Assembly: GCA_963743305.1 (NCBI GenBank)
Contig: CAVUPH010000014.1
Location: 416,001-480,000 of the forward strand
DNA: 64,000 nucleotides
Origin: an uncultured delta proteobacterium
Lineage (GTDB): Bacteria; Desulfobacterota; RBG-13-43-22
Direction: 5' to 3'
The notes below the pieces were generated by a model. The model was not told where the DNA came from and ran no database searches. It saw nothing but the letters and a program-made list of their open reading frames with translations. Below, one piece after another: positions 1 through 64,000 of the stretch; within the stretch, counting starts at the first letter, position 1; each line of letters starts with the position of its first letter. A program made the translations under genes and the position numbers.

Positions 1-149
1 ATTACCCGGGAGACGTTGGTGGCTCCGATATTCCTACTGCCCTGCCGCTGAAGATCTCCTTGACCAAAGAGACTTGATAAAATTACACCGGTCGGTATCG
101 CACCGATCAGGTAAGCGATTACAAATAACAAGGAAAGGTAGAGTATCAT
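1..149 (-). CDS. plsY: glycerol-3-phosphate acyltransferase PlsY (partial, runs off window start)
   Basis: Manual translation MILYLSLLFVIAYLIGAIPTGVILSSLFGQGDLQRQGSRNIGATNVSRV contains the PlsY motifs YLxGxIPxG and GSxNIGATN. Confidence 0.9.
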   Translation of the reverse strand, partial: MILYLSLLFVIAYLIGAIPTGVILSSLFGQGDLQRQGSRNIGATNVSRV

Positions 150-170
150 AAGGCCCTATGGTTATTAAGA

Positions 171-1082
171 TTATTTAATTAACTTGGATAGGGAGACGAT
201 TTCCACCCTGCTTTTGATGGAAGGGAGCTGCTCTCTCATCACCTGCAATAACAGAGGATAAGGATGGCCAGAGCCTACCGCGAACTCTCGGGTCCGGGCC
301 AAACGGATCAGTTTTTCAAATTGCTGCTGAATAGGCCCCACGGCGATTTCGTTATCCAGAAAGATATTTCTCTGGAGATATTTAACTCCTAAGTCTTCAG
401 CCAAAGAAGGAACCACCGATTGGGCGGTGGTAAGGCTGTCCAAGAAAAATAGATTTCTTTTCTTTAGGGATTCTAAAACTACCGTCATCTTTTCTCTGTT
501 CTCAGTAAAACGGGAGCCCATATGGTTATTAGCCCCCGGAACAAAAGGGAACTCTTTAAAATCATTATCGATAATATGACTGATCTCGGCGGCGCTCATA
601 GAAAGCAGCAGCGCCCCGGGACCGGGATTGGTTTTGGGGTAGTCAAGGGGTTCCATCGGTAAATGTAATATAATTTCCTTGCCCTTTTCCAAGGCTAAAA
701 GGGCCATTTCTTTGGCGTGAGGGGCCTGAGGCAAAAAGGAAAGCGTCAAAGGGGCTTGAAGATCGATAAATTCCTGGGCTATATGCCGATCATATCCTAA
801 GTCATCGATTACTATAGCTATTTTGTGTAGTTCGGGAATTGGTTTAACCGCGGTCTCCTGCTTCGAGAGGGGGGCTTGAGGGGCGAATATATCTTTGGGG
901 GGCTGCGGTTCCACGGCTTCGTAAGGAAGTTCAGGAACCTTCCTTGAAGTTTGATAGTTTTTCCAGAAATAATAACCTCCAATAGTGGAAAGAAGCAGGG
1001 TAAGCCCAAAAAGGAGAAGGATTCCCTGGTATAAGGGAATCCTTCTTTTTTTTTCGGGAGAGGTTTTGTTTTTCGGGGGCAC
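171..1082 (-). CDS. divergent polysaccharide deacetylase family protein (YibQ-like)
   Basis: N-terminal TM anchor; IAIVIDDLG, HLPMEP, NNHMGS and FLDS motifs; typical position downstream of ctpA. Confidence 0.9.
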   Translation of the reverse strand: MPPKNKTSPEKKRRIPLYQGILLLFGLTLLLSTIGGYYFWKNYQTSRKVPELPYEAVEPQPPKDIFAPQAPLSKQETAVKPIPELHKIAIVIDDLGYDRHIAQEFIDLQAPLTLSFLPQAPHAKEMALLALEKGKEIILHLPMEPLDYPKTNPGPGALLLSMSAAEISHIIDNDFKEFPFVPGANNHMGSRFTENREKMTVVLESLKKRNLFFLDSLTTAQSVVPSLAEDLGVKYLQRNIFLDNEIAVGPIQQQFEKLIRLARTREFAVGSGHPYPLLLQVMREQLPSIKSRVEIVSLSKLIK

Positions 1083-1090
1083 CGGGGGCT

Positions 1091-2434
1091 TTAAGGAGCA
1101 GCCGATTTAAATACCTGGGAAAACACACCCCAGCTTTTTAATAAGTGCAAAGCACTGGCCAATTGGGGGTCGTCAGCCTCTTCCTCGGCTGGGGTCTTTT
1201 TACTTTCCGGTGGAAGAATCTCTTTGCCATTAGCGGGAACTTTGGTCTTCACTTCTTCTTCCATATGCCGTTCCAGGTCTTTTTCCCGCAACATCCGTGG
1301 TTCCTTTTCCGTGGGTTCGCCCTTTTTCAGGGGCTTCCCTTTCACCAGGATATCCGGAATGATCCCCTTGGCCTGAATGGACCGGCCGTTGGGGGTGTAG
1401 TACCGCGCGGTGGTCAGTTTTAGGCCGGACCCGTCGTCCAGGGGAATGATTGTCTGGACCGAACCCTTGCCAAACGTGGGCGTACCTAAAATAATGGCCC
1501 TTTTTTGGTCTTGAAGTGCTCCGGCGACAATCTCGGAGGCGCTGGCGCTGCCCTCATTGACCAAGACCACCATCGGGTATTTTTGGGGGGTCTTATTAGG
1601 ATGCGCGTTGAACTTTAAGTTTTGATCTTTGAGTCGCCCTTGGGTATAGACAATCAATCCGGACTCCAGAAATTCATCGGCTATTTTCACCGCTTCGTTC
1701 AATAGCCCGCCCGGATCGTTTCGCAAGTCCAAAATCAATCCCTTTAATCCCCCCGGAGCGGCTTCCAACTTCTTTAAGGCCGCCTGGAAATCTTCGGTAG
1801 TTTTATCCTGAAAGGTGCTAATTCGGATATAACCAAAATTATCTTCCAAACTTTTGGATTTAACGCTCTTTATGGGGATGACTTCCCGGGTGATGCTATA
1901 CTTTTTGGTTTCTTTTTCGCCTTCGTGCAGGATGGTCAGATTAACTTTTGTTCCTCTTGTTCCCCGGATCAAACGGACCGCCTCGGTCAAGCTCATATTC
2001 TTGGAGGATTTTTCGTTGATTTGAAGAATTTTATCGCCGGCCCGCAATCCGGCCTTATCCGCCGGGGTTCCCTCAATGGGTGAAACCACGGTCAGGATGC
2101 CATCTTTCAAAGTGATTTCAATTCCGATGCCGCTGAAGATCCCGGTGGTTTCGATTTCCAGTTCTTTAAATTCCTCCGGGGTCAAAAAGGCCGAATGGGG
2201 GTCCAGGGTGTTGACCATCCCTTTGATGGCTCCATAAATGAGGTCCTTGGAGTCCTTTTCCTCCACATATTTTTTTTGAATTTCCGAAAGGGCTTCACCA
2301 AAAATCTTAATTTTCTGGAAGGTCTTGTCCGAGTCCGCGGCGATGGTCGGACCGCCCTGTTGGTCGATGAAGACGAAGAAAGTAAGGAGCACGAGAATCA
2401 GACTGGCATATTTAATTTTTGCCGTTTTAGACAT
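1091..2434 (-). CDS. ctpA: carboxyl-terminal processing protease, S41 family
   Basis: LDPHS, PDZ domain, DLRNDPGG, SASASEIVAGALQD, TFGKGSVQ. Confidence 0.95.
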   Translation of the reverse strand: MSKTAKIKYASLILVLLTFFVFIDQQGGPTIAADSDKTFQKIKIFGEALSEIQKKYVEEKDSKDLIYGAIKGMVNTLDPHSAFLTPEEFKELEIETTGIFSGIGIEITLKDGILTVVSPIEGTPADKAGLRAGDKILQINEKSSKNMSLTEAVRLIRGTRGTKVNLTILHEGEKETKKYSITREVIPIKSVKSKSLEDNFGYIRISTFQDKTTEDFQAALKKLEAAPGGLKGLILDLRNDPGGLLNEAVKIADEFLESGLIVYTQGRLKDQNLKFNAHPNKTPQKYPMVVLVNEGSASASEIVAGALQDQKRAIILGTPTFGKGSVQTIIPLDDGSGLKLTTARYYTPNGRSIQAKGIIPDILVKGKPLKKGEPTEKEPRMLREKDLERHMEEEVKTKVPANGKEILPPESKKTPAEEEADDPQLASALHLLKSWGVFSQVFKSAAP

Positions 2435-2470
2435 AAATCCCCCAGGAAATAAGATAAGGTTAAATTAAAT

Positions 2471-2630
2471 TTGACGGACTCACAAAAAGTTCGTCAACAG
2501 ACCGACGGCGATCAAGCCCCGGTCTGAGGTAGGGGTGGAACCATTGGAATTCACTTCCAATGGCGGGGGAGGGGAAGCCATCCCCCGCCGAGCAGAAAGT
2601 CGTTTTTTGGACTTTTTGCGAGGTTATCAA
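2471..2630. mobile_element. MITE-like 160-bp element with imperfect terminal inverted repeats
   Basis: Left end TTGACGGACTCACAAAAAGT versus right end ACTTTTTGCGAGGTTATCAA; internal hairpin GGCGGGGGA/TCCCCCGCC; intergenic, no ORF. Confidence 0.5.
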
Positions 2631-2632
2631 CT

Positions 2633-3988
2633 TTATTGATTTCCCATCGCCTTCTGCAGTCTGGCATCGCCAATCTGAAACCCATATAGGGCGCGGTAAT
2701 AATTCACTTTGGCCTGGGTCAGCAGAGTCTGGGCGTCAAACAATTCCAAGGTTGTGGCCACTTGCTCACGGAAGCGGACCTCACTGATTCGAAAGTTTTC
2801 TTCGGCCTGCTCGATAGCTTTGAGAGCCACGCCGATATTTTTTTCCGATTCTTTCAGGTTAATATAGGCTTCCTGCACTTCCAATTGAACGGAGTCCTGG
2901 ACCTGGGTTAAGGCGGCCTTCATCTGCTCCCGCTCCAAAATTTTTTCTTGAACCAGATAATGGGTCCGACCCCATTCCCAGAAATTCCACTTTATCCCGG
3001 CACTGATTTCAAAATTATCGGCATAGGTAAAATCGCTGCCGGAGACGTTGGGGGTGTCGCCCTCTTTCTTGTACCGACTTTGGAAATAGACCTGGGGGTA
3101 GTATTCACTCCGGGCTAATTGGATATTTTTTTGGGCTATCTCCAGTTGGGTATGCACTTCTTTTACTTCCGGACGTTTTTGCAGGGCCTCCTGCTGGCAT
3201 TCGCTCAATCTCTTTTCATAGGGTTCGTACTGCTGGATATCCTGAACCGACACCCGTTGCTCCAAAGGCAGTCGTAAAAGGGTGTTTAATTGAGATTGGC
3301 TCAATAAGACCAGATTTTCCGCCCGAACCAGCTTTTGCCGGGCATCGGCTAACTCGACTTCGGATTTCAACAAGTCATTTAAAGGGATCAGGCCCACTTG
3401 AAAAAAGTCCTGAGCGATGCGGACATTATCCACGATTTGAAGAACTGTTTGCTCGGCCACCAGTTTGAGTTGCTGGTTTCCCAGCAAGTTAAAATAGGTT
3501 TCCTTGACGCGCAGGGCCAATTGGAGTTGCTCCTGCTGAAATTTTATTTTTGAGAGATCCACTCCCAATTGGGCCAAGTCATAATTAGTAATCAGAGCCA
3601 GACCGGTAAAAATAGGCTGCTCCAAGGTGACATTGAAACTGTAATTGTCTTGGGTGCCAACGGCAAAGGTACTTTCCGGTATGGTAAACACACCAAAGTC
3701 CTGGGCCGGGATCTTGGCCTTGGCGGGATTGTCAATATAAGTATAATTATATTGACTAGTTAGCTTAGGAAAAAAACCGGTTTGCGCCCTTTTCTTTTTA
3801 TAGGCAGCCGATTCGATGGCTTCTTTGGAAGCTTGTAAAGTTGGACTGACCTCAAAAGCCCGGGCGATAGCCTCTGCCAGGGTCCAGGTTTTCAACGAGG
3901 TCTCCGAGGCCGGGGCGACTCCGGTCAAGCAGGCCAGGAGCAATCCCGGGATGAGGACTCGAAAAGACCATGTAATCAAAGGCAGCAT
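2633..3988 (-). CDS. TolC family outer membrane efflux protein
   Basis: Signal peptide and two OEP repeats (FFPKL...LEQPIFTG; YYPQV...WNFWEWG). Confidence 0.9.
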   Translation of the reverse strand: MLPLITWSFRVLIPGLLLACLTGVAPASETSLKTWTLAEAIARAFEVSPTLQASKEAIESAAYKKKRAQTGFFPKLTSQYNYTYIDNPAKAKIPAQDFGVFTIPESTFAVGTQDNYSFNVTLEQPIFTGLALITNYDLAQLGVDLSKIKFQQEQLQLALRVKETYFNLLGNQQLKLVAEQTVLQIVDNVRIAQDFFQVGLIPLNDLLKSEVELADARQKLVRAENLVLLSQSQLNTLLRLPLEQRVSVQDIQQYEPYEKRLSECQQEALQKRPEVKEVHTQLEIAQKNIQLARSEYYPQVYFQSRYKKEGDTPNVSGSDFTYADNFEISAGIKWNFWEWGRTHYLVQEKILEREQMKAALTQVQDSVQLEVQEAYINLKESEKNIGVALKAIEQAEENFRISEVRFREQVATTLELFDAQTLLTQAKVNYYRALYGFQIGDARLQKAMGNQ

Positions 3989-4122
3989 AAATCCAGGATC
4001 GTTTTTCTATTTATAATTAAAAAAGCATTATAATCCGAATCAGGTTAAGTCAAGTGAAAAAGCAGGGAATATCTTTATTTAATTAAAATAGTTGTCGAGG
4101 ACTTAGCCGGTGGGGGAAAAGT

Positions 4123-4150
4123 GGGGAACCTTGTCGAGACAGGGTTCCTC
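4123..4150 (-). terminator. probable intrinsic terminator after lsrF-like gene
   Basis: Hairpin GGGGAACCTTGT/ACAGGGTTCCTC just past the stop codon, short T run on the minus strand. Confidence 0.45.
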
Positions 4151-4188
4151 ACCGTTTGAACCAGCGGTATCTGAGAGAGATCCGGTGA

Positions 4189-4974
4189 TTAACCCGAATG
4201 CTTCACCGTATTAAACAATTCCAGGGCTTGCCGGGGGGTCGCTTTTTCGTGGACTACGGCCCGAACGGCCTGGATCATGGCCTTGGGATTCTCGGATTGA
4301 AAGATGTTCCGCCCCATGTCCACGCCCACGGCCCCCCGTTGCACGGCATTGTAGGCCAACTCCAGGGCCTCGGGTTCAGGCAGTTTCTTACCACCGGCGA
4401 TCACCACCGGGACCGGGCAACTGTTGACCAGTTTGTCGAAATCTTCACAATAATATGTTTTTATCAAATGCGCTCCCAGTTCAGCAGCTATTCGCGAAGC
4501 CAGGCTTAAGTAGCGGACATCCCTGCCCATTTCCTTGCCGACGGCCGTGACGGCCAAAATGGGAATGCCGTATTTTTCCCCTTCATTAATCAGGTTGGAC
4601 AAGGAGACCAAGGTCTGTTTTTCATATTCCGCACCGATAAAAATGGACAGGGCCAGTCCGGAAGCATTCAGCCGGATGGCGTCTTCCATAGATAGGGTGA
4701 TTTCTTCATTGGACAGCTCTTTCAGGACACTGGAGCCTCCCGAGACCCTCAGGACGATCGGGACCTGGACTTCCTCGGGGATCGAACTCCTTAACATCCC
4801 CCGGTTAAGCATCAGGCAATCCGCATAGGGAATCAACGGAACAATGGTTTCACCGGGCTTTTCCAGGCCTGAAGTAGGCCCTAAAAAATAACCATGATCC
4901 ACGGCCAGCATCACGGTCCGGCCGGTATCCGGTTTGATAATCTTCGCTAAACGATTTTTCATGCCCCAATCCAC
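4189..4974 (-). CDS. lsrF: LsrF-like class I aldolase/thiolase (DeoC/FbaB family)
   Basis: MDWGMKNRL, LAVDHGYFLGPT, IKTYY, AGGKK, GVDMGRNIFQ. Confidence 0.85.
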   Translation of the reverse strand: MDWGMKNRLAKIIKPDTGRTVMLAVDHGYFLGPTSGLEKPGETIVPLIPYADCLMLNRGMLRSSIPEEVQVPIVLRVSGGSSVLKELSNEEITLSMEDAIRLNASGLALSIFIGAEYEKQTLVSLSNLINEGEKYGIPILAVTAVGKEMGRDVRYLSLASRIAAELGAHLIKTYYCEDFDKLVNSCPVPVVIAGGKKLPEPEALELAYNAVQRGAVGVDMGRNIFQSENPKAMIQAVRAVVHEKATPRQALELFNTVKHSG

Positions 4975-5115
4975 GATAATTTTCCTCCTTCCGAGTCTGA
5001 TATATTGATCAAATGAACGACAGACTAATGTCCGGGACAGCCCGGATTTTGACTGAAATTACTTAGGTATCTATACAATTTAACAGCGCCGCCCCTATAA
5101 AACAAGGGATTTTTG

Positions 5116-6144
5116 TCACTTTTGCGGAGCGATGATGACTTTTAGGGAGGTATCGCCTTCGGCCACTAAACGAAACCCCTCCTGGGTCTGGGCTAAAGGG
5201 TAGCGGTGGGTGATCAACCGGTCCAGATCCAGGATGCCGGTCTGGATGAGTTGACTGGCCCGCCAGTGGTCTGCCGGGCTGCCGGCGTAAGAGGTGGTCA
5301 GGGTGATGTCGTTTCGGAAAAAAAGATCGTTGATGGACAAAGGGATGGTCACCCCCTGGTCGGTGGGGGCAAAAAAAAGAACCGTTCCTCCCCGTTCCAC
5401 GGAGGCCAAGGCCTGAAGCTGGGCTTGCCGGGCCCCGGTGCAGACCAGAACTCGGTCGGCCAAAAGACCGCCGTTAACTTCCTGAAGCAAGGATGGTATG
5501 AAGTGGTCGGCGGGGAAAACGAAATCGGCCCCCAGTCGGCGGGCCGCCTCCAGACGGAAGGAACTGAGATCGGTGGCCACAATCCGGCCGGCCCCCAAGG
5601 ATCGGGCCAGTTGAATATGAAGCAAACCGGCCAGGCCGCTCCCCAGGACCAGGACCGTCTGCCCGGGACTGATCCGGGCGATCTGCTGGGCCCTAAGCAC
5701 GCAGGCCAGGGGCTCGATGAAGGTGGCGGCTTCATAGGACAGGTCCTCCGGCAGAGGGTAGATCCCGCGGTCCACATTGATGGCCGGAAGACGGACGAAT
5801 TCGGCAAACCCTCCGGGATAGAAGTTGGTTCGGCGCAGGGTCTCACAAACGGTCGGATGGCCGCTCAGGCAATAATGACAGGTGTTACAGGGCACGTGAT
5901 GGGAGGCGGCCACCCGGTCCCCGGGGCGGTATTTCTCGACCTGGGCCCCCACCTCCACAATTTCGCCGCCGATTTCATGGCCCAGGACCAGGGGGGCCTT
6001 GTGAATTCGATACCATTCCATCACGTCGCTGCCGCAGATCCCGCTGGCTTCAATGCGTATCAGGACCTCCTCGGGCCCGATTTCCGGCCGGGGCAGCTCT
6101 TCGATCCGGATGTCCCGGTTGTTATAGTACATGGCTACACGCAT
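5116..6144 (-). CDS. Zn-dependent alcohol/polyol dehydrogenase (MDR family)
   Basis: GICGSD, GHE, structural Zn motif CNTCHYC...C, GSGLAG Rossmann motif. Confidence 0.9.
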   Translation of the reverse strand: MRVAMYYNNRDIRIEELPRPEIGPEEVLIRIEASGICGSDVMEWYRIHKAPLVLGHEIGGEIVEVGAQVEKYRPGDRVAASHHVPCNTCHYCLSGHPTVCETLRRTNFYPGGFAEFVRLPAINVDRGIYPLPEDLSYEAATFIEPLACVLRAQQIARISPGQTVLVLGSGLAGLLHIQLARSLGAGRIVATDLSSFRLEAARRLGADFVFPADHFIPSLLQEVNGGLLADRVLVCTGARQAQLQALASVERGGTVLFFAPTDQGVTIPLSINDLFFRNDITLTTSYAGSPADHWRASQLIQTGILDLDRLITHRYPLAQTQEGFRLVAEGDTSLKVIIAPQK

Positions 6145-6275
6145 ACCTGACTCCTGAAACCCTTCCGAGGGGAGGGAAAGGGGAATTTAATTTTTTCCCA
6201 TATTACGAGATGGAGGGCGATAATATCCAGAAAAAAGAAAGACCTTCAAGAGGACTGAAGAAGGATTAAGCGGCG

Positions 6276-6599
6276 ATGAAGAAAGACAAGAATATCAAAA
6301 GCTATACGGCGGCAGAGCTTAAAGTCAAACGTGCGGAAAGCCACACCGATTTGAACAAGCTTGACGCCATGACGGATGCAAAACTGGAACGGCTGATCGC
6401 CGAGGACGAAGACGAGCGCGGTATTCGGCCCGACTGGACGCAGGCAAGACTCATTTTACCACAAGCCAAGCAATCCGTACACTTACGCCTTGAACAAGAC
6501 ATTATTAGGTACTTTAAGGCGTAGAGGAAGGGGCATATTTCCCGAATGCAAGCCGTTCTCAAGGCTTATGTCGATGCCCACCGGCCACACGTCAAGTGA
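6276..6599 (+). pseudogene. BrnA family antitoxin interrupted by in-frame TAG
   Basis: ...KQSVHLRLEQDIIRYFKA*RKGHISRMQAVLKAYVDAH...; BrnA-like RHH C-terminus continues in frame past TAG 6522-6524. Confidence 0.7.
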
Positions 6600-6619
6600 G
6601 GGAAGGTCGAAAACACGCC

Positions 6620-6709
6620 ATGACCATGAAGAACCCCCCCCATCCGGGCGAGATTATCCGGGACTTGTGCATCAAACCACTTTATGACTCAAACAGGCCC
6701 CAGATTTGA
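6620..6709 (+). pseudogene. HigA/VapI family antitoxin N-terminal remnant
   Basis: MTMKNPPHPGEIIRDLCIKPL is a HigA-like N-terminus; similarity then ends and a stop follows. Confidence 0.65.
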
Positions 6710-6922
6710 GCGGCTAATGCCGAAGGTTGCTTAAGCCCATCAATGACCGACCTCAAGACCATTCCTTGAAAACCTGGGGCGGAACGGGAGGGTTGGTTCG
6801 AGTTATCCGGGAAATGATCGAGGCCCTGACTTCTTTTATAAGGTCCGATCGGGGAGGGGACATGGGGAACCTCCCGAGAGCCCTCCCCCCGATACCCTGA
6901 GGGGAGGGCCATTGAAAGATTT

Positions 6923-8344
6923 CTAGGAAAGAACTTCCCCCGGTTTTTCTTCCAACCCGTATTTCCATTTTAAAAACTGCTCGCCGGTGGTGGGATAGAG
7001 GGCATAAATGAGCAGGTCAAAATCGTCCTTGGCCAGGTCCCCGATTTTTTTACGGGCCTCTTCCAGTTCCGGTTCCAGGTAGTCGGCCGCCCGCCCGGTA
7101 ACCGGGGTCTGGCCCCGCTTGTAGTTTTTAAGCACCAATTTCTGCACTTCAGGGTCAATGGGGGTGGGGGTCTTACCATAGAGGCCGTAGACCAGATCCT
7201 TGACCTGATTGGTGACCACCTTGTATTTCCCCAAAAGGACATTCAGGACGGCCTGCACTCCCACGATCTGGGAGGTGGGAGTGACCAGGGGCGGCGTGCC
7301 TAATTCCTTCCGTGTTTTTGGGACCTCAGCATAGACCTCGTTCAGGCGATCCAGGGCCTTGGCCTCTTTTAATTGGCTGACCAGGTTGGAGATCATACCG
7401 CCCGGGACCTGGTGGACCAGGACCGCCGTGTCGATCACCGACATGCGGTTGGTGGCCAGGTATTCTTTATATTTAGGAGCAATGGTTTCCAGATATTCAC
7501 CCATCTCGAGCAGGGCATTCAAGTTCAATCCGGGATCCCGGGGGGTTCCTGCCAGCGTGGCCACAATGGGTTCAATGGCCGGCTGGGAAGTCCTTAAAGC
7601 AAAAGGGGCCAGGCAGGTATCGATGATATCGACACCGGCTTCAATGGCCTTGAGATAGGTCATGGAGGCCATGCCGCTGGTATAATGGGTGTGCAAATGG
7701 ATGGGGATGGTGATGTTCTTTTTGAGCTCGGAAATCAACCAGGCGATATCGTAAGGAGCCATAATGCCGGCCATGTCCTTGATGCAGAGGGTGTCGGCGC
7801 CCATCGCTTCCAGCTCCTTGGCCTTATTCACGTAATAGTCCATGTTGAAGACCGGACCGCCCAAGGTTTTTTCCGTCAGGGAATAACAGATGGCCGCCTG
7901 AAAATGCTTGCCGTTGGCCTTGATCCGCTCCACACAGGTCTCGAAGTTTCGAAAATCATTCAAGGCGTCGAATACCCGGAAAATATCCATGCCGGCTTCA
8001 CAGGTTTTGTCCACGAAGAGACGGCAGACATCATCGGCGTAGTTGCGGTATCCCACTAAATTTTGTCCCCGCAGGAGCATGGTCAGAGGGGTCTTCTTAA
8101 TATGCTTTTTTAGGGTACGCAACCGGTCAAAGGGATCTTCGGCCAAGAAGCGGTGCATGGTGTCAAAGGTCGCACCGCCCCAGACTTCCATGGCCCAAAA
8201 GCCCATTTCATCCATCCGTTCGGCGATAGGCAGCATGTCTTCGAGACGCATTCGGGTAGCCAGCAAAGACTGGTGGCCGTCCCGCAGGGTGTTGTCCTGA
8301 ATTTTAATCGGGTTCTTCGGCCCATCCATAAACATATGATTCAT
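6923..8344 (-). CDS. pyruvate carboxylase subunit B / oxaloacetate decarboxylase alpha carboxyltransferase (no biotin domain)
   Basis: RDGHQSLLATR, EVWGGATFD, KDMAG, HTHYTSG, LVTPTSQIVG. Confidence 0.9.
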   Translation of the reverse strand: MNHMFMDGPKNPIKIQDNTLRDGHQSLLATRMRLEDMLPIAERMDEMGFWAMEVWGGATFDTMHRFLAEDPFDRLRTLKKHIKKTPLTMLLRGQNLVGYRNYADDVCRLFVDKTCEAGMDIFRVFDALNDFRNFETCVERIKANGKHFQAAICYSLTEKTLGGPVFNMDYYVNKAKELEAMGADTLCIKDMAGIMAPYDIAWLISELKKNITIPIHLHTHYTSGMASMTYLKAIEAGVDIIDTCLAPFALRTSQPAIEPIVATLAGTPRDPGLNLNALLEMGEYLETIAPKYKEYLATNRMSVIDTAVLVHQVPGGMISNLVSQLKEAKALDRLNEVYAEVPKTRKELGTPPLVTPTSQIVGVQAVLNVLLGKYKVVTNQVKDLVYGLYGKTPTPIDPEVQKLVLKNYKRGQTPVTGRAADYLEPELEEARKKIGDLAKDDFDLLIYALYPTTGEQFLKWKYGLEEKPGEVLS

Positions 8345-8594
8345 TCCAATATCCCCCTTTACAAAAGGTTATCTATCCGCGAATTCCCCGATTCGCCGGT
8401 TAATCTAAATTTACTTTAAAAAAAGAATGGCGTCAAGAAAGGGATTAATTTCATTTTTGATATGTCTTTTTCAGATGACACCTCAGACATTTCAGGTTTC
8501 AACTCCCGATCACGGCCAAGAGACTTATAATCCGCCAAGTTCTTAACTTATTATTATCAGAAGAAATTTAAGCAAAATGAGCTTCCAGCGAATG

Positions 8595-8609
8595 TGGCAT
8601 AGATATTGC
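8595..8609 (+). promoter_or_regulatory. sigma54 -24/-12 promoter of usp-TauE operon
   Basis: TGGCAT-AGATA-TTGC, GG-N10-GC spacing, 60 bp upstream of the ATG. Confidence 0.75.
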
Positions 8610-8668
8610 CAATGAATAAGGTGTTCAAATATTTCGGGTAAGCTAATCCTAGCAAAAGGAGGTCTTAT

Positions 8669-9082
8669 ATGAAAGTACTCGTGGCAACCGACGGCTCGGA
8701 ACATTCGATGAAGGCCGTTCAAAAAGCCCTGGAGATGGCCCAGAAGGAAGGGGTACTGGTCACCCTCATGTCCGTGGCCTATTTCTCCAAAGATGACTTC
8801 GATGACATGCCACCCAATATCCAGGACAAGTTGGAAGCCCAGGCGGCCTCGGCCTTAAAGAAAGCCAAGTCGGTCTTTGAGGCGCAAAAGATCCCCGTGG
8901 AAGCGGTGCTTGAAGCCGGGGTGGTGCCGGCCAATAACATCCTCAAGCGGGCCCAGGAAGGCCAGTATGATCTTCTGCTGATCGGCAGCACCGGGGTGTC
9001 CGGGATCAAACTGGCGCTCATGGGCAGCACGGCGGCCAAGGTGGTGGCTCAGGCCCCGTGCAGCGTCATGGTTATCCGCTGA
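8669..9082 (+). CDS. universal stress protein
   Basis: MKVLVATDGS...IGSTG...MGSTAAKVV...PCSV; GGAGG RBS. Confidence 0.92.
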   Translation: MKVLVATDGSEHSMKAVQKALEMAQKEGVLVTLMSVAYFSKDDFDDMPPNIQDKLEAQAASALKKAKSVFEAQKIPVEAVLEAGVVPANNILKRAQEGQYDLLLIGSTGVSGIKLALMGSTAAKVVAQAPCSVMVIR

Positions 9083-9182
9083 TTTTTTCCGGGGAGGTGA
9101 TTTCAACCCTCGACGGACGTTGGACGGTACTAAGGATTTAGTAATTCGTATGGAAATAAATAATAGACAATGGAGGATAACG

Positions 9183-9476
9183 ATGAAGATTTGGACAAAG
9201 ATCACCACTCTTATCACCGGTTTGCTTTTATTTTTTCCGGCTATGGTCCTGGCGTCAGGGCCCAAGGCAGCCAACCTGGTCATCGTGGCCGATACCCGGA
9301 AGTTCACCGGCTGGGAGGCCTGGTGGACCAATCTTTATAATGAAAGCCATTTGTATTTTACGCTGCTCACGGTGGCCATCATCCCCCTGGTGGGAGTGAT
9401 TTTTGGGACCATCGCCGACCTGGTCATGAGTCGTATCGGTCTCGACTTGAAGTCCAGGGAATTAGCCGAACATTAA
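9183..9476 (+). CDS. small membrane protein (DVU0150-like) preceding TauE
   Basis: Signal peptide, IVADTR...W..LYNESH motif, one TM helix; GGAGG RBS before ATG 9183. Confidence 0.7.
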   Translation: MKIWTKITTLITGLLLFFPAMVLASGPKAANLVIVADTRKFTGWEAWWTNLYNESHLYFTLLTVAIIPLVGVIFGTIADLVMSRIGLDLKSRELAEH

Positions 9477-9569
9477 TTGATTTCCCCTTCAGCCTCCGGC
9501 TCTCGGCGGAGATGGGGGAAGCGTTTTAGTCGAACGGGTTAATAATTCTAATTTTAGGAGGTCACACTT

Positions 9570-10622
9570 ATGGATTGGTTATATGTTCTCATGCCTATCG
9601 CCGGGGTCCAGATTTTTTGGCCCGGACTGATCATCCTCGGCGTAGGGGTCGGTGTCATTGGCGGGTTCTTCGGAATGGGCGGCGCCTGGATGGTAACGCC
9701 GGGCCTCAACATACTCGGCTTCCCCATGGCCTTTGCCATCGGCACCGATATAGCCCACATGGCCGGAAAATCCCTTATCGCCACCATGCGCCACGGCAAG
9801 TTCGGCAACGTGGATTATAAATTGGGCTTTATCATGCTGGGCGGCACGGTGGTCGGATTTGAAGTGGGCGCCCAGATGGTTATGTGGCTGGAACGATTAG
9901 GTAAGGTAGAAATGTATGTCCGCTATTTGTATCTGGTCCTCCTGGCTCTGATCGCCTGGATGGTCTTCGCCGATGTGGCCAAGAAAAAGAGGAAAGAACA
10001 GGCGGCCAAAGCAGCGGGCCAAGAGATCGATCAGTTGGCCACTGGCTTCGAATGGCATAAGACCCTGCATAAGCTGAAGATCCCCCCGATGGTCCATTTC
10101 AAAGAGGCCCAGATCTATTGCACCGCCTGGTTGCCCATTCTGGTGAGTTTTTTGACCGGCTGGCTGGCCGGGATCCTGGGCATCGGCGGGGGCTTGATTC
10201 GCATGCCGGCTTTGATCTACTTTGTCGGCTGCCCCACTCACGTGGCGGTGGGGACGGACCTTTTTGAGGTCATGATCTCCGGTCTTTACGGGGCCGCCAC
10301 CTATACCTATAAGGGGCGGACGGAACTGGTGGCGGCGATCATCATGCTGGTCGGCGCTTCGATCGGCGCCCAGGTGGGGACCGTGGCCACCAAGTATATC
10401 AAAGGCTACGGGATCCGCATCGCCTTCGGTTTGGCCGTTATCGGCTGTTTTTTTTCCATTGTGCTGAAGCTGATAGCCAAGGCGGTTCCGCCGGCTACGG
10501 GGGCCTGGTTTGACGGGGCGGCCACGGTCCTGGTTCTGGGCCTGGTGGCGGCCATGTCGCTCTATATCTTTGTCAGGATGTTGGCGGGCGCCAAGTTGGA
10601 ATTGGCGGCCAAAAAAAGATAA
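9570..10622 (+). CDS. sulfite exporter TauE/SafE family protein
   Basis: GFFGMGGAW...AIGTD and GILGIGGG...AVGTDLF repeats; multi-TM. Confidence 0.9.
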   Translation: MDWLYVLMPIAGVQIFWPGLIILGVGVGVIGGFFGMGGAWMVTPGLNILGFPMAFAIGTDIAHMAGKSLIATMRHGKFGNVDYKLGFIMLGGTVVGFEVGAQMVMWLERLGKVEMYVRYLYLVLLALIAWMVFADVAKKKRKEQAAKAAGQEIDQLATGFEWHKTLHKLKIPPMVHFKEAQIYCTAWLPILVSFLTGWLAGILGIGGGLIRMPALIYFVGCPTHVAVGTDLFEVMISGLYGAATYTYKGRTELVAAIIMLVGASIGAQVGTVATKYIKGYGIRIAFGLAVIGCFFSIVLKLIAKAVPPATGAWFDGAATVLVLGLVAAMSLYIFVRMLAGAKLELAAKKR

Positions 10623-10661
10623 GGGTCATTTAGATCCCTAAAGCAAAAGGAGAAAAGCGTT

Positions 10662-11255
10662 ATGCTGAAAAAATATTGCGGATTGACTCTGCTGGTGATT
10701 CTGCCTCTCATCCTGGCCTACGGCTGCGGGGAAATGGGTAAAGTGGACCAAGGCCGGGTCATTGAATTCGATAAAGCCAAAGGGACGGTTACCCTGATCC
10801 AGGATATGAAAGCCGATCCTAAAAATCCGGATTACAGCCATCTGCCGCCCGTCACCTATGAAATTCCCAAGAACCCGGATGAGATGGGACCGGAACCCAA
10901 GGCCGGGTTGCGAATGAAACTGGATGCCAAGGCCAAACAGATCATTATCTTCGATCCGGTCTCCCAGAATTTCAAAACAATCGATTATACCCTGATCGAT
11001 CAGAAGGAAGGGGTGGATGCCGAAAATCCTTTGGTCATGGACAAGAAATTCCCGCTGGTGGAAAAGGAGAAGAAGGCCATTACCCTCTATTCCAAGAGAC
11101 AAAAGCTTCTGACTACCTTCAGCGTCCCGGATGAGTATTTCGCCCTTCCGGACAGCGCCTGGGATGCGGGCGACGAGGTGCGGATTTATTATAAGGAAAC
11201 CGGGAAGGCCCGACGGTTGATGAATATCAGCAAGACCAATATTTATAAAAAATAG
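10662..11255 (+). CDS. lipoprotein (DUF4881-like)
   Basis: Lipobox LAYGC; GKVDQGRV motif; lies in TauE operon. Confidence 0.65.
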   Translation: MLKKYCGLTLLVILPLILAYGCGEMGKVDQGRVIEFDKAKGTVTLIQDMKADPKNPDYSHLPPVTYEIPKNPDEMGPEPKAGLRMKLDAKAKQIIIFDPVSQNFKTIDYTLIDQKEGVDAENPLVMDKKFPLVEKEKKAITLYSKRQKLLTTFSVPDEYFALPDSAWDAGDEVRIYYKETGKARRLMNISKTNIYKK

Positions 11256-11281
11256 CCGCCCCTGCTGGTGAAACGCAAGAA

Positions 11282-11328
11282 GATCGCCGGGGGATCCGTG
11301 GGGCTCCCTGGCGATCCTCTTGCTTTTT
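11282..11328 (+). terminator. probable intrinsic terminator
   Basis: GATCGCCGGGGG/CTCCCTGGCGATC hairpin followed by T-rich tail. Confidence 0.5.
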
Positions 11329-11390
11329 AGGGGGTTTATTGGTTTAATGATAATTCAAATTTCAACACCCAGGAACCGACCGGTCTGACG

Positions 11391-11600
11391 ATGAACATTC
11401 AACAAAAAATAGGAGTAGCCGTACTGGATGTGCTGATTTTAATCGAGTTGGGAATCAGTATGTATCGGGCCAACAAGACCCCCGATTTATTCACCCCGAT
11501 TTTTTTCAAGACCTTTTTTGTCCTGGTCATCCCCACCTTGATCGTGGCCGGGATAGTCATTAAAATGCTCCGGACCATTGAAGCCTCACCGAGCGCATGA
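11391..11600 (+). CDS. small two-TM membrane protein
   Basis: Two hydrophobic segments; ATGA overlap with the next gene. Confidence 0.6.
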   Translation: MNIQQKIGVAVLDVLILIELGISMYRANKTPDLFTPIFFKTFFVLVIPTLIVAGIVIKMLRTIEASPSA

Positions 11601-12385
11601 ACCTGGATCGGATTTCACGGTGGAGGAGATGGGCCGGCATTGCCGGCTCGATTTTTTGTCTCCTCAGCCTGTTGGCGGTCATAGACGCCCTGGTGGCGCG
11701 ATTTAAGCAGCCGCCCAGTTTATTTCAAGTGCTTCCGGGGACCGTCCTGGAGATCCAAGGGCCTCTGCGGGGGAAGGCAGACACCCCCGATAAACTGGCT
11801 TTTCAATGCGATTCCCGGGAAATCCGGATCCTTTTTGATGGAGTTCAGACCGGCTACTGGATGGGGGGGTATCTCTGGCGAGGGCGTCTGGTCATCGGCC
11901 CTGAAACCCGGCCAGGTCTCTATACACTTAAGATCCTCGGTCCTGGAATGGCCGCCAACCCGCCCTTCCCTCCTTTTCAGATCCGGGTATTCGGGGATGC
12001 GGATACGTATCGCCGGGCCCTGCCTTCTCTTGTTCAAAGATACTCCGGGGTGGTGCCCTGGGTGGCGGCGGTCTTCGCTTTTATCCCGGCCCTGGGATGC
12101 TTTGCCCTGGTTTTCTTTTTGTCCCAAAGGATAGAAGGCCTGCTGGCCGGGGAAGGCCGAGCGGAAATCTACCGGGTCCGTCAAACGAAGCGGGGTATCG
12201 AAATCTCCTTTGGCCTGGGCAGGGATCAGGGCTTGGAAGAAGGGACCCGGTTGAAACTGTTTGATGATAAAGGCCGGTCCCTGGGTACGGTAGAGGTCCG
12301 GAGCGTAACCGCCGGAGATGCCGTGGCCCTGGCCGTCGAGGAGCAGGGGGTACGCCCCGGCTATTGGTTGGCTAAAATCAGCTAG
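11597..12385 (+). CDS. hypothetical membrane protein
   Basis: 262-aa ORF with two TM segments, translationally coupled. Confidence 0.7.
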   Translation: MNLDRISRWRRWAGIAGSIFCLLSLLAVIDALVARFKQPPSLFQVLPGTVLEIQGPLRGKADTPDKLAFQCDSREIRILFDGVQTGYWMGGYLWRGRLVIGPETRPGLYTLKILGPGMAANPPFPPFQIRVFGDADTYRRALPSLVQRYSGVVPWVAAVFAFIPALGCFALVFFLSQRIEGLLAGEGRAEIYRVRQTKRGIEISFGLGRDQGLEEGTRLKLFDDKGRSLGTVEVRSVTAGDAVALAVEEQGVRPGYWLAKIS

Positions 12386-12409
12386 TTGATCAACGGATGG
12401 AATAAGCGA

Positions 12410-14062
12410 ATGAAAGAGAAGGAATACCGCACCTTATGGTGGAAGATCGTATTTACCACCCTGGGTTTCTCTCTGATCCCCTTGTTCGGCCTGGGGTTTA
12501 CCATCTATTATCAGTTCAGCGTGTCGTACACCGCCAAGGTCATGGAGAACCTGAAAACCCTGGCGGAAAACCGCCGTAGTGCCATGGACCTTTTTTTTGA
12601 CGAGCGGATCTCCCAGTTGGTCACCATGGCCCATACCCACTCGCTCCAGCAACTGGCCGATGAAAATTACCTCAACAGAGTCTTTAATATCATGCAAACC
12701 CGATCCAAATCCTATATCGATATCGGGGTCATTGATCAGGAAGGTAACCATTTAGCCTATGTGGGTCCCTACCCTGAGCTTAAGGAAGTCAATTACAAAA
12801 AAGAAGACTGGTTTCAATCGGTCATGTCGGGCGGGATATACATCAGCGACGTTTTTTTAGGTTTTCGAAAATACCCTCATTTTATCATTGCCGTGATGAG
12901 TCGCGAAGGAAACCAGACTTGGATCCTGCGGGCGACCATTAACTCCGAAATCATCGACCAGGTTGTCCGGGCCGGCCAGATCGGGAAGAAGGGGGATGCC
13001 TTCATTGTCAATAAGCGGAATATCTTGCAGACCGCACCCCGCTTCAGCGGGGAAATTTTCGGCCACCCCAAAACCCCGGATTTTTCCCGGGTGATCGAGA
13101 ATCAAGTGGAAGAACAGTCCCTGGAAGGGGAAAGGGCCCTCTTTGCCGCCACGGTGATTAGTAATACCAAGTGGGTCCTGGTAATCAAGGAGGATCCTCA
13201 GGAACAGCTTACCCCGCTTTTGCGAGCCCGTTATTTGGCGGTTTTTCTTTTATTGGCCGGCGTTTTATTGATTGTCGGCGGGACGATTGTTACTTCCCGC
13301 TTGATGATGAAAAGGCTGATTCAAATCGACCGGGAAAAGGCGGTGAGTGAGGATTTGGTCATTCAGTCCAGTAAAATGGCGGCCCTGGGAAAAATGGCGG
13401 CCGGGATCGCCCACGAGATCAATAATCCCTTAGCCGTAATCGGCGAGAAAGCGGGCTGGATGAAAGACCTGCTGGCCGAAGAGGATATCTCGCGAAGTGA
13501 AAATTTCAAGGAGTTTGAAGATTCCATCCACAAGATTGAGTACCACGTGGAACGGGCTAAAAAAGTCACCCATCGCCTCTTAGGGTTTGCCCGAAGAATG
13601 GAACCGCTTCAGGAAACCGTGGATGTGAACAAAACTTTGGACGAAACCATCGATTTTCTGAAAAACGAGTCCCGGTATCGCAATATCGACCTTCAAACCG
13701 ACTTCTCCCCCGATTTGCCAAATATTACCAGTGATTCCTCTCAGTTACAACAAGTCTTTTTAAACATCCTGAACAATGCCATCGATGCCATCGGCAAGAA
13801 TGGGATGGTGATGATAAAAACCAGATTCCTCCCCAAAAATAGTGAACTTTCTGTTGAAATTACGGATAATGGCCCGGGAATCCCCAAGGAGATGGTAGCC
13901 AAAATTTTTGATCCTTTTTTTACGACCAAGGAAGTGGGCAAGGGAACGGGCCTGGGTCTATCCATTGTTTTCAGCATACTGGAAAAACTGGGGGGAAGAA
14001 TCATGGTGGCCAGCGAAGAGGGGAAAGGCACTACCTTTACGATTTATCTTCCGACCAAGTAA
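12410..14062 (+). CDS. sensor histidine kinase (periplasmic Cache-like domain, HisKA, HATPase)
   Basis: Two TM helices; H-box AHEINNPL; N, G1, F and G2 boxes. Confidence 0.93.
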
Positions 14063-14085
14063 AGTGTTTCCGAGGGAGGTGACCC

Positions 14086-14487
14086 ATGGAAGAATTCAAG
14101 ATACTGGTGGTAGACGATGAAGACGATTTTCGGGAGACGATTGTCAAACGATTGCAAAAACGGAAGATGACGGCCCGGGGGGCGGAAAGCGGGGAAAAAG
14201 CGCTCGAATTCATTGAGGCCCAGCCTTTTGATGTGGTGGTTCTAGATGTCAAAATGCCCGGTCTGGACGGAATAGATACCCTGCGGGAGATTAAACAAAG
14301 AAGACCCCTGATCGAGGTGATTTTGCTCACCGGGCATGCCTCGATGGAATCGGGCATCGAGGGGATGAAATTAGGGGCCTTCGATTACGTGATGAAACCG
14401 GCCAACCTGGAGGAGCTGATTGAAAAAATGCGCCAGGCCTATGAAAAAAAAGTGGTCTCCGAAGCCCAGGAACTGGAAGGTCGCTAA
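14086..14487 (+). CDS. single-domain response regulator
   Basis: LVVDD, LDVKMPG, LTGH, KP. Confidence 0.93.
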   Translation: MEEFKILVVDDEDDFRETIVKRLQKRKMTARGAESGEKALEFIEAQPFDVVVLDVKMPGLDGIDTLREIKQRRPLIEVILLTGHASMESGIEGMKLGAFDYVMKPANLEELIEKMRQAYEKKVVSEAQELEGR

Positions 14488-14499
14488 TCCCCTAGCCCC

Positions 14500-15441
14500 T
14501 CAAGGGTTGATGGGGGATTTTTTGGGATCGTTAGTCCCGAACAGATTTTGGAGGGCCTTCTTCAACTCCGGGAATTCAAAGTGGAAACCCAGGCCGACCA
14601 GTTTTTGCGGGAGTACCTTCTGGCCTTTCAACAGGACATTCCCAAATTCCCCCAGGATAAGTTTAAGCATAAACCCGGGGACGGCCGGAAGAAAGGCCGG
14701 CTTGCCGAGCACTTCGGCCAATATTCGGGTCAATTCTTTATTCCTCACCGGAGTGGGGCTCGTGCAGTTAATGGGACCGGCGGCTTCTTTTTGTTCCAAT
14801 AAGAAAAGAAAGATTCGAGTCAGATCCTGCTGGTGGATCCAGGGAAACCACTGGTTTCCAGTGCCCAGCGGGCTGCCTAACCCTTTATTAAACAAAGGGA
14901 TCATCTGATCCAGGGCGCCGCCTCTCCCGCCTAGAACAATCCCGAAGCGGCAACGAACTACTCGAACCCCGAAGATTTCGGCTTTCCGGGCCTCAGCCTC
15001 CCAGTCTCGGGCCATTAAAGCCAGGAAGTCGGACCCCGGCGGGGTGTCCTCCGTGATCTCTTCATCTTCGTGAAAGCCGTAATAGCCTACGGCCGAAGTG
15101 CTGAGCAGGACGGTCTCCAGCCCTTTTCGATCGGCTAAAGCGGAAACCAAGTTGCGGGTAGTCAGGATACGGCTGTCCCGCATTTCTTTTTTTGAAGCTT
15201 CGGTCCAGCGGCTGAAGATCGAAGCCCCCGCCAGGTTGATGAAGGCCTGGTGGTCAGCCACCGCTTTTTGCCAGGGACCTGGTTCCTGAGGATTGCCTTC
15301 CAGGAAGGCAGCCCCGGGAGGCAGGGGGCGGCCGGGTTTGATGGCCCGGGTCAAAAGGGTGACCAGATGGCCCTGGCCGGTCAACCGGGTAGTCAAATGG
15401 CTACCGACAAAACCCGTTCCGCCAGTGATAAGAATTTTCAT
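14500..15441 (-). CDS. TIGR01777-like NAD-dependent epimerase/oxidoreductase
   Basis: ITGGTGFVG, INLAGA, SAVGYYG, GNQWFPWIH. Confidence 0.88.
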   Translation of the reverse strand: MKILITGGTGFVGSHLTTRLTGQGHLVTLLTRAIKPGRPLPPGAAFLEGNPQEPGPWQKAVADHQAFINLAGASIFSRWTEASKKEMRDSRILTTRNLVSALADRKGLETVLLSTSAVGYYGFHEDEEITEDTPPGSDFLALMARDWEAEARKAEIFGVRVVRCRFGIVLGGRGGALDQMIPLFNKGLGSPLGTGNQWFPWIHQQDLTRIFLFLLEQKEAAGPINCTSPTPVRNKELTRILAEVLGKPAFLPAVPGFMLKLILGEFGNVLLKGQKVLPQKLVGLGFHFEFPELKKALQNLFGTNDPKKSPINP

Positions 15442-15444
15442 AAT

Positions 15445-16845
15445 TCAGATTGTATCAAAACCATCCACTTTGGCAATATTTTTGATATCCATCCCGAATT
15501 CCCTGATCCGATTCCAGACCGTGACCCGCGAAACCCCCAAGATTCGGGCGGCCTCGGATTGATTGCCAGCGGATCGCTTCAAGGCTTCCCGCAGGGCTTT
15601 CTTTTTCATTTCTTTTCGATCGGAGGGAGCGTTTGGAGTCGAACTATTAAAACGTTTTCCCTGGAAAATTCCGAGAGGAAGGTGCTGGGGCTGAATCAGG
15701 GCTTCCTGACAAGTCACCAAGGCGTATTCAAAGGCGCTTTTTAATTCCCGTACATTCCCCGGCCATTCGTAGCTGATCAAGGCCTCCATGGTCTCCGGGC
15801 TGATCCCCTGGATCGGCTTGCCGGTTTTCAACTGGATTCGCTTAAAGAAAAATTCCGCCAGCAGGGGAATGTCTTCCACCCGGTCGCGCAACGGGGGTAA
15901 GACGATAGGGATGACGTTGATTCGGAAAAACAGATCCTCCCGAAAGCCCCCCGTGGCGACGAGTTGTTTCAGATTTTTGTTGGTGGCCGAAATAATCCGG
16001 ACATCCACCGGAACCGGCCGATTTTCGCCCACCCGCTCAATAACTTTTTCCTCCAGGACCCGAAGCAGTTTCACTTGAGTGGAAAGCGGCAGGTCCCCGA
16101 TCTCATCAAAAAAAATGTCCCCCCCGTGGGCCGCTTCAAAGCGTCCTTTGCGGCCCTCATACGCTCCGGTGTAGGCACCCCGTACGTGTCCAAAAAGTTC
16201 GCTCTCCAATAACGTTTCGGTTAAAGCGGCACTATTGACCTTGACAAACGGCTTTCGTTTTCGCGGACCGATTTCATGGAGGGCTTTGGCAGCCAGCTCT
16301 TTTCCGGTGCCACTCTCACCCAGGATAATCACCGGGGCATCGGAAGGGGCCGCATTCGTGATCAAATTCAGGGCCAGTTGCAAAGGAGCAGCGTGGCCCA
16401 ATATTCCATGAAAGCTATCTTCTTCCCGCAGTTCCCGCCGGAAGGCCTCTATCTGGCTGTCTTTTTCCACGATCTCGGTCAGGTCGGTCAGTGTTTCCAC
16501 GGCCCCGATAACCTGTTTTCCGTCATCATGTAGAAGGGAAGCATTTTTTAGGACCGGGACATTGTTCCCGTCCTTTCGCTGGATGGCGCAGCGGCGCCGA
16601 TTCAGGCTGCCAAATTCAAAAACCGAACAAAACATCCGTCCCTTTTTGTCTCGCGCTTCTTTGCAAATATTACACTTCAGGACCGAACAGGGCTGTCCCA
16701 AGATCCCCTCCCGGGAATAGCCGGTAATTTTTTCAAAGGCCTGATTTACCGAGACGATAAGACCCATTGGATCGACAATCATTACCCCATCCTGGATCGT
16801 GTCCACTACCGTCTTCCAGTAACGACTCAACTCCTGTTCAAGCAT
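15445..16845 (-). CDS. sigma54-dependent enhancer-binding protein with Cys-rich PAS domain
   Basis: PAS; GESGTGKE, ESELFGH, GAYTGA, WPGNVREL; Fis-type HTH. Confidence 0.92.
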   Translation of the reverse strand: MLEQELSRYWKTVVDTIQDGVMIVDPMGLIVSVNQAFEKITGYSREGILGQPCSVLKCNICKEARDKKGRMFCSVFEFGSLNRRRCAIQRKDGNNVPVLKNASLLHDDGKQVIGAVETLTDLTEIVEKDSQIEAFRRELREEDSFHGILGHAAPLQLALNLITNAAPSDAPVIILGESGTGKELAAKALHEIGPRKRKPFVKVNSAALTETLLESELFGHVRGAYTGAYEGRKGRFEAAHGGDIFFDEIGDLPLSTQVKLLRVLEEKVIERVGENRPVPVDVRIISATNKNLKQLVATGGFREDLFFRINVIPIVLPPLRDRVEDIPLLAEFFFKRIQLKTGKPIQGISPETMEALISYEWPGNVRELKSAFEYALVTCQEALIQPQHLPLGIFQGKRFNSSTPNAPSDRKEMKKKALREALKRSAGNQSEAARILGVSRVTVWNRIREFGMDIKNIAKVDGFDTI

Positions 16846-17035
16846 GGCCCCCCTCCCGTTAAAATTTAACAGGGCATTAAATATTTAATTTAACATTTTA
16901 ACATCTTTAAGACTACAAAAATAACCCTTTCTCCCCTATTCTTCATTCTAAGCGTAGGGCCAATAAATATTTATATAATCAAATTCAAATGGTTAAGAAA
17001 GATATGGCTGAATCGAACAAACCCTGGGGGACAAT

Positions 17036-17050
17036 TGGCCAAGACCTTGC
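17036..17050 (+). promoter_or_regulatory. sigma54 promoter of tusA-hdr operon
   Basis: TGGCCA-AGACC-TTGC; divergent from a sigma54 activator. Confidence 0.7.
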
Positions 17051-17135
17051 TAATTAAATTATTGAAATCCCCATTTTTCCCTGTGGGGGAGGAACGTTGC
17101 CCAACAATTTCAGAACCTATTCAAGGAGGTAAAAA

Positions 17136-17390
17136 ATGGCTGACACAGATCTGAACAGCATTACCGTGGCCAATACCGTCGATGCCCGGGGAAGCGCGTG
17201 CCCCGGACCGCTTTTGGAAGCCAAAAAAGGGATCGGCAAGGTCAAGGTGGGAGAGATCCTGGAAGTCCTGTCCGGTGATCCCGGGACCCGGGATGACATC
17301 CCGGCCTGGGCCGATAAAGTCGGACATGAATACCTGGGTCTGCTGGAAGCGAGCGGCTATACCCGGCTTTTTGTGCGTCGGAAAAAATAA
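17136..17390 (+). CDS. TusA family sulfur carrier
   Basis: VDARGSACPGP motif. Confidence 0.9.
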   Translation: MADTDLNSITVANTVDARGSACPGPLLEAKKGIGKVKVGEILEVLSGDPGTRDDIPAWADKVGHEYLGLLEASGYTRLFVRRKK

Positions 17391-17407
17391 TCAGGGGCGT
17401 CAGGACC

Positions 17408-17830
17408 GTGCCGGAACAGGAAGGGAAGATTCTCATCTTAGCTACGGAACACTGTGCCTACCCGGGGGCCAATTCCGTGGGACAGGCCCACAGCTCGTAC
17501 CCGGCCAACACCTATATCCTCCGGGTGCCGGCACCGGTGCTGTTTCCCGAATCGTTTTACTTGAATTGCTTCAAAAAAGGGATCAGCGGCTTGATCATTA
17601 TGACCTGCGGGACCGAATGCCCTTACGAGGGGGCTTACCCGGCCCTGGCCAAGCGGATCGATCGGGTGTACGCCCTGATGAAGGCGCAGGACCTGGACCT
17701 GCGCCGGCTCCGGCTGACGGCGATCTGCACGGTTTGCAATCGGGCGTTTCTGAAGGAGGTCGAGGAGATGAATGCCCTGGTCCAAGAATTAGGACCTCCG
17801 GTCTTCGGAAAGGCCTCTCCGAGTGAATGA
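17408..17830 (+). CDS. mvhD: MvhD/FlpD-like iron-sulfur subunit (atypical Cys pattern)
   Basis: CAYPGANSVG...YP...ILRV...CGTECPY resembles MvhD; lies upstream of hdrA. Confidence 0.65.
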   Translation: MPEQEGKILILATEHCAYPGANSVGQAHSSYPANTYILRVPAPVLFPESFYLNCFKKGISGLIIMTCGTECPYEGAYPALAKRIDRVYALMKAQDLDLRRLRLTAICTVCNRAFLKEVEEMNALVQELGPPVFGKASPSE

Positions 17831-19193
17831 GGAGGAAGCCATGGAACCCAGTCAAACCCTGACGTTTGACGCCCTGGTGGTGGGAGGCGGTATCGCCGGC
17901 CTGCAGGCGGCGTTGGATCTGGCGGAGCAGGATTATCGCGTGGCGGTAGTGGAGAAAGACACCACCATCGGCGGAAAGATGATCCGGCTTTCCAAGGTTT
18001 TTCCGACGCTCGATTGCGCCAGTTGCATTACCACCCCCAAGATGGCCGCGGCGGCCCATCATGAGCGGATTACGCTGTTCACCTATTGTGAACTGAACAA
18101 TCTGGATCGGACTCCGGAAGGTTTGACGGCAACCATCACCCAGAAACCCCGTTATGTGGACGCCCGTAAGTGCATCGGCTGTCGGCAATGCGAGTATACT
18201 TGTCCGGTTTATGTGCGGGATGAAGAACAGGGTGGATTCTCCGCCAGGAAAGCCATCTATATCCCTTTCTCCAACGCCATCCCTCAGACGGCCCTGCTGG
18301 ATGTAGAAAATTGTTTGTTGTGCGGTAAATGCGAAAAGATCTGTCCGACTCAGGCCGTGGATTTTTTTCAGGAACCCCGGGTTTTTCGGGTGGAGGCTAA
18401 AACGGCTGTTCTGGCCACCGGCTTCGAACCGATCCCGCTCGCCGACAAGGTCCAGTACGGCAACGGGGAGATCCCCAATGTCATTACCGCGCTGCAGATG
18501 GAGCGGCTCCTGGCCCCCCATGGGCCCTATGCCCGGGTCCTGCGTCCCTCGGACGGTATGGAGCCGGATTCGATCGCCTTTATTCAATGCGTCGGCTCCC
18601 GGGACCAGAGTCTGGGGGTTCCCTATTGTTCCCGGGTCTGTTGCATGTACGCCATCAAGCAGGCCATGCTCCTTTCCGGCGCCCTGCCTCTGGCGGACAT
18701 AATTATTTATTACATTGATATCCGGGCCTTTGGAAAAGGCTACGAACAGTTTTTCCAAAATGCTCAGGCCATGGGGATCCAGTTTGTCAAAGCCAAAGTG
18801 GCCACCCTGAGCGAAGGCGAAAGCGGACGGGTCACGGTCCGCTACGAAGCCCAGGATGGAGAAGGGGTGACCACGGCGGATCATGATCTGGTGGTGCTCT
18901 CCCTGGGGATGCTCCCGGGATGGAACCCCGAGGGTCTCTGTGCCGTGTCTCGGGATTCAGACGGTTTTATAAAAACCATTCAACCCAAAATCGCCCCGAC
19001 CTTGACGGACCTGGAGGGCGTTCTGGTGACCGGCGCGGCAGCCGGTCCTAAGGACATCGTGGATACGATCGCGGAGTCCGGCGCCGCGGCTATGGAGGCC
19101 GCGAAGTACCTGACGGTCCGAGCATCTTCCCCCCCAGGTCCTGACCGATTGAAAACCGGCCGGATAAATCCAGTGGATCGGGAGATCGGATAA
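17823..19193 (+). CDS. hdrA: heterodisulfide reductase subunit A family protein (short)
   Basis: VVGGGIAG, KVFPTLDCASC, two ferredoxin motifs, QCVGSRD, YCSRVCCMY; start may be ATG 17841. Confidence 0.9.
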   Translation: MNEEEAMEPSQTLTFDALVVGGGIAGLQAALDLAEQDYRVAVVEKDTTIGGKMIRLSKVFPTLDCASCITTPKMAAAAHHERITLFTYCELNNLDRTPEGLTATITQKPRYVDARKCIGCRQCEYTCPVYVRDEEQGGFSARKAIYIPFSNAIPQTALLDVENCLLCGKCEKICPTQAVDFFQEPRVFRVEAKTAVLATGFEPIPLADKVQYGNGEIPNVITALQMERLLAPHGPYARVLRPSDGMEPDSIAFIQCVGSRDQSLGVPYCSRVCCMYAIKQAMLLSGALPLADIIIYYIDIRAFGKGYEQFFQNAQAMGIQFVKAKVATLSEGESGRVTVRYEAQDGEGVTTADHDLVVLSLGMLPGWNPEGLCAVSRDSDGFIKTIQPKIAPTLTDLEGVLVTGAAAGPKDIVDTIAESGAAAMEAAKYLTVRASSPPGPDRLKTGRINPVDREIG

Positions 19194-21115
19194 TGGCGGA
19201 AGAAACGAAAGAGCGCAACAACTCAGGGGAGAAGATCGGGGTTTACCTCTGTCATTGTGGAGGAAACATCTCCGATCAGGTAGCGGTGGAAAAGGTCCGG
19301 GAGCGGGCCGAGAAGATCCCCGGTGTGGCCGTGGTCCGCACCAACCCTTTCATGTGTTCGGATCCCGGCCAGGAACTGATTGCCGAAGACCTTAAAACGG
19401 GAACCGTCGAGCGGGTGGTGGTGGCCTCCTGCGCTCCCAGTCTTCATGAGACTACTTTTCGCGACGTCATGGTCCGGGCGGGCGCTAATCCCTATCTCTA
19501 TGAACACGCCAACATCCGGGAGCAAGTGAGCTGGGTCCACCACGGTGACGCGGCCACGGACAAAGCGACCCGGCTGGTGGCGGCCGCGGTGGGAAAGGCT
19601 AAATACCTAAAACCTCTGAAACCCTTGCGGGTCGAGGCCAGAAGGCATGCCACCGTGATCGGCGGAGGACTGGCGGGGCTTCGGGCGGCTAAAGACCTGG
19701 CCGTCAGGGGATTTAAGGTGGCCTTGGTGGAACGCTCTCCTTTTTTGGGGGGGCGGTCGGCCTTATTGGACCGCATTGCCCCCACGGGAGAACCGGCCGC
19801 CGATCTGGTCTCCAACCTGGCCCGGGAGGTCCTGAGCGATCCGGCCGTCAGCCCGTATACCTGTTCCCAGGTAATCGGTTTCGAAGGGACTATCGGGAAT
19901 TTCAACCTTCGGATCAGATCCGCGCCTCCGGACTCGGAAGCGGACCACGAAAAGATCCGACGACTGCCGGCCTCCGGTGTCGGATCGAGAGAATTTGTCC
20001 CTCTGGCGGGAATGTTTCCGGGCGGCATTCCTGAGCGGACCGAAGATCGAACGATCGAAACCGGGGTGATCATCCTGGCCACGGGTTTTAAACCGTACAC
20101 GCCCCGCCAGGGAGAGTACGGGCAGGGGGTATTCCCGGAGAGCCTGACCCTTCCCCAGTTTATCTTGGAGAGAGCCCGCCAAAAAACCAACGGGAAGGTT
20201 CTGGAGTTGGGCGGACGACCGATTCGAAGCCTGGCCATGATTCACTGCGTGGGCAGCCGGCAGATCCCCGGCATTCATGAGGCGGATGAGGGCGGGGTCC
20301 TTAACGAATATTGCTCCCGCACCTGTTGCACCGCCACCATTCAGGCGGCGCTTCAGGTTCGACAAAACTATCCGGGGACGCGCGTCTATGAATTCTATCG
20401 GGATATTCGCACCTATGGCCGGGGCCAGGAGGAGCTCTATCGGCAAGCCTCCAACAGCGGAGTAGTCTTCCTGCGCTTCCAGGCGGAAGAACCCCCCCAA
20501 GTGTCCCGACCGATCGACGATAACGGGTTTCCTCTTCGGATCACAGTCAAGGACACCCTGACTTTTGGAGAGGAGGTGGAAGTTCCGGTGGACCTGGTGG
20601 TGCTCGCGGTGGGCATGGAGCCGAATCCCGTGCCCGACCTGGTGGAGATGATGAAGCTTCCGGTAGGCGTCGACCGGTTTCTGTTGGAGGTTCATCCCAA
20701 GCTGCGACCGGTGGAGATTTCCGTATCCGGGATTCTGCTGGCCGGAACCTGCCAGGCCCCCATGGATATCGGCGAAGCCTGTGCCGGCGCCGGGGCGGCA
20801 GCGGTCAAAGCCTCGGGCATCCTTTCCCGGGGCTACGTGGAGTTGGATCCCTTCGTAGCCGAAGTGGATATTCAGAAGTGCCGGGGAACAGGGGCTTGTG
20901 TGGAAGCCTGTCTGAATCCGGGGGCGCTGACGATGGTGGAGACCGAAGTCGAGGGGCGGCAGATCCGGCAAGCCCGGGTGAATCCGGCCCTCTGCCGGGG
21001 TTGCGGCGCCTGTGTGGCGGTTTGTCCGGAAAACGCCATCCAGGTCAACGGGTGGACGCTGCGGCAATACGAGGAAATGGTGGATATGATCCTGGCCGAT
21101 GAATTGATTTGCTGA
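19193..21115 (+). CDS. hdrA: heterodisulfide reductase subunit A family protein
   Basis: GVYLCHCGGNI, ANIREQ, IGGGLAG, HCVGSR, YCSRTCC, C-terminal 2x[4Fe-4S]. Confidence 0.9.
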   Translation: MAEETKERNNSGEKIGVYLCHCGGNISDQVAVEKVRERAEKIPGVAVVRTNPFMCSDPGQELIAEDLKTGTVERVVVASCAPSLHETTFRDVMVRAGANPYLYEHANIREQVSWVHHGDAATDKATRLVAAAVGKAKYLKPLKPLRVEARRHATVIGGGLAGLRAAKDLAVRGFKVALVERSPFLGGRSALLDRIAPTGEPAADLVSNLAREVLSDPAVSPYTCSQVIGFEGTIGNFNLRIRSAPPDSEADHEKIRRLPASGVGSREFVPLAGMFPGGIPERTEDRTIETGVIILATGFKPYTPRQGEYGQGVFPESLTLPQFILERARQKTNGKVLELGGRPIRSLAMIHCVGSRQIPGIHEADEGGVLNEYCSRTCCTATIQAALQVRQNYPGTRVYEFYRDIRTYGRGQEELYRQASNSGVVFLRFQAEEPPQVSRPIDDNGFPLRITVKDTLTFGEEVEVPVDLVVLAVGMEPNPVPDLVEMMKLPVGVDRFLLEVHPKLRPVEISVSGILLAGTCQAPMDIGEACAGAGAAAVKASGILSRGYVELDPFVAEVDIQKCRGTGACVEACLNPGALTMVETEVEGRQIRQARVNPALCRGCGACVAVCPENAIQVNGWTLRQYEEMVDMILADELIC

Positions 21116-21137
21116 TAAGGAGAAGGAAAAGGTTCCA

Positions 21138-21473
21138 ATGACAGCAGCCGAAACGGATAAAGAAGCACGGAATAAACTCCGATTGGCCCGAAAAGGGGTG
21201 ATCGCGGGGGTTGCGGTCCGGGTCAAGGAGCAGCAGCAGGCCGTCAAGGCCCTGAAGCAGTCCCTGCAGGCGGGCGGCAAAACGGTGCCGGAACTGGCTC
21301 AGGATACCGGTCTGCCGCCTTCTGAAATCCTGTGGTATCTGGCGGCCTTGAAAAAGTATGGTGAAATCGCCGAAGGGGCCAAAGCGGGGAGCTATTTTCG
21401 CTACATGCTGGCAACCGTCCTTCCCGGTGAAAAGGCGGTGGACCAGGAGATTTCAGAAGGGGCCGCGAAATGA
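21138..21473 (+). CDS. small winged-HTH-like protein in hdr operon
   Basis: KTVPELAQDTGLPPSEILWYLAALKKYG; coupled to the next gene. Confidence 0.6.
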   Translation: MTAAETDKEARNKLRLARKGVIAGVAVRVKEQQQAVKALKQSLQAGGKTVPELAQDTGLPPSEILWYLAALKKYGEIAEGAKAGSYFRYMLATVLPGEKAVDQEISEGAAK

Positions 21474-21772
21474 TCACGGTTAACCCCTCGTTTGCGGAAG
21501 AGTTGGCCCGTTTTGGCGTGGATAGCGCCCTGGATTGTTTTCACTGCGGGACCTGCGCCGCCATCTGCCCGTTGATCTATGAGCATTTTCCTCGAAAGAT
21601 GATTCGTTATATCCAGTTGGGCGCCAGGGAAAGGATTCTGGAAGACCCGAACGATCTGTGGCGTTGCCTGCACTGCGGACTTTGCACCCAAACCTGCCCG
21701 CGGAAAGCCGATCCTGGAGAGCTGATTCTGGGCTTGAAGCGTTTTGTTGTGGACCACTGGAGGAATCATTAA
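21470..21772 (+). CDS. HdrC-like 4Fe-4S dicluster protein
   Basis: CFHCGTCAAICP and LWRCLHCGLCTQTCP. Confidence 0.85.
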   Translation: MITVNPSFAEELARFGVDSALDCFHCGTCAAICPLIYEHFPRKMIRYIQLGARERILEDPNDLWRCLHCGLCTQTCPRKADPGELILGLKRFVVDHWRNH

Positions 21773-21773
21773 C

Positions 21774-22706
21774 ATGTACCGACCCCAGGATATCATCGAG
21801 GTCTTGGCCGGTAATGTACGCCGGACCGGGAGCCCCTTCGGCATCCCGAAATTCTTGGTGAACAATTGGTGGAAAGAACTGGGGCTCCGGCAGCAGGGTG
21901 AGTCCCTGCTGTTTACGGGATTGATGTATCAGTTCGTCCCCTACATCGAGAAGGCCACCAGCATTCTGGAAAAATTTGAAGATCGCCCACTGGCCGAATG
22001 GGTGCGGTTTGGGCGGTATCAGCCCAAACGATTGGCCGGTCTGGGGCTGGCCATGATTACTCCCGGTGCAGCCAAGAAAAGAGCCCAGGTCACTCTCCGG
22101 AATATCACCCGAATCCTCACCCAATCCGGAGTGGACTTTTTTTATCAACCGCAACTGGACGAATACAGCGGGATCCTGCTTTACGATTTGGGTGATCAGG
22201 AGAGCTTTGTGACGCACGCCCGGTATGTGGCCGGCCGACTAAAAAAAGCGGGAGTACGGAAGATCATTACCGTGGACCCCCACACGACCTATGCCTTGAA
22301 GGTTCTCTATCCCCAATACGTCGAGGAGCAATTTGAAGTGAGGACTTATTTTGAACTGGCCAACGTATCATCTCAGAATGGCCGAGGCCAGGTCACCCTC
22401 CATGATCCCTGTTTTTACGGGCGATATCTGGAATTGTCCGCTGCGCCGCGAAAGGCCCTGGAAAGGGTAGGCATCGAATGCCTGGAAGTCCGGAACTCCG
22501 GCGCCTTCACCCAATGCTGCGGCGGGCCGGCGGAGTCCATCTCCCCCCTTCTGGCCCGGGAGATTATGGGGCGCAGGGTGGAAGAGTTGAAATCCACCGG
22601 CGCCCCTTTGGTGGCCATGTGCCCCATCTGCCTGGGCAACCTGAGAAAGTCCGGGGCGGAGGTAGAGGACCTGTCGACTATCCTGGCCCGCGGGTTACCG
22701 GCTTGA
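21774..22706 (+). CDS. CCG-domain Fe-S oxidoreductase (HdrB/HdrD/GlpC-like)
   Basis: HDPC...CCGG...CPIC; N-terminal CCG domain degenerate. Confidence 0.8.
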   Translation: MYRPQDIIEVLAGNVRRTGSPFGIPKFLVNNWWKELGLRQQGESLLFTGLMYQFVPYIEKATSILEKFEDRPLAEWVRFGRYQPKRLAGLGLAMITPGAAKKRAQVTLRNITRILTQSGVDFFYQPQLDEYSGILLYDLGDQESFVTHARYVAGRLKKAGVRKIITVDPHTTYALKVLYPQYVEEQFEVRTYFELANVSSQNGRGQVTLHDPCFYGRYLELSAAPRKALERVGIECLEVRNSGAFTQCCGGPAESISPLLAREIMGRRVEELKSTGAPLVAMCPICLGNLRKSGAEVEDLSTILARGLPA

Positions 22707-22789
22707 AACCCGGCAAATTTTGGATCGGCTAACGTCTTTGAACGTAACGTAAATATAACCCATTTCCAAGCAAAGAAAGGAGCAGTATC

Positions 22790-23164
22790 ATGGCGGAAAA
22801 AGAAGAAAAGATCCTGGTGATCGGCACCCATGCCTCAGACAATCCGGAGAAGGCGGCCATGCCCTTTGTCATGGCCAACGCGGCCCTGGCCATGGATGTC
22901 AAGGCCATGGTGGTGTTGCAGGGAGAAGGCGTTTATCTGGCCAAGAAGGGGTATATTGAAAACCTGGTCAAGCCGGGAGGCTTCAGCCCTTTCACCAAAC
23001 TGATGGCCGACTTCCTGGAACTGGGGGGGGCCCTCAGAGTTTGCGTGCCCTGCATCAAGGAGAGGAACATTGAAGAGTCCGATCTGATCCCAGGGGCTCA
23101 GACCACGGCCGCCGGCCGCCTGATTACCGAAGCGCTCCTGGCGGACGCCGTTTTCACCTATTAA
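22790..23164 (+). CDS. DsrE family protein
   Basis: VLQGEGVYLAKKG...VCVPC; DsrE/peroxiredoxin-like. Confidence 0.85.
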   Translation: MAEKEEKILVIGTHASDNPEKAAMPFVMANAALAMDVKAMVVLQGEGVYLAKKGYIENLVKPGGFSPFTKLMADFLELGGALRVCVPCIKERNIEESDLIPGAQTTAAGRLITEALLADAVFTY

Positions 23165-23380
23165 AACCTTTTGTCGAAATCCGGTTGGGTCCGGGTAGAT
23201 CTGGGCGAAATGCGGAAAATAATGGCCAAGGGGGGGCAAAGCCCCCCTTGGTCTTTATTATTAATAATAGTATATAAACAACCCAAGTGGTCGGATTCCG
23301 GCCATCGACCAAGCTCATGGCCCTGAGCCGGCCGAAGGGCTTTCGCCGGAATGTCGTGCAAGAAATCATGGGTGTGGGTC

Positions 23381-23407
23381 GTCACCCCGGCGAAGGCCGG
23401 GGTCCAG
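23381..23407. repeat. REP-like palindrome
   Basis: GTCACCCCGGC-GAAG-GCCGGGGTCCAG intergenic hairpin. Confidence 0.5.
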
Positions 23408-23471
23408 ACATTAATCTGGGATGAACTAAGATGTTGCTCCGATTAGGAGACCCTTAATAAAAGGAGGAGCT

Positions 23472-23994
23472 ATGGAACTTCAAGGGAAGAAGGTCATTAT
23501 CTTTCGCCGAAGAGATGTATAACGAATTTGAACTCTGGTACCCGTATTATCGGTTGCTGGAAGCCGGGGCGGCGGTGACCCTGGTCGGATCCGGGAGCGC
23601 CCAGGTTTATAAGAGCAAATTAGGACTCCCGGTCAGGGTCCAGGCGAGCGCCGACCAGGTTGATCCGAAAAATTTCAACGGGCTGATCATCCCGGGCGGG
23701 TATGCCCCGGATCATATGCGACGCTACCCGGCCATGGTCCGCCTGGTGAAGGAGATCTTTGACGCCGGGAAGGTGGTGGCGGCCATCTGCCACGCCGGCT
23801 GGATGCTGGCTTCCGCCGAGGTGGTCCGAGGGAAAAAGGTGACCTCCTTTTTTGCCATCAAAGACGACTTGATTCATGCCGGGGCGGAATGGGTCGATCA
23901 GGAGGTCGTGGTGGACGGCAATCTGATCACCAGCCGGAAACCGGACGACCTGCCGGCCTTCATGCGGGCCGTGATTACAGCCCTTAAGGGTTAA
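23472..23994 (+). CDS. PfpI/DJ-1 family type 1 glutamine amidotransferase-like protein (+1 frameshift near 23502)
   Basis: RBS AGGAGG and MELQGKKVII(F) join AEEMYNEFELWYP if one T is removed; IPGG, AICHAG, TSRKPDDL. Confidence 0.88.
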
Positions 23995-24038
23995 TACGAA
24001 AATAAAAACGATCACGCGTTCGGGAAGTTGTTTTTGCC

Positions 24039-24066
24039 GTCATGCCGGACCCGATCCGGCATCCAG
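24039..24066. repeat. REP-like palindrome
   Basis: GTCATGCCGGA-CCCGA-TCCGGCATCCAG. Confidence 0.5.
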
Positions 24067-24298
24067 GGTATTCGAAGCTCAAAGGGCTCTAGACATACGA
24101 CTATTTCCTGGACTCACTATTGATCGAAATCTCCATTTTTTGGATAGAACAGCAGCCTGGGGGGGGGGTGGTTTACGAGTCGGCGTGAGAACTCGAAGCC
24201 AAATCAAGGCCGAAAATATGACCCTGGATGGCCTGGCCATTCGATATGGGCAGTTATAGAGAAGGTGCCGGGAGATGAACGATCCTCCCGGTCTGAGG

Positions 24299-25042
24299 TT
24301 ATTTTAACAGGTTTCCCCGAACGCCGATCACTCTTTCCGCCAGGGGGATATTCTTTCCGGCCTTTTCCATGGCCTGCTTGACGATCCAGGGCAGGCCGGC
24401 GCAGCAGGGGACCTCCATGACCACGGTGGTCACGCTGTTGATCTGGGCCGTGTTAAAAATATCCGTAAACTTCTGAATATATTCCTGGACATCGTCAAAC
24501 TTGGGGCAGCCCATCATGACCACCTTGCCCTGGAGAAAATCTCGGTGAAAGTCGGGATAAGCCAAGGGGGTGCAGTCGGCGACTACCAGGAGGTTGGCGT
24601 TTTTAAGGAAGGGCGCCGTCGGGGGCACCAGTTTGATCTGCACCGGCCAATGGCTGAGGGCCGATCCCTGGACGGTTTGGGTCTTCGGCTGGTTGGCTTC
24701 CTGACAGGAGGAGACCGGGGCAAAGGTCTGCAGCGTGGTGGAGGGGCAGCCGCAGGGCAGTTTGGTTTCAGGCTGCGGAGCGGCCGGGGGTCTTATGGCC
24801 TTCAAATGCTCCTCGACGGCCTGTTCGTCGAAATCCTCGGACTCCCGTTCGATGATGTGCAAGGCGTCGTTGGGGCATTCGCCCAGGCAGGCCCCCAGGC
24901 CGTCGCAATATTTTTCGGCGGTCAGGGTAGCCTTGCCGTCTATGATCTGGATGGCGCCTTCGGCGCAGGAGGGAACGCACAGACCGCAGCCGTCGCAACG
25001 TTCGGGATCGATTTCAATGATTTTTCGTTTAATTATCATCAT
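24299..25042 (-). CDS. 4Fe-4S ferredoxin-domain protein (hcp-associated)
   Basis: CDGCGLCVPSC, CDGLGACLGECP, WPVQIKLV, GCPKFDD, MEVPCC. Confidence 0.85.
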   Translation of the reverse strand: MMIIKRKIIEIDPERCDGCGLCVPSCAEGAIQIIDGKATLTAEKYCDGLGACLGECPNDALHIIERESEDFDEQAVEEHLKAIRPPAAPQPETKLPCGCPSTTLQTFAPVSSCQEANQPKTQTVQGSALSHWPVQIKLVPPTAPFLKNANLLVVADCTPLAYPDFHRDFLQGKVVMMGCPKFDDVQEYIQKFTDIFNTAQINSVTTVVMEVPCCAGLPWIVKQAMEKAGKNIPLAERVIGVRGNLLK

Positions 25043-25143
25043 TTTTTCCTTTGGATAAGAAAGGTTCACCCACCCCCCAACGTTCGGCTGAGCCACGTCG
25101 AAGCCCCCCTCCTCAAGGGAGGGGGAGTAGGAAGCGTTTGAAG

Positions 25144-25887
25144 TTAGGAGTTCTGCGGGGTTTTTAAAAACACCTTAATGGCCAGTTCCCGGCCGCTGTC
25201 GGTTAAAAAAGATCGATCAATGATCGCGGCCAGCCGTTCCGGGGATGATGCCTTTTCTTTCTGATTTTCCTCCAGGTTGACGATCAGGTCCGCGTCGTAG
25301 ATCGCTTTGAAATTGATGGTTTCCTTTTCCCGGGGATGATGGTGATGGCCGACTATATCGCAGACCTCCTCGATCAGTTCTTCCCGGGCGCCCAGTTTGG
25401 TCAGGATCTGCCGGGCAATGGGCGGTCCTTCTTCCTCCTGGTAGCGGGCGGCCGTGCTCTGGTATTTCCGTTCCGCCTCATGGATGCCGATGTCGTGCAG
25501 ATAGGCGGCCGAGAGGATCACCGCCGGATTCCCCTTTTCCTTTCTGGCCAGCTCCTCGGCATAGCGGGCCACCCGGGTGGCATGGCCGATCCGTTTGAAA
25601 TCGGTAGTGAAGTAGCGCTTCATTTCAATGGCCACCCGGTCCTTCAGGAGATCCTCTTTTTGGGCGATTAGTTCCGGGGGCAGCCCCCCCAGGCACTGCT
25701 CCGCATGAGGGCAGTAAGAGGCGCAACCGAAATCCATTTGGGGGTTGATGATCCGCTTCCCGCATTTCTTGCAGAGTCGGGTCGTATCATCTTTAAAGAA
25801 TTCGAGCTCGGCACCGCAATGGGGGCATTGGGTCTCGAAGATCGACCCGGGTTTCCAGTAACGGCTGTCCTGTCCTGGGCATTTCAT
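25144..25887 (-). CDS. HD-domain phosphohydrolase with N-terminal Zn-ribbon
   Basis: MKCPGQD...CPHC...CKKC; H...LHDIG...HHH...DAD. Confidence 0.85.
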   Translation of the reverse strand: MKCPGQDSRYWKPGSIFETQCPHCGAELEFFKDDTTRLCKKCGKRIINPQMDFGCASYCPHAEQCLGGLPPELIAQKEDLLKDRVAIEMKRYFTTDFKRIGHATRVARYAEELARKEKGNPAVILSAAYLHDIGIHEAERKYQSTAARYQEEEGPPIARQILTKLGAREELIEEVCDIVGHHHHPREKETINFKAIYDADLIVNLEENQKEKASSPERLAAIIDRSFLTDSGRELAIKVFLKTPQNS

Positions 25888-25937
25888 AAAAAATCCTTTT
25901 ATCCTTGAATTCGGGTTGATCCGTGATCGGGGTCCAT

Positions 25938-25964
25938 TAGGGGCGGGTTTTGAACCCGCCCCTA
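25938..25964. repeat. REP-like palindrome
   Basis: TAGGGGCGGGTT-TTG-AACCCGCCCCTA. Confidence 0.55.
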
Positions 25965-25992
25965 CGACAACCATTTATGAAAACAGGATTTT

Positions 25993-27621
25993 TTATCCCA
26001 ATATCGCCTTGAGATCCTCGTCCGGGGTGGTGATGGGCATGACGTTGAACGTCTTTACCAACACATCCAGGACGTTGGGGGTGATGAAGGCCGGCAGGGA
26101 GGGCCCCAGCCGAATGTTCTTGATCCCCAGGTAAAACAAGGTCAACAAAATGGCTACGGCCTTCTGCTCATACCAGGAAAGGATCATGGACAAGGGCAGG
26201 TCATTGACCCCCACATTAAAGGCCTTGGACAAGGCCACAGCGATCTGGATGGCCGAATAGGCATCGTTGCACTGCCCCACGTCCAGGAGGCGCGGGATCC
26301 CGCCGATGTCGCCCAGGTCTTTGTCGAAGAATCGGAACTTGCCGCAGGCCAGGGTCAGGACCACCGTATCTTTCGGTGCTTTTTCAACGAATTCGGTATA
26401 GTAATTACGTCCGGGTTTGGCCCCGTCGCAGCCGGCCACCAGAAAGAAGTGGCGGATGGCCTTGTTTTTTACGGCCTCGATGACCGCTCCGGCCACACCC
26501 ATGACGGTGTTGCGGCCGAACCCGACCGTGACCGTTTTCCCGTTGCTGTCTTCCGCAAAACCGGGTAAGGCCAACGCCTTTTCAATCACCGGAGCGAAGT
26601 TTTTATCGGCGATATGAGTGACCCCCGGGAAGCCCACCAAGCCGGTGGTGAAAATATTTCCCTGGTAGGATTCCTTGGGCTTCTGGATACAGTTGGTGGT
26701 CATCAGGATGGCCCCGGGAAATTCGCCGAACTCCTTGTGCTGATTCTGCCAGGCCGTGCCGTAATGGCCGTAGAAATGGGCATATTTTTTCAATGCGGGA
26801 TAGCCGTGGGTGGGCAGCATCTCGCCGTGGGTATAAACGTTGATCCCTTTGCCTTCGGTCTGTTTCAGGATCAGTTCCAGGTCTTTCAGGTCATGGCCGG
26901 AAACCAGGATGGCCTTGCCCTTTTTATGCCCTAGGGGAACCTTGGTCGGTACGGGATGTCCGTAGGTTTCCGTATTGGCGGCATCCAGGATTTCCATGGC
27001 TTTTAAATTGGCCTCCCCGCATTTCAAGGTCAGGCCCACCCAGTCGTTCAGGGTCAGGTCTTTGTTCAGGGCGGCGGCCAATCCTTCATGGATAAAGGCA
27101 TAGACGGACTCGTCTTCCTTGCCCAAGATCTGGGCATGGTCAGCGTAAGCGGCGACCCCCTTAATCCCGAAAGTGACGGTCCAAATCAGCGCATGAATGT
27201 CTCTATCCGTAGTGGTGTCTGATTGAATTCCAACCTTCTCTCCTTGGGCGATCATTCCCTCCAGGGTATCGGCCAGGATTAAATTCGCCGGTCCCTTCGG
27301 GAAATCCACTTTTCCGCCGGCCGCTTTTACCTTGGCTTTCAATTTTTCCCGCAGGGCCACGGTCTCTTTCAGTAGAGGAGCGAACCGATCGGCGTCAAAA
27401 TCCACATTGGTCAAGGTCGAAAACAAGGCCTTGACGGTAAAAATATTGGCCTCCGGGTCGCTGATGCCCACCTTGCGGCCTTCCACGGCCACCTGGGACA
27501 ATCCCCGCATGGCATACACCACCAGATCCTGCAGAGCGGCTACTTCGGGTTGCTTCCCGCAGACCCCGACTTTGGTACAGCCTTCCCCTTTGGCGGTTTG
27601 TTCACATTGATAACAAAACAT
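25993..27621 (-). CDS. hcp: hybrid cluster protein (hydroxylamine/NO reductase)
   Basis: MFCYQCEQTAKGEGCTKVGVCGK, SGHDL, THGEML, GCDG, GQCND, SWYEQKA. Confidence 0.97.
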   Translation of the reverse strand: MFCYQCEQTAKGEGCTKVGVCGKQPEVAALQDLVVYAMRGLSQVAVEGRKVGISDPEANIFTVKALFSTLTNVDFDADRFAPLLKETVALREKLKAKVKAAGGKVDFPKGPANLILADTLEGMIAQGEKVGIQSDTTTDRDIHALIWTVTFGIKGVAAYADHAQILGKEDESVYAFIHEGLAAALNKDLTLNDWVGLTLKCGEANLKAMEILDAANTETYGHPVPTKVPLGHKKGKAILVSGHDLKDLELILKQTEGKGINVYTHGEMLPTHGYPALKKYAHFYGHYGTAWQNQHKEFGEFPGAILMTTNCIQKPKESYQGNIFTTGLVGFPGVTHIADKNFAPVIEKALALPGFAEDSNGKTVTVGFGRNTVMGVAGAVIEAVKNKAIRHFFLVAGCDGAKPGRNYYTEFVEKAPKDTVVLTLACGKFRFFDKDLGDIGGIPRLLDVGQCNDAYSAIQIAVALSKAFNVGVNDLPLSMILSWYEQKAVAILLTLFYLGIKNIRLGPSLPAFITPNVLDVLVKTFNVMPITTPDEDLKAILG

Positions 27622-27726
27622 GATCGATCTCCTTTCTTGGTTAAAGTTAGTTTAATTAATTCGGAACCAACAAGGCCCGTTTCAACGTCTTACGGTTAAT
27701 AATAAGGTGATAACGGACGAATTGCC

Positions 27727-27740
27727 TTGATTTAAGTCAA
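27727..27740. promoter_or_regulatory. Crp/Fnr-family (HcpR-like) binding site upstream of hcp
   Basis: TTGAT-TTAA-GTCAA, Fnr-type TTGAT-N4-ATCAA pattern, about 105 bp upstream of hcp. Confidence 0.6.
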
Positions 27741-27899
27741 CAATCGACTTTTATTAGACAAGAAAGAATGGAAACGATATCGATGGTTAATAATTATTAT
27801 TATTTGAAATAAATTAATACATTTGCCAGTGGGCGCAAGTAAGGCCGGAAAATTTTTTTTATTATCCTAATTTTTTTCTTGATTTCTCTTGAAATAAAC

Positions 27900-27919
27900 A
27901 TATAAATGATTATTTATAT
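27900..27919. promoter_or_regulatory. putative ArsR operator (8-4-8 palindrome)
   Basis: ATATAAAT-GATT-ATTTATAT; same arms recur at 33910-33929. Confidence 0.65.
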
Positions 27920-28022
27920 ACTTGTTGCTTCAATGGCTGATTTCAAGAATCAGGAATTTATAATGATCAAAAAGAGCAGAAACAAGATGAAGGGAATAGC
28001 GTCTGAGGCTTTTCCGGAGGAG

Positions 28023-28343
28023 ATGGGAAACCAGACGGAATGGGAACAGTCCCTATCCACGGTGGCTTTCTTAGCCAAAAGTTTGTCGGATGAAAACCGT
28101 TTGCGGGTGCTCATCAGTCTTCGCGAGGGCCGGCTTTCGGTATCCAGCCTGGTAGAGGCTTTACAATTGTCCCAGCCGCTGATTTCCCATCATTTAAAGG
28201 AATTAAAAAGGTCGCTGTTAGTCAAGGTCGAGCGCAATGGGCCTTTTATCTATTACGAACTGGCCGACAAAAGAATCCTTCAGATCATGAAAGACCTGGA
28301 GACCGTGGCCGGGGAATTACTGGCCAACCGTCGAACTTTTTAG
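28023..28343 (+). CDS. tsoR: ArsR/SmtB family repressor heading the selenoprotein operon
   Basis: LSDENRLRVL...LSQPLISHHLKELK...YYEL; GGAGG RBS before ATG 28023; symbol recalled from curated family names, not verified. Confidence 0.85.
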   Translation: MGNQTEWEQSLSTVAFLAKSLSDENRLRVLISLREGRLSVSSLVEALQLSQPLISHHLKELKRSLLVKVERNGPFIYYELADKRILQIMKDLETVAGELLANRRTF

Positions 28344-28358
28344 TCAGGAGAACACCCG

Positions 28359-28814
28359 ATGCCTGGAAAAACGATACTGGAATTTATCGAGAAACTCGAG
28401 CCGGAAAAAGCCTTAAAAGAAATTTCTCTGGCGGTCAAAACCCTTTTCCCCATGCTGGACCAGGAATCCCGTCTGAATTTTGTGGTCAGCCTGATCGGGG
28501 ATGCCGGGGCGGACAAGGTGGCCAGCCTGGTGAACCTCTGACTGGCGGAATGCATGGACGAAGGTGTCGATCCAACCAAGATGTGCCAGAGTTTAGTGGA
28601 TAAGGTCTTTCAATCCAAACAGTTAAGAACCGTGGCCGAACCGGATATTTTAGCGCTTTTTGAAGACTGGCTGGAGGAATTGGAAGAGGAAATCATAAAT
28701 ATGGTAAAAAAGACCGGTTCCGATGATCTGGGGAAGTTGGCCCGAGGATTGGGGTTGTCCCGGGCCGGCGTAAATTTCCTGATCACCAAATTAAAGAGGG
28801 AAGAAAGGATTTAA
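28359..28814 (+). CDS. tsoA: predicted selenoprotein with LULAEC (UxxxC) motif and C-terminal HTH-like region
   Basis: ORFs 28359-28541 and 28554-28814 are in frame and separated only by TGA 28539-28541; SECIS-like hairpin 28555-28574; symbol recalled, not verified. Confidence 0.8.
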
Positions 28815-28848
28815 AAAAGCCCTGACTTTTTCAGTGGAGGTGTTCGTT

Positions 28849-30583
28849 ATGAAGTAGAAAACCATTTTATTGCCGCATTCTCGGTGGCTCTGGTAATCGG
28901 GGCTCTCTGGTTTACCAACCGGGCCGTAACTCCAACGGCGGCTACCTGGGAAGATGTTCTCCAGGAAGCCCAGCGCGGCGGCTATCGGATCATCAAGACG
29001 GATGAGATCTGGGAACGGTATCAAAGAAATCCGCAGGACCTGATGCTGGTGGATACCCGTCAGGAATGGGAATATCGAACCGGACACCTCAAAGGAGCGG
29101 TTAATTTTCCCATGGAACCCACGGCCTGGTCCCGCTGGCGGAAACAGAAGGAGATGGCGACCTTTTTGGGACCCGATAAAAACCGCTTCCTCGTCTTTTA
29201 CTGAGCGGGCTTGACCTGAGTCCGCAGCGACTCCGCAGCCCGGGTGGCTGTCAAACTTGGCTACAAAAATGTATATCGCGATCCCTACGGATTTCCGGAA
29301 TGGCAGGCCAAAGGTTATCCCATCAGCAGCGCTCCGGCCGGCCTGTCCGGGGAAGCGGCCCCTCCCCAGACCCCCGGCCCCTTGTACGGCTGGGCCATGG
29401 TCTGGACCCTGCTGGGCATTTTTGCCGGAGGGATTGCCTTGAACCTGACACCATGTGTCTATCCCATGATCCCTATTACCGTTTCCTATTTTGGAGGGCG
29501 GAGCGGAGAGGGAAAGGGAAAACTATTGACCCATGGCCTGTTATACCTGGGGGGCCTATCGGCCACCAACTCCATTTTGGGGGTTGTCGCGGCCTTGACC
29601 GGTGGTCTTATGGGGGCCATGCTTCAAAACCCGATGGTCCTACTGGTCGTGGCCGCTATTCTGGTTTTTTTCGCCTCCAGCCTCTTCGGGTTTTGGGAAC
29701 TTCGTCTTCCCGGCGGCCTGACCCAGCATGGCTTCCAAATCTTATGCCGGATATTTCGGTTCCCTGTTTATGGGCTTGACGCTGGGCGTGGTGGCCGCAC
29801 CCTGCATCGGTCCTTTCGTTCTCGGACTCTTAACCTGGGTGGCCAGTATGGGGTCCCCATGGCTGGGGTTTATTGTCTTTTTTACCTTGAGCCTGGGCCT
29901 GGGGCTGCCTTTATTTTTTCTGGCCATGTTTTCCGGCAAGATCGAAAAACTACCCCGATCCGGAGAGTGGATGATCTGGGTTCGAAAACTGATGGGCTGG
30001 ATCCTGGTGGGCATGGCAGCCTATTTCATTCGGCCCCTCCTACCTGAAACCGTAGCGGTATTCCTTTTCGTTCTGGTAGCCTTGGGCGCCGGACTGCACC
30101 TCGGCTGGCTGGACAAGTCCCAGGCCGGCTTTCGGGCCTTCGCCTGGATGAAGGGTGGGGCCGGGATCGCCGGTCTGGTGATAGCCACTTTTATCCTGGG
30201 TTCCTGGATGATCCGCGGGCCGGGGGTGGCCTGGAATGCTTATTCGGACAAGCTTCTGGCGGAAGCGGCCCAAAACCGGAAACCGGTCATCATCGATTTC
30301 TATGCCACTTGGTGTACCCCCTGCCGGGAACTGGAGGAAATCACCTTTCACCAGCCTGAGGTGGTCACAAAGGGGAACCGGGATTATATTATGATAAAAG
30401 TGGACGTGACCCAAGCCGGGAACCCACTGAATGAACGGCTTCTCAGTCAGTATGGAATTAAAGGGGTCCCGACTGTGGTTTTTATAGATTCGAGCGGGAA
30501 AGAGCATCTGGAACTTAAGGCTGGTCGATTATCTTCCGCCGGACCAGTTCCTGAAGAAAATGGAAACAATAAATCAAAAATAA
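28849..30583 (+). CDS. tsoB: predicted double-selenocysteine rhodanese / DsbD transmembrane / thioredoxin fusion
   Basis: VFY-TGA-AGLT-TGA-VRSDSAA read through (29202, 29217); LTPC and AAPC DsbD-beta Cys; WCTPC Trx domain; apparent +1 frameshifts at about 29727 and 30517; start region 28849-28884 uncertain; symbol recalled, not verified. Confidence 0.8.
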
Positions 30584-30599
30584 GAACACGGGAGGTTTG

Positions 30600-31109
30600 A
30601 TGGCGTATATAGAAAAATTTTTGGGAAGACGGGTCGAGGTCCCGGAGGATCGACGTTATGTCGTCAAACCGGGACTTTGGGCCAAGGCCGAAGGGGCGGA
30701 GGTGCGATTTGGGTTAACCGAACCGGAGTTGGTATTAGCCGGCGGTGTCAATGACCTGGAATGGCTGGTCTGGGATGGAGAAGAGGTGGAACAGGGACAA
30801 TCCATTGCCATCGCCATCACCGGAAAAATTAAATATATTGACGCTCCCGTAGCCGGGGTCCTGCGGCTGAATCCCGGGATAAAGGAAGCCACGGCCCTCA
30901 TTGCCCGGGACTCCTATGGAGAGGGATGGTTGTTTCAAATCAAAACCAGGTCCGAAGCGAATTTCGCCCTGGAGGAACTGTCTTCGGCTGAAGCCTATGT
31001 AGAGAGCCTCCAAAATTCAGAAGGATGCAAGAATCCGGAAGGACTAAAGGGCGGGGTTTCCGGGATCTGCAAGGCGGTTTATACCGGGATCAAAGAACAA
31101 AAATTTTAG
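30600..31109 (+). CDS. GcvH-like (glycine cleavage H / lipoyl carrier fold) protein with 2-Cys C-terminal extension
   Basis: RRY...LWAK...FGLT...APVAG...DSYGEGWLF. Confidence 0.75.
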   Translation: MAYIEKFLGRRVEVPEDRRYVVKPGLWAKAEGAEVRFGLTEPELVLAGGVNDLEWLVWDGEEVEQGQSIAIAITGKIKYIDAPVAGVLRLNPGIKEATALIARDSYGEGWLFQIKTRSEANFALEELSSAEAYVESLQNSEGCKNPEGLKGGVSGICKAVYTGIKEQKF

Positions 31110-31130
31110 AAAAAAGAAAGGAGAACCCCA

Positions 31131-31448
31131 ATGGTCAAAGTTCGCTGTTTTTATAATGAACCCAATGGAAAGCCTTGAAAGCATTTTCAGGAAATGATGC
31201 CCAGGTTGGGCCAAAAGTACGAAATTGAGGTTGAAATACTATCCAAACCTATAGCTGAATACAATACGGATGAATATTTTGAGTTGGAATTGCCGGTGGC
31301 TCCAGCCATCATGGTGGATGACCAGATCCTGGTGGAAGGCTCCGATGTTTCTGAAGAAAAATTGGAGAACGCCATCCGCGCCAAACTGGGCCTGGAGGCT
31401 ATAGTGATAGAAAAAAAAGGGGTTCTGGGGCGGCTTTTCGGTCGGTAA
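31131..31448 (+). CDS. tsoC: predicted thioredoxin-fold selenoprotein with NEPNGKPU motif
   Basis: RBS AAGGAG and MVKVRCFYNEPNGKP-TGA(31176)-KHFQEMMPRL are in frame with ORF 31194-31448; PVAPAIMV cis-Pro-like loop; SECIS-like hairpin 31199-31211; symbol recalled, not verified. Confidence 0.8.
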
Positions 31449-31472
31449 AGGCCGTCCGACGGGTAGATCTTC

Positions 31473-31638
31473 ATGCCTGGAGCAGAGGTTTTCGACCGGC
31501 AGGCGGAACGGTACGACGCCTGGTTTGAACGGCATCCGCCAGACAATCTTTCATCCGACAAAAGGAACGGAACAGGCGATACCGGTTGAAGAGGGATATG
31601 GCGGGGGGCTCTTTATAGTAATTAAAGCGAATAAATAA
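31473..31638 (+). pseudogene. class I SAM methyltransferase remnant (N- and C-termini only)
   Basis: MPGAEVFDRQAERYDAWFERHP followed in another frame by PVEEGYGGGLFIVIKANK*; core missing. Confidence 0.5.
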
Positions 31639-31653
31639 TAGGGGACAAAATAA

Positions 31654-32355
31654 GTGAAAGGGAAAACCGGTCCAGGAAAAGGGGCTATGGTAAAAGCCTT
31701 GGTATTGGTTGCATTTATTGCCGCTGCGGTATATGTTATTCGCTTTAGCCCGGTTAAAGATTTTTTGACTGTCGAGGCGATGAGACGATTCCTGGACATC
31801 TCCGGGTTTTGGGCGCCGGTGATCTTTATATTGATTTATACGGCTGGGATCTGTCTGTTGGTGCCCGGTTCGCTCCTGACCACCCTCGGGGCGGCGATCT
31901 TCGGGGCCTATTGGGGATTTCTCTACGTCCTGATCGGGGCTGTGCTGGGGGCCACCGCCGCCTTTTTTATCGGCCGGTATCTGGGCCGGGACTTTGCCGC
32001 CTCGATTGTCGGAGACCGGTTGAAGCGTTATGACGAGGCCGTGGAACGCAACGGCTTCGCCACGGTGCTGTATTTGCGACTGATCTATTTCCCTTTCACC
32101 CCGATGAACTTCGGCATGGGCTTGACCCGGGTCCGTTTCCGGGACTACTTCTGGGGCACGGTCCTGGGCATCATTGCCGGGACCTTCATCATTACGTTTT
32201 TTGTGGGAACCATCAAAGAGGTTTGGGCCACCGGAGATTGGTCGCAGCTCCTGTCCTTAAAGCTCGCATTTTCCGTAGCCTTGTTTGCTTTTTCCCTATT
32301 CATACCCAAAATTGTGAAAAAATTTAAAAAGGAGGAGACCCATGCCGACCTGTGA
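31654..32355 (+). CDS. TVP38/TMEM64 (DedA/VTT superfamily) membrane protein
   Basis: VPGS...GAAIFG...G...AFFIGRYLGRD...LRLIYFPF. Confidence 0.88.
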   Translation: MKGKTGPGKGAMVKALVLVAFIAAAVYVIRFSPVKDFLTVEAMRRFLDISGFWAPVIFILIYTAGICLLVPGSLLTTLGAAIFGAYWGFLYVLIGAVLGATAAFFIGRYLGRDFAASIVGDRLKRYDEAVERNGFATVLYLRLIYFPFTPMNFGMGLTRVRFRDYFWGTVLGIIAGTFIITFFVGTIKEVWATGDWSQLLSLKLAFSVALFAFSLFIPKIVKKFKKEETHADL

Positions 32356-32671
32356 GTATGAAGGATTGAAAATCGAGGTGGATGAAGAGGGGTATTTGCT
32401 TAACTTTGATGCTTGGAATGAAAAAGTGGCCTGTGCCCTGGCGGAGAGGGAAGGGATAACCCAGGACTGTCCCCTGAAACCCGAACAAATGGAAATTCTT
32501 AAATTCATCCGGGAATATTATAAGAAATTTGAATCCGTGCCTGTGGTCCGGGCGGTCTGCACCAATGTCCATCAACCTAAAAGTTGCGAGTACCTGCAGT
32601 TTCCCGATCCGCTGATCACCTGTAAAATCGCCGGGATTCCGAAACTGGAGACCGGTTACACCTTGATGTGA
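32342..32671 (+). CDS. TusE/DsrC family sulfur relay protein lacking the terminal Cys
   Basis: VDEEGYL...WNEKVA...FIREYY...FP...CKIAGIPK. Confidence 0.85.
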   Translation: MPTCEYEGLKIEVDEEGYLLNFDAWNEKVACALAEREGITQDCPLKPEQMEILKFIREYYKKFESVPVVRAVCTNVHQPKSCEYLQFPDPLITCKIAGIPKLETGYTLM

Positions 32672-32886
32672 TGACGGCTGACCATTTGAGAGTGGTCGGC
32701 TGTACCGAGCCAACTGCCACTGACTTTGTCTGTGGCAGTTGGCTTACTATCCCTGGGAAGTCAATCAGGGGTAAAGGAGGCCGTAAAAAGCAGGGCTACG
32801 GCCTGTTCATCATTGGCCTGTTCCAGGGTTTGGTCACCCACGTTGGCGACCATCAGGGTGGCTGCCTTCAAATTGAGCCTAATCTC

Positions 32887-33858
32887 TTAGCCGAGTACTC
32901 CAGGGAATTTAATCGCCTGTTTCATCTCAACGTAGTGAGCCGTGGCCAGAGCGGCCGTACAGCCATCGGCAGCGGCGATCACAATCTGATTGGCATACTT
33001 TTGCCTTAGGTCGCCGATGGCGAAGATCCCCGGGATACTGGTCTCGCATTTTTCATCCGTTATGACGTAGCCGCTCTGATTGACTTTAACGCCTGCAGGA
33101 ACGAGCTGGTTATTGGGAGAAAAACCAGCAAAAATGAATACGCCGTCCGTTGAAAGTTCCCTTTTTTCAGCGGTCTCTACATCTTGAAGGGAAACCGCGC
33201 AGACCCCGGATTCATTGGATATAATTTCAGTGACAACTTTCTTAAGAAGAATTTCTATTTTGGGCTCGGCCTGAACGCGCTGCTGGAGGATTCGGCTTCC
33301 CCGGAAAGCATCCCGTCGATGGACCAGGTAGACCCGCTGCGTTATTTTTGAAAGGTAAAGGGCATCCTCAAGGGCCGTATCGCCGCCCCCTACGACTAGT
33401 ACGGTTTTATCCCTGAAAAAGAACCCATCGCAGGTGGCACAGTAAGAGACGCCTTTGCCGAAGTTATCGATTTCCCCGGGAACATCGAGTTTTCGAGCGC
33501 TGCCGCCTGCAGCCAAAATCAAAGCGTGGGCCTGCAGAAGAGCGCCATTAGCCAGACGGACTGAGTGGTATTCAATTCCCGGCTCAATAGACACCACTTC
33601 GTCCTGGATCATTTCCAGGCCATACCCGCGAGCGTGGTTTAAAAATTTATCGCAAAGCTCGAACCCACTTATTTCAATGAATCCAGGATAATTTTCCACC
33701 CCTTTGGTTAAAGCCACCTGGCCGCCAGGCATTCCCTTTTCGATAAGAACCGTTTTTAGGGCCGCCCTCATGGCATAGATGCCTGCGGTAAGACCGGCCG
33801 GACCACCCCCAATAATTATAGAATCATAAAATTTGCTATTCGCAATTAAATTGCTCAT
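32887..33858 (-). CDS. trxB: thioredoxin-disulfide reductase
   Basis: IIGGGPAGLTA, GVSYCATCDG, VGGGDTA, HRRD, GIFAIGD. Confidence 0.95.
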   Translation of the reverse strand: MSNLIANSKFYDSIIIGGGPAGLTAGIYAMRAALKTVLIEKGMPGGQVALTKGVENYPGFIEISGFELCDKFLNHARGYGLEMIQDEVVSIEPGIEYHSVRLANGALLQAHALILAAGGSARKLDVPGEIDNFGKGVSYCATCDGFFFRDKTVLVVGGGDTALEDALYLSKITQRVYLVHRRDAFRGSRILQQRVQAEPKIEILLKKVVTEIISNESGVCAVSLQDVETAEKRELSTDGVFIFAGFSPNNQLVPAGVKVNQSGYVITDEKCETSIPGIFAIGDLRQKYANQIVIAAADGCTAALATAHYVEMKQAIKFPGVLG

Positions 33859-33909
33859 TTTCCCTCCAGCCTGGCCTTGAATTTATCCGGGCAATAAAAA
33901 AACATTTAA

Positions 33910-33929
33910 ATATAAATAGATATTTATAT
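33910..33929. promoter_or_regulatory. putative ArsR operator upstream of trxB
   Basis: ATATAAAT-AGAT-ATTTATAT; arms identical to 27900-27919. Confidence 0.65.
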
Positions 33930-34013
33930 ATGATTGAGTCAAGAAGAAATTTCCATATCCTCATCCTCTCGGATTCTGATGGTCTTCAGGTAAAGTGGAA
34001 AAATTGGGACAGA

Positions 34014-35003
34014 TTACTCAAATATTAGTAAAAAATACTGGAAGATATAGCGGACAGCCAGGTAAGTGATGATTACGCCCAAAATTCCTTTGATCCATTT
34101 TTGGGAAACATATTTTTGCGCTCTCGCACCCAGATAAATTCCTATAAATCCACCAGCCCCGAAGAGGAACCCCAGGAACCAATCCGGGGCGGTGGACAAA
34201 CCTGCGGGATGGGGGCTGAAACTGTAAAAGATAACCCCCAAAATGGAAGTAATAAATGTCCCCAGTAGCGCTGCTCCCGCCACGGTGTAAACCGGCAAAT
34301 GAAAAACGGCCACACAAAAAGGGGCGATGATGGCCCCGCCTCCGATTCCGTAAGTCCCGCCTATAATGCCTACGAGTAAGGCCAAAAGAAACATGGCCGG
34401 CGTGCTGAAGGAAAAACGCTCTCCCCAAAATTCGTATTCGACCCGGCGCAGGGAAAAATAAACGGTTTTGACAATCGCTTCAGGCGGAAGGCCGGCGCTT
34501 AAGCGGGCATTTTGGCCAGCCTTCATTTTTATTACTCTTCGATTGAATTTATCCTCGAGGGCCTTCATGGTTTTTTTGCCTTTTTGGGATCGGGGCGTCA
34601 TTTCATAAAGCATGCGAAGGCCGAGGTACAGGAGAACGCAACCGACAAAGAATTTGAAGGCCCGAGGGTCCGGAAGGTAGAGGACCCGAATATAGTAGCC
34701 GAAAAAAACCCCCGGCAGGGTTCCGGTAATGACGATCCAGGTCAGGGGCCAGGCCATGCGCCCCTCTTTAAGGTACCGGTAAACCCCGCTCGGAATGGCT
34801 ACAATGTTATAGACGAAGTTAGTCCCACTGACCGAAGGGGTACTATAATGCAGGTAGCTCACCTGAAAAGGCAGCAGTAAAAAGGCCCCGGAAACCCCGC
34901 CCATGGAGGTGAAGAAGGAAACCACCAGGGCCACTAAGGGAGGGAGGAAGAGATAGGTCTCAACTCCGGAAACCGAGAACGTCCAATAAAGGCTGTCCAT
35001 CAT
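34014..35003 (-). CDS. sulfite exporter TauE/SafE family protein
   Basis: SMGGVSGAFLLLP and GTYGIGGGAIIAP repeats; multi-TM. Confidence 0.88.
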   Translation of the reverse strand: MMDSLYWTFSVSGVETYLFLPPLVALVVSFFTSMGGVSGAFLLLPFQVSYLHYSTPSVSGTNFVYNIVAIPSGVYRYLKEGRMAWPLTWIVITGTLPGVFFGYYIRVLYLPDPRAFKFFVGCVLLYLGLRMLYEMTPRSQKGKKTMKALEDKFNRRVIKMKAGQNARLSAGLPPEAIVKTVYFSLRRVEYEFWGERFSFSTPAMFLLALLVGIIGGTYGIGGGAIIAPFCVAVFHLPVYTVAGAALLGTFITSILGVIFYSFSPHPAGLSTAPDWFLGFLFGAGGFIGIYLGARAQKYVSQKWIKGILGVIITYLAVRYIFQYFLLIFE

Positions 35004-35227
35004 GGGAACTCCTTTTTTATGGTTTAAAATATTAGCGAATATGCATCAAAAAATATGCCATTAAGAACAAGGCTTCGATCATCATTTGACTTTTTACCCC
35101 ATTCTGGTCTATTTTATAAGCTAAATGTAGAAGAGAAGTTTTGATCTTAATTTCAAAGGGTTTCGCAGTATTCCGGGCGGGCGGGAACCTTTTACCAGAC
35201 GTCCCGAGCCCCAAAGGAGAAGTTCAA

Positions 35228-36457
35228 ATGCCAGGTCATCATAAAAAGGTTCAGGGATTCTTCCTGAGGTGTATCTTTTTCAGTCTTATCTGTCTCCTGC
35301 CCGGTCCATCCTGGGGAGAGAAAAAGACTGTGAAGCTCGGTTTCGTAGCGGATGTTACCGGGCCTGGGTTTCTGATTGCCCTTTCGCAGAAAAACGCCCT
35401 GGAACTGGGACTGGAAGAGATCAATTCCTCCGGGGGTCTGCTGGGGCGCCGGGTGGAGCTGATTATCCGTGATTCCCAAATGAAACCGGACCTGGGCGCC
35501 AGGCTGACCAAGGAACTGATACTGCGGGATAAGGCGGATTTTCTCTTCGGGCCGACCAGTCCTTCGGTAGCGCTGGCGGTGTCCCAGGTCTGCAAGGAAC
35601 AAAAGAAGCTGCTCTGTTTACATAGCGCCAATATCGAGCGACTGATTAATGAACTGGGCCATCGTTATGTCTTTTCGGTAATCCCCAATACCTATATGGA
35701 AGGCCAGGCCCTGGCGGCTTTTTTGGCCAAAAGGGGATATAAAAAGATTTTGATTATCGGACCGGACCTGGAATACGGCCGCAGCCAGGCCGAGGCCTTT
35801 AAAAAGAAAATCACTGAACTTAATCCGGCTACGACCGTAATCAAAGAACTCTGGCCCCGGATTGGTGAACAGGATTACACGCCGTACATCGCCACCATTT
35901 TGTCGGCCAAACCGGATATGGTCTGCTCCCTTCTCTGGGGCGGCGATTTGGCCAGTTTCATGCGCCAGGCCAGTCCCCATCAATTTTTTCAAAAGATCCC
36001 CTTTATCGGCTTATTCGATTACGACCTTTTGAAGGGGTTAGGCAATGAGATGGTTCCGGGATTATACGGTTTTGACCGGGCACCCTTTTACGCCCTGAAT
36101 AATCCCCAGGCCAAGTCCTTTATTGAACGGTACAAGACCCGGACCGGGGAATACCCCTCCGCCTGGTCCATCCTGGCCTACGATGGGTTAATGGCCCTGA
36201 GGAAGGCGGTCGACAAGGCCAGGAGCCTGGAAACGGAAAAAGTGATCGGGGCCCTGGAGGGCCTGAATTGGGACTCTTTGAGAGGACCTCTCCAAATTCG
36301 CCCCCAAGATCATCTGGCCAGCGGCGGTCTGTTTTTCGGGATCACCTATAAAGATCCCAAATATTCTTTTTTTATTATGCGAGAGATGGTTTACCTTCCC
36401 GGAAATGATCTTTGGCATTCTTTGGAGGAGATTAAATCCTTGAGAAAATCGCCTTAG
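35228..36457 (+). CDS. ABC branched-chain amino acid-type substrate-binding protein (stand-alone)
   Basis: Signal peptide; EEINSSGGLLGRRVELIIRDS; periplasmic binding protein type 1 pattern. Confidence 0.85.
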   Translation: MPGHHKKVQGFFLRCIFFSLICLLPGPSWGEKKTVKLGFVADVTGPGFLIALSQKNALELGLEEINSSGGLLGRRVELIIRDSQMKPDLGARLTKELILRDKADFLFGPTSPSVALAVSQVCKEQKKLLCLHSANIERLINELGHRYVFSVIPNTYMEGQALAAFLAKRGYKKILIIGPDLEYGRSQAEAFKKKITELNPATTVIKELWPRIGEQDYTPYIATILSAKPDMVCSLLWGGDLASFMRQASPHQFFQKIPFIGLFDYDLLKGLGNEMVPGLYGFDRAPFYALNNPQAKSFIERYKTRTGEYPSAWSILAYDGLMALRKAVDKARSLETEKVIGALEGLNWDSLRGPLQIRPQDHLASGGLFFGITYKDPKYSFFIMREMVYLPGNDLWHSLEEIKSLRKSP

Positions 36458-36680
36458 TCAATACCCGCCAGGCCATTCGGGTGTTGATTTCCGACCAGGA
36501 GGTAACCGTGGACGCCGACCGGGGTCGGGTTTATCGAGGGCGCTTCAAATTCTCTGAAATGACTCCAGTGTAACCTGGAGGAATCAGTTTCTTCTTCCAT
36601 TTTTTCCCGCCTTAGTGCCATCCATTCCATAACCATTTGAATTTCAATAAGTTGGGCGATTCACCCTTTCAAATTAGGGT

Positions 36681-36695
36681 TGGCATACAAATTGA
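36681..36695 (+). promoter_or_regulatory. possible sigma54 promoter
   Basis: TGGCAT-ACAAA-TTGA (variant -12). Confidence 0.45.
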
Positions 36696-36819
36696 AATCG
36701 ATTTAGTGAAACCAGGGGTTTGTCAAAAACCATTCTTGTGAAATGCACCGTTTGACAAAAATTACTACAATGGCGTGCTACCCTGAAACTTGGTCCTTTT
36801 CAGGCAAGGAGGACGGTAA

Positions 36820-37786
36820 GTGAAATTTACTTTAAAACTGGAGGCGCTTCAAAACCTTTTCTGGCGGATCTATGTGGATATTGCTATCGTGGCACCGATT
36901 GCCTTCCTCCTGGGTTTTTTTAAACCGCTACAAGACGGGTGGTTGTGGTTAATTTTGTTTGGAGGGGGGTATATCTTATTTTGTTTTTTCCTTTTTTTCT
37001 ATCTGCAATCGGTTTTTTCTAAAGAAAATATCAGTAAACTGGCGGAGATCAGTTCGATCGCCGAAGACTTGCAGGCGGAAAAACTGGCCTCCCTGGAAAC
37101 CTTGGTCGCCGGGATCGCCCATGAATTGAACAATCCCATCAGCATAATATTAGGTTTCAGCGGCCTTCTCCTGGAAAAAGCGGATCCGGGTAGCCGGGGG
37201 TATAAAGATCTAAAAGCGATTGAAAGGCAAAGTCTAAATTGCCGGCAAATCGTTGAAAATCTTTTAAGTTTTTCCAGGATCCGAGAGGACGCCCGTGGTT
37301 TGGTGGATATTAACCAGGTGATTGAACGATTGATGCTGGTGGTTGGGCCGGGTCTGAGCGGCCAGGGTATACGCTGGGAGTGTTCTTTAGCCGAAGAACT
37401 CCCTTCCGGCCCGGGCAATCCGCAGAAGTGGCAGCAAATCATCCTCAATCTGGTCAATAATGCCAAAGAGGCCATGCCTTCCGGAGGGCAATTAAAGATT
37501 TGGACCGTCCAGCGAAATCAAGAAAAGCGTATCGAGATAGGATTCCAGGATACCGGGCGAGGGATAGCCGACCCCTATGTAGGCAGGATTTTTGACCCCT
37601 TCTTTACCACCAAAAAAGAAGGACGTGGAATTGGTTTGGGCCTTTCCATTACTTATGGTATAATTTCCAATATGGGTGGGACGATTACCTGCCAAAGTAA
37701 AATCAAAGATAGCTCCGGATCAACCGCAGGGAACGACCTTCCTTATTTCTATTCCGGTCCCTGAAGGTCATCCGCTGATAGCCTAA
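36820..37786 (+). CDS. membrane histidine kinase (+1 frameshift near 37730)
   Basis: [31 protein letters not shown]; tail GTTFLISIP in shifted frame. Confidence 0.88.
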
Positions 37787-37800
37787 ATTCAAATAACCCA

Positions 37801-39201
37801 ATGGCCGAAAAAATTCTAATCGTCGACGATGAGGTCGATATGCTCGACCTTTTAGAGCGGATCATCGAAGATAAGACTCCCTACCAGGTGATTACCACTG
37901 CCGATCCTCTCCAGGTTCCGCAGATCTTGGATGAAATGTCAATCGATTTGATGATCACCGATCTGAGGATGCCCGGCCAGAACGGGATCGATCTTCTGGA
38001 AACGGTCCACAAAAAACATGAACGCCTCCCGGTGATGGTCATCACCGCTTACGGCACCATTGAAACGGCCGTCGAAGCTATGCAAAAAGGGGCTTTCAGC
38101 TATATCACCAAACCTTTTAAACAAGAAGAAATTTTGTTGTCCGTTGAAAAGGCGCTTGAATACCAGCGATTAAAAAAAGAAAACCTTAGCCTCCAGCGAG
38201 AACTGGGAAAAGAAATTAAATATCCCCTCATCCTCGGCACGAGCCCGGTGATGGAAAAAGTCTTCGAGCGGATCATTCAGGTGGCCAAAACCTCCGCCAC
38301 CATATTAATAACCGGGGAATCGGGCACGGGTAAGGAATTAGCCGCCAAGACCATCCACTATCATAGTTTGCGTCAGAACAACCCCTTTGTGGCCGTCAAC
38401 TGTTCGGCCATTCCTGAGTCGCTGATCGAGAGCGAACTATTTGGTCATCTGAAGGGTTCCTTCACCGGGGCCATTCGCGACAAAAAAGGTTTGGTCGAAG
38501 AGGCGGACCGGGGGACTTTCTTTTTAGATGAAATCGGGGATTTAAACCCGATCATGCAGACCAAGCTGCTCCGCCTTCTGCAGGAGGGGGAATATAAGCC
38601 CATCGGGAGTTCTAAAACTTTTACCGCCGATATCCGCTTCATCGCCGCTACCAACCAGGATTTGATCGAAAAAATACGGAAAAGGGAATTCCGAGAGGAT
38701 TTATACTATCGGCTCAATGTCATCCAATTGAGACTTCCGCCTTTGAGGGAACGAAAGGAGGATATCCCCCTGCTAGCCAATCATTTTCTGAAAAAATTCG
38801 CCCGCCTCAATCAGAAACCCATACAGGGGATTTCTACGGAAGGGTTGGACGCGCTGAGTGCGCGGGATTGGCCCGGCAATATTCGGGAGTTAGAAAATGT
38901 ACTGGAACGGGGGGTTATCCTATCCAGTTCAGACCAATTGAAAGTCCAGGACCTTTTTCCGGCGGATCATGATTATTCTTTGCCCTTTGATATCGATAAA
39001 GATATCTTCCAGGTTCCCTTTAAAGAGGCCAGAGACAAGCTGATTACCAATTTTCAGGCCGAATATATCCGGCAGTTGTTAGCTAAACATGGGGGCAATG
39101 TCTCCTTAGCCGCTAAAGAATGCGGTATAAAGCGGCCTTACCTGCATCGCTTGATGCGCGAAAGCGCTATTCAATCCAAGTCCTACCGATCATCGGATTA
39201 G
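37801..39201 (+). CDS. NtrC-family sigma54 response regulator
   Basis: REC domain; GESGTGKE, GSFTGA, WPGNIREL; HTH. Confidence 0.94.
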   Translation: MAEKILIVDDEVDMLDLLERIIEDKTPYQVITTADPLQVPQILDEMSIDLMITDLRMPGQNGIDLLETVHKKHERLPVMVITAYGTIETAVEAMQKGAFSYITKPFKQEEILLSVEKALEYQRLKKENLSLQRELGKEIKYPLILGTSPVMEKVFERIIQVAKTSATILITGESGTGKELAAKTIHYHSLRQNNPFVAVNCSAIPESLIESELFGHLKGSFTGAIRDKKGLVEEADRGTFFLDEIGDLNPIMQTKLLRLLQEGEYKPIGSSKTFTADIRFIAATNQDLIEKIRKREFREDLYYRLNVIQLRLPPLRERKEDIPLLANHFLKKFARLNQKPIQGISTEGLDALSARDWPGNIRELENVLERGVILSSSDQLKVQDLFPADHDYSLPFDIDKDIFQVPFKEARDKLITNFQAEYIRQLLAKHGGNVSLAAKECGIKRPYLHRLMRESAIQSKSYRSSD

Positions 39202-39380
39202 CCGATCCCCGTCACAGAGATGAATATTTCCCACCTTCGGCCCCGTTTTCTAAATAAAAATAGGGCACAGTGTTTCTTCTTAGATACAGCCCCTGTAATT
39301 TATTTGGTTCCAAATTCAAGGCCCGGGTCGAATTTTATAAAAAATAATAATAAATTAAGTTAGTTAAGGTTTATTTTTTT

Positions 39381-39395
39381 TGGCATAAAACTTGA
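39381..39395 (+). promoter_or_regulatory. sigma54 promoter of second TauE operon
   Basis: TGGCAT-AAAAC-TTGA downstream of an NtrC-family gene. Confidence 0.6.
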
Positions 39396-39572
39396 TATAA
39401 TACAGGCAGCTTGCCAAACCCTGATTTTTTTTGTTCTCTTGACCGGATATCCGCCAAGGGTGAAAGGGGAGAGCGGCAGGTGGGACTTTAATATTAAAAG
39501 GCGCCGATGATTGCAGTAACCGTTGACGCGTTTCGGTGACATACCTAAAGCGGAACCCAAAGGAGGAGGATT

Positions 39573-40827
39573 ATGAACGTAGGCAGGGAGGTTTTTGAAT
39601 TTCTAAAGGCCGGAGCCGTCGCCCACGCCAAGTGGGACTACGAGGTCTCCATGAGTATCCTGAAAAACAGGAAAAAACTGTTAATCATTCTTTCCATGCT
39701 GCTCCCTATTTTCGCGGTGGCCATCTGTGAAGGGGCCGGAATTTTAGGGGGCAAAACGGCCTATGCCCCGGCCCATTACACCACCATGATCTTCCTGGTT
39801 TCCATTGCCATCGGATTATGCGCCGGGCTGATCACCGGCTGCATCGGCGCCGGGGGCGGATTCATTATCACGCCGGCCCTGATGGCCGCCGGGGTCAAGG
39901 GGATCCTGGCCGTGGGGACCGACCTCTTTCATATCTTCGCCAAGGCCATCATGGGGACCGTGATCCATAAAAAACTGGGGAATGTCTCGGTCAAACTGGC
40001 GGTGGCCTTTTTAGTCGGGTCCGCCGGGGGAACGTTCATCGGCGGATTTATCAACAAGACCCTCTACAACATCGATCCCCTGCTGAGCGATACCTTTATC
40101 AGCGTCATCTATGCCGTCCTCCTGGGGTTTTTGGGGACTTACGCGATGATGGATTTCATCAAGTCGTCGCGCGGTCCGGCCGCTACCGGAGGAGGCGGGC
40201 ACGATGCCCACGGCGGGCCTTCCGGGGTCACCGGTACGGCGATTAAGCTCCAGAATTTAAACATTCCCCCCATGATCACTTTTGACGAAGACCTGGGCGG
40301 ACGGAAGATCTCCGGGGTGATCGTGGCCCTGGGCGGTGTAATCGTTGGTATGCTGGCCGCCCTGATGGGGGTCGGCGGCGGGTTTGTGACCTTCCCCATG
40401 TTCGTCTATATCTTCGGCGTCTCCTCCATGACCACCGTGGGGACCGATATCCTGCAGATTATTTTCACCGCCGGCCTGGCGGCCGTGACCCAGTACGCCA
40501 TCTACGGCTATGTGTTTTACACCCTGGCCATGGGCATGCTGATCGGCTCCCTGATCGGGATCCAGGTGGGGGCCCTGACCACCAAGGTGGTCAAGGGGAT
40601 CCATATCCGGGGTTTTTACGCCGTATCCATCCTGGCCGGATTTTATCAACCGGGCGGCCACCCTGCCCAAGAAGCTGACCGAAATGGAAGTGATCGATAT
40701 TTCCAAACCGGTAGTAAACGCCATCGATTTTGTGGGGGCCGTGGTCTTCTGGGTCGTGGTGGGAGGGTTCGCTCTCTGGGTCTTAAGTAAATTCTTTGGA
40801 AATATTAAAGCGTTAAAGGAGGCCTAA
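39573..40827 (+). CDS. sulfite exporter TauE/SafE family protein (+1 frameshift near 40642)
   Basis: GCIGAGGGFIITP...AVGTDLF; MGVGGGF...TVGTD; tail FINRAATLPKKL... in shifted frame. Confidence 0.88.
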
Positions 40828-40830
40828 CCC

Positions 40831-41557
40831 ATGGCAGCATCCAAAAAAGGCGCATTTACGATCGGCCTGCTCATGGCCATCTCGTTTGGGGTTGTTTTAT
40901 TTTTGATGTTTTCCGAAATTTTCCCCGGTCCGGCCGGCAAGAAGATGAATGGGTTGGATTGGGCGGATGACCTATTTAATAAACTGGCCAAGGGGTCTTC
41001 TTATTTCATCCCTAAGTTGAAGGAGACCAATCAAAAATTCATGGGCCGACCGTTCACGGCCACCATTAAAGTCCAGAATGCCGCGGAGGCGGATCAGATC
41101 AACAAGCTCTTTACCCAGGCCGGCGCCCGGGTAAACGTCCAGGGCGAGGCGCTGACCATTGAAGGGGACCTGGGCCAGACCATGGGGGTCATCCTCCGGG
41201 ATTCGGACGACATGTTTAACAACCAGGGTCAGAAACTGGCGGTCCTGTACGGTTATGACGAAAAAGAAGTGATGAAAAACTGGTGGACGGCCCTGAGCAG
41301 CATGGATAAGTTTTTCAAAAAGAACCTGAAGATCGAAGAAGCCAAACTGGTTTCGGAAGTCTCCAAGAAAGGGGCTTGAGCCGTCCTATAACTTCTACAA
41401 GATCGAGTCCCAACGGGTCGTCGACCGGGTCGGGATCATGACTTTTCTGTTGGTCTTCTATGTGTTTTACACCCTGTGGTGGGGCTATGCGATTTTCTAC
41501 CTCTTTGAAGGGTTCGGGCTGACCATGAAAAAAGCTAAGGTAAAGAAAGAGGTTTAG
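40831..41557 (+). CDS. conserved membrane protein following TauE (+1 frameshift near 41373)
   Basis: DDLFNKLAKGSSYFIP; tail LEPSYNFY...YTLWWGYAIFYLFEG in shifted frame. Confidence 0.7.
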
Positions 41558-41690
41558 GCCGGAGAACAGCATACCGGAACCGGGAATCAGAAGGAAAACA
41601 ATAAATCTCGTAAACCCCTGCCCCTTGATCCTTTTATCCAAGGGGCAGGGGAAACAAACCGCTACTGGAGATGACCCGAAGGAGGGAATC

Positions 41691-42120
41691 ATGAAAATAT
41701 TAGTCCCTGTTGATGGTTCAAAAAGTTCTCTGGAGGGGGCCCGGCTGGTCGGGGATCTGGCTCTGGCAAAAGCGGCTCAGATAACCCTTCTGGCCGTGGT
41801 CTCCGTTTATCCCGATATTGATCTGGAAATATCGGCCCGAGCCAGGGAATCTTTGGACAGTAAATTGAGCGCTCGGGCCGAGCAGGCGCCTTGACCAGGC
41901 CAAGGGGTTCTTTACCGGGCTGACGGTCGAAAGCATACTCGTCAGTTCGAACGACGTGGCCGATGAAATTGTAACACTGGCTGAAGAGGGGAAATTCGAC
42001 CTGATTGTCATGGGCAGCCGGGGCTTTAATGCCACCGGCAGGTTTTCCGTGGGTGGGACGGCCCTTAAAGTGGCCAGCCATTCCAGGTGTTCGGTGTTGT
42101 TGGCTAAAGGGCAGGAATAG
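41691..42120 (+). CDS. universal stress protein (+1 frameshift near 41889)
   Basis: MKILVPVDGS...; DLIVMGSRG...SVGGTALKVASHSRCSVLL in shifted frame. Confidence 0.85.
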
Positions 42121-42139
42121 AATTTAACCGTGACTCGTT

Positions 42140-42180
42140 GAGGCGAAAGGAAACCCCGCCGTTTCTTTTCGCCTCTTTTT
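42140..42180 (+). terminator. intrinsic terminator
   Basis: GAGGCGAAAGGAAAC/GTTTCTTTTCGCCTC stem followed by TTTTT between convergent genes. Confidence 0.7.
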
Positions 42181-43282
42181 ATTGATCGGTTTCGAAGGCA
42201 TAATTGCCCCTTAAAAAGGCCTCGGCGTACCAGTTCACCGTCGATTCATTATTCATGACCATATCCCGCTGCCGGGAGCAGCCCATCAGTCGGCCGATCA
42301 TATCCAGCCGGTTTTCTATCACGGTTCGTTCGGCGTTGTTCAGCCGAGCCTCGATCAAATCTTTGTGGACATCCACCTCAAAATCCAGGCGTTCGAGGAC
42401 CAGCCCGATAAAACGGGCCCTCCGGGCCCGGCGCAGGTCGTCGGCCGCCCCCCCTCTGAGCATAAACCGGATATGATTGTTCCGGGGATCATCGCTCAAG
42501 TAAGAAGCCACGGAGGTGTAATGGTATCCCAGGCGGGAGTTATAGTTCATATATTCCTTGGCGGCCAGGAGGTAGGTCTTATCCCAGAAATCCTCCTCGG
42601 GTCGACTGGAACTCTGGGCCATAATGACCATAAATCCTTTCAGGTTGACCCCGATGGGACCCGACCAACTGATCCCGGGATAATACATCCCCTGGAACAT
42701 GGCCTTCACGGGGTCGGAAAGAATTTCTTCTTTTAAGACCATTTTGTTGTCGGAAGCGCAGACCCCGCCGCCGAGGTCGATCACGTGAAGCTTTATGGGA
42801 AGACCGGTCTGAACCGGAGTGGCTTTTATTTTTCTCAGGTCATAGAGGTCCATCAGGCAAAACATTTCTTCCACGGCCAGGTCGTGGGCGTATTCCAGAA
42901 GCTCCGGCAGGGTCTGATGGTTTCCCCGGCAAAAGGACTCCGGCATGACATGTCGGCATTGGGAAAAATCCAAATCTTTAAAAGTCTCTCGATAAATTTT
43001 TTCCACCTCTTCCCGGGTCTGGGCCTCCCGGGTTAAGGCATAGGCTTTGAAAAGCTGGGGTAACTTCTGGTCAAATAATTTACTCAGCAGGTCGATCAAC
43101 TGGCTGGCCAGATCAATGAACACTCGACTGCCTCCGGGGGTGTCGGCGGCGAGTAAGTCCGATAATTTTCGACGGACTCGGAGGATTCCCTGGTAATGAC
43201 CGAAAAAATTTCGAAATTCCTCGGCCAGAGGAAGCAGGGCGCAGTCTTTAGGTTTAAATAAACTTTTTAACCAGGTTCTCAA
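42179..43282 (-). CDS. protein resembling the C-terminal region of deltaproteobacterial PEP synthase/PPDK-like proteins
   Basis: HDLAVEEMF, IDLGGG, YMNYNSRLGYHY, GGAADDLRRARRARFI, RQRDMVM; no ATP-grasp or phospho-His domain seen. Confidence 0.6.
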   Translation of the reverse strand: MRTWLKSLFKPKDCALLPLAEEFRNFFGHYQGILRVRRKLSDLLAADTPGGSRVFIDLASQLIDLLSKLFDQKLPQLFKAYALTREAQTREEVEKIYRETFKDLDFSQCRHVMPESFCRGNHQTLPELLEYAHDLAVEEMFCLMDLYDLRKIKATPVQTGLPIKLHVIDLGGGVCASDNKMVLKEEILSDPVKAMFQGMYYPGISWSGPIGVNLKGFMVIMAQSSSRPEEDFWDKTYLLAAKEYMNYNSRLGYHYTSVASYLSDDPRNNHIRFMLRGGAADDLRRARRARFIGLVLERLDFEVDVHKDLIEARLNNAERTVIENRLDMIGRLMGCSRQRDMVMNNESTVNWYAEAFLRGNYAFETDQ

Positions 43283-43390
43283 GGGGGATGGCTCAGATCA
43301 GGAAATAAATTATTACCTTAAGTGCTGTCAAAAATCTTTCGAATGGTATATTATATTAGATTAAACATCAAATCAAAAAAGGATGTTTCT

Positions 43391-43576
43391 ATGGACCCTT
43401 GGTCAATTTTGGCCAACCTGGCCTCAGATGGAGACCCCCGCCAACCCGGATTCCAGGCGCAAGGCTGGTATCTACTTACCAACCTCGTCCTGCCCATCCT
43501 GATGGGGGTGATTTTGATTGGTCCGGTCAAATGGATTGAAAAAATTTTGAGCCCCAGCCGGGGAGGCCGGGGTTAG
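43391..43576 (+). CDS. small single-TM protein
   Basis: MDPWSILANL...WYLLTNLVLPILMGVILIG; AAGGA RBS. Confidence 0.45.
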   Translation: MDPWSILANLASDGDPRQPGFQAQGWYLLTNLVLPILMGVILIGPVKWIEKILSPSRGGRG

Positions 43577-43674
43577 ATGGATGAAATCCGGTCAAAAGCA
43601 TTATTTCTTAAAGTTTTCCAAATAAAGTCCGATAAAGAGAGACAGAAAATAGTTTTAAGTTAAAAAAATCAAAA

Positions 43675-43768
43675 CCTGTAAAGGGCAAACCATCCGAAAG
43701 GGTGGGACGCAAAGCCACTGGCCTAAATGATCTGCAATATGCGGAACATAGGGTAGCAGGGTTGCCAG
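43675..43768 (+). ncRNA. c-di-GMP-I (GEMM-I) riboswitch
   Basis: GGGCAAACCATCC-GAAA-GGGTGGGACGCAAAGCC...GGCCTAA...GGTAGCAGGGTTGCC matches the GEMM-I consensus; 5' of a secreted protein gene. Confidence 0.9.
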
Positions 43769-43828
43769 GCGAAGACGGTACCTCTCGGGACTGTTCATCG
43801 CTGAACGGCAAAAACGGGAGGTACTGGA

Positions 43829-44665
43829 ATGGCTATTCAACAACAGAAGGTTCTACCGTCCCTTTCCCTTTCTTTTCCCGCCTTATTCTTAATCGGTTTC
43901 TTTTTCTTCCTGTTGCTCTTTCTGGCCGGTCAGGCCCGGGCCGAACAGGTTTCCTTAGCCTGGGACGCCAACACGGAACCCGACCTGGGTGGATATAAGC
44001 TCTATTACGGGACCGCCGCCCAGGCCTATTCCCAAGTGATTAATGTGGGCAAAAATACCCAGGTGACGGTGAGCAACCTAACCCAGGGAGTCACCTATTT
44101 TTTTGCAGTTACCGCCTACAATCTTCAAGGGGCGGAAAGTGATTATTCCAATGAAATCAATAACACGGTCCTGCGCCAGTACCGATTGACCGTCACCAAA
44201 AGAGGGTCCGGCGACGGGATTATCTCCGGGGAAGGGATCAACTGCGGCGCGGACTGTGATCAGTGGTATGACGAGGGGACCCCCATAACCCTGACCGCAA
44301 ACCCGGGACAGGGATCGGTGTTTGTCGGCTGGTCCGGAGACGACTGTAGTGGGGTGGGGGAGTGTACGATCACTCTGAACGCGGATAAGACCTTGACCGC
44401 CGGCCTGGTTTTAGACGGGTATAATGTGACCAAGAAAAATAGAAATATGAAGGGAGGGACTAGGCTTGCCGGAACCGTTCCCCAGGCTGAGCCCGGTAGA
44501 AGGGCAGGAACGATGCTGAATGGCTCCTCGACCGGGGAGACGCCCGCCATTTCCTCGGTTTATGTGATTGCTAAAAGAAACGGCCTTCGAGAAAAAAATT
44601 CGCTTCTCACACCGGGCACACAGGGATTAAAGCAGGAAGCGGCGTTAAGATTCCGCAACAATTAA
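43829..44665 (+). CDS. secreted fibronectin type III plus InlB-B/bacterial repeat domain protein
   Basis: Signal peptide; VSLAWDAN...GYKLYYG...YFFAVTAYN...ESDYSNE; LTVTKRGSGDG...CGADC...FVGWSGDDC. Confidence 0.8.
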   Translation: MAIQQQKVLPSLSLSFPALFLIGFFFFLLLFLAGQARAEQVSLAWDANTEPDLGGYKLYYGTAAQAYSQVINVGKNTQVTVSNLTQGVTYFFAVTAYNLQGAESDYSNEINNTVLRQYRLTVTKRGSGDGIISGEGINCGADCDQWYDEGTPITLTANPGQGSVFVGWSGDDCSGVGECTITLNADKTLTAGLVLDGYNVTKKNRNMKGGTRLAGTVPQAEPGRRAGTMLNGSSTGETPAISSVYVIAKRNGLREKNSLLTPGTQGLKQEAALRFRNN

Positions 44666-44947
44666 ATTCCTCGCAATCGGAGAGTTCGCCTCCTAAAGAG
44701 ACGAAAAATTCCACCCCAAAGAAACGATCCGCCTTTTCCACCATTCCTTTACTCAAATCCCCCCCAAATGCCTTTTCACAAAAATATCGATAGAGAAGAT
44801 TGATTTGGAGTCAATATTTTGCTATTCTGATGCTTCCTGAAATGGAAATGTTATAGGTAAGGGCCTTCCTAAAAATAGAAAGAAAAAAAGCAGGCCAAAT
44901 CCAGAGGTGACCGACTCGCGAACAGTCCGCGGAAAGGGAAAAGTTTC

Positions 44948-45841
44948 ATGTTTGAGCAATGTCAGCTAAAACTTTTTCCGATGACGGTGCAGGAGGTTTT
45001 GTCCGTCATTCCTTTATCCATCAACCATGCCGAACTTCTTTATCATGAAGGATTGATTTCTTTCCAACCGGAGCCGGCAAAAAAATTGCGTCCAAAGGAA
45101 CAGGCGGAGCTTTTTTTCGTAGGGACTTTAGCCAAAAATCCGATCCCTTTAGAGGCAATCAAGTATCTGCTTCAATCCTTGCGACCCCCCTATGCTTATT
45201 CTTTTAAGGAAGTTTTTTTTGACTGGGTTCAGGGAACTTGGGGAGAATTTCCTTCCGGAAGGCAGCCGGAAAAGGAGAGCAAGGAGGGGCGGCTTTCCTT
45301 GGATTGGACAGCGGTTTATCCCCTGGCCCAACGGGTCTTCACCCTCTGGCCCGGACAGCCTGAATTGATCTGGGTGCGGGAGTCCTGGGGTATGGTCCGG
45401 CAAAGCGATCTAGCGGATTATGTCGATGATTTCGAGCGCTGGGGAGTGTTGTTTCGATTCCTGGCGCTGGCGGGGATCTATTTCGATTTTTGTCACTTGG
45501 CCTGGAATCGGGAAAACCTGCCTGATTATGAAATCCTGGGAAAGGAACTGGGACTGGGACTGCTCCAGGTGGTGATGCTGTTGGGGCCGGACGCGCTTTT
45601 GGAACAGGTCAATGAGGAGGAAGACCTTTTTCGGATGGGAATGAAATCCCTGGCCGACCAGGCTCGAGTAGAGATCGTTCCCGTCCTGATTCGGGGCTAT
45701 GGTGGATTAAAGGCCCTTTACGAGGCTTTTCGCCGGAGCCGGCAGACGGAGCCCTTACCGGCGGAAAATGAACAAATCATTCAACTTTCTGAACGGAACG
45801 CCTTTCGCTGGCTGGAAGATGGCTGTCGGGCTTTCCGCTGA
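44948..45841 (+). CDS. hypothetical protein
   Basis: 297-aa ORF with no recognised motif. Confidence 0.6.
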   Translation: MFEQCQLKLFPMTVQEVLSVIPLSINHAELLYHEGLISFQPEPAKKLRPKEQAELFFVGTLAKNPIPLEAIKYLLQSLRPPYAYSFKEVFFDWVQGTWGEFPSGRQPEKESKEGRLSLDWTAVYPLAQRVFTLWPGQPELIWVRESWGMVRQSDLADYVDDFERWGVLFRFLALAGIYFDFCHLAWNRENLPDYEILGKELGLGLLQVVMLLGPDALLEQVNEEEDLFRMGMKSLADQARVEIVPVLIRGYGGLKALYEAFRRSRQTEPLPAENEQIIQLSERNAFRWLEDGCRAFR

Positions 45842-45925
45842 AACAGCCGCGCGATCCATTCGGATCTTGCGGATGAATCTCTTCAGCGGCCACGACGGCC
45901 GTTCTCCCCTTCGCCCTCCTGCCTG

Positions 45926-48900
45926 GTGATGTCCGGCCTGACCCTCTATACCAGCAACCGTTTGGAAAATCTGGCGGACCGGTTGGCCGAGGTGCTGGAG
46001 GCCCCGTTGCCTTCGCCCTTAACACCGGAAATTATTCTGGTCCAAAGCCTGGGGATGGAGAAATGGATCTCCTTGGAATTGGCCCGGCGCCTGAAGATCT
46101 GCGCCAATATGCACTTTCCCTTCCCCAACCATTTTATCACCGGTGTTTTCAGACAGGTCCTGCCCGAATTGGAAGAAACCCCGCTTTTCAACCCTGAAAT
46201 CATGGCCTGGCGGCTAATGAAAATCCTGCCACCCCTTTTGAAAGAGAAAGGGTTTGACGCCCTATTCCTCTATTTATCCGAGGGGCCTACCGACGTGAAA
46301 CTTTTTCAACTTTCGCGGCGGGTGGCCGAGCTTTTTGACCAATACCTCCTTTTTCGTCCGGAGATGATCTTCCTTTGGGAAAAGGGGCAAGAGGATCATT
46401 GGCAGGCGGTTCTCTGGCGGAATATGGTTCGGGGAATCGAAAATAAACACCGCGCCGCCTTACAAAAAACCGTCCTGGAAAAAATCAGGAGTTCAGTCTT
46501 CCAGCCGGAGATCCTGCCTAAGCGGATGGCCGTCTTCGGGATCTCAGCCCTGCCCTTCTTTCATGTGGAAATGCTGGCGGCCCTATCCCGTTTCATGGAG
46601 GTCAACCTTTTCCTGATGAATCCCTGCCGGGAATACTGGGGGAACCTGCTGACCCGAAGGGAAACGCAGCAGGTCAAGGAAAAGGCTAAGGGAAAGCAGG
46701 CCCTTACGGAATACCTGCATCTAATGCCGGGAAACAGCCTTCTGGCTTCTCTGGGCCGACTGGGTCAGGATTTTTTTGATATGATTCTGAATTTTGAGCC
46801 TCGAGAGGAAGATGGCCCGGTTGATCCAGGGCAAAAAACGCTTCTCAACTGCCTTCAGCAAGACATTCTTTTTCTGCGTGAACGCGGTGCGGGGGATGAA
46901 GGAAAAAAAGAAATCGACCCCGCTGACCTTTCTATTGAAATCCATTCCTGCCACAGCCCCATGAGGGAGGTGGAGGTTCTCCAGGACCGCCTTCTTTCCC
47001 TATTTGAAGCACACCCGGGATTGCTTCCCAAAGATGTTATGGTTATGACTCCGGACATCAAAACCTATGCCCCTTATATTCAGGCGGTTTTTTCGGTGCC
47101 CCCGGAGGATCCGCGCTGGATCCCCTTCAGCCTGGCCGATCGGGGGATTCGGCAGGAAAGTCCCTTGGCCGATCTGATTTTGGGAATGCTTGACCTGCGG
47201 GGAAGCCGGTTCGGAGTTTCCCGGGTGATGGCATTTCTGGAGTCGCCTCCGGTGCAGAGGAGATATTCCCTGGCCGAGGAGGACCTGGAGCTTATCCGTC
47301 GATGGATAGAGGATACCCGGATCCGTTGGGGCATTGACCGGGAAAGTCGGAAGATCCTGGGTCTTCCCGACTATCCGGAAAACACCTGGGGAGCGGGCCT
47401 GGAAAGAATGTTGCTGGGTTACGCCCTACCTCGCCGGGAGGATGAGCTCTTCATGGGAATCCTGCCCTATGACCGGATTGAGGGGAGCGAGGCCTCGGTC
47501 CTGGGAAATTTTGTGCATCTGGCCAATCGTCTATTCGCTCTGGAAAAAGATCTGGGGGAACCGCGGTCCCTGGGGGCGTGGGGTGATTATCTGACCCGAG
47601 TGCTCGACGAATTTTTTTCTTCCGACGAAGAGACCGAACGGGACCTCCTTTTTTTTCGCCGGCTATTGCGACAGTTTGGGGAAAGACAGGAACTCTCCGG
47701 GTTTGACGAAAAAATCAACCTGGAAGTGATCCGATCCCTGCTGAAATCTACCCTGGAAAACGAGGGGTTCGGGACCGGCTTTATAACCGGGGGGGTGACC
47801 TTTTGCGCCATGTTGCCTATGCGCAGTATCCCCTTTAAGGTGATCGGCCTCCTGGGAATGAACGATGACGCCTATCCCCGGCCGACCCAATCTCTGGGAT
47901 TTGACCTGTTGGCCAAGAATCCCCAGCCGGGAGATCGCTCGCGGAGGAACGACGACCGTTACCTTTTTCTGGAGGTCCTGCTTTCCGCCAGGGAGAGGCT
48001 CCATATTAGTTATGTGGGACAGAGCATTCAAGATAACAACCCGCGGCCGCCTTCGGTCCTGGTCAGCGAGCTTTTGGACTATCTGGAAGCAGGATACAGG
48101 ATTTCCGGAAAAGAGATCCGCGGGCAAATCGTTCGGCGGCATCCCCTTCAGGCCTTTAGCCCGGAGTATTTCAAAAAGAATCCGGAAGGCCGGTTCTTCA
48201 GTTATTCCCAGGAGAACCTCGAGGCGGCCCGGCAGGCGCAAAACCAGCTTCCTGAAGTAAGCCCGTTTATCGCTCAAGGCCTTCCCGAGCCGCCACTGGA
48301 ATGGAAAACGATCGAGGTCGGGCAGCTCATCCGGTTTTTCGGAAACCCGTCCCAATTCATCCTCAACCAGCGTTTGGGGATCTATTTAGAGGAAGGAGAG
48401 GCGATATTAGAGGAAACCGAACCCTTCGAGGTCAAAGGGCTGGATAAATATGTCCTTGAACAGGAGCTGGTCGAAAGGGGAGCGGAAAACCGCAGCCTGC
48501 CGGCAGCTTTTTCAGCCGTCCGGGCGGCGGGATTGCTTCCTCACGGAAGACCCGGTGAGTGTTTTTTTCAAAAGACCTGCCGGTCCATCGATGATTTTCT
48601 GGAAATACTCCACCCTTACCGGGAAGGAGGACCGCTGGCGCCCCTGGAAGTGGATCTGGCCCTGGGAGGGTTCCGGGTCGTGGGCCGGATTGAGGGCCTT
48701 TACCCTCAGGGGCTGATTCATTTCCGCTACGCCAAGGTGAAACCAAAAGACCGTCTGCGACTCTGGATTAGGCATCTTTTGGTGAACCGCATCGGCTTTC
48801 CGGGCTATCCGGATCAGGCCCGACTCTTCGGTCAGGATAAAGCCCGCACTTACCCGTCGGTCCCAGACAGTGATGCGCTGTTACAAGAGCTACTCGAGCT

Positions 48901-49165
48901 TTACTGGCGGGGACTGCAAAAGCCCGTCCATTTCTTTCCGCACACTTCCTGGGTTTACGCCGAGGCCTTATGGAAAAAGAAAAAAAAGGAGGAGGCCTTG
49001 AAAATTTCCCGGATAGTCTGGGAAGGATCTGACTTCAACCGGGGAGAGGACCAGGACCCCTATTATCGGGTCTGCTTTGAACACCGGGACCCTTTGGATG
49101 AAGAATTCGAGACCCTGGCCGAGAATGTTTTTCTGCCGGTGCTGCAGTGCGAACGGAAGAGTTGA
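45926..49165 (+). CDS. recC: exodeoxyribonuclease V gamma subunit
   Basis: SNRLENLA, NPCREYWG, CHSPMREVEVL, PMRSIPFKVI. Confidence 0.95.
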   Translation: MMSGLTLYTSNRLENLADRLAEVLEAPLPSPLTPEIILVQSLGMEKWISLELARRLKICANMHFPFPNHFITGVFRQVLPELEETPLFNPEIMAWRLMKILPPLLKEKGFDALFLYLSEGPTDVKLFQLSRRVAELFDQYLLFRPEMIFLWEKGQEDHWQAVLWRNMVRGIENKHRAALQKTVLEKIRSSVFQPEILPKRMAVFGISALPFFHVEMLAALSRFMEVNLFLMNPCREYWGNLLTRRETQQVKEKAKGKQALTEYLHLMPGNSLLASLGRLGQDFFDMILNFEPREEDGPVDPGQKTLLNCLQQDILFLRERGAGDEGKKEIDPADLSIEIHSCHSPMREVEVLQDRLLSLFEAHPGLLPKDVMVMTPDIKTYAPYIQAVFSVPPEDPRWIPFSLADRGIRQESPLADLILGMLDLRGSRFGVSRVMAFLESPPVQRRYSLAEEDLELIRRWIEDTRIRWGIDRESRKILGLPDYPENTWGAGLERMLLGYALPRREDELFMGILPYDRIEGSEASVLGNFVHLANRLFALEKDLGEPRSLGAWGDYLTRVLDEFFSSDEETERDLLFFRRLLRQFGERQELSGFDEKINLEVIRSLLKSTLENEGFGTGFITGGVTFCAMLPMRSIPFKVIGLLGMNDDAYPRPTQSLGFDLLAKNPQPGDRSRRNDDRYLFLEVLLSARERLHISYVGQSIQDNNPRPPSVLVSELLDYLEAGYRISGKEIRGQIVRRHPLQAFSPEYFKKNPEGRFFSYSQENLEAARQAQNQLPEVSPFIAQGLPEPPLEWKTIEVGQLIRFFGNPSQFILNQRLGIYLEEGEAILEETEPFEVKGLDKYVLEQELVERGAENRSLPAAFSAVRAAGLLPHGRPGECFFQKTCRSIDDFLEILHPYREGGPLAPLEVDLALGGFRVVGRIEGLYPQGLIHFRYAKVKPKDRLRLWIRHLLVNRIGFPGYPDQARLFGQDKARTYPSVPDSDALLQELLELYWRGLQKPVHFFPHTSWVYAEALWKKKKKEEALKISRIVWEGSDFNRGEDQDPYYRVCFEHRDPLDEEFETLAENVFLPVLQCERKS

Positions 49166-52100
49166 CCTTGATCCCTCAAGACCTCAAAACCCCCGGTTTT
49201 GATCTCTTGAATAGTCCCCTGGAGGGAACCAACCTGATTGAAGCCGGGGCCGGCACGGGAAAGACCTATACCCTCACCGGCCTCTTTCTGCGACTGATCC
49301 TGGAGAGGCGGCTGCCGGTAAACGAGATCCTGGTGGTGACTTATACCGTAGCCGCCACCGAGGAATTGCGCGATCGGATCCGCCGCAAAATCCGAGAAGC
49401 CCTGGAGGCTTGTTCCGGCGGAACCAGCCCGGATTCGTTTTTGCAGAGTTTGCTCCTTAAAGTCCCGGACCGGGAAGAGGCGGCCGTCCTCCTGCACGCC
49501 GCCCTCCTGGATTTCGATGAGGCGGCTATTTTCACCATTCATGGCTTTTGCCAGCGGACGCTGCAGGAGAGCGCGTTTGAAAGCGGCAGCCTGTTTGATA
49601 CGGAATTGGAACCTGAAGAGGAAACCGAGCTGATAGCGGAAATCGTCCAGGATTTCTGGCGCCGGCACTTTTATGATGCTCCCCGGGAGTGGGTCCAGTA
49701 CGCCCTGAGCCTGAACCTCGGTCCGGTTACCTTCCTGGAGCTTTTGAAAAAAGGGCGGTTTCAGTCCGACTTGAAAATTATTCCCCGGACCGATCCGGTG
49801 GTTTTCACAACCCTGGAGCCTTTTCGCCGGGCCTATGTCGAATTGCGGAATGCTTGGCCGAAGGCTCGGGACGAGGTGGAACAGGCCTTCAGCGATCCGG
49901 CTTTGACCGCCGACTACAGGGATCAGGTAGCTGCCAGACTGAGTCTGATGGATGCCTTTTTAGAGGAAAACAGCCCGGTCTTTCCCCTGCCGGAAAAATT
50001 CGAAAAATTCACTTCCAGGGGTTTGGAGAAGAAAACCAGGAAAAAGTTGAAAACCCCGCGGCATCCCTATTTTCTATTGTGCGATGCCCTGAAACTGGCG
50101 GCCGAGGCGCTTCGCCTGGAAATGGACCGCCACTTGCTGTATCTAAAAGGGGCGGTTTTTCAGTTCCTGGGGCAGGAACTGCCGATTCGGAAGCAGCGGC
50201 GCAACATCCAATCGTTTGATGATCTCCTGATCCGCCTGCGCCGATCTCTGGAAAAGCCTGGGGGGGACGAACTGTCCCGAGAGGTCAGGAAACGATATCG
50301 GGCCGCCCTCATTGATGAGTTCCAGGACACGGATCCCGTCCAGTACGCTATCTTCAGGAATATTTTCGGACAAGGGGGCTCCATATTATTTATAATCGGC
50401 GACCCCAAGCAGGCCATTTACAGATTCCGGGGTGCCGACCTGTTTGCCTACCTGAAGGCTGCCGGTCGGGTGGATCGTCGCTACACCCTGGACCGGAACT
50501 GGCGTTCCGAACCGGGATTGATTGCCGCGGTCAATACGGTCTTCGGCTGCCGGGAAAACGCCTTTCTCTACCGGGAGATCCCCTTTGAACCTGCGGTAGC
50601 GGAGGAAGGGGGATCGCAGGCCTTTTTAACCATCCGGGGGAAAAGGGAACCGCCGCTGCACTTCTGGCAGGTTAATTCGGGCGATGGAGGCCTCATTAAT
50701 AAAGGGGAGGCCGAAGCCCTGATTCCCGGGGCGGTGGCCGGCGAAATCTCCCGCCTCCTGAGGCTCGGAAAGAATGGCGAAGCCCTCCTGGACAGCCGGC
50801 GGCTGCGCGAGGGAGATCTGGCGGTACTGGTGCGCACCAACCGGCAGGCCCGGCTGATGCAGACGGCCCTGGGCCGATTGAAAATCGCCAGTGTCCTTCA
50901 TACTACCGGAAATTTGTTTGACAGCTACGAGGCACAGGAGGTGCAGCGGGTACTGGACGGGATGGTTCATCCCCTTCGGGAGGGTCGGATCAGGGCGGCG
51001 CTGGCCACCAACCTGCTGGGAGTGACCGGGGAAACCCTGGAAAGGCTCACCCGCGATGAGGCCGGGTGGGAGGAGTGGCTTTCCCGATTCAGGGAATATT
51101 ACGACATAGGGGAAAAGAAGGGGTTTATCCGGATGTTCCGGTATTTTCTGCTTCGGGAAAAGGTCCGTTCTCGCTTGCTTGGCTTGCCTAACGGGGAGAG
51201 ACGGCTGACGAATGTGCTCCACCTTTCCGAGGTGCTCCACCAGAGAGTTGTTGAAGAAAAGCTAGGCCTGACCGGACTCTCAAAATGGCTGGCCAGGCAA
51301 TGCGACCCTGGTTCCCCGCGGCTGGAGGAACATCAGCTTCGGCTGGAAAGCGATGCCGAGGCCGTAAAAATCGTTACCATCCACAGGAGCAAGGGGTTGG
51401 AGTACCCGATCGTTTTTTGCCCCTTTAACTGGGATCCATCGAAGATTAAAAAGGGGGCCTTTAGTTTCCACGACCGCGAGGAAGACTGGAGGCTCAACCT
51501 GGTGCTGGACCCGAAGGCGGGGGGGGATCGCGATTTGGTCGAATTGGCCGCACAGGAGGAACTGGCAGAAAACCTGAGGCTGCTCTATGTGTCGCTGACC
51601 CGTGCCAAAAACCGCTGTTATCTCATTTGGGGAAGGTTTCGGGACGCGGAGACCTCCTCCCTGGCCTACCTGCTGGCTCCTCCCGGGGACACTGACGAAA
51701 ATATTGTCCAAAAAGTGGAAACCCATTTTCAGGCCAAGACCGATGTCAGGCTCCGGCAGGACTTGGACGGACTGGCCCGGAAATCCGAGGGAATGATCCG
51801 GGTAACCGAGCTGCCGAGAGTCCCGGGTGAGGAAGTTAGCCCGGATGAAATAGACTGGGATGAATTGAGCGGGAGGGTTTTCCGGGGGACTGTTTCCCGG
51901 GAATGGCAGATCGCCAGTTTTTCCCGACTGACCGTCGGGGTTAAAGAAACCTTTGATTCCCCGCAATCGGAAGACGCCTCCGCTGACCTGCCGGACCACG
52001 ACCAGGCCCAGGACGCCGAAGAACCGTTTTTGGATCCGGAGCCGTTCTCCATTTTTGCCTTTCCCCGGGGGGCCAAAGCGGGGACTCTGCTGCATGATCT

Positions 52101-52800
52101 TTTGGAAAATCTGGATTTCAGCGAAACAGACCCTCTGGTCATAATGAAATTGGTGGCGGATAAACTGGCAGAATACGGGTTTGATCCGAAGTGGCAGGAT
52201 ACGGTCGTCGGCTTAATCGGCCGGGTGCTGAAGGCGCCGCTCCCCTCCCCTTTCGGGAGCTTCAGCCTGGGGCAGATCTCCCGGGCCGAGCGTCTCAGTG
52301 AGCTCGAATTTAATTTTCCCCTTCAGCGGGTAACCCCCCAGGGGCTGGCAAAAATTTTTGCCGATCACGGGGGGATAGGGCTGTCGGCCGGATTTTCCAC
52401 CCGGCTTGAAAACCTAGATTTTCAACCGGCCCGAGGGTTCATGAAAGGTTTCATCGACCTGGTTTTTCAATTCCAGGGGCGCTATTACCTGGTGGACTGG
52501 AAATCAAACTTTCTGGGGGGGAGAGCGAAAGACTACCACCGGGAGAACCTGGTTCGGACCATGGAGGACCATTTTTACCGCCTGCAGTTAAATCTCTACG
52601 TGCTGGCCCTGCACCGTTATTTAAAATACCGGCTCCCCGGGTATCGCTATGCAGAACATTTCGGCGGTGCCTTTTATCTCTTTCTGCGGGGCATAAACCT
52701 GGAGGAAGAAAAGGGATTCGGGATCTACTCTGAATCGCCGCGGGAGGGGCTGATTGAGGTCCTGAGCCAAAGCCTGATCGGGGAGGAGGCCGCTTCATGA
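49147..52800 (+). CDS. recB: exodeoxyribonuclease V beta subunit
   Basis: EAGAGTGKT, DEFQDTD, GDPKQAIY, TIHRSKGLEY, nuclease GFIDL...DWKSN. Confidence 0.96.
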   Translation: MRTEELTLIPQDLKTPGFDLLNSPLEGTNLIEAGAGTGKTYTLTGLFLRLILERRLPVNEILVVTYTVAATEELRDRIRRKIREALEACSGGTSPDSFLQSLLLKVPDREEAAVLLHAALLDFDEAAIFTIHGFCQRTLQESAFESGSLFDTELEPEEETELIAEIVQDFWRRHFYDAPREWVQYALSLNLGPVTFLELLKKGRFQSDLKIIPRTDPVVFTTLEPFRRAYVELRNAWPKARDEVEQAFSDPALTADYRDQVAARLSLMDAFLEENSPVFPLPEKFEKFTSRGLEKKTRKKLKTPRHPYFLLCDALKLAAEALRLEMDRHLLYLKGAVFQFLGQELPIRKQRRNIQSFDDLLIRLRRSLEKPGGDELSREVRKRYRAALIDEFQDTDPVQYAIFRNIFGQGGSILFIIGDPKQAIYRFRGADLFAYLKAAGRVDRRYTLDRNWRSEPGLIAAVNTVFGCRENAFLYREIPFEPAVAEEGGSQAFLTIRGKREPPLHFWQVNSGDGGLINKGEAEALIPGAVAGEISRLLRLGKNGEALLDSRRLREGDLAVLVRTNRQARLMQTALGRLKIASVLHTTGNLFDSYEAQEVQRVLDGMVHPLREGRIRAALATNLLGVTGETLERLTRDEAGWEEWLSRFREYYDIGEKKGFIRMFRYFLLREKVRSRLLGLPNGERRLTNVLHLSEVLHQRVVEEKLGLTGLSKWLARQCDPGSPRLEEHQLRLESDAEAVKIVTIHRSKGLEYPIVFCPFNWDPSKIKKGAFSFHDREEDWRLNLVLDPKAGGDRDLVELAAQEELAENLRLLYVSLTRAKNRCYLIWGRFRDAETSSLAYLLAPPGDTDENIVQKVETHFQAKTDVRLRQDLDGLARKSEGMIRVTELPRVPGEEVSPDEIDWDELSGRVFRGTVSREWQIASFSRLTVGVKETFDSPQSEDASADLPDHDQAQDAEEPFLDPEPFSIFAFPRGAKAGTLLHDLLENLDFSETDPLVIMKLVADKLAEYGFDPKWQDTVVGLIGRVLKAPLPSPFGSFSLGQISRAERLSELEFNFPLQRVTPQGLAKIFADHGGIGLSAGFSTRLENLDFQPARGFMKGFIDLVFQFQGRYYLVDWKSNFLGGRAKDYHRENLVRTMEDHFYRLQLNLYVLALHRYLKYRLPGYRYAEHFGGAFYLFLRGINLEEEKGFGIYSESPREGLIEVLSQSLIGEEAAS

Positions 52801-54638
52801 AGCCCTCCTGGACGGCCGCTTTTTTGGAAAGAAAAATCCTTTCGCCGCTGGATGTCCATTTTGCCGGGCTGATGACTCGACTTGCCGGGACCGCAAGCGA
52901 AGCCCTCTTCCTGGCTGCCGCCCTGGTCAGCCATTACCAGGGGCTGGGGCATGTCTGCTTCGATCTCTCCGGTCTGGCCGGGAAGATGCTACTGGAGGAC
53001 GCACCGGATTCCCCGGCCTGCCCCCCCTTGGAGCGCTGGGTTCAAGGGCTGAAAAAGGAAGGGGTGGTGGGGAGGCCGGGGGATTATAAACCCCTGATCC
53101 TAAATGGTCCCCGCCTTTATTTGTTCCGCTACTGGGAGTATGAACGAAAACTGATCGATTTCCTGAAGGAACGAACCGCTGAAGAGGCTTTCCCGGCAAA
53201 TGAAGCTTCCCTCCGGGACGGGCTGGCCCGACTTTTTCCTTCCCTAGACCCCGGAGAGACGGATTGGCAAAAGGTGGCTGCCCTGGCTTCGGCCTGGAAA
53301 AGGTTCTGCGTAATCTCCGGGGGCCCGGGGACCGGGAAGACCTTTACGGTGGCCAAGATCCTGGCGCTTCTCCTGGAGCAAAATAGTCCCGGGAGGCTGC
53401 GGATAGCCCTGGCGGCCCCCACCGGAAAGGCCGCCGCCCGGGTGCAGGAAGCCCTAAAAAAGGCTCGAGAGCTATTGGAATGTACGGAGGCGGTTAAAGC
53501 CGCCCTGCCCCTAGAGGCCTTTACCCTTCACCGCCTATTGAAGCCTATCCCGGCGACTCCCTATTTCCGCTACGATTCGAAAAACCCCCTGCCCTTTGAG
53601 GTAGTGGTCATCGATGAGGCCTCGATGGTGGACCTGGCCCTATTGTCCAAGCTGGTCCAGGCCCTCCCCCCGCTATCCAAATTGATCCTGCTGGGGGATA
53701 AGGATCAATTGGCCTCGGTCGAGGCTGGGGCCGTATTGGGAGATATTTGCGGCTTAGAAAATAAATACGGATTTTCGAGAGATTTCCGTGATGCCTATCA
53801 AAGAATTGTCGGGGAGAGGCTGGGGGGCGGGGCAGAGGAGGACCGCGGAACCGGGATGAGGGACGTTATCATTCCGCTCAAAAAAAGTTACCGCTTCGGG
53901 TCCTCAAGCGGGATTGGGGCCGTGAGTCGAGCTGTAAATGAAGGAGATGGCGCCGGCGCCTATGATCTGCTGAGAGCCAGCAACGCCGCTGATATCCGCT
54001 GGGGGGACCTTCCCAGCCCCGAAGCCCTGGGGGCGAGGCTAAAAGATCTGGCGGTAAGGGAGCTTTCGGGGTATTTTCAGCCGAACCGGGCCGAGAATAT
54101 TTTCGAATTGTTCAGCAGATTCCGGATCCTCTGCGCCCTGCGGGAAGGCCCTTATGGGGTCCAGGCGCTGAACCGGCTGATGGAGCAGCTTTTGCGGCAG
54201 GAAGGCCTGATCCGCCAGATAGGCCGCTGGTATCCCGGCCGGCCGGTCATGGTCACTAAAAATGACTACCAGTTAAGGCTTTTCAACGGGGATATGGGGA
54301 TTACCTTGCCGGACCCTGACGGAAATCATGAGCTCAGAGTCTTTTTTCCCTCCCCGGAAGGCGGAGTTCGAAAATTTCCTCCCCGCCGGCTCCCGGAACA
54401 TGAGAACGTTTATGCCATGACGGTGCACAAAAGCCAGGGGTCGGAATTCGACCGGGTCCTCCTGATTCTGCCGGACCGGGATGTCCCGGTGTTGACCCGG
54501 GAATTGATTTACACCGGGATCACCCGGGCCCGGGAGCAGATGGAAATATGGGGGAAGAAAACGACTTTTTTGCGGGCGGTATCCCGCCGCATCGAGCGCT
54601 CCTCCGGACTCCGTGAAGCCCTCTGGGGGGAAGATTGA
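52797..54638 (+). CDS. recD: exodeoxyribonuclease V alpha subunit
   Basis: GGPGTGKT, DEASM, GDKDQL, TVHKSQGSEF. Confidence 0.96.
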   Translation: MKPSWTAAFLERKILSPLDVHFAGLMTRLAGTASEALFLAAALVSHYQGLGHVCFDLSGLAGKMLLEDAPDSPACPPLERWVQGLKKEGVVGRPGDYKPLILNGPRLYLFRYWEYERKLIDFLKERTAEEAFPANEASLRDGLARLFPSLDPGETDWQKVAALASAWKRFCVISGGPGTGKTFTVAKILALLLEQNSPGRLRIALAAPTGKAAARVQEALKKARELLECTEAVKAALPLEAFTLHRLLKPIPATPYFRYDSKNPLPFEVVVIDEASMVDLALLSKLVQALPPLSKLILLGDKDQLASVEAGAVLGDICGLENKYGFSRDFRDAYQRIVGERLGGGAEEDRGTGMRDVIIPLKKSYRFGSSSGIGAVSRAVNEGDGAGAYDLLRASNAADIRWGDLPSPEALGARLKDLAVRELSGYFQPNRAENIFELFSRFRILCALREGPYGVQALNRLMEQLLRQEGLIRQIGRWYPGRPVMVTKNDYQLRLFNGDMGITLPDPDGNHELRVFFPSPEGGVRKFPPRRLPEHENVYAMTVHKSQGSEFDRVLLILPDRDVPVLTRELIYTGITRAREQMEIWGKKTTFLRAVSRRIERSSGLREALWGED

Positions 54639-54683
54639 GTCCACTGATGACTTTCATACGAAAAAGGAAAACCTTCCGCTTTT

Positions 54684-56150
54684 TTACCGTTTCCGGCCGC
54701 TGCCGAAGAGGGACCCCAGAACCCCCCGGATGATTTGCCGACCGATCTGGCTGCCGATGGCGTGGGCCGCGCTCTGGGCCATGGCCCCCAGCATTTTTGA
54801 AACCTGAGAGGATTCTCCCTGGGGACGAACTTTGGCCGCGGCCGCCTCCAGTTCCTCGTTTTGTCGCTTTACTGCCCGCTCCTTCAATTTTTCATAAGCC
54901 GATTCTCGGTCCACATCCCGGTCATACTGCCCGTAGAGCACGGACCCACGGATGATTTGGGTCCGCTCCTCCGGGCTCAAAGGGGTTAATCGGCTTCGGG
55001 GGGGAAGAATCAGCGCCCTTTCCACCGGCGTAGGCGCACCCTTCCGGTCCAGGACCGATATCAGGGCCTCGCCCACTTTGAGTTCGGTGATGGCCTGAAA
55101 AACGTCAAGGGGTGGATTGATCCGGAAAGTCTCGGCGGCCGCCTTGACGGTTTTCTGGTCCTTGGGGGTAAAGGCCCGGAGGGCATGCTGCACCCGATGG
55201 CCCAACTGACCCAGCACCGCTTCGGGGATATCCAGGGGGTTCTGGGTCACAAAGTAAATACCCACTCCCTTGGACCGGATCAGACGCACCACCTGCTCGA
55301 TTTTGTCCTGGAGGGCTTTGGGTATATCTTCAAAAAGCAGGTGGGCCTCGTCAAAAAAGAAAACCAATCGGGGTTTCTCGGGATCGCCCACCTCCGGAAG
55401 CTGTTCAAAAAGTTCGGACATCAGCCAGAGCAGCAGCGTGGCATAAACCTTGGGGGAGCGCATCAAACGGTCGGCGCTCAGGACATTGATGATCCCCTTA
55501 CCGGAACCCTCCGTTTGGATAAAGTCCTGGATGTTCAGGGCCGGCTCGCCGAAAAATCGGGCGCCGCCTTCCTGCTCCAGGGTCAGCAGGCCCCGTTGAA
55601 TGGCCCCGACGCTGGCCTTGGAGATATTCCCGTATTGCGTCGTGAACCGTTCCGCCTGATCCCCCGCGAATTGCATCATGGCCTGCAGGTCGTTTAGATC
55701 CAGGAGCAGCAGGCCGTCATCATCGGCGATTTTAAAGGTTATATTCAGAACGCCGCTTTGGGTTTCGTTCAGGTTCAGGATCCGGCTTAGCAGTAACGGC
55801 CCCATCTCCGAAATCGTGGTCCGGAGAGGATGGCCTTGTTCCCCGAAGACATCCCAAAAAACTACCGGATTCCCTTCAAAGGCAAAGCCTTTGAGACCCA
55901 ACTGCTGGACCCGCTCCGCCACCTTGGGGTTTTCTCCTCCGGGCAACGGCAGTCCGGAGAGGTCGCCTTTGATATCGGCCAGAAAAACGGGAACGCCGAT
56001 CCGGCTGAAGGCCTCGGCCAGGACCCGCAAAGTCACGGTTTTGCCGGTGCCCGTGGCTCCGGCGATGAGGCCGTGGCGATTGGCCATTTCGGCCAAGATG
56101 GCGATCTCCTCCCGGGCCTGGGCTACGGGCAGGGATAATGGTTCAGTCAT
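54684..56150 (-). CDS. HerA-like P-loop ATPase (DUF853/YjgR family)
   Basis: [40 protein letters not shown]. Confidence 0.88.
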
Positions 56151-56447
56151 CTCAGGTCTCCTTCTGCTATCCGGGATGAGTTCACTATAGGAAGTTGTCG
56201 GCTCTCTTGTCAACCTTCCTGAAAAGAGGGGGCGACAGTAGGGGACCGAGGGCCGACTCGAACTGGAAACAACAATTTTCCGTCCCGGGAAAAGTGCAAA
56301 TGGAGTATTTCATTTTCTCCTTGCTCATCGGGCCGTTTTCATTTTATATTTTAGGATAATGCGATCAGCCCAATAAACAGGACGGGACCGGGGAATATTG
56401 ACCGGGGGGGATAATTAATCACCAAACACGGTACCAGGGAGAAAACA

Positions 56448-59219
56448 ATGGCAAAATCTTCGGCCCGAGGGAAGAATGAAAAACAGTGGGTTTATTTGTT
56501 TGATAACCTGGAGGCGGTGGAGGCCTATCTGCAGCCCAAGAGCTGGGATGAAGTGAAAGGTCTATTGGGCGGAAAGGGAGCCAACCTGTTTGAGATGACC
56601 CGCCTGGGCCTTCCGGTTCCGCCCGGATTTACCGTCACCACCAAGGCCTGCAACGCCTATTTGGACCACGAGCGGAAGTTCCCTCCCGGCCTCTGGGAAC
56701 AGGAGATGGCCGCTCTGCGCCATCTGGAGGAAAAAACCGGTAAACGCTTCGGGGATCCGACCCGCCCGCTTTTTGTTTCCTGCCGCTCCGGCGCCAAGTT
56801 TTCCATGCCCGGCATGATGGATACCGTACTCAATATCGGTCTCAACGATGAAACCGCCCAAGGTCTGGTGGCGTTGACCAATGACCCGCGTTTTGTGTTT
56901 GACTCCTACCGGCGGCTGGTCCAGATGTTCGGGGTCGTGGTCCTGGGCGTTCCGGATGAACCGTTTGAAGTTTTTATTGAAAAAATGAAAAAGAGTCGGG
57001 GAGTACGGTTGGATGTGGAGTTGGAGGCCGAAGACTGGCTGCGCATTACCGCGCACTTTAAAGGTCAGATCATGTCCTATACCGGCCGGGAATTTCCCCA
57101 GGATCCCAGCGAGCAATTGGAAATGGCCACTCGGGCCGTATTCAACAGTTGGTTCGGCAAGCGGGCCGTGGATTACCGCAACGCGACCGGTATCCGCCAC
57201 GACCTGGGCACCGCCGTCAATATTCAGGTGGTAGTCTTTGGCAACATGGGTGAGGACAGCGGAACCGGCGTGGCCTTCACCCGGAATCCGGTCAACGGGA
57301 ACAAGGAACTCTATGGCGATTATTTGCTCAACGCCCAGGGCGAAGATGTGGTGGCCGGCATCCGCAACACCTCGTCCATACAAAACCTCCAGCGGGACAT
57401 GCCGGAGGCCTTCGCTGAGTTCGCCGCTATTTGTGAAAAGCTGGAGAGCCATTTCCATGAAATGCAGGACGTGGAGTTCACGATTGAAAACCGCAAACTC
57501 TGGATGCTGCAGACCCGGGACGGCAAACGCACCGCCCGGGCGGCCATCAAAATTGCCGTGGATATGGTCGAGGAAGGCCTGATCGACAAGAAAAAAGCGA
57601 TCCTGCGCGTCAATCCCGAACAGGTGGACATGCTGCTCCACCCGCAGTTCAGCGCCGTCGCCAAGGAGCAGGCCCGGGTCGAGGGACGGCGACTGGTCCA
57701 AAAGGCCGTCAATGCCAGCCCCGGCGCCGCCGTGGGCCAGGCTGTCTTTGATGCCGATACGGCGGAAAAATGGGGTAAGGAAGGCAAGGCGGTGATCATG
57801 GTTCGGCCGGAAACCAAGCCGGACGATGTCCACGGCATGATCGCTTCCAAAGGCATTCTTACCAGCCACGGCGGGGCGACCAGTCATGCCGCCGTGGTGG
57901 CTCGCCAATTCGGGACCCCGGCGGTCTGCGGGGCCGATGTGTTGACTATCGATGTGGAGCACCGGTTATTCACGGTCAAGAAAGAATCCACCATCGAAGT
58001 GCGGGAAGGGGACTGGATCAGCATCGACGGGGGGACCGGCGAGGTCTTCCTGGGCCAACTGGAAACCCAGGACCCGGATTTCGAACGCGAAACCGATCTG
58101 AACGTGCTGCTGACCTGGGCCGATGAAGTTCGCCGCCTGGGTGTCTGGGCCAACGCCGATTATCCCAAGGACGCCGAACGGGCCCGCCGCTATGGCGCCG
58201 AGGGCATTGGCCTCTGCCGGACAGAGCATATGTTCTTCGAGGAAGACCGACTGCCTATCGTCCAGGAGATGATCATGGCCACCAGCCGCGGGCGCCGGGT
58301 TCCCGCCCTGGCCAGACTGTTGCCCATGCAACGAAGCGATTTCGAAGGACTTTTCAAAGCCATGGACGGCCATCCAGTGATCATCCGGCTGCTCGACCCG
58401 CCGCTGCACGAGTTTCTGCCTGCCTACGACACCCTGGTACAGGATCTGGCCGATCTGAAGGTCCGCATCCAGCACTATCATACCTTGAACGAGATCGACC
58501 AAGCCTTGGCTGAGCTGCGTCAGAAGGAAGATATCCTCAACCGGGTCGAGGCCCTGAAGGAATCCAATCCCATGCTCGGCCTGCGCGGCGACCGCTTGAG
58601 CGTGGTCATGCCGGAGATTTCCGAAATGCAGATCCGGGCCATCCTGGAAGCGGCCGTGTGGGTTAAGCGCGACGGCGTGGATGTCCATCCGGAAATCATG
58701 ATCCCCCTGGCCAGTCACGTCAATGAATTGAAATTCATCAGGAAAATCGTGGATGCCACCGCCAAGGCCGTCTTTGAAGAAACGGGCCTGAGCGTCGATT
58801 TCAGATACGGCACCATGATCGAGGTGCCGCGCGCCGCCCTGACGGCCGACGAAATGGCCGGGGAAGCGGAATTTTTCAGTTTCGGGACCAACGACCTGAC
58901 CCAGACCACCTTCGGCATCAGCCGGGACGACGCCGAGGCCAAATTCCTCATCAAATATGTGGAGGATGGAATCCTGCCCCAGAACCCCTTTCAGCAATTG
59001 GACATCCAGGGCGTCGGCAAGCTGATCGAGATGGCGGTGGCCGGTGGACGACGGGTGCGGCCGGACCTGCAGGTGGGCATCTGCGGTGAACACGGCGGCG
59101 ATCCCCAAAGCATCGCCTTCTGCCACCGGATGGGACTGAACTATGTGAGCTGCAGTCCCTTCCGGGTACCCATCGCCCGTCTGGCGGCGGCCCACGCGGC
59201 CCTCAAAGAAGGGACCTAA
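56448..59219 (+). CDS. ppdK: pyruvate, phosphate dikinase
   Basis: GGKGANL, SMPGMMDT, TSHAAVVAR phospho-His motif, GTNDLTQ, GICGEHGG. Confidence 0.97.
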   Translation: MAKSSARGKNEKQWVYLFDNLEAVEAYLQPKSWDEVKGLLGGKGANLFEMTRLGLPVPPGFTVTTKACNAYLDHERKFPPGLWEQEMAALRHLEEKTGKRFGDPTRPLFVSCRSGAKFSMPGMMDTVLNIGLNDETAQGLVALTNDPRFVFDSYRRLVQMFGVVVLGVPDEPFEVFIEKMKKSRGVRLDVELEAEDWLRITAHFKGQIMSYTGREFPQDPSEQLEMATRAVFNSWFGKRAVDYRNATGIRHDLGTAVNIQVVVFGNMGEDSGTGVAFTRNPVNGNKELYGDYLLNAQGEDVVAGIRNTSSIQNLQRDMPEAFAEFAAICEKLESHFHEMQDVEFTIENRKLWMLQTRDGKRTARAAIKIAVDMVEEGLIDKKKAILRVNPEQVDMLLHPQFSAVAKEQARVEGRRLVQKAVNASPGAAVGQAVFDADTAEKWGKEGKAVIMVRPETKPDDVHGMIASKGILTSHGGATSHAAVVARQFGTPAVCGADVLTIDVEHRLFTVKKESTIEVREGDWISIDGGTGEVFLGQLETQDPDFERETDLNVLLTWADEVRRLGVWANADYPKDAERARRYGAEGIGLCRTEHMFFEEDRLPIVQEMIMATSRGRRVPALARLLPMQRSDFEGLFKAMDGHPVIIRLLDPPLHEFLPAYDTLVQDLADLKVRIQHYHTLNEIDQALAELRQKEDILNRVEALKESNPMLGLRGDRLSVVMPEISEMQIRAILEAAVWVKRDGVDVHPEIMIPLASHVNELKFIRKIVDATAKAVFEETGLSVDFRYGTMIEVPRAALTADEMAGEAEFFSFGTNDLTQTTFGISRDDAEAKFLIKYVEDGILPQNPFQQLDIQGVGKLIEMAVAGGRRVRPDLQVGICGEHGGDPQSIAFCHRMGLNYVSCSPFRVPIARLAAAHAALKEGT

Positions 59220-59248
59220 AGGATAGCCATTGAAAAAAGCCTGTATCG

Positions 59249-59405
59249 ATGGATAAGGACAACGACACCCACCTGAAGACCGTCGGCTACATCCTCTGGC
59301 TCTTTGGCTTTACCGGCGCGCATCGTTTTTATTTCGGCAAGCCGCTTTGGGATACTTGTATGACCTTTGGACCTTGAACGACCAAGTTCACGAAATCAAC
59401 AACGC
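59249..59405 (+). pseudogene. TM2/NINE domain protein remnant with internal deletion
   Basis: TVGYILWLFGFTGAHRFYFGKP joined out of frame to LYDLWTLNDQV. Confidence 0.6.
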
Positions 59406-59475
59406 CCTGGCGCAAACCTATTGATTTTAAAGCTACGCCCCGACCGAATGGGCCTCGTTTTTCTGCTTAAGGGAT

Positions 59476-60126
59476 TTAAAAAAATCCAGGGGAAAAAGCT
59501 AGAAGGAATTGGCCGGCGTAATACAGGGGAAGCCCGATCAGGCGGTTGAAAAATGTCTTTCTAATGAATTGATCGCGGGCCACAAAAAGATCCGAAAGGT
59601 AAAACAGGATGGCCCCCCAGAAAAGCAAGGCCTTTCCCGTCCAGGGCAGGTCAGGACTTTCGAAAACCGCCCAGGCCCCGAAGACCATCAGCGTAATAAC
59701 CGCCACGTAGGCCAGAACCGGAAGCTTCATGGCCCCCAGATGGGACCAAAGCCAGCAACAGGTTCCCAAACTGATGGCGAGAACAAGAAAGTCCCCGGGA
59801 GAAAACCAGCCCTTGAAAGGGATCAGGAAAGTGAAGGCCAGGATATAGAGCACATGGCCAAGCAGGAAAGCCACCAATCCTGCCCTAAACCACTTCAGCC
59901 CCGAAAAAGCTAAGCAAACATCCCCTACCAGGCAAAAGATTAACCCCAGTGTCAAAAATCGGGTGAATGATTCGTTGCCGCCCGGCTGAAGAAAAACCGG
60001 GATTACAAAAAGAAGGGACAGCAAGGACTTGGTCACGATTCGGCCAAAGGGTTGTCCCATTTTTTCATAATAAAGAAGGACGATCAGCAAAAGGACCCCT
60101 AAGCCCGGAATAAGAAGATACCCCAT
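59476..60126 (-). CDS. lysoplasmalogenase YhhN family membrane protein
   Basis: GDVCL...GLVAFLLGH...YLSDLFVA...YYAGQ. Confidence 0.88.
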   Translation of the reverse strand: MGYLLIPGLGVLLLIVLLYYEKMGQPFGRIVTKSLLSLLFVIPVFLQPGGNESFTRFLTLGLIFCLVGDVCLAFSGLKWFRAGLVAFLLGHVLYILAFTFLIPFKGWFSPGDFLVLAISLGTCCWLWSHLGAMKLPVLAYVAVITLMVFGAWAVFESPDLPWTGKALLFWGAILFYLSDLFVARDQFIRKTFFNRLIGLPLYYAGQFLLAFSPGFF

Positions 60127-60230
60127 ACTATCCTTTCAATTGATGCTCGCCGGTATTGGATTCAAAGGCCTAACCAATAATAGTAGTCAGCGTTTTGAAA
60201 CAGCCAGGGCTTGGAGTCCGGCAAAGGGCA

Positions 60231-61121
60231 TTATAGTTCCTCCTCCAGATCCTCGATCACCAACCTGACGATCTCAGGCAGGTCTTTCAGGTCATGGGGC
60301 CGGATAAGGCGCCGGAAGATGACTTGCCGGGCAAGACTGGCGGAATGCAGGAAGTGTTGCCGTTGGTTTATCCCGGCCTTTAGGGATCGAGGGGTATAGG
60401 AATAACGAAGCAAGGCGATAACCGCTTCCGGCCGGCTAACCGGCAATAGTTCGATATCTTTGCCTTTTTCGAGAAGGTAAATGCGCTTCAGTGGAAGAGG
60501 CGCGACTGAAAACCCCTTGAGTACCCTGGGGGTAATCTTTTCTTCAAGAGGATTCCCAGGAGGAGAATTTTCCGGATCGAAACCCAGGGAGGCGGCTGTT
60601 TCCGAATAGAGTTTTAGTTGAGGAAAAGCCGGGCAGATCAGAGGGGCGGCTTCATCGGTCCGGATGACCAAGACGTCGTCGGAAATGAGGGGATATTTGT
60701 CGCTGAAGGCCGCCGCCATGGTGGACTTGCCTTCACCGGAATGACCTAAAAAAACCGCCCCTTGGCCGTCGATAGCCACGGCGCTTCCATGCAAAACGAG
60801 GGAGCCCCGTAGAAAGGCCAGAGTCCCGAGCACATTGCCCAAGAGAAAAAGACGCAACGAACCTTCGTCTACCCCGGGGGCCGGATCAATGAGAATTTTC
60901 CGGCTTTCACGAATCAAAAAAGAGCCGATGCCGGCATAAGAAAAATAGGCTTCCCCGTTTGTCACCCGTATGGTTGTTTCCGAAAACCGGTCCGGGGAGC
61001 CGGCTTCACCCGGCCGGGGGAAAAAAATATTCACATCATATTTACCCGCACTCCCCTCAATCAGTTCAGGAAGTTGCAGCTCAGAACGGATGGCCAAGCC
61101 AAAGGCCTGGTAGTAATACAA
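60231..61121 (-). CDS. HPr-kinase-like RiPP kinase (lasso-cluster type)
   Basis: YQAFGL...LHGSAV...GHSGEGKST...SDDV; adjacent to precursors. Confidence 0.8.
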   Translation of the reverse strand: MYYYQAFGLAIRSELQLPELIEGSAGKYDVNIFFPRPGEAGSPDRFSETTIRVTNGEAYFSYAGIGSFLIRESRKILIDPAPGVDEGSLRLFLLGNVLGTLAFLRGSLVLHGSAVAIDGQGAVFLGHSGEGKSTMAAAFSDKYPLISDDVLVIRTDEAAPLICPAFPQLKLYSETAASLGFDPENSPPGNPLEEKITPRVLKGFSVAPLPLKRIYLLEKGKDIELLPVSRPEAVIALLRYSYTPRSLKAGINQRQHFLHSASLARQVIFRRLIRPHDLKDLPEIVRLVIEDLEEEL

Positions 61122-61162
61122 ATCTATTCCCTATTGTCCTCGGATTATTTTGAGGGCGCGGT

Positions 61163-61318
61163 TCAGACTGGGCCGCTTGGTTGGATTTGCCCCAATTTAA
61201 AACCTTCCGGATTGATCAGGTTTTCCTCGGTAATCTTTTCCACCGATCCGTGAACGACCAATTCAGGTTTCTGGTAGGGCTTCTTTTTCCTCTGGATCAG
61301 AGTCTCTTTCTCTTTCAT
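61163..61318 (-). CDS. lasso-type RiPP precursor 1
   Basis: MKEKETLIQRKKKP-YQKPELVVHGSVEKIT-E-ENLINPEGFKLGQIQPSGPV; YxxPxLxxxGxxxxxT leader; GGAGG RBS. Confidence 0.8.
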   Translation of the reverse strand: MKEKETLIQRKKKPYQKPELVVHGSVEKITEENLINPEGFKLGQIQPSGPV

Positions 61319-61424
61319 CTTCCGCCCTCCCTGGTTTTTCGTAGTCATCCCGGAATAAGTCCTGGACTCGGGAAGCTCCGCTGACGAAACTCCAGGGCCT
61401 CCATGATTGGAAAAAGGGTCGGGG

Positions 61425-61577
61425 TTAAACGGTGCCGGATATAGAAGCGTTGGATTTAAAACCTTCTCGGTTGATCAAGCTTTGTTCGGTGATCTTTTCC
61501 ACCGATCCGTGAACGACCAGTTCGGGTTTTTGGTACGGCTTCTTTTTCTTCTCGATCAGAATTTCTTTTTCTTTCAT
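61425..61577 (-). CDS. lasso-type RiPP precursor 2 (absent from ORF track)
   Basis: Manual translation MKEKEILIEKKKKP-YQKPELVVHGSVEKIT-E-QSLINREGFKSNASISGTV*. Confidence 0.8.
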   Translation of the reverse strand: MKEKEILIEKKKKPYQKPELVVHGSVEKITEQSLINREGFKSNASISGTV

Positions 61578-61756
61578 TTTCTACCCTCCCTTGTTTTTCG
61601 TAGTCATCCCGGAATAAGTCCTGGACTCGGGAAGCTCCGCCCAGCACTGGAATCCGGCCTTCGCCAGAATAACGACCTGATTAAACCAGATAATACCCTG
61701 TTATCATGCTTCCTGGGTATCCGAAGCGGATATGGGGAAATTATTTGTATTGGAGA

Positions 61757-62195
61757 TTACCTTTTGCGAAACTCCAGATTCTCCAGGGTTGGAAAAGCGA
61801 TATATGGTTCAACCGCTCCCCCGAGCAGCACCAGTCCTTGGGATTCCAGCCAGGCGTGGGCCTTCACCCGCTTTTCGGATTCGATCCTTTAATACCCCGA
61901 TGCGTAGGTCCGTCTGATGTCCATGTCGAGCCAGAAAGACTTGCCCGGCAATGGCCCGCACCAGGCAGGTGGCCCGGGGCACATTTCTCCCGGCGGTATC
62001 CATCGCCCCCAGCAATCGATTCAGTGGAAATGAAGCCGGTCCTCGTTTGATCGGGGCCCGCTTGATCAGGGTCAGCATCGTCCGGAAAGGAAGAAGCCGC
62101 AAACCGCATTTCGCCACCCAGAGGAACAGCAACGCTTTTATCAAGAGTCCCTTTTCGGATAAAGGCAGCTTTAGAAAATTATGCACCTTTTTCAT
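61757..62195 (-). CDS. lasso peptide B2 leader peptidase (transglutaminase-like; +1 frameshift near 61885)
   Basis: TCLVRAIA...LRIGV then VKAHAWLE in shifted frame. Confidence 0.82.
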
Positions 62196-62481
62196 CGGTA
62201 CACTCGATCAGGCCGTTGGCCAAAAGGTTCTTTATTAATTCGACTAAATCCCGCTCACATTGATCGGGCTCCACCTGATATTCCTTGAGGATTTGATCCT
62301 TGAGGCTGCTTATTTTAATCGGTTTTTGAATTGAATTCCAGATAAAGGTTCCCAATGGGTTCATACCATAGTACACCCCGGCCTTCAGCGCCAGAATAAC
62401 CGATTCCCCTCCTAAGTCGCACGAGACCTGGTCCTGAACAGCGACTACGGTTTGAGATATCAAGAAATCATCCTGCGACAT
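62179..62481 (-). CDS. PqqD-family RiPP recognition element (lasso B1)
   Basis: DLGGESVIL...YYGMNPLGTFIW...EYQV...CERDL...L...GLI. Confidence 0.88.
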   Translation of the reverse strand: MSQDDFLISQTVVAVQDQVSCDLGGESVILALKAGVYYGMNPLGTFIWNSIQKPIKISSLKDQILKEYQVEPDQCERDLVELIKNLLANGLIECTDEKGA

Positions 62482-62577
62482 GGCGACTCTCTATCAAGAT
62501 GTAACCCTGCGTTTTCCAAAATAGCCCATTGATTATTATATAAAAAGGAACTGGCGGATGAACTCGTTGGCGAAACC

Positions 62578-62799
62578 TCAGGCTTTGTGCCGGTGAATGA
62601 TCAGACCGTGGGTGGGGTCATAGAGGGAAACGCCCACCGTCACCCTATCCCCATCGATGACTCGTATTTTGTAGCGCTTCATGGCCCCGGACAACTTAGC
62701 CGTGATGACGCCCCCACTCTCCAGGGTAATGACGTAGTTTCCCCCTCCCGTGGTTTTGGTGACGCGACCCTCAACATGGACCAAATCGTCCTTGGACAA
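62578..62799 (-). CDS. infA: translation initiation factor IF-1
   Basis: SKDDLVHVEGRV...LSGAMKRYKIRVIDGDRVTV..S.YD...G.II.R; TTG start. Confidence 0.85.
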   Translation of the reverse strand: MSKDDLVHVEGRVTKTTGGGNYVITLESGGVITAKLSGAMKRYKIRVIDGDRVTVGVSLYDPTHGLIIHRHKA

Positions 62800-62908
62800 T
62801 ATCCCTTCTCCTTATACCTTTTTGCCGGACAGCGGAAACAAAAATATCCCTTTCTCCCTGGGGAGAAGTAAAAAGATAAGTTTCGATATCGGTTACGAAA
62901 GCGGCTGG

Positions 62909-63253
62909 CTAATAGCGGCCGCGGGGTTTGGAAGTTCGTCCTCTTCCGCCGCCTCCCCCCGGCCGGCCCTGTCCTCCTTTATAACCGCCGCCATCCTCAC
63001 GCGGCGTTTGCGGACGGGCTTCGGACACTGTCAGCGCGCGTCCGTCAAATTCTTTCCCGTTCATCTTTTCAATGGCGTCCGCGGCTTCGGCCTCCGAATT
63101 CATTTCCACAAAACCAAAACCCTTGCTGAGCCCGCTGTAGCGATCCGTTATGATTTTGGCGGATTGTACCGTCCCGAAAGGGGTGAAAAGATCCTTCAGC
63201 GATTCGTCCGTGACAGTGAAACGAAGATTCCCCACATATAATTTATTACCCAT
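62909..63253 (-). CDS. RRM (RNP-1) RNA-binding protein with Gly-rich tail
   Basis: KLYVGNL (RNP2), KGFGFVEM (RNP1). Confidence 0.93.
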   Translation of the reverse strand: MGNKLYVGNLRFTVTDESLKDLFTPFGTVQSAKIITDRYSGLSKGFGFVEMNSEAEAADAIEKMNGKEFDGRALTVSEARPQTPREDGGGYKGGQGRPGGGGGRGRTSKPRGRY

Positions 63254-63608
63254 ACACCCTCCTTATAGCAGTAGGTTCCAGTTAAAGAGGTCGTGGGCAA
63301 AAGGACCAGGAACTCTTTAAGGGCAGTAATATTTTGATTCTTTTATAACAAATTTTTTTCTCCTAATCCAGTATTATCTTCGAGTCGGCGGTCTTTTGGG
63401 TGAGTTCTCCCTCCTGTCTATCTGGTCTGGCCGATCTTAAGTTAATCATCCCCATCGACTTCCAAGTATATCCAATCCTCCAGCAATCAGCAAGCCGTTT
63501 ACCGCCCTTCTCTTTTACCTGAATTAAATGGCGTACCAATTTCCGTAACTCTTCCTTCTCCCAATACCAAAATTTTGAAAAATTTCCAGCAACTATCTCT
63601 CTTTTTCC

Positions 63609-63669
63609 TTGACAAGGCCCCTTTTTCTTATATATTAAACATAAGTGGGGAATTGTGGGGAATTGTGTT
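63609..63669 (+). promoter_or_regulatory. dcw promoter with MraZ-binding direct repeats
   Basis: TTGACA-N16-TATATT; GTGGG, GTGGG, GTGTT at 10-bp period (63645, 63655, 63665). Confidence 0.7.
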
Positions 63670-63700
63670 TTCATTTTCCAAACAAAGGGGAGTTTGAAAG

Positions 63701-64000
63701 TTGTTTCGAGGCCGTTCGCTTCATTTGATCGATCAAAAGGGCCGGTTGAATATTCCGACCCGCTTTCGTGAGATTTTGAAGGCCAAAGGGGATGGCCGTT
63801 TAATCGTCACCAACTGGGAGGATTGTCTGGCCGCCTATCCCTACGAAGAATGGCAGCGAATTGAAGAAAAGATGAGCCAATTGTCTTCGGTGGACCGGGA
63901 TATTCGATCCTTCAAACGTTTCTTCATTTCCGGGGCCTGCGAATGCAGCCTGGACAGCCAAAGTCGGATTTTGATTCCACCGGCTTTGCGGGAATTTGCC
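63701..64000 (+). CDS. mraZ: division/cell wall cluster repressor MraZ (partial)
   Basis: LFRGRSLHLIDQKGRLNIPTRFR...CLAAYPYEEW...LDSQSRILIP; two DxxxR motifs. Confidence 0.93.
   Translation, partial: MFRGRSLHLIDQKGRLNIPTRFREILKAKGDGRLIVTNWEDCLAAYPYEEWQRIEEKMSQLSSVDRDIRSFKRFFISGACECSLDSQSRILIPPALREFA

Follow-up and report, generated by a model that had tools for sequence, protein, structure and literature searches.

The locus described here lies at positions 27900-33929 of a 64,000-nucleotide stretch of DNA (the window; positions 416,001-480,000 of the forward strand of contig CAVUPH010000014.1) from an uncultured delta proteobacterium (RBG-13-43-22; assembly GCA_963743305.1). Profile matches and coordinates bear out the gene order given in the initial annotation, namely: an ArsR protein, an LULAEC protein, a rhodanese-DsbD-thioredoxin fusion, a GcvH-like protein, an NEPxGxxU protein, a methyltransferase remnant, TVP38 and DsrC/TusE, with trxB convergent (Table 1).

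Table 1. Genes and sequence features of the locus, in window coordinates.
Feature	Position	Strand	Basis or remark
Candidate TsoR operator	27899..27920	.	22-nt palindrome CATATAAA-N6-TTTATATA
tsoR, ArsR/SmtB-type regulator	27906..28343	+	NF045707, Pfam HTH_5
tsoA, all-helical selenoprotein	28359..28814	+	NF045695; Sec codon 28539-28541
tsoA SECIS-like hairpin	28555..28574	+	7 pairs, loop AGGUG, pairing across relatives
tsoB, broken as assembled	28849..30600	+	NF045694 in two halves; Sec codons 29202-29204, 29217-29219
tsoB hairpin 1	29218..29233	+	GAGUC, 6-nt loop, GACUC
tsoB hairpin 2	29235..29251	+	GCAGCC, loop CGGGU, GGCUGU
GcvH-related protein, accessory	30597..31109	+	NF045810 GcvH_rel_desulf
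tsoC, small selenoprotein	31131..31448	+	NF045708; Sec codon 31176-31178
tsoC SECIS-like hairpin	31199..31211	+	GCCCA, loop GGU, UGGGC
Class-I-type methyltransferase remnant	31449..31653	+	both ends match intact congener ORF
VTT/TVP38 (DedA-superfamily) membrane protein	31654..32355	+	Pfam PF09335
DsrC/TusE-like protein without C-terminal Cys	32342..32671	+	TIGR03342
trxB, thioredoxin-disulfide reductase, convergent	32887..33858	-	TIGR01292

In the NCBIfam profile search, the regulator matched NF045707 (154.9 bits against a cut-off of 115, residues 48-145), while the read-through products of the LULAEC and NEPxGxxU genes matched NF045695 (227.4 bits, cut-off 170) and NF045708 (144.8 bits, cut-off 45). 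The fusion protein matched NF045694 in two halves that abut at profile positions 290/291, with 486.6 bits (profile 11-290) and 482.2 bits (profile 291-554), the cut-off being 805. These are the families TsoR, TsoA, TsoC and TsoB, whose names the initial annotation had given rightly. The TsoC protein, which reads NEPNGKPU in the window, also gave a weak thioredoxin-like match to TIGR00412 (17.5 bits, below that model's cut-off of 62). Tso stands for "three selenoprotein operon"; the families, motifs and operon name appear in an excerpt of the review PMC13188914, which cites Haft and Tolstoy 2025. Because the operon is, going by that excerpt, already published and named, it is not new, and the term "hidden" used in the initial annotation does not hold. 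The window holds the same four families, the motifs given in the excerpt (LULAxC, UxxxxU, and GxxU within NEPxGxxU) and an equal number of Sec codons (1 + 2 + 1), and it shows no difference in kind; tsoB is frame-broken in the present assembly. Measured against the excerpt, the locus is thus a genuine copy of the published Tso system of Thermodesulfobacteriota (sulfate-reducer-type bacteria). Searches for TsoX and TsoY gave no match in this genome, nor in any control genome.

In-frame TGA codons had been reported at 28539, 29202, 29217 and 31176; a TGA lies at exactly each of these positions, and the reading frame is open across each. In the window and 90 fetched loci, scanned with patterns permitting U or C, TGA occupies 91/91 tsoA sites, both positions of 56/56 tsoB sites and 76/76 tsoC sites (one tsoC 'site', that of L100, matched the motif spuriously, and some contigs occur twice). 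The U/C alignment of homologues thus came out in favour of the claim, with TAA or TAG at the Sec sites of none of these relatives. Cys forms of TsoA or TsoB are absent from this sample, whose loci were gathered by a TsoA search and whose site patterns demanded the motif. The pattern of in-frame TGAs is far beyond chance.

If the TGAs were ordinary stops, the pieces would be small genes in their own right or open frames that arose by chance. Such a reading would agree with the public library, where 134 of 147 TsoC relatives start after the TGA; the same figure is also what the usual truncation of Sec forms by gene callers would give. Thirteen of the 147 span the Sec site, with Cys there in three and Trp in three, the latter consistent with a TGA called as Trp. 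Single-sequence folds of the downstream RNA, no better than shuffles, would fit plain stops as well. However, the curated family models extend across every TGA and score above cut-off, amino-acid conservation continues through the TGA in all relatives, no relative has TAA or TAG instead, and the hairpins described below covary. The plain-stop reading is already contradicted by these profile, conservation and hairpin results, and we give it practically no credence.

The hairpins downstream of the UGAs are paired in 99.4%, 98.8% and 98.7% of cases for tsoA, tsoB and tsoC, respectively, and three of the four hairpins show compensatory changes; synonymous sites within the stems are conserved at 0.90, 0.88 and 0.97, compared to 0.70, 0.63 and 0.58 outside. 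The tsoA hairpin begins 16 nt after the U of the UGA and is paired in 99.4% of 518 cells (74 distinct sequences); its pair 20-33 is AU in 45, GC in 28 and GU in 1, and its covariation score was matched by 0 of 500 shuffles. Hairpin 1 of tsoB, whose 5′ arm begins within the second UGA, is the candidate SECIS of the first UGA. It is 98.3% paired across 47 sequences, which contain no covarying pair, and its synonymous stem sites are 98-100% conserved while those of the loop vary. Hairpin 2, the candidate SECIS of the second UGA, shows changes on both sides at four pairs (for instance, GC in 32, AU in 14 and CG in 1 at columns 37-53, and CG in 43 and UA in 3 at columns 44-50). In the tsoC hairpin, 98.7% of 310 cells (62 sequences) are paired, two pairs have both-side changes (3 cells), and third-codon positions of the stem are conserved at 0.97 versus 0.58 outside. 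Since single-sequence folding found none of the four downstream stretches stabler than shuffles (z = -1.13, -0.68, -0.20 and +0.29), the case for SECIS elements is built on comparison between relatives. By that comparison, all four in-frame UGAs read as Sec codons, each with its own downstream hairpin. The proposal of three selenoprotein genes carrying four Sec codons in all is supported by family matches, TGA conservation and hairpins together.

Sec machinery had been expected elsewhere in the genome, and most of it was found there, namely: a tRNA-Sec with anticodon UCA (75.1 bits), SelB (363.5 bits) and SelD, whose gene has an in-frame TGA of its own and is split over two frames. SelA gave 0 matches in this MAG but was found in 3/3 congeners; because the genome is only 90.12% complete, the missing match is not proof of absence.

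The genome also carries a Sec-like tRNA (Rfam tRNA-Sec, 50.8 bits) adjoining a second SelB-like gene (G000:C14:98758-100799), and the UGAs might conceivably be decoded as cysteine by such a Sec-like tRNA-Cys (selC*) and second SelB (selB*). According to portions of Mukai et al. (2017, NAR 45:2776, PMC5389517), pairs of this kind occur in Syntrophobacterales and Desulfobacterales, and some have a UCA anticodon; the likeness here is a GCA Sec-like tRNA directly upstream of a second selB on the same contig. The anticodon GCA, however, reads UGY rather than UGA, and the normal tRNA-Sec (UCA), SelB and SelD are all in the genome. The pair, unable to read UGA and 315 kb away, stands outside the Tso finding, and decoding as cysteine is very improbable.

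As assembled, tsoB consists of two open pieces, 28884-29730 and 29728-30600. An extra C in 29722-29724, within a C run and 505 nt after the second TGA, causes a +1 frameshift, and the 5′ end has a TAG at 28855-28857 (a stop at codon 3) and a base missing near 28866. Because of these lesions, the earlier statement that coding continues with no indel holds at the TGAs and fails for the tsoB gene overall. The extra C is absent from 11/11 relatives' copies and from 3/3 metagenome contig sets covering the position. Frame breaks are frequent in this assembly, with 26 frame switches in this genome (G000) and 18 in congener G002 when the two are compared with each other across about 160-200 kb, and genes are split elsewhere (selD in the present genome, selA in congeners G001 and G003). 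For this reason, the break in tsoB is probably an assembly error, which we consider likelier than a real pseudogene.

The contrary reading is that of a genuine Tso operon in decay, with tsoB a real pseudogene (the codon-3 stop and two frameshifts), the methyltransferase deleted and Sec synthesis maybe impaired. There are three independent tsoB lesions, and as one of them is a TAG substitution, atypical of homopolymer error, a real pseudogene is conceivable; selA without a match and selD in two frames would also suit it. So would the internal deletion in the methyltransferase gene, whose remnant, as the initial annotation had it, is real: the gap retains about 23 codons from the N-terminal end of the gene and about 33 from its C-terminal end. 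An intact gene of 210 codons stands at the equivalent place in a congener (L032:6604-7236) and matches methyltransferase models weakly, the best at 39.6 bits (E 3.8e-10), below cut-off. Against decay stand the frequent frame breaks in this assembly and its congeners, the full-length alignment of tsoR, tsoA, gcvH-like, tsoC, VTT and dsrC-like genes with congeners at 85-93% identity, and the four TGAs and their hairpins, all intact; selA may be merely unassembled. We therefore hold decay to be unlikely and retain assembly error as the explanation for tsoB.

Across 79 loci, tsoR and tsoA occur in all, tsoC in 59 and tsoB in 47. The order in congeners is tsoR-tsoA-tsoB-(gcvH-like)-tsoC-(VTT)-dsrC-like. 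The GcvH-like gene, the now-deleted methyltransferase, the VTT membrane protein and the Cys-less DsrC-like gene are additions to the Tso core in this genus. The VTT/TVP38 protein (PF09335, 93.3 bits) is a frequent accessory, present in 25/79 loci. By their distribution (5 to 7 of 79 loci), trxB and the gcvH-like and dsrC-like genes read as lineage-specific neighbours. The GcvH-related protein (252.4 bits against a cut-off of 150) has a Cys-bearing C-terminal tail, and its Gly76 aligns with the lipoyl-lysine column of a genuine GcvH of the same genome, with Lys at +1; its gene is an accessory one, present in 7/79 loci.

The penultimate C-terminal Cys of DsrC/TusE is the sulfur carrier of that family. 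The window protein scores above the DsrC/TusE cut-off (65.6 bits against 53.5) but covers only profile positions 2-103 of 108 and has no flexible C-terminal arm bearing this residue: it ends in ...CKIAGIPKLETGYTLM followed by the stop, with relatives ending alike in ...TGY[T/D]LM (TGYTLM in the window), and the stop is TAA or TAG in 4/7 copies. With the penultimate Cys missing and the gene in 5/79 loci, the proposed membership in a sulfur relay is not supported. TrxB is a clear family member (358.6 bits, cut-off 343.45). Its gene lies near tsoA in the fetched flanks of 6/79 loci and is absent at the equivalent position in G001 and G002, the two congeners with this flank; input from NADPH by way of TrxB is thus not a conserved part of the system.

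TsoB matches the Pfam families Rhodanese, DsbD_TM and Thioredoxin and comprises an N-terminal membrane anchor, a rhodanese domain, an 8-TM DsbD-type domain and a thioredoxin domain. Its sole redox residues are U119/U124, C203/C319 and C489/C492; these pairs, the anchor and the eight TM segments were taken from the intact copy in G001 (hydropathy scan), which also supplies the numbering. In an alignment with three solved single-domain rhodaneses (PDB 6mxv, yeast RDL1 3d1p and RDL2 6k6r), the first U occupies the column of their catalytic Cys (FYC), as had been suggested for the TGAs. The fold is shared as well, with this U following the F-Y strand. In TsoB, however, the active-site loop has two additional residues and contains the second Sec, and the rhodanese domain is joined to a membrane electron conduit.

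With DsbD (ScsB/CcdA class), TsoB shares a DsbD_TM domain with one Cys per half (C203, C319), a C-terminal thioredoxin domain with CxxC (WCTPC), and three redox pairs ordered N-domain, membrane, C-domain. It differs in that its N-terminal domain has the rhodanese fold and carries two selenocysteines, whereas DsbD has an immunoglobulin-like alpha domain with two Cys; in its scores against PRK00293 (84.8 and 143 bits, cut-off 330); and in its membrane anchor, which is not a proven cleaved signal peptide. Given three redox pairs in a DsbD layout, it is reasonable to suppose that electrons cross the membrane, as the initial annotation proposed; the NADPH/TrxB input that it also proposed is not a conserved part. 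That TsoB works like DsbD, as a transmembrane relay to a periplasmic Sec-Sec rhodanese domain, is an analogy we put forward tentatively and with some doubt; its topology, donor and substrate are inferred from domain order and the hydropathy scan. The DsbD-type route would not be universal to Tso, since 16/79 loci have no TsoB and carry an SQR-like flavoprotein after tsoC instead (in 10, a NapH-like Fe-S membrane protein too).

The conserved core of tsoR begins near 28047, and its true start is probably the Met at 28023, downstream of 27906. TsoR has no conserved Cys, and 27/79 homologues have none at all in the aligned part. In 34/77 loci, an operator-like palindrome (CATATAA, 2-14 nt, TTATATG, at most one mismatch per half) occurs in the 200 nt preceding tsoR; 200 rounds of mononucleotide shuffles gave 0.98 loci on average and never more than 4. 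A separate scan also picked up an inverted repeat at this site, which overlaps a weak sigma-70-like match at 27895-27922; the promoter scan as a whole gave no more than chance would (5 matches where 4.8 were expected), and the terminator scan was likewise at chance.

TsoA carries the motif L-U-L-A-E-C and, further on, M-C-Q, and matched no Pfam family. Its AlphaFold model is all helices (pLDDT 71.8, pTM 0.38). Rather than being a relay enzyme, TsoA might use its selenium to sense for, or co-regulate with, the Cys-less repressor TsoR; tsoR-tsoA would then be a regulatory module to which one redox module or another is attached (TsoB in some loci, the SQR-like flavoprotein and NapH-like protein in others). 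The absence of a conserved Cys in TsoR would accord with this, as would weak local winged-helix/HTH matches in the last ~45 residues of the model (Zalpha, MntR, Lrp/AsnC and DeoR; rmsd 1.1-2.3 Å) and the position of tsoR directly upstream of tsoA in 79/79 loci, against the variable presence of tsoB, tsoC and the other genes; the 79/79 figure is in part a consequence of having searched for the loci with TsoA. On the other side, the best Foldseek match has an E of 0.25, with none reaching 0.001, and the model is mediocre, its U/C region having a pLDDT below 50. We rate the sensing role as improbable.

Taken together, the locus is very probably a member of the Tso operon family with a tsoB gene broken as assembled; Tso itself is a catalogued system with a putative function. 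In the proposed mechanism, TsoR would repress the operon at the conserved palindrome. TsoB would begin with its anchor and have both its rhodanese and its thioredoxin domain in the periplasm, the former before and the latter after the eight transmembrane helices. The membrane Cys pair would be reduced by a thiol or selenol donor in the cytoplasm, either thioredoxin or one of TsoC and TsoA, which would be cytoplasmic; electrons would pass on to the CTPC thioredoxin domain and then to the Sec-Sec loop in the rhodanese domain, this domain standing in for the DsbD alpha domain. The substrate of this loop would be a chalcogen or metalloid compound found outside the cytoplasm; the initial annotation's choice of sulfane sulfur, selenium or a metalloid would be a guess.

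Under standard ORF calling with translation table 11, the plus strand of the window is fragmented from 28.3 to 31.5 kb, and the fragments join up when TGA is read as a residue. The in-frame TGA codons lie exactly at 28539, 29202, 29217 and 31176. The operon is tightly packed, with intergenic gaps of 15, 69 and 21 nt, overlaps of 4 and 14 nt, and one gap of 205 nt. Pfam recognizes Rhodanese (PF00581), DsbD_TM (on both halves) and Thioredoxin in TsoB and a VTT domain on 31654-32355; TsoA and TsoC have no Pfam match. Given these placements and those by NCBIfam (see table), the coordinates, the gene order and the Tso family names of the initial annotation are right. Its statement that coding continues in frame holds at the TGA codons but overlooked a frame break in tsoB: the two TsoB halves abut at positions 290/291 of the NF045694 profile, while the congener copies reach 994-1012 bits in a single frame.

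Features of the Tso operon and of related loci (window coordinates unless a genome or locus is named; C, contig; L, fetched locus)
Feature	Location	Description
Candidate TsoR operator	27899-27920	CATATAAA-N6-TTTATATG
TsoR	3′ end 15 nt upstream of tsoA	NF045707, 154.9 bits (cut-off 115)
TsoA	TGA 28539	L-U-L-A-E-C; NF045695, 227.4 bits (cut-off 170)
Predicted tsoA hairpin	28555-28574	7 pairs; 99.4% of 518 cells paired
TsoB		Two halves in different frames; NF045694, 486.6 and 482.2 bits, below the cut-off of 805 as one protein
TsoB Sec motif	TGA 29202 and 29217	F-Y-U-A-G-L-T-U, i.e. U-x4-U, in the rhodanese domain
Predicted tsoB hairpin 1	29218-29233	Begins within the second UGA; 98.3% paired
Predicted tsoB hairpin 2	29235-29251	Adjoins hairpin 1; four pairs change on both sides
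TsoC	TGA 31176	N-E-P-N-G-K-P-U; NF045708, 144.8 bits (cut-off 45)
Predicted tsoC hairpin	31199-31211	98.7% paired; 2 pairs changed on both sides, 3 cells
GcvH-like		NCBIfam GcvH_rel_desulf, 252.4 bits (cut-off 150)
DsrC-like		DsrC/TusE family, 65.6 bits (cut-off 53.5)
TrxB		NCBIfam, 358.6 bits (cut-off 343.45)
selD	G000:C26:75850-76774, minus	Two overlapping pieces in different frames: profile 2-135 (one in-frame TGA) and 127-310
TsoB-less tsoR-tsoA-tsoC-SQR-like	L075:8818-10738	Also L068, L076, L077, L079, L088, L104, L106 and L108, among 15 others

The operon had been presented as hidden, but Tso is already named in print: the table of a 2026 review (PMC13188914) lists TsoA (LULAxC, one Sec), TsoB (UxxxxU, two Sec), TsoC (GxxU, one Sec), TsoX and TsoY. 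The window is an ordinary member of this named and modelled system. Our literature search, whose reach ended short of the original Haft and Tolstoy 2025, found no experimental study of the operon. Searches for TsoX and TsoY came back blank in the genome of the window (G000), as they did in every control genome, and are therefore uninformative. What is added here is comparative support for a hairpin at each UGA, a candidate operator, a form of the locus without TsoB, and corrections concerning tsoB, the DsrC-like gene and trxB; some of these may already stand in Haft and Tolstoy 2025.

In order to follow the UGA codons across relatives, loci from 10 related genomes were compared together with 79 more that were retrieved by a TsoA alignment, whose pattern matched 369 stretches, 310 of them encoding a relative, with 80 kept. 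The initial annotation had looked to homologues of the read-through proteins for U/C alignment at these codons, or else for TAA or TAG. Using patterns that permit either U or C, we found TGA at every site checked (91/91 in tsoA, 56/56 in tsoB and 76/76 in tsoC, the last count including one chance motif match, L100, and the set containing a few contigs twice) and TAA or TAG at none of them. Within the sampled loci, U is the only residue seen at the Sec sites of TsoA and TsoB. For TsoC, standard ORF calling shreds the gene: among 147 public relatives in 1.84 billion representatives, 134 begin after the UGA, at or after residue 17, as is typical of Sec forms cut short by gene callers. In the 13 relatives that extend across the site, the U column holds Cys (3), Trp (3), Ser (4, a CxxS variant), Arg (2) or Glu (1), the Trp being consistent with a TGA called as Trp. 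In an alignment with three solved rhodaneses, the first U of TsoB falls on their catalytic Cys (F-Y-C), and the second is found in a loop two residues longer than theirs. Separately, one tsoA homologue (L083:3658-4101) has an in-frame stop other than TGA inside the conserved D-P-x-L-L stretch, and is either a pseudogene or a sequencing error.

Folded as single sequences, the 62-65 nt that follow each UGA have no stand-out stability (z from -1.13 to +0.29). Since such folding is uninformative alone, comparative counts were used instead. The conserved hairpins, 98.3-99.5% paired among relatives, begin 16-23 nt past the U of each UGA. In the tsoA hairpin, pair 20-33 occurs as A-U (45 sequences), G-C (28) or G-U (1); the covariation score was reached by 0 of 500 shuffles, and slid controls were only 6-43% paired. 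In tsoB hairpin 2, one example pair is G-C in 32 sequences, A-U in 14 and C-G in 1, and in hairpin 1 no pair covaries among the relatives. The loop GGU is common to the tsoA hairpin, tsoB hairpin 2 and the tsoC hairpin, and third-codon conservation is 0.90, 0.88 and 0.97 in the stems versus 0.70, 0.63 and 0.58 outside. Thus, a predicted bSECIS-type stem-loop is conserved as structure after each UGA, with covariation in three of the four. The comparison thereby supports a separate hairpin for every UGA, even in tsoB, where two UGAs just 15 nt apart are followed by two hairpins. The conservation of TGA and the hairpin covariation together exclude the reading of these codons as ordinary stops.

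The initial annotation also called for selA, selB, selC and selD elsewhere in the genome. We found three of these, namely a tRNA-Sec with anticodon UCA (G000:C6:26761-26857, 75.1 bits), SelB (363.5 bits) and SelD, which has an in-frame TGA of its own. There were 0 matches to selA anywhere in this genome (43 contigs, 90.12% complete). Because of this incompleteness, and because 18 of 20 relatives, all three congeners among them, have selA, we read its absence here as an assembly gap. A second SelB-like gene (G000:C14:98758-100799; 261.7 bits over profile positions 1-342, plus a second piece at 524-580) lies about 315 kb upstream of the window on the same contig. Directly upstream of it is a Sec-like tRNA (50.8 bits to the Rfam tRNA-Sec model) with a GCA (Cys) anticodon; in locus coordinates the site is L014:1498-1590. 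The two match the selC*/selB* pair of Mukai et al. 2017 (PMC5389517). As a reader of UGA this tRNA is ruled out by its anticodon.

As assembled, tsoB starts behind a ribosome-binding site with ATG AAG TAG (28849-28857) and has one base missing near 28866 relative to a congener. Due to these two lesions, its longest open frame starts only at GTG 28884, without the K-rich start and half of the anchor that are present in all relatives. Further downstream, at 29722-29724, the window alone has CCC where 11 relatives' copies have two bases. Contigs from three metagenomes that span 29722 are also one base shorter there; they come from relatives (about 88-99% likeness), so that they show relatives without the extra C, and they leave the damaged 5′ end uncovered. 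A search of sequencing runs found none with even a quarter of the stretch, the best share being 0.21.

These lesions could mean that tsoB is a real pseudogene, and the TAG, a substitution, is the best argument for it. Against this, the extra C is within a short homopolymer, and frame breaks are common in these assemblies, as judged from frame-switch counts and split sel genes. Of the 403 ORFs of at least 120 codons in 200 kb of the congener G002, 361 matched G000 at 70% identity or more, with 26 adjacent-segment frame switches, and the reverse comparison gave 18; both tblastn counts include opposite-strand shadow ORFs, so that distinct sites are fewer than 26 and 18. Like selD in G000, selA of the congeners G001 and G003 is in two frames. 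The raw blastn indel list for G000 versus G002 (181 events, 162 of them not a multiple of three) was not used as an error rate because intergenic and compensated changes are mixed into it. The counts suggest indel errors in both assemblies, G000 and G002. We therefore consider it unlikely that tsoB is a real pseudogene, and attribute its lesions, with reasonable though incomplete confidence, to assembly error. Elsewhere in the window, G000 switches frame against continuous G002 ORFs near 25731, 40650, 41900, 54664, 57945 and 58790 and at 61665-61880 (all within C14:441731-477880).

The architecture of TsoB is best seen in the intact copy of G001 (577 residues), where the hydropathy profile points to an anchor at the N-terminus (residues 5-23), followed by the rhodanese domain, some eight membrane segments (183-455) and then the thioredoxin domain. 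Its only Cys and Sec residues are U119, U124, C203, C319, C489 and C492. The protein resembles DsbD in having DsbD_TM on both halves, C203 and C319 in predicted membrane segments, and WCTPC at 489-492. It differs in its N-terminal domain, a rhodanese (PF00581) rather than an immunoglobulin-like alpha domain with a Cys pair, and stays below the cut-off of the DsbD model PRK00293 (84.8 and 143 bits versus 330). Like DsbD, TsoB is laid out with three redox pairs, but a Sec-Sec loop in the rhodanese domain replaces the alpha-domain pair. The even number of helices between the rhodanese and thioredoxin domains would put both on the same side of the membrane, and the K-rich N-terminus suggests that this side is the periplasm.

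From this domain order, it is conceivable, if somewhat doubtful, that TsoB is a DsbD-like relay from a cytoplasmic donor to the U-U loop. Electrons would enter from the donor and cross the membrane via C203/C319; this pair would reduce CTPC, which would in turn reduce the U-U loop, and the loop would act on an external chalcogen or metalloid substrate. TsoA and TsoC are predicted to be cytoplasmic, as they have no signal sequence. The TsoC motif is located where relatives have CxxS or xxxC, a position that appears to fit a thioredoxin-type CxxC, and TsoC matches a thioredoxin-like model weakly (17.5 bits).

The gene content around the 79 loci was counted by tblastn (E of 1e-6 or better), and the counts are lower bounds because several loci end at a contig edge. 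tsoR and tsoA are present at all 79, tsoC at no fewer than 59, and tsoB at no fewer than 47 (N half) or 42 (C half); the minimum is 25 for VTT, 8 for hcp, 7 for gcvH-like, 6 for trxB, 5 for dsrC-like and 5 for tauE. In 16 loci without tsoB, a gene for an SQR-like FAD oxidoreductase directly follows tsoC; against the type III SQR selenoprotein model it scores 91.6 bits, far short of the cut-off of 525. In 10 of these 16, a gene for a NapH-like Fe-S membrane protein comes next. Taken together, the counts and the TsoB-less form indicate that tsoR-tsoA is invariant and that the membrane redox module is exchangeable. In one TsoB-less locus, L075, ORFs that by eye are DsbB-like, DsbA-like and TlpA-like follow.

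The DsrC-like, GcvH-like and trxB genes are weaker candidates in the window. Compared with DsrC/TusE, the DsrC-like protein is without the penultimate Cys and ends in ...ETGYTLM followed by a stop; its relatives end in ...TGY[T/D]LM. A terminal Sec here (TGA TGA after ...LM) is ruled out, because the codon is TAA or TAG in 4 of 7 copies. In BLASTP, the lipoyl-lysine column of the genuine GcvH of G000 falls on Gly76 of the GcvH-like protein, with lysines at +1 and +3, and trxB is absent from the same spot in G001 and G002. The sulfur relay and the NADPH/TrxB electron supply proposed in the initial annotation thus rest on lineage-specific neighbours (dsrC-like at 5 and trxB at 6 of the 79 loci).

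Several other features of the neighbourhood were seen. The slot between tsoC and VTT is variable, with a BioB/HydE-like radical SAM ORF in G008 (L038:6172-7161; weak matches), an intact methyltransferase in G003 (L032:6604-7236), a remnant of it in the window and nothing in G001. L073 has two tandem tsoR-tsoA-tsoB-tsoC sets, and many loci (L034, L041, L060 and others) have two tsoC copies, both with TGA. The minus strand encodes, at 25993-27621 and divergent from tsoR, a 542-aa protein with an N-terminal CxxCxxxxxxxC, by eye a hybrid-cluster protein, and, at 34014-35003, a TauE/SafE-type exporter (Pfam, 135.4 bits). These hcp and TauE/SafE flanks are kept beside the operon in congeners but are rare among the other loci (8 and 5 of the 79). 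GcvH-family genes are found beside a DsbD-like or thioredoxin-like gene at G000:C8:113875-117550 and G000:C27:9009-9846 as well, and this pairing may be a recurring theme in the organism.

Regarding regulation, TsoR has no conserved Cys, and 27 of 79 homologues have none at all. The palindrome CATATAAA-N6-TTTATATG is found in the 200 nt before tsoR in 34 of 77 loci, whereas 200 rounds of shuffling gave a mean of 0.98 and a maximum of 4, and it is a candidate operator. Scans of 27600-33000 for promoters and terminators were at chance level (5 versus 4.8 expected; 9 versus 8.6), and no expression reading was drawn from RNA-library contigs, which match parts of the window mostly at less than 95% likeness. 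Models of TsoA (pLDDT 67.6 with 10 sequences; pLDDT 71.8 and pTM 0.38 with 46) are helical, with the conserved U/C region poorly predicted. In a Foldseek search of the PDB, no match to the TsoA model reached E 0.001, and the last ~45 residues have weak winged-helix/HTH matches (best E 0.25).

A role for TsoA as the redox- or ligand-sensing partner of TsoR, a Cys-less repressor of the ArsR type, at the palindrome, making tsoR-tsoA a selenium-based sensor, is improbable. TsoA has the U-x3-C and a second Cys on the modelled helices and an HTH-like C-terminal end, and the pair would switch on the membrane redox module of each lineage, either TsoB or the SQR-like and NapH-like proteins. If this were true, TsoA would be, to our knowledge, the first selenoprotein with a role in transcription control.

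The window adds one member to a catalogued and experimentally untouched family, which is unsurprising to a selenoprotein specialist, and its value is practical. The candidate operator, the DsbD-like three-pair relay to the Sec-Sec rhodanese loop and the TsoB-less SQR-like form are all testable. Carriers of the Tso locus recovered in the TsoA search include Desulfosarcina widdelii PP31, Hydrosulfovibrio ferrireducens CB1MN and Desulforhopalus sp. IMCC35007, and these cultured organisms make such tests feasible.

What the first reader, a model, noticed from the sequence alone, without database searches (positions are those of the whole stretch)
28849..30583. Rhodanese with both active-loop cysteines replaced by Sec (UAGLTU), fused to DsbD beta and gamma domains
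Seen: VFY-TGA-GCG-GGC-TTG-ACC-TGA-VRSDSAARVAVKLGYKNVYR reproduces the rhodanese loop YCxGxxCxRS with two UGAs five codons apart. It follows an N-terminal hydrophobic anchor and continues into a DsbD/CcdA TM domain (LTPC, AAPC) and a WCTPC thioredoxin domain. Established: DsbD passes electrons beta to gamma to alpha. Inference: the alpha domain is replaced by an extracytoplasmic diselenide-forming rhodanese, giving a self-contained trans-membrane persulfide/polysulfide or selenium reductase. Two closely spaced Sec in one bacterial protein is also unusual for decoding.
Basis: partly seen in the sequence, partly recalled or inferred. Interest (0 to 1): 0.85.

Follow-up and report, generated by a model that had tools for sequence, protein, structure and literature searches.

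The report
TsoB: known double-selenocysteine rhodanese/DsbD fusion
This gene is a copy of tsoB, an already catalogued membrane protein of sulfate-reducing bacteria that joins a sulfur-transferase-like domain carrying two selenocysteines to an electron-carrying DsbD-type module, and in this assembly it is interrupted by three single-base shifts.

Summary
Window 28849-30583 (+) encodes an N-terminal anchor, a rhodanese domain with the loop FY-UGA-AGLT-UGA-VRS, a DsbD-type membrane domain (LTPC, AAPC) and a DsbD-gamma-like WCTPC thioredoxin domain.

It is not new. [quoted passage not shown] It sits in the published Tso "three selenoprotein operon", and TsoR, TsoA, a GcvH-related gene and TsoC are all present in the window. 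Intact orthologues score 1013-1025 bits against a cut-off of 805. All 51 species loci that a residue-neutral loop pattern found carry TGA at both positions.

Two conserved hairpins follow the UGAs. Hairpin B is a canonical SECIS, shown by compensatory changes and by the same CGGGU loop in paralogues. Hairpin A contains UGA-2 and is frozen at synonymous sites.

The window's copy has three 1-nt indels and a TAG at codon 3. Its lineage shows 23 synonymous against 3 non-synonymous changes, and selD is also frameshifted. I put assembly error at about 0.65 and a recent pseudogene at about 0.35.

The proposed function, a trans-membrane reductant relay to an outward-facing diselenide loop, is inferred and not tested.

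The parts
27906..28343 (+). tsoR, an ArsR/SmtB-type regulator upstream of the operon
   Evidence: NCBIfam NF045707 at 154.9 bits (cut-off 115); Pfam HTH_5
28359..28814 (+). tsoA, the LULAxC-motif selenoprotein, with in-frame TGA at 28539-28541 (NL-U-LAEC)
   Evidence: Translation; NF045695 at 227.4 bits (cut-off 170); the LULA.C motif lies upstream of tsoB in 35 of 51 loci
28836..28851 (+). Shine-Dalgarno GGAGG (28836-28840) and ATG start (28849-28851) of tsoB
   Evidence: Read directly; aligns with the start codons of the congeners
28855..28871 (+). 5' lesions of this copy: TAG at codon 3 (28855-28857) and a one-base deletion placed at 28866-28871
   Evidence: Alignments with G001-G003. If the missing base lay 5' of the TAG, the TAG would fall out of frame (my reading)
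28866..28916 (+). N-terminal hydrophobic anchor (FIAAFSVALVIGALWFT)
   Evidence: In the G003 orthologue the matching segment has hydropathy peak 2.56, follows a K/R-rich N-terminus, and forms helix 2-21 in the model
29001..29312 (+). Rhodanese domain
   Evidence: PF00581 at 54.2 bits; aligns with the solved rhodaneses 6mxv, 3d1p and 6k6r; pLDDT 76-93 in the orthologue model
29202..29204 (+). UGA-1 (Sec), at the canonical catalytic Cys position of rhodanese
   Evidence: Aligns with the Cys of FYCGG in 6mxv and FYCAS in 3d1p. TGA in 51 of 51 loci
29217..29219 (+). UGA-2 (Sec), within a two-residue enlargement of the active-site loop
   Evidence: Aligns with the Cys of the non-Sec homologue P0003 and with the Sec of the C-x4-U and C-x-U paralogues
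29218..29233 (+). Hairpin A: GAGUC-CGCAGC-GACUC. It contains the GA of UGA-2 and begins 13 nt after UGA-1
   Evidence: RNAalifold consensus. 99.0% of cells paired, with no covariation. Its stem third positions are frozen: Asp GAC 45/45 against 20-27/45 at three other invariant Asp, and Val GTC 43/45
29235..29251 (+). Hairpin B: GCAGCC-CGGGU-GGCUGU, the canonical SECIS, beginning 15 nt after UGA-2
   Evidence: Two pairs show compensatory changes: GC 42, AU 15, GU 1, unpaired 1 at one pair, and CG 57, UA 2 at the other. The same CGGGU-loop hairpin lies 16 nt after the UGA in three Sec-rhodanese paralogues of this genome
29400..30230 (+). DsbD-beta-like membrane domain (eight helices by hydropathy and model), with Cys codons at 29454-29456 (LTPC) and 29803-29805 (AAPC)
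   Evidence: PF02683 in two halves. NF001419 DsbD profile positions 168-553. Both Cys are invariant in 45 of 45 orthologues. Helices
29722..29724 (+). CCC run with one extra C relative to the relatives (frameshift 2)
   Evidence: Contigs of relatives in 3 of 4 laid runs show 1 base left out at 29722 or 29726; in X1, 13.1 of 21.6 depth
30232..30580 (+). DsbD-gamma-like thioredoxin domain, with WCTPC Cys codons at 30313-30315 and 30322-30324
   Evidence: Thioredoxin-type Pfam families. Best fold matches are DsbD C-terminal domains 4ip1, 2fwf and 1uc7, TM 0.73-0.77 on the target
30512..30513 (+). AA with one extra A relative to the relatives (frameshift 3). After it the conserved end RLVDYLPPDQFLKKMETINQK* is in another frame, with its stop at 30581-30583
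   Evidence: At 30516-30518, 1 base is left out at the full depth of X1 (13.7), X3 (4.98) and X20 (5.38)
30600..31109 (+). GcvH-related gene lying between tsoB and tsoC in this genus
   Evidence: NF045810 at 252.4 bits (cut-off 150); PF01597
31131..31448 (+). tsoC, the NEPxGxxU-motif selenoprotein, with in-frame TGA at 31176-31178
   Evidence: Translation; NF045708 at 144.5 bits (cut-off 45); the motif lies downstream of tsoB in 48 of 51 loci

Best explanation
The gene is tsoB, the rhodanese/DsbD fusion-like double selenoprotein of the Tso operon of Desulfobacterota (odds of identity about 0.95).

Shown:
- It has an N-terminal anchor, a rhodanese domain whose active-site loop reads U-A-G-L-T-U, a DsbD-beta-type membrane domain with its two conserved Cys, and a DsbD-gamma-type CxxC thioredoxin domain.
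- Both UGAs are kept as TGA across the family.
- Two conserved RNA hairpins follow them.

Inferred mechanism (odds about 0.55). As in DsbD, reducing power from a cytoplasmic thiol or selenol donor crosses the membrane through the Cys pair of the membrane domain to the outward-facing thioredoxin domain. That domain then reduces a diselenide formed between the two Sec of the outward-facing rhodanese loop. The reduced loop would act on an extracytoplasmic sulfur, selenium or similar substrate. The donor may be thioredoxin, or TsoC or TsoA.

Inferred decoding. Hairpin B is the SelB-binding SECIS for UGA-2. Hairpin A serves UGA-1.

This copy. It is cut by three one-base indels and has a TAG at codon 3. 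I judge these more likely assembly errors (about 0.65) than a recent pseudogene (about 0.35).
For: Identity:
- The two halves of the window's gene match NF045694 over profile positions 4-290 and 291-554, at 491 and 482.2 bits.
- Intact orthologues from G003, G002 and Desulfobulbus sp. Tol-SR score 1024.1, 1024.6 and 1013.3 bits against a cut-off of 805.
- TsoR, TsoA, the GcvH-related protein and TsoC in the window all pass their cut-offs.
- The review PMC13188914 (passages of its Table and its operon section) lists TsoB as UxxxxU with two Sec, within the three-selenoprotein operon.

Sec decoding:
- TGA stands at both positions in 51 of 51 loci found with a residue-neutral pattern, and in 12 of 12 copies in relatives.
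- SelB (363.5 bits), tRNA-Sec and selD are in the genome.
- Hairpin B has two pairs with compensatory changes and the same loop as the paralogues' SECIS.
- Hairpin A is frozen at synonymous sites.

Architecture and side of the membrane:
- The DsbD profile aligns from position 168 to 571-572.
- There are eight membrane helices plus the anchor.
- The fold matches DsbD-gamma and rhodaneses.
- Sec-1 aligns with the catalytic Cys of solved rhodaneses.
- Both Sec lie in the loop between strand 112-116 and the helix that starts at R124.

Assembly error:
- Window-lineage codon changes are 23 synonymous against 3 non-synonymous.
- selD carries a frameshift although Sec use is clearly maintained.
- Other window-specific one-base indels shorten ORFs at about 23505 and about 41370.
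- The sister assembly G002 has three breaks in a gene that is a 1420-aa open frame in the window.
Against: - No experiment on any TsoB was seen. The primary paper (Haft & Tolstoy 2025) is not held.
- SelA was not found in this 90%-complete genome.
- Hairpin A shows no covariation, because it never varies. Its loop CGCAGY lacks the GGU or GU seen in the other SECIS loops of this genome.
- The homologue P0003 has Gly at the Sec-1 position. A pair of redox residues is therefore not universal in the wider family.
- The membrane part of the model is only moderately confident: pLDDT mostly 50-65, pTM 0.50.

Against assembly error:
- rpoB, rpoC, gyrA and ileS, about 13 kb in all, have no break.
- Three indels in 1.7 kb is well above the window's background, roughly 10 window-specific indels in about 40 kb of three-way alignment.
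- The TAG is a substitution, not an indel.
- No run holding this strain could be found (best share of words 0.16), so no read evidence exists for the window's own indels.
Confidence: 0.85

Rival explanations
1. The window's copy is a genuine, recently inactivated pseudogene. The family is functional, but this strain has lost TsoB through one nonsense codon and three frameshifts.
For: There are four lesions in 1.7 kb. There are none in about 13 kb of rpoB, rpoC, gyrA and ileS. The TAG is a base substitution. No second tsoB copy exists in the genome. The copies in G017 and L070 are also truncated, and G003 holds a second, broken copy.
Against: Window-lineage changes are 23 synonymous against 3 conservative non-synonymous, which is not what a decaying gene shows. 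tsoA, tsoC, tsoR and the GcvH-related gene are intact. selD is likewise frameshifted in this assembly, although at least six rhodanese-domain matches keep in-frame TGAs. All three indels are length changes in runs of two to four identical bases.
Confidence: 0.35
2. One SECIS serves both UGAs. Hairpin A does not bind SelB and acts as a collapsible spacer. Folded, it brings hairpin B to about 14 nt of single strand from UGA-1. Once the ribosome melts it, hairpin B lies 15 nt from UGA-2.
For: Hairpin A spans 16 nt, almost exactly the 15-nt offset between the UGAs. Its loop lacks the GGU or GU of the other SECIS loops. In the U-A-U paralogue on contig C37, one hairpin follows two UGAs at 16 and 22 nt. 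The C-x4-U paralogue, which has only the second Sec, has no hairpin A (my reading of the sequence).
Against: This is purely geometric reasoning with no binding or read-through data. Hairpin A could equally be a second SECIS with a divergent loop, or a pause element. Its sequence is also constrained by the V-R-S-D-S peptide.
Confidence: 0.25
3. Two separate SECIS elements. Hairpin A is a second SelB-binding element dedicated to UGA-1, and hairpin B is dedicated to UGA-2.
For: Each hairpin starts 13-15 nt after its UGA, close to the 16 nt seen for SECIS elements of paralogues in this genome. Both are under RNA-level constraint.
Against: The loop of A (CGCAGY) is unlike the CGGGU, AGGUG or GGU loops of the other SECIS elements seen here. 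There is no covariation in A.
Confidence: 0.2
4. The TGAs are ordinary stops. On this view the locus holds a short truncated rhodanese gene and a separate DsbD-like gene, not a fusion selenoprotein.
For: Gene callers in public data cut the protein there. Many database representatives end at query residue 117 or begin at residue 132-133.
Against: The frame stays open and conserved through both TGAs in every orthologue. The stops are never TAA or TAG in 51 of 51 loci. The five codons between them are conserved as A/S/T/G/E-G-L-T/A. A covarying SECIS follows. Cys stands at the aligned positions in paralogues and in P0003. The curated family model spans both parts.
Confidence: 0.02

Closest known systems
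TsoB, rhodanese/DsbD fusion-like selenoprotein (NCBIfam NF045694; Haft & Tolstoy 2025 as cited in review PMC13188914)
   Same: Domain order, the UxxxxU loop with two Sec, and the operon partners TsoR, TsoA and TsoC. Intact orthologues pass the curated cut-off.
   Different: Nothing at family level. This copy is split by three one-base indels and has a TAG at codon 3. In this genus a GcvH-related gene lies between tsoB and tsoC.
DsbD (E. coli-type protein-disulfide reductase, NF001419/PRK00293)
   Same: The membrane domain with one Cys in each of two helices, and the C-terminal CxxC thioredoxin (gamma) domain. The profile aligns from position 168 to 571-572, and the fold matches 4ip1, 2fwf and 1uc7.
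   Different: There is no immunoglobulin-like alpha domain. A membrane-anchored rhodanese domain with two Sec stands in its place. The score is 238 bits, below the 330 cut-off.
Single-domain rhodaneses (PF00581; solved 6mxv, 3d1p, 6k6r; Sud 1qxn)
   Same: The fold, and the position of Sec-1 at the catalytic Cys after the central strand.
   Different: The loop is two residues longer (C-X6-R against C-X4-R) and carries a second redox residue. Sec stands in place of Cys. The domain is tethered to a membrane reductase.
Other Sec-rhodaneses: forms 1-4 in the review's Table, and the LYCAU family NF041203 (CxU)
   Same: Sec lies in the rhodanese loop, and a homologous SECIS hairpin is encoded by the S-A-R-V-A helix. 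Paralogues in this genome carry the same CGGGU loop.
   Different: Those have one Sec and are stand-alone. TsoB has two Sec, spaced by four residues, plus a second hairpin. One paralogue of this genome (contig C37) reads U-A-U.
E. coli fdhF-type bacterial SECIS (recalled from general knowledge, not from a call)
   Same: A stem-loop inside the coding region, a fixed short distance 3' of the UGA, with G/U in the apical loop.
   Different: Here two UGAs lie 15 nt apart, and two tandem hairpins follow them. The first hairpin includes the second UGA.

Membership tests
TsoB (NCBIfam NF045694) | Whole-protein score over the curated cut-off of 805 bits | tested here: inconclusive
   The window's copy is split. 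Its halves score 491 bits (profile 4-290) and 482.2 bits (profile 291-554), each under 805 on its own. Intact orthologues at 91-94% DNA identity score 1024.1 and 1024.6 bits.
TsoB (NCBIfam NF045694) | UxxxxU motif with two Sec in the rhodanese loop | tested here: met
   FY-U-AGLT-U-VRS at 29202-29219. The motif is as listed in the review's Table.
TsoB (NCBIfam NF045694) | Rhodanese, DsbD membrane and thioredoxin domains in one polypeptide | tested here: met
   Pfam. Single open frames in 9 of 11 relatives' copies. 45 of 54 orthologues are 560-600 aa.
TsoB (NCBIfam NF045694) | Operon with TsoA (LULAxC) and TsoC (NEPxGxxU) | tested here: met
   Both are in the window and over their cut-offs. The TsoC motif lies beside tsoB in 48 of 51 loci and the TsoA motif in 35 of 51. 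Some misses are loci cut by contig ends.
DsbD (NF001419) | N-terminal periplasmic alpha domain | tested here: not met
   The profile match starts at position 168 of 574. A rhodanese domain occupies the N-terminal part.
DsbD (NF001419) | Membrane domain with two conserved Cys, and a gamma CxxC domain | tested here: met
   C201 and C317 are invariant in 45 of 45 orthologues; in WCxPC the first Cys is in 45 of 45 and the second in 44 of 45. Fold matches to DsbD-gamma.
DsbD (NF001419) | Score over the curated cut-off of 330 bits | tested here: not met
   238-241 bits for intact orthologues.
Rhodanese (PF00581) | Profile match, with the catalytic residue after the central strand | tested here: met
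   54.2 bits against 22.2. Sec-1 aligns with the catalytic Cys of 6mxv, 3d1p and 6k6r. In the model, strand 112-116 is followed by the loop and then a helix from residue 124.
Rhodanese (PF00581) | Six-residue active-site loop (C-X4-R/T) | tested here: not met
   HMMER opens a two-residue gap in all three solved rhodaneses opposite T-U of the loop. The loop here is C-X6-R.
Bacterial SECIS | Conserved stem-loop a short fixed distance 3' of the UGA, supported by covariation | tested here: met
   This holds for hairpin B, which starts 15 nt after UGA-2 and has two compensatory pairs, with 99.7% of cells paired. Hairpin A starts 13 nt after UGA-1 and has structure and synonymous-site constraint, but no covariation.
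Bacterial SECIS | Binding by SelB and Sec insertion | not testable with these tools
   SelB and tRNA-Sec genes are present. No binding or labelling data.

The most novel reading that the evidence does not exclude
Hairpin A is a dedicated decoding device for the first of two UGAs that lie only 15 nt apart. It is a conserved 16-nt hairpin that contains the second UGA. One possibility is that it is a second SECIS with a non-canonical loop. The other is that it is a collapsible spacer: it first brings the single canonical SECIS into register for UGA-1, and after the ribosome melts it the same SECIS is in register for UGA-2. Either way, this would be a natural solution to inserting two Sec within six codons in bacteria. 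I found no description of it in the papers I could search. The primary TsoB paper could not be read.
Probability: 0.45. Interest if true: 0.6.

Novelty: already known. Interest (0 to 1): 0.3.

Why it matters
It still matters in three smaller ways.

1. TsoB has no experimentally shown function in anything I could read. Its anatomy makes a testable prediction: the DsbD electron path ends in an outward-facing rhodanese loop with two Sec.

2. The two tandem hairpins give a concrete and cheap test of how bacterial SelB copes with two UGAs 15 nt apart. That is relevant to engineering proteins with several Sec.

3. This copy shows how selenoprotein genes in metagenome assemblies can look broken, through in-frame TGAs plus residual one-base indels. 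It also shows how lineage-specific synonymous and non-synonymous counts and comparison with sister genomes help to judge that.

Tried and rejected
Read evidence for the frameshifts. The look-up of sequencing runs found no run holding the strain; the best share of words was 0.16 of 187 sampled words. I laid four runs of relatives at 85% likeness. Their contigs lack the extra bases, which says nothing about the window's own strain. Two of the four are metatranscriptomes that cover parts of relatives' genes. I do not count that as proof of expression.

Domain docking. Complex prediction on the thioredoxin and rhodanese parts of the Cys-type homologue P0003, without alignments, returned 'no answer' with score 0.00. 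It is reported here only and is not evidence either way. I did not send the Sec-containing domains, because that tool takes proteins by code 11 only.

A hairpin directly after UGA-1 (GCGGGC...GUCCGC). I rejected it because third-position changes in the 5' arm are not compensated (my reading).

Pyrrolysine at the TAG. ARAGORN lists a tRNA-Sec and no tRNA-Pyl. I did not pursue this further.

Rfam. No family matches the hairpins; there were three chance-level hits with E of 1.3 or more.

Literature. The primary paper (Haft & Tolstoy 2025, mSystems) is not held. I saw it only as reference 64 of the review PMC13188914, of which I read passages of the Table, the methods, the operon section and the reference list. 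Of BSepDB (PMC13326102) I read passages only, and it mentions neither rhodanese nor Tso. Two searches for how bacteria decode closely spaced UGAs gave nothing specific. No supplementary files were opened. Those of the primary paper may bear on the SECIS question and on distribution.

Local indel rates from blastn gaps are rough. Many gaps are paired alignment artefacts or lie between genes, and the open-frame measure ignores TGA.
Full report
WHAT IS THERE. On the + strand, a Shine-Dalgarno GGAGG (28836-28840) and ATG 28849 open a gene that ends at TAA 30581-30583. Read with TGA as Sec, the main frame gives a hydrophobic N-terminal segment and a rhodanese domain. The loop ...FLVFY-U-AGLT-U-VRSDSAARVAVKLGY has its UGAs at 29202-29204 and 29217-29219. 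After the loop comes the first half of a DsbD-type membrane domain with LTPC. A second frame continues with the rest of the membrane domain (AAPC) and a WCTPC thioredoxin domain. A third frame holds the conserved C-terminal end RLVDYLPPDQFLKKMETINQK. Pfam confirms Rhodanese (54.2 bits), DsbD_TM in two halves (80.8 and 62 bits) and thioredoxin-type families.

WHAT IT IS. [quoted passage not shown] The scores are 491 bits on profile positions 4-290 and 482.2 bits on positions 291-554. Each half is under the 805-bit cut-off only because the gene is split. Intact orthologues from two congeners and from Desulfobulbus sp. Tol-SR score 1024.1, 1024.6 and 1013.3 bits.

The neighbours are the rest of the published operon, and all pass their cut-offs:
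- TsoR, an ArsR/SmtB regulator (27906-28343, 154.9 bits against 115).
- TsoA, with the motif NL-U-LAEC (28359-28814, TGA at 28539, 227.4 bits against 170).
- A GcvH-related protein (30600-31109, 252.4 bits against 150).
- TsoC, with NEPNGKP-U (31131-31448, TGA at 31176, 144.5 bits against 45).

[quoted passage not shown] It describes the Tso "three selenoprotein operon" and cites Haft & Tolstoy 2025 (PMC13188914; passages read). I could not read the primary paper. The finding is therefore an independent rediscovery of a catalogued family.

DISTRIBUTION AND THE CASE FOR SEC. In 41 related genomes, 11 besides the window's own hold an orthologue with two in-frame TGAs. Nine of these are single open frames of 578-633 aa, one is frameshifted (G017) and one is cut by a contig end (G007). 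A scan of one genome per species returned 80 loci. Of L023-L074, 51 of 52 matched a loop pattern that allows any residue at the two positions, and all 51 read U at both. The miss is L068, whose match begins only at residue 108. These loci come from Desulfobulbaceae, Desulfobacteraceae, Syntrophobacterales, Desulfobaccales and Desulfarculus-type genomes, including two isolates. The protein query carried Cys at these sites, so the search did not favour TGA.

Cys occupies the aligned positions elsewhere. A periplasmic stand-alone paralogue of this genome reads YCGFTKCTRS, another reads YCQGST-U, and a 591-aa non-Sec homologue (P0003, 50% identity, 802.9 bits) reads FYGADLSCDRS. The genome has SelB (363.5 bits), a tRNA-Sec and selD. 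SelA was not found; the genome is 90% complete. Of its 14 rhodanese-domain matches, 6 contain in-frame TGA.

THE TWO HAIRPINS. RNAalifold on 61 distinct sequences gives two adjacent hairpins.

Hairpin B (29235-29251, GCRGCY-CGKGU-RGCYGU) starts 15 nt after UGA-2. On 59 distinct 60-nt rows, two of its six pairs show changes on both sides: GC 42, AU 15, GU 1, unpaired 1 at one pair, and CG 57, UA 2 at the other. In all, 99.7% of its cells are paired. Over both helices together, sliding the partners by one to three columns drops pairing to 22-60%. The rows are related, so these are not probabilities. Three Sec-rhodanese paralogues of this genome carry a hairpin with the same CGGGU loop 16 nt after their UGA. 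Hairpin B is therefore the family's SECIS.

Hairpin A (29218-29233, GAGUC-CGCAGY-GACUC) starts 13 nt after UGA-1 and includes the G and A of UGA-2. It never varies, so it shows no covariation. Its stem third positions are nevertheless frozen. Asp126 is GAC in 45 of 45 orthologues, against 20, 24 and 27 of 45 at the three other invariant Asp. Val123 is GTC in 43 of 45, with 2 GTT that still pair. Other invariant Val outside the two hairpins use all four codons. Third positions in loops and in the linker vary freely. Its loop lacks the GGU or GU of the other SECIS loops seen here.

Hairpin A spans 16 nt and the UGAs are 15 nt apart. It may therefore be a second SECIS, or a spacer that folds to bring hairpin B into register for UGA-1 and melts to leave it in register for UGA-2. 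I cannot choose between these. The C-x4-U paralogue, which lacks the first Sec, has no such hairpin, but that is a single case.

ANATOMY AND LIKELY MECHANISM. Sec-1 aligns with the catalytic Cys of solved rhodaneses (6mxv, 3d1p, 6k6r). Sec-2 lies in a two-residue enlargement of the loop. An AlphaFold2 model of the G003 orthologue was built from 45 sequences (mean pLDDT 71.2, pTM 0.50). The rhodanese part has pLDDT 76-93. The model places both Sec between strand 112-116 and the helix that starts at R124.

Hydropathy and the model give an N-terminal helix after a K/R-rich start, followed by eight membrane helices. The DsbD profile aligns from its position 168 to 571-572. The best fold matches are DsbD C-terminal domains, with TM 0.73-0.77 on the target, and rhodaneses. 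By the known topology of DsbD (established knowledge, not tested here), both the rhodanese domain and the thioredoxin domain face outward. The rhodanese domain stands where DsbD has its alpha domain.

The membrane Cys are invariant in 45 of 45 orthologues. In the CxxC the first Cys is in 45 of 45 and the second in 44 of 45. The most likely mechanism is therefore a DsbD-like relay that ends in reduction of a diselenide in the rhodanese loop. This is inference by analogy, with odds of about 0.55. The substrate is unknown. The cytoplasmic donor could be thioredoxin; a trxB-like gene lies at 32887-33858 (my reading of the sequence). It could also be TsoC or TsoA. TsoC follows tsoB in 48 of 51 loci.

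THE STATE OF THIS COPY. Against three congeners (88.6-93.7% DNA identity) the coding region has exactly three indels:
- one base missing near 28866-28871
- an extra C in the run 29722-29724
- an extra A at 30512-30513.
Under the best alignment, codon 3 is TAG. If the missing base instead lay 5' of the TAG, the TAG would be out of frame and the N-terminus would keep its length (my reading).

Evidence for assembly error:
- Codon changes private to the window's lineage are 23 synonymous and 3 conservative non-synonymous. For the three congeners the counts are 36/11, 7/6 and 50/27.
- selD is split by one frameshift in the same assembly.
- Other window-specific one-base indels shorten ORFs at about 23505 and about 41370 relative to the relatives.
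- G002 has three breaks in a gene that is a 1420-aa open frame in the window.

Evidence for a real pseudogene:
- rpoB, rpoC, gyrA and ileS are unbroken.
- Three indels in 1.7 kb exceed the local background.
- The TAG is a substitution.

No run holds this strain. I put assembly error at about 0.65.

VERDICT. The family is already known as TsoB. What may go beyond what I could read is the tandem-hairpin arrangement behind the two UGAs.

Noticed in passing
window 28359-28814 and 31131-31448: Two more selenoprotein genes flank the finding. TsoA reads NL-U-LAEC, with TGA at 28539-28541. TsoC reads NEPNGKP-U, with TGA at 31176-31178. Consensus folds over orthologues give a hairpin with loop AGGUG about 13 nt after the TsoA UGA, and a short CCCA-GGU-UGGG hairpin about 20 nt after the TsoC UGA.
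   Followed up: partly
G000 contig C37:59165-59446 (-), outside the window (locus L007): A stand-alone rhodanese paralogue reads LY-U-A-U-QDEATSARVA. It has two UGAs only one codon apart, followed by a single CGGGU-loop hairpin. It looks like a double-Sec variant of the LYCAU (CxU) family NF041203. Relatives also show rhodanese matches with two TGAs.
   Followed up: partly
G000 contig C26:75850-76774 (-), outside the window: selD, which itself carries an in-frame TGA (AAG-U-ASK), is split into two frames by one frameshift near IHEAG in this assembly.
   Followed up: yes
G000 contig C14:98758-100652 (-), outside the window: There is a second SelB-like match besides the full-length one on C4. 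It covers profile positions 1-342 at 261.7 bits, with a separate piece for positions 524-580. It may be a broken or divergent second copy.
   Followed up: no
window ~23505, ~40640 and ~41370: Window-specific one-base indels relative to sister genomes. The ones at ~23505 (against G002 and G003) and ~41370 (against G002 and G001) shorten ORFs: 177-182 aa against 254-270 aa at ~23505, and 182-196 aa against 242-243 aa at ~41370. They are likely further assembly indels.
   Followed up: partly
window 48841-53100 (+): A 1420-aa open frame in the window corresponds to three pieces in the sister genome G002. That assembly therefore also has clustered one-base indels.
   Followed up: no
window 25993-27621 (-), 31654-32355 (+), 32342-32671 (+), 32887-33858 (-): The surroundings have a redox and sulfur flavour. 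There is a DsrC/TusE-like gene (TIGR03342, 65.6 bits). There is also a gene that looks like hybrid-cluster protein, a membrane ORF with no NCBIfam hit that looks like a DedA/TVP38-type protein, and a thioredoxin-reductase-like gene. Those three are my reading of the translations and were not scanned as such. Whether they are linked to Tso in other genomes was not tested.
   Followed up: no
G000 contig C14:114736-115128 (-), locus L002 1471-1986: A stand-alone, signal-peptide-bearing Cys paralogue of the TsoB rhodanese domain (YCGFTKCTRS, 39% identity) recurs in several relatives. It looks like the unfused, non-Sec counterpart of the TsoB head domain.
   Followed up: partly
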